A stretch of 44,241 nucleotides of DNA, the filler included, from Jimgerdemannia flammicorona (taxonomy: Eukaryota): NCBI GenBank assembly GCA_003990765.1. It is 2 parts of 2 records of this genome, joined end to end, with 100 filler letters (N's around TTAATTAATTAA, not from the genome) between each part and the next. Parts side by side here need not be neighbours in the genome. Positions count along the whole stretch, not along the records: positions 22,175 to 44,241 come from RBNJ01001341.1; 1 more part is not named here. One strand, written 5' to 3'. The notes below the pieces were generated by a model. The model made no database searches. It saw only the letters and a program-made list of their open reading frames with translations, and was not told the origin of the DNA. Position 1 is the first letter of the stretch. Every line of letters begins with the position of its first letter. The position numbers and the translations under genes are program-made. This document shows, one piece after another, positions 1-44,241 of the stretch.

Positions 1-3000
1 TTTTTTTTTTTTTTTTTTTTTTTATAGTTATAAGGACTTCCACTTTATTACTAAACTATCTATAATATACTTAATACAAATAAACCCCACACCCAATCTT
101 ACTCAGAAGCTCCCTCTCTCTCTCACTATTCTTCTGAAATACTGTCAACCCCTCTGCCACCCCAACTCTCTCTCCACTCTTCCTACAGATCATCTCTACC
201 AGTTGCCTCCAATACTCCCCCCCTAGCACCTGCCCTCTCTACCATCCATTTAACAGATCTGTCATCAGCCACTCTTATCTAGCAACTCTCACCCCCAATA
301 TCAGCTATTTGTCATTCTCAAATATATACAGTCAATGTCCTACAAGCTCAATCCAAATTACCAGCACCCATCTTTATGTCAATTACTCATCTCTCAACCC
401 CCCCACCAGCCTCCCCCAGAGGTCACTCTACCTCTCTCCCACCACCAACTCTGGTAAGTATACCCTCAGTCACACCTTAATTGTCCTTCAAAAATCCCCC
501 ACACCTTGCACTCCCCTAGCCAATATTCAGAAGTCTATACCACTCCTTTCTCTTGTCTAATATTCAGATACTTCTCACACTCCTGGGTACCTTCTTTCAC
601 CAAGTGACCTGACTGGTAGTTCAATATTATATTATATTATAAAAGTCTCTACCATACTACTTAGAACTTGGAGGGAATCCATCTTATCACCTGCTTATCC
701 TATAACTAAATGCTATTCTAGTCTCACTCTTCTCCAATCTCCACCCTTCTCCAATCCCCATCCCCTGCCACACCTCAGGCCACAGATCTCTCCCATACTC
801 CTAAAGATACTTCATACCATCCTCCAAGTAGAAGTCATCTACTGGTGCTCTGTCTAACAGAAGGCAGTCTCACCTCTATATCTGGGGTCTCCATTTCTTC
901 TCTCTCTCATCACCCTGATATCAGAGACTAATATAGTGAGCCCCATCAACCACCTCCTACCAGAATCCCCTATAGCACATCTTCTGACTCTCCTCTAAAG
1001 CTACCAGAGATAGTAAATTCCCAGTTGCACTATGGGGGGAGAACTGGGCCTCCCATACCCTCTGTATGAGGGGGACCCACTCTCTGCCCCTCAACTCACT
1101 AGCTCACTTCAGCCACCATATTTTCAAGCAATACAGATACTTGGAAAAATCCACCAGACCTAGGCCTCTCCAGTTTACTGGCAAGGTCAACATCTCTCAG
1201 TCAATCTGACTCTATTGCTCTGCTCATATTCAGATCTTGGCTATCTTCAATAATCTCTAAACCACTTATATCAGAAAGTCCAAGTAGTATCTTAGGTACT
1301 ATAGCTTAGATAACTAGTATATATTCAGTACTATCACCCTCCCTGCCAGAGATATATAATGACCACCCCACCCCAAGAGAGTACTCTCTCACTCCACCAA
1401 CTGATGCTCCCATCATCTATGAGATAACAAGGAGCCATATATCAAAAAGTAGATCTCCAGATAGCAAACAACCTCTTCTGCAGAGACAATTGTTTCAATC
1501 ACATCTCTACCTACTATCTCTCCTCCCAACACCAAAGTCTCACACTTATGCTAGTTGAGCTTAGCACCTAAGTACCCCTCATATCACTCTACTATACCTT
1601 TCAGCACTACTATATCTTCTGTTGATCCCAACCTGATCACTATATCATTAGTGAAGGCCCCAACCTTCCAATTAACCCCAGAATATCCAATGCCCCTATC
1701 TTTTACCTTATCCTATCCAAAAGAGACTCTAGGGACAACACATACAGGATCAGTGATAGTGGATCCCTCTATAGTACTCCTCTGTCCAGAGGGAATAGAA
1801 CCCCCCTGAGTCTATTTACTATAATTACTGTCTGACTCCCATCCAGTAGACCAACCAAGGTCCACCAGACCCCAGAAGAGACTCTTATATGCTTTAGCAC
1901 CCCTTCCAACCACACTTGCCAGACCCTGTCATAGACCTTCTCTTGGTCCAAAAAAATAAGCTATCCATCTATCCTAGCAGTGTAAGCTTTTATGTATCCA
2001 GGCTGTTCTATCTCTGATCAGACATCTTCCTATGAATTCTCTCTGCTCAGCCCCCAGAACCTGCAGAGCCACTCCTTGCAGTCTAGCCACTAGTAGCTTT
2101 GTAACCAGTTTGTAATCTATATCCAGAAGAATGTTCAGTCTTCAGTTTTTCTACTCCTCTCTCCTCTTCTTATTCTTAAACAGCAGAGCCACAAGACCCA
2201 AGCACTGTCCCCCAATCCATACCCCTGAGCTAATAACTTCATCACATATCACTGATATTTTCTCTAGAATCAGCTTAATACTTACTATCTTCTTTCAAAA
2301 ATCTCATAGTAAGCTATCCTCCCCTGATGCTATTCCCAAGCTCATCATCATCAGTACCTGCTAAATCTCTTCTCCTTGGACAGTAGCACCAAGATCACCT
2401 AAGCCCACTGCTGGATCAGGGTACCAGTTCTCTAAGTGTCTGTCAATGTCCAGTACCCCTACCCCCCCTTCCTCCTTACACTATAATCACTCCTACTATA
2501 TACTCAGCTGATCCAAAATCTCCAGAGTACCAACAACCAACTTCTCTGCCTTATCCAATTCCCCCTCTCATTACTGCTATACTCTCCTCACCTGCAGAAG
2601 ATGAGATAAATACTTTATAGACCTCTCTCCCTCCTCCAATCTCTGCTACCTCAGCTGGGCCACCATGTTCTGTATCTATAGGTCTTTCTCCTGCTTCAGC
2701 AATCTCTTCAACTCCTCCACCTCCAGCCAGATCCACTGGGTCCTCCAATCTCTCTCCTCACTATCATTCAGCAGATCTGTCCATATTGCCAACAACTTTA
2801 CTAACCTCTGGAAGACCCACCTCACTCACTTCCTCCTCTGAGCACTATGTGTCCTTCTTACCTCCCCCTAGTACTATTGTATATCTGATTTTAGCTGCCT
2901 CCAGTAATCTCCAATTGGCATCCCCTTCACCCTCTATCTCAGTATCCTGAAGCTAATGTCCATTACTCATATATTCCATAAGAAGGCCTCTCTAAGCAAT

Positions 3001-5700
3001 GAGGTATTGAGGTGCCAATGTCCAGGCCCCTCCCCACTTCCCCCAAAACTCCCCCCTCCCAGAAGGCCCCAGTGATCAGACCATAGATATCAAACAGTTT
3101 CTAAAAATCTCCAGATATCAACTCTCCAGTATTCAGCAGTTAACATTCAGTCAATATATAAGTCCAACTCTATTACCCAGAGAGTATAGATCCTGCAATC
3201 TCTCCATCCAAGTCTCTCAGTATTTACTAAGGAACTCAGATGTTTGAATTTCTCTCAGGCTTCCATCCCACTACTTCTATCAGCAATCTCTCTTCTCCCA
3301 TCAGTTCTGTCCACCTTTCCATCTTGTATCATGTTAAAGTCTCCACCTAGATAGTCAATCTCTGTCTCTACCAATACTCCAGACTCTTATAGCCCTCAAA
3401 TTCATTCCACCCTCTCTCCTCTTTCCACTGGATAATAATATGACCCAACAGTCAAGAGTCTCTAGCCCAGCCACTTCCAAACTCCCCACACTACCCTGCT
3501 CTCTCAATATCCAATGTCCCCAATATCCCCCTGCTCTTTCTAACCAGAATATCTATACACTCCCACTAAATAGCCATACTACTCCATTCTTTCATCTAGT
3601 CCAGACTATTCAAGTCTCTATAATACTCAATATTCTATAGTAGGAACAAATCTGCATCCAGCCCCTTCAGCCAGCCAAAGATATTTTGACACCTCACCAC
3701 TCTCTATAGCCCATTGACATTCAAAGATAAGATTCTAGTTATACTGTTTATATTGAATAATATTATTTGAAGAATAGTCATCCACTCTATAATTCTATAC
3801 TCACTGCATCACTAGTAACATCTAGGTTTCTCTCTATCTCAAGCTCATCTGCCTCTTTCTGCTGAGCCTCCAATGCCTCCAAAATCTCCTGATAATCTGT
3901 ACCATCCACAGCTTCCATCTCTATCTGGTACTCCTCACACATCACCTGTTTCTTTATCAGCTCTTTTCTTAGATCTCACATATATACAGTTCTGTTATTT
4001 GCAATTACCAGAAGTGCTGCCTCCCTATAATCATCTACTTGATATATGTATCTCAGCCTCTAGCAAAGCTATTATTATCTTATCTCAAAGTTTCCATGAC
4101 ATCTCCTTGCTATGCAGAATTTCACCCCAGTGCTACTCACTTAGTACCCAAAAGTTCTCTCCCCCTAGCTCCTCAGTCACTATATTCTCTAGTATTTTCC
4201 ACAGCTATTTCTCCTTATCCACAGCCTTCTCCACTCTCTGGGCCACCCCCTTCTCCCCTTCCATCTGCCTATCCTCTGTATTCCTTCTTGCTGACTCATC
4301 TCAATTCTCCTCCAGTATATTCTATAGTATATCATCACCTTTAGCCCCACCTGGCACTCCATACTGAGAACACTCCACCTCTACTATCTCCTCATTCTCT
4401 ATGACAACACTCAGTCCTAAGCCTCCTCTCTCTCTTAGGGTCTCCTTTAGTACCACTTCCTTTTTTTCTGTCTAGGTACTCACCCTTAATCCAGCTTCTT
4501 CAGTAGTGGGCCCCCCAACTGCCCCCCCTCCCAACTTAGCCAATAGATTCTTCTAAATATACCTCCCCTGCACCTTCTCCCAGACTGTCTGATCCAGCTG
4601 CACTTTCTTGCCATTTATGACCTCTACTACCATTCTGATCTCAAACTTCTTTCAGGTCAATCTCTTTCTCTCTACAGCCTCAGTCAGATCCTCCAATACC
4701 TTCAGCAAGTTCTCTTCTTTCTCCAGCATCTCTTTTACTCTCAAGACCTTGTACTCTACAGGTTCTCATTTGAGGACTACTGGCCAGTCTCTCACTTTCC
4801 CCATATTCTCCTTACCTGCTAGCTGTACCCTGACATCCATATCTTCTGTTCTGAACTCTGTGTCTTCTCAGACCCAAAACTCAATATCTACAATATCTCC
4901 ATACTTCTTGATGGCCTCTACAATTAACCCTCTGGCCATCTCCTTTAATATCCAACACTATCAGCTATATTACATATAGGTCTCAGTACAAGTACTAGAC
5001 CATAGGGATCACTATCCCCCCCACTACCACTCTCTTCTCTATTGCTTCCAATAGTATATTCTCCTTCTTGAAACCTACCTCCATCTCTTCTAGACCCTAC
5101 AAAAATTTCACCAAGGCTGCTCCCTTCACCTTCTAGGCCAGAAGCCCCAGAATCATCCTTACTATCACTGCCAAGCCCTGGAAATATAACATGATAGTGA
5201 ATTCTGATCTTGATTTCTTGAGTAACAGTACTGCTACCAGGTCTGATACACCATCCACCAGATCTCTGGGCCTCATGCCCACTCTCTGTCCAGATCCACT
5301 ATCAACTATTATATCTGGATTTTTTTTCCAGATTAGTAGTCTTCTTGCTATCAGCAGTTCTACTCTCTCCAACCACTACTCCCCCAGCTCTGCTGCCCTC
5401 ACCACTATAGACTGCTCTATCAGACCCTGCAGCCCTCACTGTCTCCTTGCCCTTCCTCAGCCAATCCTCCAATCCAGTCAATGGATGTCCCTCCTTCACC
5501 TTGTCTGCAAAGCTCATCCTCCCAGTCTCCTATCTTCCAGTACTGTCTCCTCTTCTTCTACATCCTCCAGTCAGCAAGTCTCACATACTTTCCCCCAAGC
5601 TATGACTCCTTCCCACATGCTGCCAGTCAAATGCACTAGAGCTGTCCTACTCAGCATACACTTCAGAATACTCATTGGTTGCTATATTGCTAATATCTAT
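1..5700 (-). mobile_element. Degenerate near-full-length L1/Tx1-type LINE (copy 1)
   Basis: Poly(T) at 1-23 is the minus-strand poly(A) tail, preceded by AATAAA. RT motif DQEKVYDRV lies at 1769-1951. APE-like segments (LNVNGL, WSDHW) lie at ~3000-3750. The copy is collinear with copy 2 and has many stops. The 5' end is approximate. Confidence 0.9.
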
Positions 5701-5719
5701 TCTCCAAAAAATGATATCT

Positions 5720-6990
5720 TGAGTGTTGCCAGAAGTTTGTATAATCTGAATATTATCAGAGAAAGGTGATTATGAAGCTTCTACCATATTCTAATATATC
5801 AGGACTTTGTCTTCTATCTTGATAATCTCTAGAGACTTGTAAGTCTTTTCTGTATTATTCTACTATAGTATCTGTACTTTGGTTATATAATCCTCAGCCT
5901 TCTTTCTGATTTGGTATAGTCTCTATATCTCTTTATCTATATGTTTCCATACAGCATCTCTATTGAATAATAAGGTTCCTTGAGAACTTTCTTCTTTAAA
6001 TAGCATCTCTCAAGGGGTGAAATGGGTACTTTGTGATCAGATATCCCAAAGAGCAGATAATGCTATTGGCAGATAGTGATTTCAGTTTTCATAGTTATCA
6101 CAGATCTTAGTAATGATATTCTTGAGAGTCTTGTTTGTTCTTTCTGCTATCCATTTTCCTAATGGTGATAAGCTGTAGTCCAAATATGCTAAATCTTGTA
6201 CTTCTTATAGAGAATCTCAAAGAACTGATTTATAAATTCTGTTCTTCTATCTATAGTTACTTGTGCTGGGGTCTTAAATTGGTAGATAATTTCTTTATAG
6301 AAGAAATTGGCAATTGACTGTGCATTGGCTTCTTTGAAGGGTCCTGTCTCTATCTATTTTGTAAAAAGGTCTATAATGATAATTATATATCAGTTGTTAG
6401 TCAAAGTCAAGGGTAGAGAGCCAATTACATCTATTACAATATATGCAAAGGGTACTGGTTCTATGTGTGCTGATCCTGGGATCTGATTTTGTTGGTCTTG
6501 TTTCTGTTTCTGATATTTGTCACAGATCTTGATAAATCATCTAATGTCTTCCTTTGGCTACTACATTGTTCTTCTTACTTTATCATATGTATTTGTTCCT
6601 CCTAGATGACCAAGTTCATATACTGATTTAATTGCTTGCTCCTTCTTGTATTTGGGTATAACTAGTAGCTTTCCTTTCTTTAGTATTTCTCTATTAGTCT
6701 CAAATTATTTCCATGTTCTGTTGATAATCATTTATATCTATTCTTCCAGATATTGGGATATCTTTCACTGTCCCAGATAGGTAATAATTCCATAGTAGAG
6801 TTCTTTATTCATAATTGGTTTATTGGTTGGGAGTTCTTTGGGGTATTTATGAGAGGGTATCTGCATTAGTATTAGTTTTTCTAGGGTAGTATATAATGGT
6901 TATGTCATAGGCTTGTAACTTTATAATCCATCTGGCATAGATTCCTTTGAGTTGAGAGTGGGTATGCTGCTACTGCTTAAATCTTGAGAG
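5720..6990 (-). mobile_element. Ty3/Gypsy pol remnant (RNase H end plus integrase)
   Basis: Minus-strand translation gives ARWIIKLQAYDITIIYYPRKTNTNADTLS, then HHCC-like HLGG..ICDKYQK, and core motifs IDVIGSLP / IIIIDLFTK / TTAYHH, with stops. Confidence 0.85.
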
Positions 6991-6992
6991 AG

Positions 6993-6994
<2 letters not shown>

Positions 6995-7056
<62 letters not shown>

Positions 7057-10000
7057 GTCTCTTAGACTCCTTTATTACAAACTATCTAATACAATAATGC
7101 AGAACCACAATTCACTACTAATCCTATAACATATACAGAAGTAGAGTCCTTTAGCCAACTCTTTCCTTTCATCTTACCCTACTATCATCTAACACTAGAA
7201 ATCCTCAACTCTGCAATACAATGTCCTACACCTTCTTTAAGGCCCCTGGCTGAAGTTGCCTCCCCTGATATCACCACCCCTGAACTACCTTCTGTATCAG
7301 CCACCTCCACTACTCCACTATCTCTCCAATCTCCATCCATAGGTCCTGTTCAAAAATCTACTGCCAATGCACTGCCATCAAGACCCAGACCCCCAAAACT
7401 TGACCTAAGCCCTCCCATATATCACCAATTTCCCCTACCAGCTGGTGCTTGACCACCAGACTGGCCAGATCCTCCGCCCTTCATCTCTCTGGGCCCCAGT
7501 AACCTTCCAGACTCTGCCAAAACCCTTCCACACCTGGACAGGCCCCCAGAACATGTTCCGGTGTCTGAACAACCCCTCCATCCACCTCATTACACTACTC
7601 ACAGTCTCGATAGCCATCTACCTTCATCCAGCCTGTCTGATAGCTCAGCATCACATTACATCTCAAAAACCGCCACCAAACCACCCAGTATATGGGGGGC
7701 ACCATCTTGTGTACCAAGGTTCCCCAATTCCAAATTTGAACCCACTCCCAGTCCTCACCAATATCAGCTCTCTGCCAACCAGGTGGCCATCTCTCCAGAG
7801 GGCCAAACCTGATCCACTCCATTGCCTCAATCAGGGAGTACTCCTTCAGACTGTGGCCACTCACGTGCAGGTCACCCAGTCACCACCAATGCTGCTCAGG
7901 GTCTACCCCCACCTCTATCTCTGGGCCTGCCAACCCCATGGCCAGCCAGGCCTCTACAATACTCCACCAGAACCCCTTGAAATGCAGCCTACCTACACTC
8001 CCAACCTGAAGCAAGCCCCGCATATCCTTCTAGACATCCACACAAGAGCAGAAACTGACCTCCCAATTGTCCATGGCCAGCCTGCCCCAACCTTCCTCAC
8101 CAAGTTCTATCAGTTGGTGCCCCCACCAACCCCGAAGTACCTTCAGTTAGCGCCTGAAATCCACCAGCCCCAGGCCGCCATCAGAAGTCCTCATCACCAA
8201 AGTCTCCCATCCAATCTGCAGATACCTCCCATGCCATATCCACCCTTTGACAATTTTCTTCAACTGCTGAACCACCCACTCTGGAAAATCCAGATGATAA
8301 CCTAGATACTACAGTTTGGGCAGCCAATTCACATTCAAGACCACTATCCTTCCAATCAAAGAGAAGCTCCTTCCTGAACAACCTGTCAATGCACCTTCCA
8401 GTCTCTGAATCAATCCACACCACCACTCTCTCAGCAGAACTGTCCCATACACCAAGAACTAAATACCCAGATACCGAACAGCACTCCCTCTAGCTACCAA
8501 TTGTCCAAATTGTCCATGTCCCCCCAGGCCAGCACCAAGTTCCATTGTCTCACACTTGCCCCAGTTCAACTTTGCCCCTGCCAGCCTCTCATACTGACCC
8601 ACCCCTTCTTGTAGGACTACTACATCCTCCTGACTGCCCAACCCTACCACCATGTCATCCGCAAAGACACCCAACTTCCAGACTACATCTCCCATCTGCA
8701 GTCCAAAAAGTCACCCCTTCAGCCACACCAACAAAGGCTCTAGAGAGAGTACATAAAGAAGAGGGGAGAGAGGATCCCCCTATGGTACCCCTTGCCCCAA
8801 GGCAAACTCTGGTCTACACCATCCATTCATCATCACTACAGCTTAGCATCCTTGTACCAAGCCCATCAGTCACCCTGCCTTTACGATACTGAACCCTGCC
8901 CTCCTCAGAACAGCCTTCAAGTAGCTCCACTGCACTCTGTCATAGGCCTTCTCTTGATCCAGAAAGACCATCTGGCCATCTACCTGCCAGCTCCTACAGC
9001 TCTCCAAGACATTCTACACTCAAGCAGTACTATCTCTGATCTGCCTCCCCTTGACAAAGCCTTGCTACTCTTCTCCAACTAGCACACCAACATATTGCTG
9101 CATCCTCCCTACCAGAATCTTTGACACCAACTTTCTATCTACATTCAGCAGCATGATAGGTCACCAATTGCACCACACTTGTCGATCTCCCTTTTCCTTA
9201 TATAGAAGAGAGACTAGTCTCAAGGAACCATTGCCGATCCAGCTACTCTCCTTCAGAACTGCATTGGCCATCTCTACCAACCAGTTACCAAACTTGGCCT
9301 TGAACTCCTTCCAGAATTCCCAGGGCAACCCATCCTCCCCAGAAGATGAACCAGTCTGCATCTTCCTCAGTACTTCCAATACTTCATCTAAAGACACCTC
9401 CCCCATGACTACCTCTCCTATCTCGGGTATCACTGTCACTGACCAATTAGTCACCATATTGTCATTATCCTTCTGAAGCCCAGCCTCCTCAGCATGCTCC
9501 CTACCATCCTGCCAAAGAGCTTGCCATTGACTGAATACCTCTCCTAGCATGTCAGCAATTCCAGAGACCTCCACTCTATCTTCACACAATACTGAGGCCC
9601 AACTATGTCACACTTGTCTGACCTTCAAAACACCAGACAGATATCTTATCAGCCTCTCTCATTCTTCCAACCATCTAGCTCACAGCCTGGCCAGCAGGCC
9701 ATCCACCACCCTAGTCTCTTTTTTTTTTTTTATAGTCTCCACCACCCTAGTCTCAGACACCCTTAAATCTGTCTGCAACCCTGCCACCTCTAATGCCAAC
9801 TGGTGGTACACCTCTCCAGACAAGTTCCCCTTTTCCAAAAGCTTCAATCGCCATCTCAGCCCCTTTTCAACTCTCCTTTCCTTGTCCTTCCATTCCTTCC
9901 CAGCTACTTCTCCAATATCCTGCCAGTAAGTACCAGCCAAATGTTTGAATTTACCCTACCATTCTGCTATCAACTGTTCTTTATTCTGCCATCACAAAAC

Positions 10001-12680
10001 TTCCTGTCTCATAACTGTCACAAAATCATCTCTCTCCTTCTTCCTCTTGAGTAAGGCTACATTAAGGTACTAGTACCCTCTGCCACTGCTTGCTGCTTGA
10101 AATCTACCACAAACCTCTACTCCCCAGTGATCAGACCAAGGGCACCAGTGTACCTCTGCAGTGTCCAGTATATTACCCCAGCACTCCGCCACTAGCACCC
10201 AATCTATTTGCATCCCAATGAACATTGTTCCAACTGGATGCCACCAGGTGAAAGGTCCCAACTTATCCCCCTGTCATTGACAAATGCCATCCACCAAACT
10301 CATGTCACACTCCATCTGAAGCCACTGAGAAAGTCCAGAGGATACCATGACTCCTGCTCTACCATCAGACCTTTTCAGTACACGATCACACACCATGTTA
10401 AAGTCCCCCCCCAGAATGTCCAAAGCAACTACCTCCTGACCATCCCATGCCAGCCATCTCTCAACTCATTGCTTTTGCTCTCTGCCAACTGCTGGGAGGT
10501 AAACTGAGCCAACTGTCAAACCATCACTAGCCCCACCTTTTAGTCTTCCCCAAATCAGTCTATCACCATAGATATCTACCTCCACCAGCTCACCTTTGCC
10601 AACACCAACCAAGACGCCCACCTGCTTATTCCAACCTGCTCCACCATACCATTCTTTACTCTACATCTCAAAGTCTGACTCACCATAAGCCCAAACATTC
10701 TGAAGAAACACAACATCATACCTCCTGACTTTAAGCTATCTGAAGAGCCGCCATCTTTTAACATCATCCTGCAATCCATTGACATTGATTGACAAAATAC
10801 ATAGGTTGTTCATCATCATTAAGGAAATTGTTTAAAGCTCAGCTGGGACTGCCACCACTTTCTCAGCCCTTCCTCTAACAATCTCTTGCTGGTTCTCACA
10901 AATTGCCCTCCAGATTTGATCACCATTTGCACTGCTGCAAAAAAGGTCCACTCTCTCTGTCATCACCTTCCTAATATCTGCCATCCTGCTCTTGTCAACA
11001 TCATATCCTTCATCATCCAGCAGGGCAGCTACCATCACCATCACCAGCTTAGGCCCCTGCATCACAATATTGAGGAATCCTTCCCATGCCTCCTGAGATC
11101 CATGAAACACATCTACTTCCTTGATGTCTTCCTCTACCAGCTCCTCAAGTACTGCCTGATACCAGCTCTCTGCTGTCATCACCAGGGGCCTGGGAGTCGA
11201 TGGCCTTGGGGTTCTGCTCAGCTCTTGCAGTTGCTCTCTGTCCACCAACACATCAGAAGTCACATCCACCAGCTCATTCTCCTCAGCAACTTTCTCCAAA
11301 TGAATAACCTCACCAGCTTCTGGGCACTCCCAATGGATATTCGCTGCTCCCACCATATAGGTATCCTCCACCTACTTCATCATCAACCTCAAAGCCTCCT
11401 TCACCAACCTCCTCCTTATCTGCCCACTTTCCTCTCACCAGCACATGTGCTGAGTTCTCTACACCACCCAGCTGGGAGAAGGACACCTCCACTGCCTCCA
11501 CGCCTTCCATCTGATTCTTGGCGGCCTCTACTCTTATCTCCTCTTCTATAGCTGCCCCTTGAAGGGCTGTCTACAGATGCTCCCAATTTCCTTTCCTCCA
11601 TCTCTTCCACTTGCCATCAGCCTCGATCCAGACCCAATCCTTGGCATACTCCTCCCACTTCCTCTTTTGCAGCTCCTTGGTAGCCTCTCTCTCCTCCAGA
11701 GCAATTGCCAACTCTTTCTCCTCCTGTTCTGCTCCCTTTCTCCTCCAGACCTTGCATTTCTGCCCTCCAATTCTAATCCCCTCAGGCCAATCACAGCCCA
11801 GCCCAGTAGCCTCCTTGTCTTCCAGTCACAGCATCACCTTATAGTTGCCATTCCTCAATTTGGTACCCTCCCAGAACATGAACCCAAAGTCCACCATCTT
11901 ACCATATCCACCTAGTGCCTCTACCACCATCTTCTTGGTCTCCTGTCTGCCCAGGGTCGGTAAACCTTCCACCACCAGCCAAACAGCATGTGGATTTCAC
12001 CTCAGACACCTTGCCATCCCAATCTGGATACCCTTGACCATCATCCCTTTCTCCAGCACCTTCACCATTACATTCTCCTCCACAAATCCAATCTCCACAG
12101 CCTCCACCAAAGGGATGAACTTCAGAGATTCTGCCCCAGCCACTTCCTCTCCCACCAACCTCAGAATCTCCCTTGCTGACATCACCAATCCCAGGAAGTT
12201 TACCAAGACTGCTCACATTGACACTGATTTGTGGAAGAAAGGCCTCACCACCAACTCACCTGTCTCTGCTGCCAGAGTCACCTTTTCCTTGGTCCTTGAA
12301 ACATCTGTAGTTATTCCACCAGGCACAGCTGCACCACCAGCAGTCCTCTCCCCAGCCACCTGCTCAGCCACAGAAGAATCAGTCTCCAGTGTCCCACTAC
12401 CAGACCCCTGTCCCCTGCCAGCCACCTGACCCATCACCTGACTCATCACCTGACCCCTCCCCCTGTCAACACTATGCCCCCCCTGTCTAATCCCCATGGG
12501 CCTAGTTGCAGCCCTCCTATTCCCAACCACTGTATGCCAGGCCTTGGTCCCACCAGTCCTCCCCTGTCCACCAGCCCTTTCTGCAGCTACACCAGCCCCT
12601 GCAGCAGCCGCAAAGCTCTTAGAAATACTCAGACCAGGTCTCCTTCTCTCCAGATGCTCAGAGCTAGAGGAATCTTAACT
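6995..12680 (-). mobile_element. Near-full-length degenerate L1/Tx1-type LINE (copy 2)
   Basis: Poly(T) at 6995-7053. ORF2 starts at ~10819 (MMMNNLCILSINVNGL, APE). RT motifs GEDGLPWEFW (9161-9589) and FADDMVV (8459-8695). C-terminal CxxC..PEH..C at ~7540-7600. ORF1 remnants at 10832-12530. Confidence 0.92.
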
Positions 12681-13667
12681 AGCCATGTCGCCAAAACTTA
12701 TCAGTTTTTCTGTACCTTGTAGGTAGACTCCTACCATATGATGTATACCATTATGTTCAAAATAAAAACTTAAAAATAGGTTGTCTTTTGCTGAAAGATG
12801 TCTGTGTGGCTTAGCTCTCTCTGAATGGTTCAAGCAAAAGAAGTCCCCCTGTTGAATGATCTGTTATTCACTCTTCCCTTCTCTCTCCTCTTTACCTCCC
12901 CTCCCTTCTCTCCCTCTCTCCTTACCCTCTCCATACCCCCTCTTCTTTCTCACTCCCAATTCTCATTGTACTATTCAATCATGCTTGCTGGGTTGCTCAA
13001 TGCCTTGATACTGTCCTGCACTCTTCTCTTTCATGCCATGGACTTTCATCTCTTTCTTGATACTCTCTGATCACTCGTTCGCGTCTTCCTTCTGTTTCTT
13101 CTCTAATCCATCACTCTCATTTGTGTTTTCATCACCTTCTGGTGTCTCTGGTTCTGCTGGAGAGGATTAAAAAACATCCTTGCCCCCTTTGGGGTCTCAC
13201 GCTCACTCCGGGGTCTCAGCCTTACTCCACTCTCCTCCACTACCTTTGGCCCCTTGCTTTGCTTGGGCTTACTGTAGCTTACTCCATTTCGGCCTCACAT
13301 CTCGCTCATGCTCACCCCTCCAGGGTCTGTGGATGTGTTTTAATCTTAATTTGGATTTGTCTTGTTTGTGTTTATTTGTGATTTTTATCCTGCAACTGGG
13401 ATTGGCTCCCCCTTTATCTCTGCCTATCTCTGGTAGTCATGTGGTTCCTAATTCGGTTTGCCCTGAGTTGTGGTGCATCCTCTCTTTTGGGATGTCATAT
13501 TTTGTATATAAGGACCACATTTTTACATAGTAATAAATGGCTGATGCATTTTCGGTTACGTTCTTTGTTTGTTCTCCTTATATACACTTTTCTACATATC
13601 TTCTGTTCACTTTGATACTGGCTCTGGGTTTGCTCCCTTGACTCCCACTGGGCCTTCCTCCTCCTCG

Positions 13668-14248
13668 AGTGTTATAATATAGAATAGAAAGAGAAATTTA
13701 TGTAGATGCCTGAACATTGGCTTGAGGAGTATGAGATACTTAGGGACTTTTAGTTGGTAGTTGGAACTCACCTAGAGATGGTAAGGAGGGGGGTTGATAA
13801 GCAAGGTAGATGGAGAGACTTGAGAGATAGATTGGTGGGGGAATTGAAAATGGGTGGCTCATAGTTAGATGAGTTCTAGCTATATGGGTAGGGCTGGCTG
13901 GACACTAACTGTGTGTTTTTGAGAAGAGGAGGTAATTGAGTTTGGAGGAGTGACTGATAAGATGAGAAGGATTGATGGTAGATATCTTGATAGATTGCTG
14001 GCTGGGATGAGGTCTATAGAGGAATTATCAGAACTACTTAGTAGTGAAGATCTGTGGGCAAAGTGAAGAGAGAGTTATAGTAGTAGATAGTAAGATAGTC
14101 TTTAAGCATGAGAATATGGAGAGGGGTCTCTCTGGTGGGATTGGGTAGGGGGCAGAGTGGTGGACTGGGGTACTGTATTTATATTTGACAGACTGATAAT
14201 AAATAATAAAGTCTACAAGACTATAAAAAAAATAAAAAATAAAAAAAA
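13668..14248 (+). mobile_element. 5'-truncated LINE 3' fragment (copy 3)
   Basis: Homologous to 28560-29130 and to the reverse complement of 22174-22640. Ends AATAAAGTCTACAAGACTAT plus an A-rich tail. Confidence 0.8.
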
Positions 14249-14289
14249 CCCTCTAACTAGCCAACAAAAGACAGAATAGATTTAGAGTA

Positions 14290-15073
14290 AGTAAGTAAAG
14301 GACTTATATACAGGACTCTCTCAAAAGGACTGATATATAGACTAAGGCTTAAAAAAGCCCTACTCTTACTCTTTGAGTCTGTAGGCCTCAATTATATCGC
14401 TATGTTAGCTCCTAGTTCTAATTAAGTACTGCTAAATAAGGGAGATCCCACTCTCCAAGCCTGTAGGCCTCAATTGCATTACCACATCAGCTCCCAGTTC
14501 TAGTTGGATACAGCCAGGACACCAGCCCCTATACTACTCTACTCTCTATCAGCCAATCAAAAGGCCCTACTGAGATAATGTCTACTCTAATCCCAATGAC
14601 TGCTCCCAGCCTGATACCTTACTGGTCCACTATTATTGCCCTTCTGCCTATCTGTAACAGCCATCTCCCCTCCTATATCAGAACTATGCTCATGGAGAAG
14701 TTCACCAAAGCTCAGAGAGCTCCACTATAAGTACTGAGGACTTATAGGTAATTTATACTGACACTTGATACCTAAGGTCAGCTGACTCTATATACAGCCT
14801 ATGACACACCAGATGATACCTTGTTGGTGATGGCAAAAAGGAAGAAGGTACCATACTTGGGTATATTCTAGATATAGCCAAAGGTATTAGAAATCATAAA
14901 GATACTAATCTAATACTAATAATGGGACAACTCAATATCATTGCCTCCCTCCCACCATATCCTTGCAGGCACAACAAACCAACCTGAGGTAGAGGGGGTA
15001 AAAATAGGAGAAAGGGGACTTGGAAGGTTGCCTACCAAATCTTGTGATCAGTAAGATAGTGGAGAAAGGGGCT
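14290..15073 (-). mobile_element. Partial copy of the ~1.2-kb non-autonomous retroelement found at 36692-37882
   Basis: Collinear similarity to 37086-37880 (e.g. GTAAGTAAAGGACTTA; ACCTTGTTGG..AAAAGGAAGAAGGT; GGAGAAAGG). Contains an internal ~55-bp duplication (~14377 and ~14458). Confidence 0.8.
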
Positions 15074-15249
15074 GATATTCAAAGCACTTAGCTTATACTT
15101 ATTGCTTATAGGATTATAGACTTGTAGGCTTATACTTGTTGTAATATTTGAAGCTCTTGGCTTATGCTTGTTACTTGCATGCTTACAGGCTTACAAGCTT
15201 GCAAGTATAAGTATTTCAGATATAGTTATAATATATATCTTTAAGCTTT

Positions 15250-15976
15250 TGTAATAGAGCGAACGAACCGGACGTGAAGAGCGATCACGTGACCCGATGA
15301 CGATGACGTCACAATCGAGCGCATACGACGAACGTAACGAACGGGACGCGAACGACGCGAACGATGCAGATAAACGATATCCAGCTTAACCCCAGCAACC
15401 GGTGCCACAGCAATCGCTGCAGCAATTGATCATTACCTAACAACCTATATTACAGAGATCCTGATCACAAAGAAAGGTCATGATTACAAACCTCACCCAT
15501 AGTTATCAAATTAGTCACTCATATTTAGTCAGAAATCCAAACCAACTTGTATAAATATCCTCCAAAATAAAGACAGTTTTAGTTCAGTCCTTGATACAAG
15601 AATCAAGTCCCCCCTCCACACACACACATTCCCCTGAGTCTTAGTAATAATATTTAAGTAACTCTAGTGTTTCTGACTAAATACCAGAAGCTTAGCTAAT
15701 TTCTGCTATAACTGAGACCAGTATACAAATTCCAAAGCTTTAAGGAAAACTCCTTATTGAACCTGAATCCCAAGGTGAATTCAGTCTGTGCATAGCAAAG
15801 AATAAGTCCCTTATAACTGTAGTTATCAAGAAGAGCACTACCACTATAACTACTTTTAAGGAGCACTTCTTTATACTGAAGATTTCTTAGTATACTTATA
15901 TACTAAGTCTTTAAGTAATATCTTGTTTCCCTAATTATCCAAGGATAAGAGAGGGGTAGAAATAAAGATTATTACA
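15250..15976 (+). repeat. 5' LTR (copy A) of a Gypsy/chromovirus family
   Basis: TGTAAT...ATTACA termini. Highly similar to 20842-21584 and to the reverse complement of 17003-17738. Followed by a PBS-like sequence. Confidence 0.9.
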
Positions 15977-16858
15977 ACTTGGTAGCAATGGAATTACCAA
16001 GCCAAGATAGTATTAAGAATATACTTCTGAGAAGTTAGAATAAGACTAATCTTAGACAGAAGTAACTCCAGAACTAACTATAAATTCCCAAAGAACAAAT
16101 CTATAAACCAGAGCCAATCTAACAATTGTAACTAGGACTAGATGGTATCAGAAAAATACAGACTCAAGGCTATATCAGCTTCTGATCAATAGGATATACA
16201 GAGACCTATATAAGATCTTTAGAAACTATTACATACCTAGATCTTAGAAATATAAGTAACTACCACAGATTTCACATTCTTATCTATAACCATATTAGGG
16301 TTACTAAAACTCAAGAATCTACAACTGCCACTATCTAGGAATTCTTAAGCTATATCTCTATAGCTTCTTCTATAGTAAGAGTAGTAGCTACTAAGTAGAT
16401 TACATCTAACAGATATTACCATACTTCTATCCAAATTTCTCTCTATTACTAGCTAGTTATATATATACTATACTACCACTATATCAAGATATAAGAATGA
16501 ATAGGTAGATTACCTACCTCCAACTTTTGATTAAGAAGTAGGTCTATCTACCTAGCCAGAATCTGATATTCTTTTTGAAGAACTAAGTTAGTATGAGGAT
16601 ATACTATCTCATTAGAAAAGAGAGTCAGATGAAGACTCAACAGAATACTAGTCTGATGATAGCTAATAAGGAATAGCAGACCTAGGAATCTACCAAGAAC
16701 TCATAGGTCAAGAAGATCAGATCCCAGAACCAACCCAGGCACCTACTTAGTAGTTCAGTTTACCTAGTCTTACTGGACTCTTTGACTTGATCTTTAGGAA
16801 TCAAGTAATTCTAAGTTACTCTGTCCTATAACTACAATAAGAAATAAGAGTTATTACA
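15977..16858 (+). mobile_element. PBS, decayed leader/gag, and the last ~18 bp of a 3' LTR (internally deleted LTR element)
   Basis: TGGTAGCAATGGAATT after the LTR is compatible with a transition-mutated tRNA-Leu-type PBS (TGGCAGCGGTGGGATT; inference). The region is homologous to 21585-22060. GAAATAAGAGTTATTACA at 16841-16858 matches the LTR 3' terminus. Confidence 0.65.
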
Positions 16859-17002
16859 ATTGATAAAGGTTTCAATATTACTGTTTTTTCTATCAAATAT
16901 AAGAATTCTCAAGGCTTTGGTTAGTTTGTTTTGTTCAGCAATTTGTCTTACTATCTCTGCTAATATAGCTAGCTAGACAGTTAGAGTCTGAATGTTGTCA
17001 TC

Positions 17003-17738
17003 ACCCCTCTCTTATTTTTAGATAATTAGAGAAATAAGATATTACATAGGAACTTAGTATATAAGTATACTAAGAAGCCTTCAGTATAAAAAAATACTTA
17101 CTTAAAAGTAGTTATAGTAGTATTATCCTTCTTGATAACCATAGTTATAAGAGACTTATTTTTTACTATATATAGACTAAATTTACCTTGAAATTCAGAT
17201 TCAATAAAGAGTTTTTCTTAAGTCTTTGGAATTTATATATCAGTCTCAGTTATAACAAAAGTTAGCTAGATTTTTAAAGTTTAGTCAGAAATGCTAGAGT
17301 CACTTAAGTGATATTACTAAAACTCAGAAGAATGTATATATATAGAGAGAGACTTAATTTTTATATTAAGAACTGAAATAAACCTGTCTTTATTTTGGAT
17401 AAAATATTAAGAGTATTTATATAAATTGGTTCATGATTTCTAACTAAGTATAAGTGACTAATTTGGTAACTATAGTTAGTTTGTAATTGCAATCTTTATA
17501 ATCAGGACCTTTATAATATAAATTATTAAATAATAATCAATTGCTACAGAAATTTGCTATAGTACCAGTTGTTAGAGATAAGCTAAATATTATTTATCTA
17601 TATTTTTATATCATTCACATCCTATTTATTATATTTATCATATATCATACTTAATTATAATATCATCAATACTGGGTTATATGATTGCTTATTATATCTT
17701 CTTATTTATTATCATATCTCACCTATTCACTCTATTAC
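17003..17738 (-). repeat. 3' LTR (copy C), fully CpG-eroded, of the minus-strand chromovirus
   Basis: The reverse complement aligns with LTRs A and B throughout (AATAGAGTGAATAGGTGAGATATGAT vs AATAGAGCGAACGGGCGAGACGCGAC). It lies downstream of the pol at 19100-20841, after a TTTTTAAGAG PPT remnant. Confidence 0.82.
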
Positions 17739-19099
17739 TCTTAAAAATCAATATCTATAGATTTAAAAATTGAGAACTAAGAAAAAAGTTGGGATATCCT
17801 TTACTTTATCTATTATATTATTATTGTCTTCTTCACCAGTAGTTAGAGAGGTAGTTACTGATGGCTCAGTATCAAATATAAAGAAGTTAATAAGGTCTAC
17901 AAATGATTCTTAAATATCTGCAAGTAGTGATATAGGAGTTCTCCATCTAATATAGTTGAGACCATCTAGGTAGAAAACTTATTTATCATACCTAAAAAAT
18001 ACTTTTATGTAAGTAGTCCTTCAAAGAGATTAGAAAGACCTTGGAGCCATTGGTCTGAGTTGTTATTTAGAAGAGAACTCCAGTAGAGTTCACAATCAGT
18101 AGACTTGAGAGTGATTTAAAAGTGAGCTTCTTCAGTGATCTTGATTTCTAGTATATTAACCTCAGAGAAAGAGAGACTCTGGAAGTTCTTTGATTATACA
18201 TAGGTGAGGTTAGAGATTGCAAAAGATATATGCTATATAATTTGATAGATCTTCATAACAAGTCTTTACTCTTATCTTATCTAGATAGGCCTAGTTTATG
18301 ACTTAGTTAGTAGTTAGATCTTATACTCATTGGAGAAGTTAGTGTCTAATTTTATATTCATATTAGATTTTAAAGTAACTGGTAGTAACATAGATCCTGT
18401 TGGTGACTTTGCAGTAGTTGAGAACATAGTATCCTAGATTCTGACTAGTGAGGTTAAGAGCTTCAGAATGGTAGTTTCTTCCTTGAATAGTAACTTGGAT
18501 ATATCCAAAAAGACAGTCAACCTGGCTTAAGAGGGGCTTGCTATAGCAGATAGTTTAGTAGTAGGTAACAGATATTTTTGTGTTTTTTATTTGAGAAAGA
18601 GGAAAGGGATAAAGGTTATGGGGTCCTTATCTTGGATATTTATACCTATATATATAGCTGATGTAACTTTATTTTGATCACATTTCTGAGATTATATGAC
18701 TTGTTGCTATAAGTAGAACATATGTTAGTTATATGGGAAATATAGGATTTCTCTAACTTGAAATTTTCTTCTTTTGACTTTAGATGGAAAGTTGGTTGCT
18801 CTGTTAAGATATTGTCCTCCAGACTGCAGAATGTGGGTTCAAATCTGATCAGATAACTTTCTGTAGCTGCTGATAAGTACTATATCATACTGGTATAGTT
18901 ATTATATATTACACTATATAGTTCTTCTGATTTAACTATATATAGGAGATCTAAAGGAGTTTTTTAATAGAAAAATCTTTTGTATTATTGGCTAATTATA
19001 GTATTTCTTTTCAATATTATATATTTTGAATAAATATATATTATCTTCTTCTTCACTATATAATTTAAGTTTAGAGCTGCAGTTTGTTTCTTTACTATA

Positions 19100-20841
19100 A
19101 GATGAGTGTTTCTATATAGTCTTAAAGAGCTTTATATATATTCTCTAGTACTTCTTCCCTTTCCCAAGTAGTATCATGGATAGAGTAACTCTTCTACTTG
19201 ATAAAGAAGAACTACTTAACTATTTTGAGATATTTACATATCTTGTAGTCAAGTACTTCCTTGATTTCAAATTTCTTATAATTATTAAACCTAATTAAGT
19301 ATAGTAGTGAAACTATATACTTGAGAAATAGATTTATATAGTAGTCTACCAGTTGACTAATATAGAGTACTGAGTAAACTTAAATATTAGAGAGAAGTTA
19401 CAGCTTATAGTTAACTTTGCTGACTTCTTTCACAATCTTGTATGGTTCAATTCTTCTGGTATAGAGTTTCTTAGATAGTTGCTAAGCCAGGATATCTGGG
19501 TGGAGATAGTTTATTTTAAACATAACCATATTACTAATATTATAGGAGACTACTCTTTACTTCAAGTTGGTATACTTGGTCTGATAGTTCTATACTTCTA
19601 TAAGAGTATTTTTTATTATTCATATAAGGTTAGAAATAGTCTTAGATAAATTTTAGACTACTGAAACTACTGATTTCATAGTAAAGCTTAGAGTCCTTGA
19701 GTATTGATCATAATTTAGAAAGAATGGAATCTTCTTTATAGAGATTTGTTGATGTTATTATAGGCAAACTCAGTATGGGTCAGATATTTGTTCCAATTAT
19801 TTTACTTAAAATAGTAGAAGATACTAAGTATCTGCTTGAGTGTTCTGTTGGTTTACTTGATCTATTCATCAGTCTAGAGATAATAGACTATAGAGAACTT
19901 CAGTTTGATACTATAGAGAGAAAAGAATATCTTTCAGAAGTTATTTATAAACTTAGCATCTCAGTTAGATATAATAATACTAAGTATGCTATATAGTCTA
20001 AATATTTAGTTGAGGAAGATTTTGACAATCTCAGAGATTGTAGCAGTGGTTTTAGTGAGTGTAAAATAGGCTTGTTTTCTGAGGTGGTCTATGAATACTA
20101 CAATGGCATCCTAACCTATTTTGGTCTTAGAGAGCTGAATAATGAAGTCTACTATAATCTGATTCTAGTTATAATTAAAGATAGACAGAAGTTACAGAAG
20201 TCTTACTGGTAGCTTATTATTGCTTTTGAATCTTTGGCACATTTCATATGAGGCTATGAAATCTTTGATATCTTTGGTCATCTTTGGCTAGTAGAACTCT
20301 CTTGAGAGAAAATTATAAATCTTTTCAAAACTAAAATATCCTACTATAGGAGTATCATAAGTTTCTATATTATCTTAAGTCACAGAGTATCATCATTGGA
20401 TACTACCACTCTATCATAGTCCTTATAGATGAGTCCATCATGGTATGTGAATCTTTTAGACATCCTCTTTATAGATTCTGGGACCTCAGTCTCTAGGTCT
20501 TAGCAGAATTGAAGAAATTTTACCAGAGAGCTGCTTTTTTAGTAACTATTCTTGATAATCTGAGTGAGGTCTCTAATAATTTTAACCATGAAGACAAGTT
20601 CATCTGCCATATATCTGGAGAAACCATCAGCCACATGGTTTGTTTTGTCTGAGATATACTTGAATTTCATATCAAAGTTGATAATGATTTCTATCCACCA
20701 GACTTATCTGTAGATCAGTATGGGCTATGTATGAATATACCACAAGGTATAGTGATTAGTGTAGGCCATGAATGGTTGTCCTAGGAAAAAATAGAGCTAT
20801 TCCTGGAGTGCAGTGATAATGGCCAGGAGTTCCTTCTCATG
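19100..20841 (-). mobile_element. Chromovirus (Ty3/Gypsy) pol remnant: RNase H, integrase, chromodomain
   Basis: KELLAIITALQE..TNHVADGFSR (RNase H), IVDFIIQLSKT..DAIVVFID (integrase core) and FEIKEVLDY..FFIK*KSYSIHDTTWE (chromodomain). Cut at 20842 by an opposite-strand LTR of the same family. Confidence 0.9.
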
Positions 20842-22063
20842 TGTAATAGAGCGAACGGGCGAGACGCGACATACGACGAGCGATCACGTGACCTGGCGAT
20901 GACGTCACGATCGAGCGCGACATACGACGAACGTAACGAACGATGCGAACAATGCGAACGACGTGAATAAACGATATCCAGCTTATCCCCAGTAATCGGC
21001 ACCACAGCAACCAGCGCCGCAGCATTGCCTAGCAATAGAGGTCCTGATCACAAAGTGTTCTTGATCTCAAACCACCTGACAAAGGTCATGATCAATAGTT
21101 ACTAAATTAGTCACTTATATTTAGTCAGAAATTGCAGACTAACTTGTATAAATACCCCCTAGTTTCCATTCGAAATAAAGCAGTTTTAGTTCAGTCCTTG
21201 ATACAAGAATCAAGCTTCCCCTCCCCACATACACATTCTCCTGAATCTTAGTAATGATATCTAAGTAACTCTAGTGTTTTTGACTAAACTTCAGAAGTCT
21301 AGCTAACTTCTGTCAGAACTGAGACTAGTATATAAATCACAAAAACTTAAGTAAACTCCAATTGAACCTGAATTCCAAGGTGAATTCAGTCTGTACATAG
21401 TAAAGAATAAGACCCTTATAACTATAGTTGATAAGTAAAACACTGCTACTACAACTACTTTTAAGTGAGCACTTTTTTATACTAAAGGCTTCTTGGTATA
21501 AATTATATACTAAGTCTCTAAGTAATACCTTATTTCCTTAATTATCTAAAGGATAAGAGAGGGGTAGAAATAAGAGTTATTATAACTTGGTAGTAGTGGA
21601 ATTACTGAGCTAAGAAGACATCAAGAACACACTCCTGAGAAGTTGGAATAAGACCAACTTTGGACAAGAGTAATAAATATAGATTCTCTAGGAACAAACC
21701 TCCAAACCAGAGCCAGACAAGCCCTTGCCATTAGAACCAGATGGTACCAGGAAACTACAGACCCAGAGACCTACAACCTTATAATTGATCAAATATATAT
21801 ATAAGAATCTATTTCAGGCCTTTAGGACTTTCTACCCAGATCTTAGAAATATAGTCAGCTACTATAGGTTCTATATACTTCTCTGCAGCCACCTTAAAAC
21901 CACTAGGACTCAAGAATCTATTACTATAGTTACCTAGGAATTTTTAAATTATATCTCACCCCTTGCTATAAAAGAAGCAGCTGCTGAGTAGATTGTATCT
22001 GACAGATACTATTATACTCCTATCAGAACCTTACTCTACTATAGACTAGTTGTTTACTATATC
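20842..22063 (+). mobile_element. 5' LTR (copy B, 20842-21584) plus PBS and decayed leader/gag
   Basis: TGTAAT...ATTATA termini (CA>TA), then ACTTGGTAGTAGTGGAATT. Collinear with 15250-16480. Confidence 0.88.
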
Positions 22064-22074
22064 TTTTTTTTTTT

Positions 22075-22173
22075 NNNNNNNNNNNNNNNNNNNNNNNNNN
22101 NNNNNNNNNNNNNNNNNNTTAATTAATTAANNNNNNNNNNNNNNNNNNNNNNNNNNNNNNNNNNNNNNNNNNN
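22075..22173. other. Assembly gap containing an artificial TTAATTAATTAA linker (22119-22130)
   Basis: N runs flank a six-frame-stop palindrome of the kind used when joining contigs. Confidence 0.95.
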
Positions 22174-23190
22174 NCCCCCCCCCTACCCTCTCTTGATAAA
22201 AGACCACTTTGTCTAATACTATCTCCACCTATCTACCACTCTATTCACAGATCCCCTCTACCAGTTGGTGGCATCTCCCCCCCTATGGACCCCAATCAAC
22301 CCACCACCCAGTCAACAGATCTCCCAACAACCCCTCTTACCTTAATAACTTCTTCTGTATACCCATCTGTTGCTCTTCCTTAAAAACAAAGAGCCAATGT
22401 TCAGCCAACTCTATCTACACTACTATAACCCACCCTACAGTGAGCCAACTATTGCCAACACCTCCCACTAACTGAGATTTCAAATTCTCCTAGTGATCTC
22501 TCTCTCTATCCAGCCTCCTCACTATACACAACTGGGTCCTTACTGCTATCTAAAAGTCCCTCAGAATCTCATACTCTCCTAGCCAATGTTCTGGTATTTA
22601 TATGAAACCCCCAGCCTACCCTACATTATAATACTCCTCACAATTTAATTGGCCACCATTCACCAGATACCTAGCTTGGAAATTCAACATAACATTCTTC
22701 TGTAATATTCACCACCAAATCATCCAGAACTTTAGAGGCAGCTATCTCTATACTTCAGTACTTCAAGACCAGACTCCTGATCAGTCTCACTCCTCTCTAA
22801 TCCCCACTGCCTATCACCTGCTTGGCCAAAGATCCTGACCAAGTCCTTGCTGACACTCTACTCTCTTGTCAATATCAAACTCAGTAAGCAGTACACCCCC
22901 CCAGGAGCAGTCTGTCTCATCGCTACATAGCTGGTCCCCACAGCTCTTCTCCCTTATTGTCTCACCAGCACAGGCCTATCCAGTGTACTCTATCCACCAC
23001 CCCCCACCAGAAGCCCTTATACCATAGCTGTTGGCTACTATTCAGATCTACCAGAGAGAGTAAATCACCCAAGGACCCCTGAGAAGAGAATCTCATTTTT
23101 CACATCTTCTACATCAGTGGTACCCAATCTCCACCCTACAATTCAACAGCCCTCTTCAACCACCAAGCTTGCAGACAATGCAGCTACTTA
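22174..23190 (-). mobile_element. 5'-truncated LINE fragment (copy 4); tail probably the T-run at 22064-22074 across the gap
   Basis: The reverse complement is collinear with 28020-29040 (e.g. GGGCTTCTGGTGGGGGGT, GCTTGGTGGTTG). Confidence 0.82.
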
Positions 23191-24760
23191 GAGAAAGAAT
23201 AAATTATTTTCTGACTATTAAGAAAGGATGTCACAATTTTAAACTACAAGGTGAAAAAAGATCCACTTAGTTCTAGTAACCCGGGTCTAAAGATTATTTA
23301 TATTAATAAACTATAACTCAAGAAATTGACTAAGAAATGCCCTCTTTTTACTATCTCTATCTGTCTATCTAAAGAAGAACCTGAAAATCTTAAAAAAGAC
23401 TTTTCCAAAGTCAACAGCTATATCAGACCCTTACTCTAGAAATTCTGAGATATATTTCTGAATTAAACTATAAAACCATCTGTACCTATTATTATTAATT
23501 ATCAAAAAGAATACAAAGTTGAACAAATTCTCAATAAATACAGCTACAAGAACCATCTAAATGATACATAATACTAGATCAAATTAGAAGATCTTGATGA
23601 AGATATCAAAGACTAAGAAGGAGAGAGTTGTAAGTGCACAATTTCTAAGCCACTGAAATTACATATGTATCACCCTTAGAACCAATTCAGAAACTATATG
23701 TAAGATTACAAAACAAGTTACTGAAGAGATCACTTGATTATATAAAATATATCAGTAAGTATAAAGACTTACTGTTAAGATATAAGAATACCAGAAGAAG
23801 TACTATAACTATAAGACCAACTCTGAACCTCTACTCATTAGACAACTAGTCTTGGTATACTGTACTATCATAAAAGAAAACTAAAGTACTAAACTCAAAC
23901 TGAAATAAGAAAAACCCTATCTTATCAATTAAAAGTTTATGAACTATACTTATCAACTCAAGACTAAGATATACTACAACTATATAAGACTTTATTACTT
24001 AGTAAAAGCAAAATACATTTGAATAACTCTGTTTACTCTATCTGTATCACCTTGGTTAAAGAATGACAAATACTTCATCTGAACTCAAGAAAGTTGACAT
24101 TGTTAAAACCAATCTCAAGTCTATCTATATAATAGATATTACTACTAGAAATTGTTTCAGATTATAGAAAATATCATTTCTGAGAGATTTGAACCCCCAG
24201 CTGCAATAATGAGAGCTCTTGCTCTAGACAAGAATGATCAATTCTCCCAAATACACCAACAGTCTAAAAAAAAAGAGAACTAAGATCTGCTATTCTTATA
24301 TAACTACTACTATAAAGAACAGCTTTAATTTTACAAGAGATAGATATAATAATATCTTGAAACTGATGATATCAGAAGTCAGAAGACTGCTCAGACTTCA
24401 TCAGAGATGATATCATCAATAGTAACTTTATCAAAGACTACTCAGATAATATCTAAATTTATAGATAGCTTAGTAGTTATTAGTATAGTTAAATTAGTTT
24501 TATATGATATAACTACATACTAACTTAGTAGTCAGATAATCTCTTGATATATCAGTTTACACTTATACTATATAACTATATTCCAACTCAGTAAGATACT
24601 AAATATTATATCCATATTTAGTATAGTTTAGATAGCTTCCTATTATTATAAATACCTGCTCTTTCAGACCTCAGAAACTCAGACTTAAACAGATCTGAAT
24701 ATATAAGAACTTCTGAACACTTCTCTACAATATTCCTCTATATACTACTCCTAGTATACA
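23191..24760 (+). mobile_element. Rearranged Gypsy remnants with a chromodomain and a probable LTR end
   Basis: IRPLL*KF*DIF (pre-RT) is joined to PIIINYQKEYKVEQILNK..Y*IKLE (chromodomain, ~23490-23630). An integrase C-terminal-like segment follows at ~23840-23970. The region ends with TATAAATA and ...TACA near 24760. Confidence 0.6.
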
Positions 24761-25454
24761 ATATTATAAATAGTGAATAAATCTATTTAATAATCTACAA
24801 ACTACTCTTAAGTAAATTTATACTCTATTAGGTCTACTCTTAACCATATTATGAAATTTTCTAATTAGATATTGTCTATAGTAATATATCAATTCAATTA
24901 AGCTGGTTTTAGTTTCTTAAACTTTCTGAAATATAGAAAATCCTAAACATTCAGAATAAGTCTAAAAAAGGACTTTGATTGAGACATCAATCTAATCTTA
25001 AAATCAATAAGTATAGAGAATATACTCTATATAAAATTGATCTTGATCTTAAGAAAAAAGTCTTCCAGAATATCTAGAATTTCTAGAAAACTCTTTCAGA
25101 ACTATATAATGGTACTTTTATAAGTAACCATCTTACAGATATATTGAAATGAGACCAAAAAGGAGATTTAAGTATATCTGACTAAATTGCTAACTTTGAA
25201 AAATATAGAATATATTTTGAAAATATGAGATAGATATAATCTTACCAAATTCTAATCAATGAGATTAATAGTGACTTGTAGTCTATTTTTGTCATAATTG
25301 CTAGATTAATTATTCATATAGTATAAATTGAGCTCTCAATTACTCTATTTATACTCTATTTAACTAAAAACTCTAATATATAATTAATTTTATTGATTAT
25401 TAATAGTCAATAATACTATTATATAGTCAAAAGACCTCTAATAGTATATATATA

Positions 25455-25992
25455 TAGTGCTCCAAATAAGTTGATCTAGATGGGATTTGAATTCCATCTG
25501 GATCAACTTAGATGAGATTCAAATCAACCATTGTTTTGATTTCTAAATTAGATAATTAAATGTTTATATCAATAACTCAATAAATAATCATCCAAATTTG
25601 ATAATCTTAGTGTCATTTGAAAGTTCTTTATAAGGTCTTTCTAATAATACCAAGATCATTAAAATCAGATTATATATTGCTGAAATATATATTAAGGAAA
25701 ATATTCTTTTGATGTAATTTTCAAAATCAGTAAGTTAAATAATTTCTGAAATTGACAAGTCAGATATTTTTCTTGATAACTCAGTAATGCATGTTCTGAT
25801 TTTAATGATCTTAATATTATTAGAAAGACCTTATTAAGGGCTTTCAAATGATATCAAGATTATCAAATTTGGAGGATTATTCATCATTTTATTAATGTAA
25901 ACATTTAATTGTCTAATTTAGAAATCAAAACAATGGTTGATTCAAATCAATTTTAATCTAATCCAGATTAAATTGACTTATTAGAAATATTA
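25455..25992. mobile_element. Foldback MITE (Tc1/mariner-like, in TA runs)
   Basis: Long imperfect inverted arms (AATCAACCATTGTTTTGATTTCTAAATTAGA at ~25521 and its complement at ~25912-25942). Termini TAGTGCTCCAAATAAG and CTTATTAGAAATATTA, with (TA)n on both sides. Confidence 0.85.
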
Positions 25993-26004
25993 TATATATA
26001 GTAT

Positions 26005-29000
26005 AGTGACAGCAGAGTGTTGGGGAGCAGATGTCTGGTCAGTGCTGGAAGTAGTTTAGTATTCATGGTCTGATCACTAGGAGCTGCTTGGAGGGGGGAG
26101 GTTTGGGGGAAGTGAGGATGGGCCTAGACATTGGTGGCTAAATTCTTCCTTATTAAAGGATAGGGTATTGTGGGAGGGTTGGAAAATGGAGGTGGTTGGG
26201 AATATTGGTAGGTGGTGGGAACAAGGTCTTGAGATTAGGGACTACTGGAGAAGACTGAAGGCAAATTCTCAGAGATATTAGAGGGAAGCAGGGAAATGAA
26301 AGTGTGCCCAGCAAAGGCAGAGGGTACTGTGGGCCTTGCAGTATCTGGCAGTACTCATAGAGAGATGGGCAGATGTGCTGGAAGATGGGGAGGTGACTGA
26401 TTGGTGTATTGTGAGAATCTGGCAGAAGGTAGAGGAGCTTAAAGGAGTATTACAAAGAGAGGAGGAGGTGAAGCTACAGAGAATGGTGGCCCAACTGTGG
26501 TGGCAGGGGCTTGAGGTGGGGGAGAGGCCTACTAGGTTTTTGTTGCAGTTGTTATAAGTATGATGAATAAAGCAGTGGTGGGAGGGAGTTCTGGATACGA
26601 ATGGTAAGCTGGTGGTGGGGACTCTGGCAATTCTGGGCCTATTGAGAACTAGTTGAGAGAATCTTTGGAGTGAGGAGGAAGGAGGAGTAGATGCTTTGGA
26701 CATTGAAAGGCAGTTGGGGGATTGGTACCCGAACCCTGTGATGGGCCTTGGGACATTGGGGGACCCAGTGAGTGGTGAGGAAATTTGCAGGGTTGTGGCC
26801 TCGATGAGTAAGAGAACAGCTCTGGGAGAGGATGGACTTCTCTGGGATTTTTGGCAGAAGATGGCTGGAGTGAGTGAGGTGCTAGAGGAAATGACTGCTA
26901 TGTATGATGGAGTTCTTCAGTCAGGTGCTTGGATTGGGGGACAGTACTTAGGGCTAGTCTCCTTACTCTACAAGAATAAGGGGAGGCAAGAAGACTGGAA
27001 GAACTGGCAGCCAATTATACTTCTCGACATGGACCACAAACTGGTGATAAAGATCTTGGTGATGAGGCTGTAAGGTATTGCTCAGCAGGTGCTTGGTGTG
27101 GAGCAGCGTGGGTTTGTTGGTGGCCAGTTGATTCGAGATGAGACAGCTTGGGTACATGGAGTGATTGAAGGTGCCTGGGTGATAGGAGTGGATGGCAGAT
27201 TAGTATTTCTGGATCAAGAGAAGGCTTATGATAGAGTGCAAAGGATATGGCTAGAGGGAGTACTGAAATGGATTAGTATCCCCCCAGAGTTCTGAGGATC
27301 ATTGATCAGCCTCTTGACAGACAGTCAGGCAGCATTAATTGTTAATGGCCACAGGGGAGTGACCTTTCCCCTGGGACATGGGGTACTGCAAGGAGACCCC
27401 TTGTCACCCATATTGTATGCCCTCTCCTTGGAGCCTCTACTGGACAGAATTTGGTGCCAAATTGGGGGCTTGGACATTTTAGGGATTAATTGGAAGGTAG
27501 AGGCCTTTACTGATAATATAGTGGTTGGGCTGGGCTCCTTGGAGGATGTGGGGGAGTTACAGAGGTCTGTAGAATGGTATGAGAGGGATTCTAGTACTAA
27601 ACTAAACTGGCACAAATGTGAGACTCTGGTTCTGGGTACTGGAATTGTTGGTGGTGATGTAATTGGGATAGTGGTACTGGCTGGCAAACCAGTGCATTAT
27701 TTGGGGATCTACTTTTTAGTATTCAGATCTCTTCTTCCCTGGATATAGTGGGACTGACAACTTCTGGAGTGGGGAAATGTTCTGCTGTGATGGGGAGGTC
27801 AGCATATATCTCTAGCCAGAAGGGTGATGGTGCTGAATGTGTATTGGATGCCGAAGCTGTGATATGTGGGATATTATTTAGATTTCCCAACCTAGGTGGT
27901 CAAGGGGCTATTGAAGATGGTGAGGTCATAGATCTGGGGAGGGCAGTGAAGCCAGGTGGGTTGGGAGGTGCTCACACTGCCCTTGAAAAGAAGTGGGCTG
28001 GGCTTAGTGGACTTTACTAAGTAGCTTCAATGTTTGAGAGCTTGGTGGTTGTGAAGGGTGAGTGAGCTTAGGGGTTGGGAGTGGGTGCCACTTATGCAGA
28101 GGTTGTGGGAGGTTCAGTACTCCCCATGTGGTAACTCGGGTGACCTGCTTGTGATGGTGGCCATGGATGAGAGCAGAAGAATGCAGTTTATGGGCTTCTG
28201 GTGGGGGGTAGTAGATGGTGCTAAGAAAATTGGACTTCGGTAGTAAGGTAATGAAGCTGAGAAGGATTAGAGACCACAGATATGGTGGTGGGACAGGCTT
28301 CTACTGGGTGGTGTTCCAGTGGAGAATTTTTAGCTTGGCGAGAGTCTGGAGTATCTGTGGGGTCTGGGTGGAGACCTGTGGCCCAAGGCCTGGCAGAGGG
28401 TTGGAATTAGTGAGGAGTGGGATTGAAATGGACTCTGGCTTTGGAGCAAAAGAGTGAGGCAGTGGCTGCCCCCCAAGTTCTGGGTGGTATGGTGGCATGT
28501 CCTACAGCAGAATGTGATATTGAACTATCAGTCTAGGTACTTGGTGGATAGTGGAGTATTCGAGTACGAGGATTGTTTTGATGTTAGTCAGGAGGGAGGA
28601 GTGGTACAAATGCCTGAACATTGACTTAGCAAGTGCAAGGTTTTGGAGGAGTTTTGGAGATGTATTATAGACCAAGTAGGACTGAGTGCCTTGGAGGGAG
28701 AGGAAGGGGGGAGATGGGGAGAGCTCTACCGGCGACTGGTGGGTGGGGTTGGGGATGAATGGCTGACCCTTAGTTGGGCTTTGGCCATGTGGGTTGAGTT
28801 AGCTGGGCATTGGGTTCATGTCTTTGAGGAGGAGTGGTGGGTTGGGGTTGGGAACAAGGTGGCACATTGGGAATGGTTGCTATTGGACATTTTGAATAGC
28901 TGGTGGCAAGGTTGGGGGCTGAGTGGGGGGAACCACAGAGGTTTGGTACAGTGTATCTCCCAGAAGAGTGGTGGGAGGATTCAGATAGTGGATAGTTGGG

Positions 29001-29136
29001 TGGTACTCAGGCAGGGGGAGGTCAAGGGGGGAGGATTGGGCCCATGGGGCATTGGTTGAGATTGGGGATGATATTGTATAGTTAGAATTATAGACGTCAG
29101 TAATAAAAGGTAGGCAGTAATAAAGTAAAAAAAAAT
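26005..29136 (+). mobile_element. 5'-truncated L1/Tx1-type LINE (copy 5)
   Basis: WSDH end of APE at ~26065; GEDGLLWDFW, WQPIILLDMDHK, FLDQEKAYDRV, GVLQGDPLSPILY, FTDNIVV; AATAAA plus A-tail at ~29119-29136. Confidence 0.92.
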
Positions 29137-29233
29137 ATATAGTATAGCTACTATTTTACCTTTCATATACCTTTAAAGAAGTGAGATATATTAAGACCTA
29201 GTTCTTCATTTAACCTCAAGATACTATATTATA

Positions 29234-30804
29234 TAGTAGTAAGTTAAAGAATAATAATATTTGGCAAATTTTACTTTTTTAAATAATATCTCTATAAATA
29301 ATTAATATAATAAAATATAACTTATATTTTTTAAAAGCTCTTGTTTTTTTTTATCATTAGATAAAATATTATTTTGATATCATTTTTATTTAGCTTATAA
29401 TAAATTTTTATATTAATACTATTTATTATTACTCTTTTGGCTTTTTTACTATAAATTTTGCTATTTTAATATTTCATACAACCTTCTTTGATCTTATATA
29501 TAGCAGTAATATATATATCTTAATATGCTCTCATATAAGTTAATTATTTTTCAGTTGATATATCTTCCTATTCCTACTCAATATATTCTTAAAGCTTGTA
29601 TATTTCTTTAAGTAATTTGTTATATATATTGAGTACTTGTTTTAGATATCTCCAAAGATGTTTAATTAGATTAAAATCAGATGACTGTGCTGATCAATCT
29701 AGCAAATAGATAAAATTATCTTTGAACTAGTTGTATACTATCTTTGATATATATTTTAGATTATTATCTTATTGAAATATTACCTTCTTTTTATCTATTC
29801 TAAAGAATTTAATAGATTTCTTTAATTTATTACTGAGAATTTCTATATATAGCTTTGTATTCATATACTTATCAATTTTGCATATATCCAATACTATAGT
29901 AACTTATATATCTCTAAATCATAATTGATCTACTATTAAATTTCAATATTAGAGTTATATATATAATATTGCTCAAGCTATATACTAGGCCTCTTCTATA
30001 TCCATTCTCATCTATCTGATCTCAAATAGTTGACTTTCATTTTGTCTGAGAATATTATCTATTTTTATAAATTTATACTATAATTTAATAAAGTGTAGTA
30101 ATAATAATAACTTTTCTACTTTATAAATAACTTCAAACTGATATCTTTTAATATTCAATATATAGTAGTAGTGCTCACACTAGCTTGGCCCTCTTCTTGA
30201 AGAGTTTTTGTAATATTTGTAGTAATTTCAATTTTACCATTAAATATTTAGTAAATAATTTAGAATTTATCTTAAGTAGATAATTTTGATGGCTGACCTT
30301 CTTTTGATATATTTAGATCATCACAATGCTTATTTTGGATATAGCTAATAGAAGTAATACTTATACTAATTGCTTTGGTAATCTTTTTTGCCAACTGCTC
30401 AGAATTTAATCTATTAATAATAATATTATGAATCTTGATAGATAGCTTTTGTATTCTGTATAAGAAATAAATATTAGTATGAATTTTTACACTATTTTTA
30501 TATCAAGGACAATGTCAAAAATAGTCATATACATATTACAGCTATATAAAAAGTTAAAGTGGGTTATATGAAATATTAAAATAGTAAAATTTGTAGTAGA
30601 AAAGTCATAATAATAAATAGTATTAATATAAAAATTTATTGTAAGCTAAATAAAAATAGTATCAAAATAATATTTTAATCAATAGTAAAGAAAAATAAGA
30701 GCTTTTGAAAAATATAAGTTACATTTTATTATATTAATTATTTATAGAGATATTATTTAAAAAAGTAAAATTTGTCAAATATTATTATTCTTTACTTACT
30801 ACTA
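29234..30804 (-). mobile_element. Tc1-family DNA transposon with ~285-bp TIRs and a dead transposase
   Basis: Inverted repeats at ~29234-29520 and ~30525-30804, flanked by TA. Minus-strand FQ*DNNLKYISK..LLD*SAQSSDFNLIKHLW is a mutated FQQDNDPKH..WPAQSPDLNPIEHLW. Confidence 0.92.
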
Positions 30805-31455
30805 TATATACTATAGTATTAAAAACTATACTGAGATATCTAATTATATAGTAATATATTGATAAAACTTTCTGCAGAAAGATAACTCATTTGGGGTTCA
30901 TAAATATTACCAGCTTATAAATAAATATTTATTAGCTATTTTTCATTATTAATTACTATTCTATAATCTATTTATCCAAAAGTCAAAAATTGTTCTCCTA
31001 TCTGCTATATCTGTTAACCAATAATAAAGTAATCTAATAGCCTCATAAAAAATAAAAAATAAAGTAATCTAATAGCTTTAAAAATATATATAATTTATCT
31101 ATATTTGGATAATTGATCTATTTTTGACCCTCACAATAAAATTTATCAATTTATTTATTATTTAATATTTTATGTAATCATTCTTTATAATAACTTTCTT
31201 GATATACTCTCTTTTAGTGGTCAACATATTAAAATGTAAGTTTTAGATCAGACAAAAAAAAAAAAAAAAAAGGGCTCAGGTGTCAGAGGTGTCAGAGCTT
31301 GGCGTTGTGGTCAAGGGACGAATGATGTCATGTCGCACAAGTCACGGGACCGCAAAACTTATACCGAAGGAAGCTTGTAGAACCAGCTCTCAACAACTGA
31401 CAACTGACCCAACCTGAACCCCCCGCCCTTTTCTCCTCATTCTACTCATTCCAAC

Positions 31456-33417
31456 ATGTCCGTCCGTTACGGTGGTTCTCCAACTTGCCCGCGTTGTTTG
31501 AAAGGTAACGTCTGGAATCCTCGTTTTGACGCCATTGCCCATTTGGACTGCGTATAGTATATTGACCTTTGCAACCGACACAACCCGGCGAAACAGCCGT
31601 ATACATGGCAGAACAGGTGTGCATTTTATAAAATGGACCGTTCTTGAACCGCTGCTTCTACCTGGCTTTCGTCCTAACCCACGCGAGCCAAAGAAATGTG
31701 CGCTGACGGGCTTCCCCGCGTACCCTTCTTCCAAACGAATAGATTACAGGTCCCGGAGGATCATGGCACAAGAGTTGTCTTACATGCAAGGTGATTTGGG
31801 ACTTATCGTTATTATCTTTGCGGGGCATGTTGAGGCTCTGCTCTTTGTTTTCTTTGTGTGATTTCCATGGCAAGCACTCATTAACAAATGAATGTGCATT
31901 GCGGATAGGAATGCGGAAAGCGTCTGGACTCGTATCTGCTCACAGAACGTAATGGGGAGGTAAACTATGATGGCGTTAGCGTTTTGGGACGCGGCATACA
32001 GGGATATTTCCGACTTGCTGACGTACGCCCATGATATTTTAATCAGGCTTATTGCAAGACATGCCATAGCCGCAAATGGGGTCCAAAGGGTACGTTTTTC
32101 GGGTATATGCGCTGTGAATTCTCGGTTTGTAATATAAGTTGACTTGTTCGCTGGCACGTTTGAATCATGATCGCAACGCAGGCTACGGCTTTGCCGGCGG
32201 CGCATCCTTCCTGACAACGGAAACCAAGACACCAGCCGAGATTCGCGGAAACAACACATCTACTCCACCAAAAGACGAGAACCAGGAGCACGAACAACCC
32301 GAAGACTGGCTCTACCGACGCACGCAACGCGTGGACCGGCAAAACAGCATCCCCACATACTCCGCTCCTGATGTCAATCCACAACCCGAACCGGAAACCG
32401 CGCCACAGGCGCGCGACCCGGCAGAAGACTGGCTTGTCCAGCAGCAGAAATATCAACGCGATCTGCCGCGCAGCTCTCCCTACAACCCTTACTACTCCAA
32501 CACCAGCACCTCCCCCGACCTGCCACGACGCGGTTCGCTCACCTCCTCTGGTGCGCCGTCACCCGTCTCGCCCACCTTCTCGAGCTCACGCCCGTCGGTA
32601 TACAGGACGCTCGCGGGCGACGACCACGCGGATGGGTCCCCTTTGGGTCCGTCGCCCACCACGTCGACGGGTTCCTCGTCGTCACAATCGAACCTCCCAC
32701 GTACCGGACGTGGAACATACGGGTCGTCGTCGTCGTTATCGTCGCCGTACTCAGCTAACAAGACGAGTTATGTACCTAAGAAGCTCGGGTTCCAGATCCA
32801 GAACGATCTGTGCCGGCATTGCGGGAAGGTCGTGTACGCCGCGGAGATGGTGAGTTTGACGGACTGGGGGGCGTTATGTTTGTGGTGACGCTGAACCTCA
32901 TCTTGACTGATGGTGTTTTGTGGGGGTTCCTTGACCTCTAGGTCCTCGGGGCTGGCAACAAGTACCATAAGCTCTGCCTCAAGTGCTGCTCGTGCAATAA
33001 GCTGGTTGACTCGAGCACAATGGTCGACCGCGGCGAGCAGATCTACTGCCGGCCGTGCTATTCGAAGGAGTTCGGACCCAAGGTGAGGGGCGAATTGTTT
33101 TATTTGTTCTGATTGGCAGAACTCAGCGGTGTTTCTGCTAGGGCAGGTGGGGCTGCGTAGAGCTTGGTTTTTGGGAGATCTAATCGTACCAGTCATTGAA
33201 CTCTTCTGTAAACCATTATATCATTTTTACTGTCATTTGTGACGTTAGGGCTATGGCTATGCGGGAGGTAAGTTATCATAATCCGAGGGTGTGACAACGC
33301 CTGGTAGCATTTCATGGATTTTATTTACATAAGGGCAATGGGCCATCTTCTCACCTATCCTTCAATACCAAACTCCCAGGCGCAGCTTTCTTGACCACCG
33401 AGGGCGCCACACGTTGA
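31456..33417 (+). CDS. Cysteine/glycine-rich protein (CRP/CSRP-like) with two LIM domains, 9 exons
   Basis: GT-AG exons: 31456-31504, 31597-31616, 31743-31790, 31909-31959, 32047-32089, 32182-32849, 32942-33082, 33249-33267, 33380-33417. They give CPRCLKAVYMAEQ..WHKSCLTCKEC..YCKTCHSRKWGPKGYGFAGGA and CRHCGKVVYAAE..YHKLCLKCCSC..YCRPCYSKEFGPKGYGYAGGA. Confidence 0.93.
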
Positions 33418-33774
33418 GAGAACGATCTCATGTGGGTGGCGGAAAGGGGTAATTTGTCGTGGGGCAATTTGTCGTGGGATGCTTAATGATGGATCTGGAA
33501 CCATATTTTGCAAGATTAAAGGCAATGTTTTTGTAATGTACATACGGGCAAGAATATCATTTTTGGATATAGCACCCATTATGGTATTAAGTAATATATC
33601 GATGGGCCTGATGACGTAGATCGTGACGAGATGGGAGGTTGGCTTTTTTTTTTTTTCCCACAAAGCCGTGCACAAAGCCGTGTTTCGGAGGCCCGAAACC
33701 AAACATATATCGCACAACCCCCACCATGTCTATCCCCCTACCTCTCCACCTCCGACCTCCAACCTCCATCAACA

Positions 33775-35154
33775 ATGGACAGCAGCGCAACCACTAACTT
33801 CGCCCTCCCCCCCTTCGGCCACCCTATGCTTCGCCACTTCCTCCTCGAAGATGGCTTCGTCTCCCTAAACCATGGCTCCTATGGCACCTACCCACGCTCC
33901 GTCCGCGACTCCCTCCGCGCCTACCAAGACTTGGCTGAATCGAATCCAGACCGCTGGATGCGCAAGACGATGCACGACGAAATGACCAAAGTCCGCAGCC
34001 GCCTCGGTGCCTTCCTCAACTGCCCCCCAACGAACCTCGCCATAGTCCCTAACACCTCCGCAGGGATCAATGCTATCCTCCGTAGCATGCACCTCCGGCC
34101 GGGAGACAAGCTCCTCTGCCTCAGCACAATCTACGAAGCCATGCATCAAACACTGTGTTACCTGTGCGACACGCACGAAGGCGTTTCCCTGGTGTGCGTC
34201 GAGGTCGCCTACCCGGTCTCAGACGACGCGTTGGTCGAGGCCGTCGAGCAGGTGATCGAGGAAGAGGAGCGAAAGGAGGATGGGCTGGTCGGCGGACGGA
34301 TCCGGATCGCGATTGTGGATGCCATTTCGTCGCAGCCTGGAGTTAGGGTGCCGTTTGAGCGGCTAGTGAAGGTGTTGAAGAGGCATCGCATACTGTCGTT
34401 GGTAGATGGGGCGCATGCGATCGGACACATTCCGTTGGATTTGCAGGAACTCGATCCGGATTTCTTGGTCACGAATTGTCATAAGTGGCTGTACTCTGTG
34501 CGTGGGTCCGCCGTGCTGTATGTGCCTAGGAGGTGGCAAGTATCCGTGCACCCGACCTCTATTAGCATTGGATATAAGGACAGGGATTTCCAGGCCGAGT
34601 TCGAGTGGCAAGGGACGATAGATTTCAGTGGCTATATGACCATTCCGGCTGGTATGGGTTTTATCCCTATATTCCTGGAATTTGCGTGCCTTAACTGTAA
34701 TCGTTGGTTCCACTACTCTTTACTTATGCCATCCCCCTCTTCTTCGATTCCAGCCCTCGACTTCCGCACCACCCTCGGTGGCGAATCGCGTATTCAATCC
34801 TACTGCCACACCCTCGCCGTCCAAGGTGGCCAGTTAGTCGCTCGACTTTGGGGCACATCGGTGATGGAAAACCCCGAAGGCACACTGACAGCGAACATGG
34901 TGAACGTACGGCTCCCGCTGACGACGCCAGCGACGGACAACAACATGGTCAAGCGGCAGGTGCACTACCTAATGGAGGTGCAATTGCTCGAGTTCCGCTG
35001 CTTCGCTGCTCCGTACCGGCACGCGGGCGCGTGGTGGGTGCGCATGTGCGCGCAGGTGTACAATGAGATTGGGGATTTTGAGGTCGTCGCTAAGGCTTTC
35101 GGGGTCGCGTGTAAGAGGCTCGAGAGCGTAGGGGGTGATGTGGATAAGTTGTAA
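33775..35154 (+). CDS. egt2: PLP-dependent class-V aminotransferase / C-S lyase, hercynylcysteine sulfoxide lyase (Egt2)-like
   Basis: Motifs LNHGSYGTYP, VDGAHAIG, TNCHKWLY (PLP lysine) and FEWQGTID. Likely start is MDSSATT at 33775. One intron at 34652-34753 (GTATGG..CCAG). Substrate specificity is inferred from the family only. Confidence 0.82.
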   Translation: MDSSATTNFALPPFGHPMLRHFLLEDGFVSLNHGSYGTYPRSVRDSLRAYQDLAESNPDRWMRKTMHDEMTKVRSRLGAFLNCPPTNLAIVPNTSAGINAILRSMHLRPGDKLLCLSTIYEAMHQTLCYLCDTHEGVSLVCVEVAYPVSDDALVEAVEQVIEEEERKEDGLVGGRIRIAIVDAISSQPGVRVPFERLVKVLKRHRILSLVDGAHAIGHIPLDLQELDPDFLVTNCHKWLYSVRGSAVLYVPRRWQVSVHPTSISIGYKDRDFQAEFEWQGTIDFSGYMTIPAGMGFIPIFLEFACLNCNRWFHYSLLMPSPSSSIPALDFRTTLGGESRIQSYCHTLAVQGGQLVARLWGTSVMENPEGTLTANMVNVRLPLTTPATDNNMVKRQVHYLMEVQLLEFRCFAAPYRHAGAWWVRMCAQVYNEIGDFEVVAKAFGVACKRLESVGGDVDKL

Positions 35155-35297
35155 GTGACGGCGTGTTTCACTTTTATACACTCGAAATGGGATTGCAATG
35201 TTGATAATGCGACGTTCATAAAGTTGGTATGTCGTGTATTCATTCATTCGAGTGCTGTATGTATTAAACAAAGCAAATGGATACTGCTATAAACCAC

Positions 35298-35450
35298 GAT
35301 CTACGCCTACATTGGAACCTATACATTCCTTATCAAACCTCACATTACTGTTTAAGTCTATATTAGGATATATACAAGTCCAGTAAGGGAGCAGGTTCCC
35401 GCGCCAGCCCTTTTAGGCTGACTCTTTCTGAATGGTGAGGTAACAAAGGA
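35298..35450 (-). ncRNA. Putative Fanzor omegaRNA scaffold plus flank-derived guide
   Basis: Stems CAGCC/GGCTG (35405-35420), GGGA/TCCC with loop ACCTGC (35387-35400) and TTACTG/CAGTAA (35345-35386) lie between the tnpB stop region and the right-end GG. The 5' boundary is unknown. Confidence 0.6.
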
Positions 35451-38060
35451 GAATGTTGTGAGTGTCATTGAAATCCCGGTCAAGCTTTGTCTGACATGCT
35501 GGACAGCAAAACACCTTAGATCTGCCTAGGCCACAGTGGAGATATTCATAGCATCCACATGTTTTAAAAGTATATTCTTTGTGCAGAAGATGACCTGGCA
35601 CCATAGATGCTCTTATACTTTATGAGTCAGATAAGTGTGACTATGTGTATATTGTATATGTAGTTTTAGAACAAATATAACATTATTCTATCTGATTATC
35701 TTCTGTATACAGAATTCTGACAAAAAAAATAATATGATAGTTCTCACATAGCTACTGTGTGAGCTTATTATAAATATGTAACATAATATATCACAATCTA
35801 TAATTAGTAAATTTATATATATCTCTTTCAATATCTGATCTCTTTTTTACAGTTGAAGAGGTTAAAAACAATGTATATCAAACTGATCTATAGTATTTAT
35901 GCTTGTTTATCTTTCTATGAATACTATCTCACTTACTTTAAAGCTTATCATATTTATAACTCAGTCTGTAAATATGGATAATATTATTCTTTCCTTACTC
36001 AATTGCTAGCCTACTTGGATCATATCTAGTCATAAAGATTTATACACTAGAATTTAATATAATAACTCCTGTACCTCTTTTACCAGATATAGGGCCTTGG
36101 CTCTTAGTCTATATATTAAGGAGTATAGAGATATAGAGATAGAATTCACTAAGATGATTTATTATAAGCTAACTATTATATTTAAGATTGACTGATAAAG
36201 GTTCAGTAGATCTCATATTAGAGAGGAATGCAAATTCACTATATGATTTCCTCCAGTACTTGGAAAGTATTGCAATTGACTAAAAAAATAAAATAAAATA
36301 AAATAAAATAAAAATAAATTATTGAAAATTATAAGAATTTAATATAAAATCAAAATGATTTTCATTTGTTGATAATTCTTTTTAGAATGAAATTTCATTT
36401 GAAACATATGTTTTGCTATAAAGTTAGAGATATACTCCTTGAAAGAGTCATTTATAGTCTTATAATAAATATCATATGGTGTCTTCAGAACTCACTCATC
36501 ATTGTTCTTGAAGTTAAAAGTATTGAGATACCACACTCTCAGATTCTTCTTACAGTATTTTATACTTTTGTTTTGAACTATGGTGAGATACTGATTATAT
36601 ATCCATCATGTTGTTCTCATTCTTAATTATTAATATTATAAGTATAGTTGTTTTAAGAGACAAAAAAAAAAAAAAAGATAAATTCATCTAATTTTTTTTT
36701 TTTTTTTTTTAACGGACTCATGTCCCATGGAATTTTATTGGAAGGGAACCTAGACTATATAGGCCAAAACCCTCCCCTACCACCCACCAAGCACTGTCTC
36801 CCTATTAACTTAGGTTAGCTATTATCCAGCAGCTCAACCATGCTAGATACAGCAGGACCTATATTGGCCCATATCTCATTCTATACACTATACTCTCCCT
36901 ACTACCAGGAGAAACCCAACTATATGCCAACAACCAAAAGTGCATGCCTGAGAACTCAACATATGTACAAGGCCATGTCTGAGCCAAATAGAATAGCTCC
37001 TGCCATCCCAAAGAGAATGATAGGCAAAAAAAAAACTCTCATCAAAGTACAACATGGTGAGTAGGATCTGGTTCTCCCAGTCGAGGTAAGTAAAGGACTT
37101 ACATATGAGGTGGGAGGAAGCCCCCAATACCCCACTACTCAAGTCTGTGGGCCTTGATCACATTACCATATCAGCTCTCAATTCTAGTTGAGTGCAGCTA
37201 AGATGCCTGAAATGGATAGCCTTGGGCCCTCTGACCCCTCCTGATGACTGGGGCCCAACCCCACTGATCACCAAAAGAAGCTGAGAGTGACACCTACCAC
37301 CTAACCATACTGTATCAATCAAAAGGCCCCACCAAAGCAGCATCTGCCCCAGCCCTAATGACCACCCCCAGCCTGGCACCCTACTGGTTCACCATTATTG
37401 CCCTTCCTCCTATCTGTGATGACCATCTCTCCTCCCATCCTGACAATATCTGAAAAGCAGTTACCTATACCAGAACTGCACTCGCCGGGAAGCTTGTCAA
37501 AGCCAGAGGGCTCCACCACAGGCACCAAAGATCTGCAGGTAACCTATACTGAGCACTTAATGCCCAAGGTCGGCCAACTTCCTACATAGTCTGAGATACA
37601 TCAAGACAACACCTTGTTGGCAATGGTAAAAGGAAGAAGGTGCTGCACTAAAACAAGTATACCCCAGATATAGCTGAAGGCACTAGAATCTGCAAAAAAG
37701 TGGAGGAAGCACCGATCTGATACCAATAAAGGGGCAACTCATCACCATTGCTCTCCTCCCACCATGCCCCTACAGGTACAGCAAACCAACCCAAGGTAAA
37801 GGGGGTAATATTAGGGGAAAGGGAACTTAGAAGGTTGTCTACCAAACCTTGTGACTGATAAGGTAGCGGAGAAAGGAGCCTGGATAAATTCATCCAATAT
37901 ACCAGTATATAATACAGTATTGTAGAAAAAAAAAAATGCTCAAAAGAATAATTATTATATTCTAAGCTTCTACTACTCCTTATAGATAGAAAAGAGGTAG
38001 ATTTTTTATACTTTAGCTAGTAGCTCCTTAGAGATCTTGGTTCTCTTTAATAACTTCTTA
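35413..38060 (-). pseudogene. tnpB: Fanzor2 (IS607-type TnpB) RNA-guided nuclease pseudogene with 3 introns
   Basis: AKV*KIYLF..KLR | MRTT*WIYNQ..E*VLKTPYDI..FQMKFHSKKNYQQ | SIAILSKYW..GVIILNSSV*IFMTRYDPS (RuvC-I, ancestral ALDPGVRTF) | LCENYHII..SEF (RuvC-II) ..EYTFKTCGC..GRSKVFCCPACQTKLDRDFNDTHNILL (Zn finger plus RuvC-III). The start position is uncertain. Confidence 0.9.
36692..37882 (-). mobile_element. 1.19-kb non-autonomous poly(A) retroelement with a 15-bp TSD
   Basis: Poly(T) at 36692-36710 with AATAAA upstream on the minus strand. TSD GATAAATTCATC(T/C)AA at 36677-36691 and 37883-37897. A second copy lies at 14290-15073. Confidence 0.9.
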
Positions 38061-38667
38061 TCTCTGCTTGTAGTTGGTAGCTGAGTATAGTCTGTTATGT
38101 TATATTACAAAAACTGTAATAATGACAAGCAGGTTCTCTGCAAGTTTTCTAGTCTTAGAGTTATTAATAGTACTAATATCTGAATTAAGAACTATAAGCT
38201 GAGTTCATTCTTCTCAAAGATCCATTTTATGAGTTCTGATCCAAAATGATACAACTGATCTTTTTAGACAACTACCACTTCTTCAACTCTTTCTACATGT
38301 ACTCATTCTAAAAGAGTAACAAACCCTCTGTATTTCCAGTTGAGCTCAAGCTGATATCACTGACAATCTCATGTTTTGGAAAACACTATCACAGATCAGT
38401 AATTTGTCATTCAAAATCTCTTTGTTGGTGTTCAGAACTGACTCTGGTATAGCAGATCTTAGTCTTTTGCATGGATTATTGTTGTCTTGTAAGCTGATTG
38501 TTGTCAAACAATCTGTGAATATCTGTAATGAAGTAGAGTTATTTGCCACTGAAGGTTCTGATGAAAGACATGCACTCTGAGACAGCCCACTGCCACAGGG
38601 TTTCGACTAAGACATCATAAGTTTGTTTGATACTATTTGCACTTGTGTAGGTGGTATTTCGAGCCAG
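37962..38667 (-). pseudogene. tnpA: IS607-family TnpA serine recombinase (MerR-like HTH + catalytic domain) pseudogene
   Basis: YTSANSIKQTYDVLVETLWQWA..IRTFSGK*LY (HTH), KICYTRVSSEHQQRDFE*Q (catalytic Ser motif), SDIS / LNWKYRGFVTLLE..VEEVVV*KDQLYHFGSELIKWIFEKN / LAENLLVIITVFV. Two frameshifts and several stops. CTG stands at the expected ATG. Confidence 0.92.
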
Positions 38668-39238
38668 GTTGTTTTTTTTTTTTTTTTTTTTTTTTTTTGG
38701 AGATTTGCTGAGGAATGTGCGGAATCCGCGCATGTGGTAGGTTGCATTTATATGTTTTGCACGTGTTAAATATGAAAGCCAAACAACTATCACTCACATA
38801 CCCCTACTAATTTCCATAGGAAAGTGAGCTTTATTCTGGAACGTTCAGAAACGCTGCAACGGTCAATTATCAAAAGTTGAGTAAGTTGAGCTTTTGGAAC
38901 CAAAGAAAGGTACCCTCTTGATTATTGACAGAGACTTTGCGAGAGCACAGCTAGGGTCCAATGTCATTAGAGCCTCGCAAGTCACCTCTCACAATATTAT
39001 TCCCTCTTCAACCATATGTCCAAACGAAAGTCCCCTTTGGTCCTACCAATCTTCAAGCATCGTGAAAACCCGCCACGGTGCACGTCGCAGCACGCCAAGC
39101 CGCCGCGCGAGCGACGCCTTGACGCAATGAAGGTTTATAGAATGGTGCATGTACAATGGCCTAGGCGGCCGGTGCGAAGTGGAATGATATATGATTTAAA
39201 AGATTTGTATGTGGCGCGTGATGTATTACGCGAGGACG

Positions 39239-40661
39239 TTATCGGCCGAATCGCTGCTCGACCTTGGAATACCGGTACAGACTGCGTAAGAAAAGAGTGT
39301 AGTCGATGCGATCGTGACCGGACATATTACTGTATGAGCGAGACGGTAGATGGAAAAGGAGGTTTGTCGGTCAGTGGGTTTGAGGTACTCCGTGTCGCGG
39401 GACGTGTCAACGCCCATGATAATAATAATGTACAATACTATTCCACAATGTGCCCAGGTCAACACACAGCAAAGATATACATACACAATCTCCGTCAAAC
39501 GTACGTGCCACGGTGGAAACCCTTCAAGGGACACATACTTGTGGGGTGTGCCGCCAATGACGATCATGAGATTCGGTTCGGTGAGATCTTGCTCTGAGGT
39601 AAGCCGGGAAGGAACGGTGATAAATATTGAGGATGGCATATGCGAATCCAGTGATCTCTGCTGCCACGTATTCCATACCATTTCCCACAACTTCCAAATA
39701 GATCCTCACAATAGCATCATTAAGAAGAATTATAGTACCCACTTCGCAGGAACTTGTCTACAAGATTTATGTCTATGTCTTTACTTGATAGCGCTCCCGA
39801 TTGCGCCGCATTGGAAAGGGATTGAGTCATTTCCACGATGTGACCTATGCCATCCTCTGCACTGAAGACGTTCAACTTCACCGCTAGTGGGTGTGAGATA
39901 CGAAAAAGGGGGCTTGAGTTATATGTTCTCATAGTAGACAAATAAAAAAATTGGCGCCGCCAACTTGACAAGCGGACCAGCATTCCGGTTCCTCTATCGG
40001 GTCCCAAATGGTTCGGAACCCAACCCTTCTCCCAAGATAAAAATAACCAACCTGGGACAGACAATGGTTTCGGCGCGTTCTGAACATTGACCTCTGCGAA
40101 CGATTTGCGTTCGACGACATAGCTCTCCCAGCGCCGCCGCGCAGCGAACACTTCCTTGTTAAGGTGGGCGTGCTGCAGTTTCAGCGAACCTGTTGCATGA
40201 GGGGATGGATACGTAGACCACGTTTAACCTACACATCTCTTCCCACTCAGCATAATTCCACCACGCCCAAACAGCGCAACCATTTCGACTCTTATCAGCC
40301 TCTCGCTCAACAAACCTGTAGCCTCATACACGGTGAGCTCGACTATCCCTGCTGCGGAGCAATAACATGCCAGCTTCACGACATCCTGCACAAGCTCCTC
40401 GTCACACCTAGAGGCTCCGCCCTCCTCGTTCATCACAAGAACGGCGAGGTGTCTCGGAATCTTGCTTAGCCGCTCAGTGTCGGCACGGACGGTGTCGGGG
40501 GTGGGTGCTGTACAGGAGGCGAGTGGACCGACATACCATTCGCGCAGGGCGAGATAGGTACGGCGGGTGGCGGTGTGGAGGGCGTAGTAGATATGGAAGA
40601 CATTGAGGGCGAGGATGTAAAAGAGTGCTTGAGCGTGGGTTAGGAGGGCTGTGGACGACAT
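39239..40661 (-). CDS. NUS1: Dehydrodolichyl diphosphate synthase complex subunit Nus1/NgBR, 5 exons
   Basis: Exons 40661-40316, 40189-40052, 39883-39743, 39593-39485, 39329-39239. Motifs KIPRHLAV, AAGIVELTVYEATG, SAEDG, EPNLMIV, LEGFPPWHVRLTEI and the C-terminal YSKVEQRFGR (RxG). Confidence 0.93.
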
Positions 40662-41464
40662 GACGAGGGGGGAAGGGTGAGGGAGAAGGGGAATGTTGGA
40701 GATGAAATAATTTGGGGATGGATTCACGTGAATGTCCAGGGTGGGTTAGTGTCAGGGCTCATGGTGGAACTGTTGTTCGCTTGGCATTGGATCACATTCA
40801 CTCAATGATGCATTGAAACACAAAGGAAGAGGAATGCATATCGAGTCTCAGGCGCTTGCTGGTATATTTTGCATCCATGAGAAAAACAAAGAACACAACG
40901 TCCGAATAACAAACGAGACTGTCCACAACCCAAGAGAGAGCCGAGTTAAAAGAATTGGCGACCAAACAGGCCATAGACCAATAAAGAACAGGCCAAGGAC
41001 GCCCCGGGCGTCCGGCAAAAGCACAGACCAAGATTTAGGGTATAAGGCAAAAACTAGGATAATGCAAAAGCACACTGTAAATGAGGATTGAATGCGAGAA
41101 CAGGATAGTACAGAACAGATGATTTTCTGTATGAACGGAATATAATGTTCGATGAAGAGAAACAAGGGGATATACTACACGTCTAGGCAAAGGCGGGAGG
41201 GAGGGAGGAGGTTTGGGGTAAGGGGAGGGGTAGGGGTAGGGGTAGGGCGCAATGTATATACGGGAAAGGAGTGGTGAGTGATTTGAGAATGCTGATGCAC
41301 AAGACGTAGGAGAGGGGGAGAAGAAATATAGTTTTCGCGGGAAAGGGTAGTTTATAGAACCCCGTAATGTATGAGTTTGCCGAAAAGTTCGATGTAAAAA
41401 TGATGTGAAGAATGCCGACCAGGACCAATCACTACTAAAATGGTGATAAGAAAAAAAGAAAGAA

Positions 41465-41465
<1 letters not shown>

Positions 41466-41526
<61 letters not shown>

Positions 41527-41551
41527 GCGGGAGAAAAAAAAAAAAAAAAAA
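41466..41551 (+). repeat. Long poly(A) tracts (U-rich 3' UTR on the minus strand)
   Basis: A-run of ~60 nt plus a second A-run just 3' of the stop at 41590. Confidence 0.9.
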
Positions 41552-41589
41552 GTCTTTTGGCGAAAAGCCAAACCAATATCTATCACTCT

Positions 41590-44213
41590 CTAGGGTGTTC
41601 CAGGGAGCCCGTTCCACCCAACACTGCTGGCCCTCCTCTGTCCTCCAGGTCCCATAACTCCCATCATGCTCGCGGGCCTCCCACTGGGCGTCATACCCAT
41701 GGGAGCCATTCCCATAGGAGCCATCCCTATGGGCATCATGGGCACCATTCCCATGGACCCCATATTTCCCATATTCCCCATTCCCATATTCCCCATTCCC
41801 ATATTCCCCATGGGCCCCATAGTGACGCCGAGACCCATCATGGATCCGGGGCCACCGGGCGGTGCGAGGAACATGGGCCCGCCGAAAGAGGGGTCCATCA
41901 TCATACCGGATAGGATGGGCGTAGAATGGCTGGGGGTCGGGTGTGGGCCTCCGTGCGGGGAGACACTGCGGCGGCTACTGGAACCGTGGTGATGGCGCGG
42001 GGATTGGGACAAGCCGCTAGGGGAACGCTGGCCTGGGTGGTCTGTGAAGCCCATGGAGGAAGCCGGACGGCCAGCGACGGGGGGTGGGCGTTTCTTCTGG
42101 GTGGAGCTCGAGGAATGCGGATGGTAATTACCCTGGTTCGGGTTGGCCGACCTGTTGCTCTTGGGTGGCTTTGACTGCTGTTGCTGCTGCTGCTGGAAGT
42201 TGACGGTACCCATGCCTGGTGTCGGGAGCTTGGCGAGGAGGCCTTCGATATGAGGCTGCTTCGGGGTGGAGACGCCGCGGCGCTGGTTCTTGGTTAGCTC
42301 GGCGCGCTGGGCCTCGCGCTCCAGCAGAATGTCCATGCCGGACATGCTGAGGCGGTTCGCGCTGCGGCGGTTGGGGTTCGCCGACCGGGTAGCCATGGGC
42401 TGCTGCTGCAGCTGCATCACCGGCATCATCAGTGGCGACTCGCTGTCGCCCAACGTATTCCTCCGCGTACGCTGCTCGAACCGGCCTTGCGGCGGTGGGA
42501 CCATAGGCCCAAAGCCGGCGAGTTGGTCCACAGATGCCGGGCGCTGTCGGAGCCCTGCCGCTGCGAAGTCGTAGTTCTCCTGAGCGAGGGCGTTCTGCTG
42601 CTCGTTGTAGTACGCCATATCGTGGTAGGGGTTCTGTCGCAGGCCTTCGACGTCCTCGACCATGGTGCGGCGCCAGTTTTCAATGGCCGAGACACGTTCG
42701 GGCTCCTCCTTGCCTGGCTCCAGTACGGGGCGTTGTTGCGGCGTTGCTTGGCGGGAGATTGGCGTGCCGCGCCCAGAGCCGGCGGCCATGACGGTGGCCA
42801 TCATGTCGGTTTGGTCAAAGGAGGAGGAGGAGGCTCTTTGGTGGCTGGGGCGTGCACCGATGGGTGTGTCCTCGTCCTCGTCCTCGTCCTCGTCGTCCTC
42901 GTCCTCTTCCTCCTCTTCGTCGGAGCTTGACGGAGGTTGGAGGTTACGGATGCGGGGGGATTGTTGGGAGAGCCCTTCGACGGCGGACGCGGAGACCCGG
43001 CGAACTGAAGGACCATGCGGCGCCTGCAATAAGTATGACGTATCTAAAGGCCAACAAAATTGAAGACTTTTAATCGGTTTTCCGTAACATATATGCTCAG
43101 TGCATAATATGAGGCGAGCTTTCCGAGAATGAAGTGAGCAAAGTGATAATCCCCCTTCCTTCTGTCAACTCGGTGCCCATGCCAGATTAATTTCACATTC
43201 CTCATTTCCTCCCATTTTCTACCAGTATCTGTGACACACCAACCCCTCTTTGTAGCCCACAAAAGAAATGAAAAAGGAATACAACGCGCACGAGTGAAGA
43301 ATGAAAATTAACAACAATACGAACCTGGTGCTGAGGAGGGCAAGCTTGGAATGAGTGAAGAACGCGAAGCGGAAGACCGTTGCGGTGGTTTTAATTCCTC
43401 GCTGTCGTCATCCTCATCTACATTGCATGAAGAGTACGAAATAAAATGAGAATCAACAATATTTCTCCAAAATAAAAAATACAAACTCCAACAAATATCA
43501 CCCGAAAACGGCAAATCACAGACACATACCCTCATCTTCATTCCCGTCTTCGTCTTCATCATCATCAGTGTCGTCGTCGTCGTCGTCTTCGTCATCGCTT
43601 GCCAGTTGCTTTTTCTTGCCGTGCTTGCCGCTGATTTTAACGGCCTTGCCGGCAGCTTTACTGGTGCCTACCTTCGCCCCTTCGGTAGGGTTGTATTGGT
43701 GCTGTAGGCGCGATTTCGGCATGGCTCTTGTGGCATCTGTGGAACACGAATGGGAAATCAGTGGAAGTTGCGGAGCCACACATTCGCATCCATAACGTCG
43801 CGCCGAGTCGCAAACTCCAAAGGAAGAGGGAACACACCTGAGTTTCGCTTCTGGTTCGCAAAGTCGGACCTTTGGCTGTTCAAATCCTCGCTATTGCTGT
43901 CGGAATTGCTGTCCCACCTACTTGAGTTGGAACCCCGTCTATAATCCCTCGACTGCCCGAGGGGAAGGTTGTCGGCCGATCGGCTACCGTGACTGCCCCT
44001 GAGTCCGTTTTTGAGTTGCTGCTGCTGCCGGCCCTGCCCCTGAGGCGCGCCGCGTCTTTGTTTCGGAGGCGGGCTCTGCGGGATGTGAGATTGGTGGAAT
44101 ATGACACTTTTCTGCCAAGGCTCGGCATCATCCTCCCCGGCATCGGGGGTCTTGATGGCTTTGGCGAGGGCGAGTCGGGAGAAGTTGACAGTGATGTTGT
44201 CGACGGCGGACAT
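41590..44213 (-). CDS. Uncharacterised multi-exon low-complexity (acidic, Q-, P/M/G-rich) protein
   Basis: Exons 44213-43838, 43736-43530, 43417-43325 and a terminal exon 43023-41590, with GT/AG borders. A phase mismatch before the last exon implies an unresolved exon near 43230-43090 or two genes. Confidence 0.7.
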
Positions 44214-44241
44214 TTAGGAATGTGTGAAGGGGGGAGGGGGG

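Follow-up and report, generated by a model that had tools for sequence, protein, structure and literature searches.

A probable omegaRNA gene with a covarying pseudoknot at the right end of a dead IS607-type Fanzor2 element in Jimgerdemannia flammicorona

Introduction

The architecture considered in this work, an omegaRNA that reaches the right end of its transposon, is already known from ISDra2, ISXfa1 and ApmFz2, the Fanzor2 of Acanthamoeba polyphaga mimivirus. In the accessible text of Yoon et al. (bioRxiv 10.1101/2023.08.09.552727), the reRNA of the IS607 TnpB of ISXfa1 (Xylella) and the omegaRNA of ISDra2 are described with three stem-loops and with a pseudoknot formed between an apical loop and the bases beside the guide. 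As a known rule, the DNA that immediately follows the right end of the transposon supplies the guide, according to the same portions of that text. The ISXfa1 pseudoknot was proven by the rescue obtained with U-130A and A-3U, the RNA region contains the TnpA repeats, and the scaffold is taken to include the first base of the flank (Yoon et al., bioRxiv 10.1101/2023.08.09.552727, accessible text). Both transposons are bacterial, and the available description of ISXfa1 gives GG as its core, CGG as its right end and GGG as its TAM.

For ApmFz2, the cryo-EM structure, in the available part of its report, assigns positions −4 to 0 to the pseudoknot and GGG to the TAM (PMC11832414). Fanzor proteins have a rearranged active site in which the RuvC-II Glu is replaced by Pro or Gly and an alternative Glu lies about 45 residues downstream, as stated in the accessible portion of PMC10530073. 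The eukaryotic IS607-type Fanzor2 elements are described, in the consulted parts of Bao and Jurka (2013) and Yoon et al. (2023), as carrying no long TIRs and no clear TSD.

Here, we analyse an element of Jimgerdemannia flammicorona (assembly GCA_003990765.1) contained in a stretch of DNA of 44,241 nucleotides, which is called the window throughout and to which all positions refer unless otherwise indicated. The minus strand of the window carries, at approximately 38728-35303, a dead IS607-type element made up of a serine-recombinase remnant, a nested retroelement-like insertion, a Fanzor2 remnant and the remnant of an omegaRNA scaffold (Table 1). We estimate at roughly 85% the probability that the last of these, 35451-35303, is what remains, after mutation, of the omegaRNA (reRNA) gene of a transposon of IS607 type in which TnpA and Fanzor2 were formerly encoded. 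A prediction made earlier for this locus (the original prediction) had proposed an omegaRNA scaffold downstream of the Fanzor2 stop codon, and its hairpins, pseudoknot, end, guide and empty site are considered below together with the evidence that bears on each.

Table 1. Positions of the features of the element in the window
Feature	Position	Strand	Remarks
Left end of the element (±3 nt)	38728-38726	-	CGG(A)TTC, where likeness with relatives begins
IS607-type TnpA remnant (MerR-like HTH and serine-recombinase catalytic domain)	38672-38080	-	Frameshifted, with stops
Nested insertion with poly-A tail	37882-36693	-	Foreign to the Fanzor element; interrupts colinearity with relatives
Fanzor2 remnant, from HTH/REC part to C-terminus	36620-35416	-	24 in-frame stops; RuvC-I D changed to N; 86-nt extra
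OmegaRNA scaffold remnant as modelled	35451-35303	-	Covariance model; true 5′ end may lie deeper in the ORF
Hairpin 1, 6-7 bp (35422-35417 with 35408-35403)	35422-35403	-	Stop TAA (35415-35413) in the loop
Hairpin 2, GGA-ACCUGC-UCC, 3-bp stem and 6-nt loop	35399-35388	-	Loop 35395-35391 is the predicted 5′ strand of the pseudoknot
Long hairpin (35381-35349 with 35344-35315)	35381-35315	-	Carries the AAUGUGAGG / AAUGUAUAGG repeats
Pseudoknot 3′ strand (predicted), GUAGG	35310-35306	-	Pairs with hairpin 2 loop CCUGC, 35395-35391
Right end, terminal CGU	35305-35303	-	GGCGT common to 4 of 4 sequences; flanks beyond unlike
Presumed guide flank of the fossil, AGAUCGUGGUUUAUAGCAGU	35302-35283	-	Presumed from the right end at 35303; length of 20 nt assumed

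Results

Relatives of the element were sought in metagenome contigs by a protein-alignment scan, and the 80 loci used for comparison are the best of 565 confirmed relatives (595 matched stretches). An exact IUPAC pattern scan of the metagenome contigs for the region of hairpins 1 and 2 gave no matches. At the DNA level, the same element family was recognized in L002, L003 and L044, and additionally in L030 for the 5′ part. The positions 38672-38253 and 38245-37965 of the window match 211-625 and 698-982 of L002, and 36620-36366 and 36279-35303 match 993-1253 and 1254-2191 of the same locus, with 86 extra AT-rich nucleotides of the window copy (36365-36280) that are absent from the relatives. 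Comparison of the window with the metagenome loci showed that colinearity is resumed across the gap of the nested insertion, which lies between the two copies of a direct repeat of 16 nt (37898-37883 and 36692-36677; 15 of 16 positions identical), bears its poly-A at approximately 36720-36700 and is 68% like the positions 14554-15072 of the window.

The Fanzor2 ORF is interrupted by this 1.19-kb insertion. Downstream of it, a single minus-strand frame (36612-35416), translated with its 24 stops read as X, aligns with the relatives at several motifs, namely VIILNSSVxIFMT in place of ALDPGVRTF (RuvC-I, whose Asp is now Asn), EYTFKTCG, the CxxC...CxxC ribbon and DRDFNDTHNIL (RuvC-III). In the raw remnant, Pfam detected Cas12f1-like_TNB (PF07282) with an E value of 5.1e-5 and 23.8 bits, which is under the curated cut-off of 26.3. 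A HMMER search of 1.84 billion representatives retrieved 896 relatives at E ≤ 1e-3, 208 of them at E ≤ 1e-10, with a best value of 2.2e-27, and PF07282 was found in 14 of the 16 top relatives scanned, mostly alongside HTH_OrfB_IS605 and OrfB_IS605. The profile of the relatives, in turn, matched the window at 36279-35416 (1.3e-46) and at 36620-36360 (1.1e-13). A weak second profile match, RWTYN-like, was also observed at 38149-37910 (E 0.064).

Comparison of a profile made of the remnant and 25 relatives (26 sequences) with solved structures in the PDB gave ApmFz2 (9B0L chain P) as the closest entry, with an E value of 2.8e-48 over nearly the full length, followed by an AI-designed nuclease (2e-23), ISDra2 TnpB (about 2e-16) and Cas12f (1e-10 or weaker); none of the 21 profile matches is labelled as a Fanzor1. 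Searches of the PDB with the raw remnant by phmmer gave chance matches only. In the relatives, Pro occupies the canonical RuvC-II position (column P321) and a Glu (E368) is found 47 residues downstream, both residues being nearly invariant; the window copy retains the downstream Glu, and its Pro position is decayed. The closeness to ApmFz2 and the rearranged Pro/Glu site of the relatives identify the nuclease remnant as that of a Fanzor2, a class call drawn from profile and active-site comparison. The adjoining gene had been named as a Fanzor2 in the original prediction as well.

Upstream of the nuclease, the Pfam Resolvase domain was detected faintly in the TnpA remnant of the window (E 0.16). 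The segment 38672-38253 is 67.5% identical to the positions 1574-1988 of L044, and the matching frame of that locus contains Resolvase (3.5e-13) and MerR (4.4e-7) domains. The presence of a MerR-type HTH and a Resolvase domain in the homologous frame indicates, therefore, that the element is of IS607 type, with TnpA preceding Fanzor2. The TnpA remnant and the N-terminal part of the Fanzor2 frame overlap each other.

On the left side, the flanks differ among L002, L044/L003 and L030, and similarity among these copies starts at (A)CGGTTC. The window has GCGGATTCCGCACATTCC at the matching place, which was parsed as G-CGG-ATTCCGCACATTCC, with an indel of about 7 nt preceding the shared CGCACATT. 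Four independent left junctions are available in this way, of which the window reads G before CGG and the other three (L002, L044/L003 and L030) read A before CGG. The CGG of these junctions may belong either to the flank, as the original prediction held in proposing a TAM of about (G)CGG, or to the element, and (G)CGG is on these data a possible TAM. The left junction first proposed, between 38726 and 38725, lies within about 3 nt of the place where the likeness of the relatives begins. The left ends of more distant loci were not placeable by motif.

The right end was approached in the same manner. When the segment 35470-35250 of the window was compared by blastn with the 80 loci, the non-coding tail was matched in three of them (L002, L003 and L044), with identities of 76-78% and E values of about 1e-13, and all three matches stop at query position 168-169, corresponding to 35303-35302 in the window. 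In the alignment of the four sequences, likeness runs through TTCCAATGTAGGCGT and ends after 35303, the U at this position being the last base shared; the common terminal stretch is ...GTAGGCGT, or ...GATAAGGAATGTATAGGTTCCAATGTAGGCGT in the wording of the window, and the flanks beyond it are unlike. Straight after the shared end, the window continues with AGATCG, L002 with CCAAGT, L003 with GTAACT and L044 with AACTTA. Since their flanks are related, L003 and L044 were counted as one site, and L006 and L012 are uninformative on the end because their flanks are shared. Another copy was found in the sequencing run X2, where, among about 14 contigs listed, one keeps its likeness to the window as far as 35303 and diverges from it over at least the next 255 letters. 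The right end rests, then, on three to four independent flanks (the window, L002, L003/L044 and the X2 copy). From these comparisons we place it at 35303; should the final shared T be a favoured target base and not part of the element, it would fall at 35304-35305, and the position is accurate to about 2 nt.

The dinucleotides CG, GG and GT occur both in the left start, (A)CGGTTC, and in the right end, GGCGT. Among them, CG is favoured as the candidate crossover core because it fits all copies including the window, and we regard CG (38728-38727 at the left and 35305-35304 at the right) as the most likely crossover dinucleotide. The base before the CG of the right end is G, in comparison with A (three relatives) or G (window) at the left junction. 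With CG as the core, the empty site would consist of the left flank through one CG (38728-38727) joined to 35303 onward.

The region after the Fanzor2 stop codon was then considered at the RNA level. Folding of the 123 nt of 35440-35318 (minus strand) yields three hairpins with a minimum free energy of −38.4 kcal/mol (z −3.17; 2 of 200 shuffles as stable), and all three recur and covary in relatives, in agreement with the three hairpins originally seen at or after the stop. RNAalifold, applied to the four copies, returned the same three hairpins together with one extra hairpin and a long-range helix closing the structure as a whole; the extra hairpin was lost in the window copy through a deletion of about 17 nt. 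The AAUGUGAGG / AAUGUAUAGG repeats of the long hairpin are presumably recombinase-binding repeats. A search of Rfam with the window region gave nothing relevant at E ≤ 10, and the same was true at E ≤ 1 for L002, L003, L017, L006 and L005.

A covariance model was seeded with 35451-35303 of the window and with L002, L003 and L044, and was searched against the window plus the 80 loci (314,001 bases). It gave 15 matches at E ≤ 1, all of them directly 3′ of the Fanzor ORF and on its strand. The window contains a single match (122.4 bits), which is a seed match by construction. Matches outside the seed were found in L017 (6.4e-7), L006 (2.3e-5), L013 (5.9e-5), L012 (9.7e-5) and L072 (6.5e-4), with weaker ones in L005 (1.2e-3), L007 (9e-3) and L004 (0.018, cut by the contig end) and the weakest in L009 (0.031), L070 (0.088) and L027 (0.55). 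The set used for covariation comprises, accordingly, 15 sequences, four close and 11 distant, some of them with weak matches.

In this set, standard pairs occupy 93.5% of 535 cells, in comparison with 76.3% in shuffles, none of 500 shuffles reaching the observed value; the alignment was fitted to the structure of the model, which inflates the number of paired cells, and the margin is still large over the controls with partners slid by 1-3 columns, in which 39-46% of the cells are paired. The covariation among copies and relatives that had been proposed as a check was found: of the 49 pairs, 30 are changed at both positions, where 14.7 would be expected. In hairpin 1 (helix 2 of the alignment), 7 of 8 pairs are changed on both sides and 95.7% of the cells are paired, and in the long hairpin (helix 6) the corresponding values are 13 of 26 pairs and 94.4%. 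The three pairs of hairpin 2 (helix 3) are GC in 15 sequences, GC in 12 with AU in 3, and GC in 11 with AU in 1 and other combinations in 3. The terminal CG (35305-35304) pairs with a UG at 35445-35444, about 140 nt upstream (UG or CG among the sequences), and these pairs (columns 7-8 with 313-314) also covary, with GC:10 UA:2 AU:1 CG:1 in one and CG:9 UG:2 AU:1 UA:1 in the other. Altogether, the covariance model and the covariation in relatives support the presence of a conserved, covarying RNA scaffold after the Fanzor2 stop, where the original prediction had located the omegaRNA.

In the window, the loop of hairpin 2 (35396-35391) has the sequence ACCUGC, the close relatives having ACCUAC. 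In the relatives, a complementary pentamer or hexamer is located 2-3 nt from the aligned 3′ end and changes with the loop. The pair is CCUGC/GUAGG in the window, with one G.U, CCUAC/GUAGG in L002, L003 and L044, GCCUAC/GUAGGC in L017, CUUAC/GUAAG in L006 and L012, CUUAG/CUAAG in L013, CUUG/CAAG in L072, GCUACC/GGUAGC in L005, GCUACA/UGUAGC in L007 and CUACC/GGUAG in L070. L004, whose 3′ end is cut off, was left out of this count, and of the 14 sequences compared L009 was unconvincing and L027 showed four pairs including a G.U. At least five contiguous Watson-Crick pairs are formed between a loop and its own end in 10 of the 14 sequences, as against 17% of 174 swapped loop/terminus pairs. When the register of columns was held fixed, 78.8% of the cells pair and three of the five pairs are changed on both sides (for instance, CG:6 UA:4 UG:3 in columns 115-311). 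The covariance model does not encode the pseudoknot, and the alignment is therefore not fitted to it. A nested alternative helix for part of the terminus, 35385-35382 with 35311-35308, is less well conserved, with pairing in 83% of cells; it is preferred by RNAalifold and competes with the pseudoknot. These data indicate that the loop of hairpin 2 pairs, in a predicted pseudoknot that covaries across relatives, with GUAGG near the right end.

A pseudoknot between this loop (of the GGGA-ACCTGC-TCCC hairpin) and a pentamer at the right end had been part of the original prediction. The idea was correct in kind, since the loop does covary with such a pentamer, and the partner was misplaced by 12 nt, being the intact GUAGG of 35310-35306 instead of a GCAGG restored at 35322-35318. 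To obtain that GCAGG, two transitions had been reverted in the window; ATAGG stands in all three close relatives (L002, L003 and L044), so that there is nothing to revert, and TATAGG is kept in L006 and L012. The end of the element had been set correspondingly at ...GGAATGTATAGG (35318), AUAGG being taken as a mutated GCAGG that pairs with CCUGC, with a guide at 35317-35298 and an empty site joining 38726 to 35317. The fold that ends at 35318 is stable, AUAGG is able to form 3-4 pairs with the loop, and GG occurs at both of the junctions so proposed. However, the likeness of the four copies, and of the fifth in X2, continues 15 nt further, to 35303; relatives have ATAGG at the same place; the pentamer that covaries with the loop is situated 12 nt beyond it; and the 3′ strand of the long hairpin itself extends to 35315. 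Homology among the copies thus ends elsewhere than at 35318 and the consensus terminus is neither GCAGG nor GCGGG, and we consider an end at 35318 hardly credible. The first 15 nt of the guide it implies (35317-35303) belong to the element, and for this reason the right half of the empty site proposed with it is wrong.

A different reading of these 15 nt would place them outside the element, as a conserved insertion target. Serine recombinases can prefer specific sites, and the similar flanks of L003 and L044 show that some insertions do share a site. Against this, the 15 nt include both the pentamer that covaries with the loop and the CG that pairs upstream, across distant relatives, and they fall inside the model alignment even in loci with Fanzor proteins of no more than 40-55% identity. 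The flanks of the window, L002 and the X2 copy are unrelated straight after them. An insertion target appears highly improbable for these reasons.

It is also conceivable that the conserved 3′ region is only a right end at the DNA level, composed of recombinase-binding repeats, and that its structure is a by-product. Three direct repeats of the AAUGU..AGG type are indeed present at the end, with an inverted copy at the left end, and the ends of IS607 elements hold TnpA repeats inside the reRNA region in the accessible text of the preprint on ISXfa1 (bioRxiv 10.1101/2023.08.09.552727). A double-strand recombinase site, however, needs neither compensatory changes, which were found in 30 of the 49 pairs, nor a pseudoknot that covaries between sites about 85-100 nt apart, and the hairpin that holds the stop codon covaries too. 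This explanation is judged improbable in comparison with an omegaRNA gene, the reading that we retain in what follows.

When the window copy is compared with L002, changes of the types G>A (164) and C>T (132) outnumber those of the reverse types, A>G (63) and T>C (59), by 2.4-fold, and its decay reads as GC-to-AT biased. TpA/ApT is about 1.0, but the classical CpA-depletion index of RIP, (CpA+TpG)/(ApC+GpT), gave 1.17-1.24, which is outside the RIP signature, and the decay is for this reason termed RIP-like only. We regard the window copy as dead because its nuclease, its recombinase and part of its scaffold are broken, as read from the stops, the RuvC-I mutation, the split ORF, the deleted scaffold helix and the wobble in the pseudoknot.

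Two sequencing runs, X1 and X2, were available as contigs without strand or RNA ends, and the RNA type of these runs is a guess. An X1 contig is identical to the window over 35356-35836, with a depth of about 10 in comparison with 120 for the neighbouring gene. X2 comes from a relative of the organism of the window, with seven differences in the neighbouring gene, and its record 8 represents a further copy, with 40 differences and three gaps over 35320-35632. Both X1 and X2 carry the insertion, since each has a contig that joins the neighbouring gene to the element, reaching 35347 (X1) or 35349 (X2), and no empty allele was seen in these runs. Less decayed copies were observed in contigs of the organism of the window itself. 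Open Fanzor2 frames of 490-627 codons were found in L002, L003, L017, L006 and L005, and the relatives contain a spliceosomal intron of fungal type, with a TACTAAC branch site.

Discussion

In live copies of the element, RNA transcribed across the 3′ end of the Fanzor2 ORF would adopt a fold in which a hairpin holds the stop codon, and the 6-nt loop of the short hairpin that follows would pair with the pentamer 2-3 nt before the right end to form the pseudoknot. The remaining parts of the fold would be the hairpin lost here through the deletion of about 17 nt, the long hairpin, and the pairing of the terminal CG with CG or UG about 140 nt upstream. The RNA would continue into the flank, which would serve as the guide, from 35302 downward in the case of the fossil. 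Transcription, processing into omegaRNA and binding by Fanzor2 are presumed. The nuclease would then cut the empty donor site, recognized by its TAM and the match to the guide, and repair would restore the element.

This arrangement resembles that of ApmFz2 in its IS607 context, in the rearranged RuvC glutamate and in the N-terminal extension of the protein, and also in an omegaRNA that overlaps the end of the ORF, reaches the right end and forms a pseudoknot with the last bases before the guide, as far as the available part of the ApmFz2 description goes. From the same partial source, three differences can be stated. The scaffold of ApmFz2 measures about 205-247 nt, in comparison with the approximately 150-165 nt modelled here; the partner strand of its pseudoknot is some 190 nt upstream, in comparison with about 85-100 nt for the hairpin loop that is the partner here; and its TAM is GGG, as against left junctions of (A/G)CGG. 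In addition, unlike ApmFz2, the window copy is dead and its relatives have a spliceosomal intron. With respect to ISXfa1, the right end here is GGCGU, and the dinucleotide present at both ends is most simply CG. The A or G that precedes CG in our comparison recalls the contrast of ISXfa1 between GGG (TAM) and CGG (self), within what the accessible text gives of that element, and proves nothing. The combination of a serine-recombinase TnpA with Fanzor2 is shared with the eukaryotic IS607/Fanzor2 elements, according to the consulted parts of Bao and Jurka (2013) and Yoon et al. (2023); in comparison with them, the relatives used here are metagenome contigs with a fungal-type intron, and the window copy shows GC-to-AT decay.

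In the clade to which these relatives belong, tnpA is contained in the N-terminal extension of the Fanzor2 ORF or overlaps it for the most part. We tentatively suggest, as a possibility with less than even chances, that the window copy is a fossil of an intron-bearing, probably fungal clade, maybe with live members, in which tnpA overlaps the N-terminal extension of Fanzor2 in the +1 frame. We found no description of such an overlap between tnpA and Fanzor2, and the supplementary locus and TAM tables of the papers might already include the clade. If true, the overlap would tie the expression of recombinase and nuclease to each other, and the N-terminal domain would have been born by overprinting on tnpA.

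The correction of the end matters in practice, since the guide, the pseudoknot partner and the empty site as first proposed would misdirect a bench test. The gain is an omegaRNA model supported by covariation, with right end and pseudoknot, for a Fanzor2 lineage with apparently intact relatives, and such a model may serve guide design or the search for nuclease activity in fungi. If the reading of the clade given above is true, a new and testable Fanzor2 subtype would be defined by this omegaRNA model, with its support from covariation, and by an end of CG type.

Overlap of tnpA and Fanzor2 reading frames

The serine-recombinase gene tnpA was found to overlap, in a different frame, with the N-terminal portion of the Fanzor2 ORF, both in the window copy of the IS607-type element and in metagenome loci carrying Fanzor2 relatives. 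Among the best 80 of 565 confirmed relatives, matches to both genes were present in 54 loci, and in 49 of these 54 the overlap covered at least 150 nt (median 356 nt). The relation between the frames was constant, as the Fanzor frame corresponded to the tnpA frame +1 in all 93 HSP pairs. The similarity observed in the +1 frame could be in part a consequence of tnpA conservation. The length of the open frames speaks in favor of a genuinely coding sequence. The term "overlap" does not occur with such a meaning in three papers that were checked, and Fanzor is mentioned in none of the 10 papers listed, out of 271 matches, by a full-text search.

Coordinates of features in the window copy and in related metagenome loci
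Feature	Location	Strand	Remarks
tnpA/Fanzor2 overlap, window copy	about 38672-38080		
tnpA/Fanzor2 overlap, L017	Fanzor frame 141-2021; tnpA 206-889		Fanzor frame open, 627 codons; tnpA wholly within
tnpA/Fanzor2 overlap, L030	189-749 and 232-1689		
Spliceosomal-type intron, L002	618-682		65 nt, GT...TACTAAC...AG; inside the overlap
Nested insertion	window 36693-37882		1.19 kb, poly-A tail; splits Fanzor2 remnant
Target duplication around nested insertion	window 37883-37898 and 36677-36692		16 nt
Extra AT-rich bases	window 36280-36365	-	86 nt, inside Fanzor2 remnant; end is pyrimidine run + AG
Contigs of aminotransferase-like neighbour gene	window 33595-35347	+	X1/X2 contigs

Additional stretches in the Fanzor2 remnant

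A second copy similar to the nested insertion (68%) was located at 14554-15072. Parts of the insertion were covered by very deep contigs (depth of about 660 in X1 and 200 in X2, two sequencing runs whose RNA label is a guess), indicating a transcribed, retroelement-like repeat that is present in multiple copies. The 86-nt AT-rich stretch was missing from L002, L003, and L044, three loci of the same element family, and the sequence at its end would suit either an intron that has decayed or an insertion resembling a microsatellite.

Element ends, flanks, and base composition

In the contigs of the aminotransferase-like gene, the intron at 34651-34752 (GT..AG) was spliced out. In X1 these contigs extended to 35347 and in X2 to 35349, thus entering about 45 nt into the right end of the element (35303-35347), where they run antisense to the omegaRNA remnant. 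Instead of marking the end of a transcript, their stop may be a contig break caused by repeats.

An A/T homopolymer run of about 30 nt or longer lies just inside the left end (38700-38672, minus strand), and further runs of this kind occur at 6981-7053 and 41463-41526. Short dyad symmetry about the presumed crossover was observed in the flanks of the window copy (ACCAC ... GTGGT, 38735-38731 with 35295-35291) and of the L002 insertion (CCTTGGA ... TCCAAG); these dyads would suit a serine-recombinase target but may be due to chance.

GC skew was strong and sustained across positions 1-13000 (about -0.4 to -0.5) and across 26000-29000 (about +0.3 to +0.55). The alternation of these GC-skewed blocks with AT-rich blocks (18-30% GC) indicates that the window contains other repeat families of strand-biased composition.

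An intron within the overlap

Removal of the L002 intron restored both the tnpA and Fanzor2 frames, TnpA then reading VVVTRK|DRLCRFG. The intron corresponds to about 1984-2046 in L044, and it is absent from the matching place in the window copy and in L030. The L002 intron points to a host of fungal type for this element family.

Follow-up and report, generated by a model that had tools for sequence, protein, structure and literature searches.

Fanzor2 genes occur in eukaryotic IS607-type transposons, as set out in parts of the text of Bao and Jurka (2013, PMC3627910) and Saito et al. (2023, PMC10432273). Fanzor genes have also captured introns, up to ~9.6 per kb, which a portion of the report by Jiang et al. 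reads as adaptation to the eukaryotic host (2023, PMC10530073). Here we analyze a locus of this kind within a 44,241-nt stretch of Jimgerdemannia flammicorona DNA (GCA_003990765.1; hereafter the window), for which an original prediction had proposed three spliceosomal-type introns in a Fanzor2 gene, all with donors reading AT instead of GT. The locus is a decayed copy of a eukaryotic IS607-type transposon, with a TnpA serine recombinase and a Fanzor2 RNA-guided nuclease. Our overall explanation, to which we assign a probability of roughly 0.7, is that this dead copy bears ordinary introns whose donors were lost to G>A decay.

Results

A dead IS607-type element with TnpA and Fanzor2

The element occupies 35303..38672 on the minus strand (3370 nt, including a 1206-nt nested insertion), as delimited by homology with its relatives; the genes and gaps described below read on the same strand. 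The relatives, from which the intron counts were also taken, are related metagenomic loci (L003, L010, L014, etc.). Their homology starts at 38672/38670 on the left; on the right, the conserved terminal ...TGTAGGCGT lies at 35303, past which all relatives diverge. With L003 queries, tblastn traced TnpA and Fanzor homology along 38672-35385. The element closes with a conserved non-coding 3′ region (35303..35412), a putative guide-RNA (omega/fRNA) scaffold that extends to the right end. Over the last 86-160 nt, identity to 10 relatives is 73-78%, and the homology breaks off at a shared terminal motif. A flanking gene encodes a product with 72% identity to a protein of Endogone sp., in line with an Endogone-like host of the Mucoromycota.

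The TnpA pseudogene (MerR-HTH plus serine recombinase; 37968..38670) is broken into three frames, at 38670-38353, 38344-38207, and 38204-37968, which match L003 TnpA with 55%, 67%, and 43% identity, respectively (tblastn, joint E 4e-49). The window TnpA gives a weak, sub-threshold match to Pfam Resolvase (E 0.007, 16.9 bits), and the TnpA of relatives contains the Resolvase (E 1.4e-22) and MerR domains. For Fanzor2, the Pfam zinc ribbon PF07282 (TNB) is matched (E 7.3e-6; 26.5 bits, where the cut-off is 26.3). The 116 protein candidates that a word index gave for the decayed translation included no significant hit, and an exhaustive search was required; it recovered 973 TnpB/Fanzor homologs at E<=1e-3 (best E 1.7e-27). 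A 17-homolog profile matched the window in two stretches, with profile positions 125-219 at 36620-36366 (43.5 bits, E 3.4e-15) and 216-484 at 36279-35410 (160.9 bits). Pfam and homology searches thus agree with the proposed identity of the gene, a Fanzor2/TnpB pseudogene lying 3′ of an IS607-type serine-recombinase TnpA.

Four Fanzor2 exons can be delineated. Exon 1 (37956..38618) encodes an N-terminal extension overprinted on TnpA; it is frameshifted, is covered by L003 Fanzor matches at 38672-38352 and 38376-38206 (tblastn), and ends with KLRI and the TA of a split Trp codon, its final 60 nt aligning with relatives up to the TG of TGG. Exon 2 (36366..36621) runs from the MGTARWTYN-type HTH region to KKxxQQ and contains 2 in-frame stops. 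Exon 3 (35888..36279), the WED/RuvC-I region, contains 6, and the ALDPGV of relatives reads ILNSSV, an Asp to Asn change of the RuvC-I residue. Exon 4 (35413..35797), comprising RuvC-II, the zinc ribbon, and the RuvC-III DRD, ends at a TAA (35415-35413); it is interrupted by 5 in-frame stops, has lost 33 nt in frame, and contains two frameshifts that compensate each other. Because the RuvC-I Asp is lost and the gene is burdened with 13 in-frame stops in exons 2-4, frameshifts, and the 33-nt deletion, the window copy is a pseudogene of the Fanzor2 family rather than an active member.

Biased decay of the window copy

The G>A decay invoked in the original prediction is evident. Where relatives have G, the window has A at 34-45% of sites, and where they have C it has T at 33-40%; the reverse changes amount to 5-13%. 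The C>T changes are ordered by context as CpG (62-75%) > CpA (32-43%) > CpC > CpT, and the observed/expected ratio of CpG is 0.05-0.11 in repeats versus ~1.0 in genes. As under RIP of fungal repeats, C>T and G>A changes are in strong excess in repeated DNA and give rise to stops and AT-richness; unlike RIP, CpG comes first in the context order, and the index (CpA+TpG)/(ApC+GpT) across the element is 1.1-1.4 rather than below 1. Classical RIP targets CpA and gives a high TpA/ApT and an index below ~1; judged by the index, which is 1.14-1.40 here, the process is not classical RIP, and CpG is the most affected context. In Mucoromycota, to which the host appears to belong, classical RIP is not known to be established. 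The pattern looks like methyl-CpG deamination combined with a broader deamination bias.

Three gaps with AT starts and AG ends

Read on the minus strand, the three gaps lie where they had been placed, each with an AT start (37955-37954, 36365-36364, and 35887-35886) and an AG end (36623-36622, 36281-36280, and 35799-35798), the acceptor trinucleotides being AAG, TAG, and TAG for gaps 1, 2, and 3, respectively. The prediction that their removal restores the frame does not apply to gap 3, which at 90 nt is in frame already; the exact interruption of motifs holds for all three. Restoration of frame is in any case weak evidence for introns, because the copy also has frameshifts that are not intronic, in TnpA and in exon 4. 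As to the hallmarks of U2-type introns, GT or GC at the 5′ end is absent from all three gaps, the AG 3′ end and a branch-site-like motif are present (TACTAAT in gap 3; intron A of the relatives has TACTAAC), and the same position and phase in homologs is found for gap 3 alone.

U12-type (AT-AC) introns have a donor motif of the /ATATCC type and a 3′ end of AC. The AT start and AG end common to the gaps could suggest a live gene with functional non-canonical introns, whether AT-AG or U12-type, yet the donors ATAATT, ATGAAA, and ATCAGT misfit the U12 motif, and the ends are AG, not AC. The stops in the exons, the frameshifts, the deletion, and the RuvC-I substitution described above further argue against a live gene. 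In the RNA-like run X1, where exon depth was 0-10, no spliced joint was found at any of the gaps, and one 480-nt contig of low depth (35356-35836) reads without splicing through the acceptor of gap 3. This contig begins 9 nt past that of the neighboring gene and may be read-through from it; such coverage is uninformative as to expression or splicing. Together with the GT found in relatives at the gap 3 site (below), these observations make functional non-canonical introns next to impossible. No gap is spliceable today, and nothing suggests splicing.

Two observations weigh against G>A decay of all three donors. In the GpG context of a donor, only 23-34% of the G residues of relatives are A in the window, so that a donor G>A change at all three gaps is somewhat unlikely (~1-4%), barring coincidence or selection in the original prediction; and all three acceptor G residues are retained.

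A relic intron at gap 3, shared with relatives

Gap 3 (35798..35887; 90 nt) interrupts an Arg codon in phase 2 and reads AG|ATCAGT...TACTAAT..TATAG|, with TACTAAT placed 7 nt before the end. Among the 27 relatives measurable at this site, eight (L012, L013, L014, L015, L023, L027, L035, and L044) have a GT..AG intron of 63-78 nt in the same codon and phase. These introns read AG|GTAAA[AT]...TTGTAG|, with a GT start and an AG end in 8/8, and their final bases are homologous to those of gap 3 (AATTGTAG in gap 3, AATTATAG in relatives). Past the acceptor, the first 9 codons match those of relatives, with differences that are mainly C>T or G>A. Two further loci, L010 and L036, have the exact junctions expected from GT..AG excision of introns B and C while being 87-98% identical to intron-bearing loci; they are either RNA-derived or intron-less DNA copies. 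Comparison of intron positions with relatives, as had been suggested, therefore bears out a spliceosomal-type intron with a former GT donor at this site, and the alignment establishes gap 3 as the relic of an intron common to relatives, its donor G now being A. The window groups weakly with the intron-C clade (support 0.785), on a long branch.

The boundaries of gap 3 are exact by homology in the DNA alignment with relatives. On this basis we rejected shorter introns within the gap (42, 46, 49, 53, and 57 nt, some with GT), as well as the loss of 10-11 conserved residues at its boundaries that protein alignments had indicated; the 11 codons that are absent were lost in a separate deletion, deeper within exon 4. 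Gap 3 could instead be taken as an in-frame coding insertion, since its 30 codons, a multiple of 3, are in frame with both flanks. There is, however, a stop inside it, the segment is absent from 19/19 aligned homologous proteins, and the same site holds a stop-filled GT..AG segment in the eight relatives and precisely lacks it in two loci, all of which renders a 30-codon loop very improbable.

Gap 1 contains a nested retroposon

Gap 1 (36622..37955; 1334 nt) had been described as a single intron splitting the Trp codon. The split is confirmed: the codon reads TA|A, and in the DNA alignment the two flanks meet precisely where 7 relatives have a continuous TG|G ATG. The 1334-nt intron does not survive, as 1206 nt of the gap are a later retroposon insertion with its target-site duplication, leaving 128 nt of AT-rich sequence (AT...AAG) as a candidate intron. 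The insertion, a 1190-nt copy of non-LTR type (36693..37882), ends in an A19 tail (36711-36693) and is flanked by a 3′ (36677..36692) and a 5′ (37883..37898) copy of a 16-nt duplication (direct-repeat family D6) that are 15/16 identical at a spacing of 1206. Besides this tail and duplication, it has the further copies expected of a poly(A) retroposon, including a diverged second copy in the window (14447-15072) and diverged copies in run X1 with depth up to 677, one of them on a 3259-nt contig. A search of its three minus-strand frames found 0 Pfam families and no reverse-transcriptase/endonuclease ORF; the copy is probably truncated or non-autonomous.

Gaps 1 and 2 as candidate lineage-specific introns

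Gap 2 (36280..36365; 7% GC; AT...TAG) lies between the QQ and SI codons and measures exactly 86 nt by anchor peptides, which we used for its placement since a MAFFT DNA alignment misplaced the gap. In its length is an (ATTTT)6.6 microsatellite (36285-36318) that accounts for 34 of the 86 nt and could have expanded after the death of the copy.

No extra DNA is present at the gap 1 site in any of 40 relatives or at the gap 2 site in any of 36, so the claim of three introns stands for gap 3 and is unconfirmed for the other two. This absence is what would be expected if gap 3 alone were an intron relic and the 128 nt of gap 1 and gap 2 were post-mortem junk (such as an expanded microsatellite, filler DNA, or a small non-autonomous element). 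The retroposon and the indels that the copy took after death, the (ATTTT)n array, and the 8-nt inverted termini of gap 1 (TAATTATT / AATAATTA) also favor such an origin, and the AAG of gap 1 is a weak acceptor. Against it, both gaps are clean interruptions with zero bases gained or lost at their flanks, that is, without target-site duplication or deletion. Their AG ends are rare for this composition as well: in AT-rich tiles of the window, only 5.8% of dinucleotides are AG, a share that falls to 1.6% and 1.2% within gaps 1 and 2, and the joint chance of both ends is ~0.003 at the AT-rich-tile frequency. Finally, their sizes of 128 and 86 nt match the introns of relatives (63-113 nt) and of the host (102-168 nt). 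We consider junk an unlikely source of the two segments, which are probably introns particular to the element's own lineage.

According to our preferred explanation of decayed ordinary introns, the active ancestor would have been transcribed as a pre-mRNA with U2-type GT..AG introns, of which those at gaps 1 (128 nt) and 2 (86 nt) would have been gained in its own lineage. After the death of the copy, C>T/G>A-biased mutation, indels, and the retroposon insertion would have degraded the element, and the same G>A decay would have struck the GT donors of gaps 1 and 2.

Overlap of TnpA and Fanzor2

In intact relatives, Fanzor2 starts 7-124 nt past the TnpA ATG and the two frames overlap by 530-770 nt, such that nearly all of TnpA is overlapped by the Fanzor2 frame. 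In the window, a C-terminal TnpA tail (36523..36615) resumes past gap 1 and overlaps Fanzor2 exon 2 in a different frame; 36615-36523 is 45% identical to residues 247-277 of L003 TnpA (tblastn, E 0.005). TnpA was originally thought to be intronless, with intron gain confined to the nuclease. This is contradicted by a GT..AG intron inside TnpA in 14/33 relatives and by gap 1, which also cuts the TnpA tail of the window. The TnpA intron, intron A, is of plain spliceosomal type (64-73 nt) and is sited in the TnpA/Fanzor overlap; its assignment to the Fanzor N-terminus alone was rejected for this reason. Five intron sites were observed in the family overall, with introns A, B, and C each in some loci only, and the family demonstrably gains or loses introns.

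The locus had also been viewed as an overlapping, bacterial-style two-gene cassette with the nuclease as downstream ORF. TnpA does lie beside Fanzor2, but with frames overlapping to this extent and starts this close the locus is not simply such a cassette. It points to a layout of overlapping frames that would answer how a eukaryote could translate the "downstream" nuclease: because the start codons are 7-124 nt apart, leaky scanning along one capped mRNA could yield both proteins. Tentatively, and at somewhat less than even odds, we propose that this Mucoromycota/Glomeromycota IS607-Fanzor2 family turned a two-gene insertion sequence of bacterial type into one eukaryotic transcription unit, of which the window copy would be a fossil. 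TnpA would be nested almost entirely in the Fanzor2 frame, the N-terminal extension of Fanzor2 having been overprinted on it; introns would have been repeatedly gained and lost at a minimum of five sites, with splicing of intron A having to suit both frames; and gaps 1 and 2 would represent further gains, gap 1 again in double-coding DNA.

Public gene models for the family fuse or mis-splice the two genes; in a 427-aa model from Diversispora, for instance, MerR, Resolvase, and TnpB-HTH domains are all combined.

Discussion

Taken alone, this locus amounts to a molecular fossil: AT "donors" are the decay to be expected in a gene riddled with stops, and the capture of introns by Fanzor genes has been published before. 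Its value is that it anchors one intron position common to an Endogone-like host and Glomeromycota-type relatives, within a transposon family whose close copies vary in the presence or absence of introns. For annotators, the fused or mis-spliced TnpA and Fanzor2 gene models of this family serve as a warning.

Word searches of the text as obtained found neither "intron" nor "overlap" in Bao and Jurka 2013 (PMC3627910), no "intron" in the preprint 10.1101/2023.08.09.552727 or in Saito et al. 2023 (PMC10432273), and neither "overlap" nor "TnpA" in the ApmFz2 structure paper (PMC11832414). In the open-access literature, supplements aside, we found no report linking Fanzor with Glomeromycota or Mucoromycota, or with leaky scanning or overlapping ORFs. 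The supplementary tables of Jiang et al. 2023 (PMC10530073), which lie outside the portion of that report drawn on here, may already include these fungal loci.

As in published IS607-Fanzor2 elements, to the extent of the text cited, the nuclease of the window element is TnpB-like, has RuvC, zinc-ribbon, and DRD motifs, and is located 3′ of an IS607-type serine recombinase; terminal inverted repeats are not noted, and the 3′ non-coding end is conserved. The window copy differs in being dead. Its host is Endogone-like and its named relatives belong to the Glomeromycota (Diversispora, Gigaspora, and Rhizophagus), whereas the fungal Fanzor2 hosts in the relevant part of PMC3627910 are Saccharomycetes. 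Introns A, B, and C and intron 3 of the window are cases of the Fanzor intron capture described in the cited portion of Jiang et al. 2023 (PMC10530073). In contrast to that description, presence and absence are resolved here site by site within one close family, together with forms that carry the exact excised junctions, and one of the introns interrupts sequence that is coding in both frames.

Identity and decay of the transposon copy

The segment at 38672-35303 on the minus strand was recognised by homology to its relatives as a copy of an IS607-type transposon, with genes for a TnpA serine recombinase and for Fanzor2/TnpB. Translated in its decayed state, 36279-35410 matches Pfam PF07282 (E 7.3e-6; 26.5 bits, cut-off 26.3), and an exhaustive search with this translation returned 973 homologous proteins at E ≤ 1e-3 (best E 1.7e-27). 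On a profile built from 17 homologs, 36620-36366 maps to positions 125-219 and 36279-35410 to positions 216-484. TnpA and Fanzor2 of an intact relative, L003, align in spliced form over 38672-35385, and similarity to the relatives ends at 35303 in a shared terminal motif. Judged from its sequence, the copy is dead, because Fanzor2 exons 2-4 (36621-36366, 36279-35888 and 35797-35413) hold 13 in-frame stops, the RuvC-I Asp has become Asn, TnpA is spread over three frames, and exon 4 carries two compensating frameshifts and a 33-nt in-frame deletion.

The 3' non-coding tail beyond the Fanzor2 stop (35303-35412, minus strand) is 73-78% identical to 10 relatives and retains a GC-rich core amid the surrounding decay, with the shared motif as its terminus; this tail is likely a guide-RNA scaffold together with the right end of the element. 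A/T homopolymer tracts of ~28-60 nt lie at 38672-38699, 6992-7054 and 41451-41526, one of them directly adjoining the element's left end. In X1, an RNA-like run of contigs with depth, a 480-nt contig (depth 9.9, 0 mismatches) spans the 3' end of the dead gene at 35356-35836; it starts 9 nt past the point where the contig of the adjacent gene stops, and is thus possibly read-through transcription of that gene.

The comparison DNA comprised 54 related loci (L001-L054) from a metagenome scan with the close relative P0155 as query. The nearest named Fanzor2 relatives are Glomeromycota gene models from Gigaspora margarita, Diversispora epigaea and Rhizophagus clarus. For the flanking aminotransferase-like gene, identity is 72% with an Endogone sp. 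protein and at most 54% with the Bifiguratus, Umbelopsis and Mortierella counterparts, which places the host in the Mucoromycota, close to Endogonales. A quick maximum-likelihood tree with 42 rows puts the window copy on a long branch, sister to a clade bearing the introns termed B and C below (support 0.785), within a clade of support 1.00 that includes the L001-L009 group. The public Diversispora and Gigaspora models P0294, P0006, P0011 and P0013 are chimeras, one of which, a 427-aa model, joins MerR, Resolvase and TnpB-HTH domains, and others of which skip exons or traverse them with a frame-shift; overlapping frames, introns and decay are probably the cause.

A shared intron with a mutated donor

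The original prediction was of three Fanzor2 introns, all with AT in place of GT donors; it is confirmed in part as an observation and supported in part as an interpretation, and is best borne out for the third intron. Gap 3 (35887-35798) is in frame, 30 codons long; its reading as just 18-20 extra residues in protein alignments was ruled out by DNA comparison, which shows exact intron boundaries. At this site (intron C), 8 of 27 measurable loci (L012, L013, L014, L015, L023, L027, L035 and L044) carry an AT-rich segment of 63-78 nt, and all eight segments start with GT, stop with AG and split an Arg codon as AG/.../A. The window is split at the identical base, reading AG/ATCAGT...TTATAG/ATTG where the relatives read AG/GTAAA[AT]...TTGTAG/[AG]TT. 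Its first nine codons past the acceptor match the relatives' LRHVMLRIH-type sequence, with differences that are mostly C>T or G>A, and an apparent 11-residue deficit nearby is a separate deletion deeper in exon 4. Two further loci, L010 and L036, which are 87-98% identical to intron-bearing loci, show the exact junctions expected from GT..AG excision of introns B and C, so these segments behave as true introns whether those contigs are RNA or intron-less DNA. The intron at 35887-35798, its boundaries and the change of its donor from GT to AT are all confirmed.

Two private gaps and a nested retroposon

Gap 1 (37955-36622, at W/MGT) and gap 2 (36365-36280, at QQ/SI) are present in the window. 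The flanks of gap 1 join precisely on the uninterrupted TG/G ATG of seven relatives, so the predicted split of the Trp codon is real; of the 1334 nt read as intron 1, 1206 are a later insertion. This consists of a 1190-nt element (36693-37882) that ends in A19, with a 16-nt direct repeat on either side (15/16 identical, spacing 1206). A diverged second copy lies at 14447-15072, and many diverged copies occur in X1, reaching a depth of ~660, one on a 3259-nt contig. A Pfam domain search of 36693-37882 gave no recognisable protein domain, and the element lacks a recognisable ORF; the tail, direct repeat and copies identify a poly(A) retroposon family. Without the insertion, gap 1 is 128 nt of 17% GC that starts with AT and ends with AAG. 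It cuts the TnpA tail, whose homology picks up again at 36615-36523. Gap 2 is exactly 86 nt, with the QQ and SI codons on either side, and is 7% GC, starting with AT and ending with TAG; 34 of its 86 nt form an (ATTTT)n array.

We put the probability that each of these two gaps is of intron origin at roughly 0.6-0.7. Both are exact interruptions in which flanking bases are neither duplicated nor lost, and each finishes in AG, a dinucleotide with a share of just 5.8% in the AT-rich tiles of the window. Their sizes are in line with RNA-supported host introns (102-168 nt) and the relatives' introns, and intron turnover is clear in the family. However, none of 40 measurable loci has anything at the gap 1 site and none of 36 at the gap 2 site, and the window copy has taken up post-mortem insertions and indels.

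Direction of mutation

Relative to six relatives, G has become A in the window at 34-45% of positions and C has become T at 33-40%, against 5-13% for the reverse changes. By context, change was most frequent at CpG (62-75%), followed by CpA (32-43%), CpC (~30%) and CpT (10-20%). Observed/expected CpG is 0.11 in the element, 0.05 in other repeats and ~1.0 in flanking genes. Comparison of the nested retroposon with its expressed copies counted 75 T>C and 44 A>G changes but 24 C>T and 18 G>A, the direction being as in the element. The proposed wording 'the same G>A process' is a fair description of this excess, but the process is not textbook RIP, and the classical RIP index over the element did not classify it as such. 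In the GpG context of donors, just 23-34% of G changed, which makes mutation of three out of three donors mildly improbable if all were once GT.

More generally, RIP-like C>T/G>A hypermutation in the order CpG > CpA > CpC > CpT marks the window's repeats (16000-20000, 29000-31000 and 35300-38700), with flanking genes of normal CpG. Repeat DNA at 1-13000 and 26000-29000 is strand-asymmetric in composition, with extreme GC skew (-0.37 to -0.59 and +0.34 to +0.53) and CpG observed/expected of ~0.05.

Introns and overlapping frames across the family

The view that only the nuclease gained introns fails, since gap 1 cuts the TnpA tail and 14 of 33 loci carry an intron within TnpA. This intron A, at the RK/DRL boundary, reads GTTT[AG]A...TACTAAC...ATTAG and is 64-73 nt long (100 nt in the degenerate L022); intron B, directly upstream of the RuvC-I motif, is found in 10 of 42 loci. 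Both are absent from the window.

Nor is Fanzor2 a downstream ORF in intact intron-less relatives, where its frame overlaps TnpA. In L016 (256-1999), TnpA opens with an ATG at 256 and Fanzor2 with one at 263, and the two ORFs share 770 nt; across L016, L020, L021, L025 and L026, the ATGs are separated by 7-124 nt and the ORFs overlap by 530-770 nt, with TnpA almost wholly nested in the Fanzor2 ORF in another frame. Frame stops were counted in 14 of 17 loci (L046 was unscored, and the partial L035 and degenerate L039 were excluded); over the stretch homologous to TnpA, stops number 0-1 in the Fanzor frame and 7-25 in the third frame. The canonical TnpB HTH starts no earlier than residue 204 of the 578-residue ORF, which indicates an N-terminal extension overprinted on TnpA. 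That this extension is a real protein would fit a Fanzor2 structure described as having a structured, functional N-terminal domain (PMC11832414). Intron A lies within double-coding DNA, and its excision leaves both frames open. Leaky scanning could yield TnpA and Fanzor2 from one mRNA. In the Diversispora-like group (L003:195-617) and at window 38670-38600, the TnpA frame has no ATG from the element's left end to the HTH; the overlapping Fanzor frame has one (M[TS]SQ...).

Relation to known Fanzor elements

Word searches of the main texts of open-access papers turned up none that connects Fanzor with Glomeromycota or Mucoromycota, or with overlapping ORFs or leaky scanning. The locus itself is of low to moderate interest; the family architecture that it exposes is of higher interest. 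Fanzor2 has been known in IS607-type elements since 2013 (PMC3627910), fungi are described as broadly harbouring Fz2 (PMC10432273), and intron capture by Fanzor genes has been reported (PMC10530073); the window locus is thus a new, decayed copy of an already known type.
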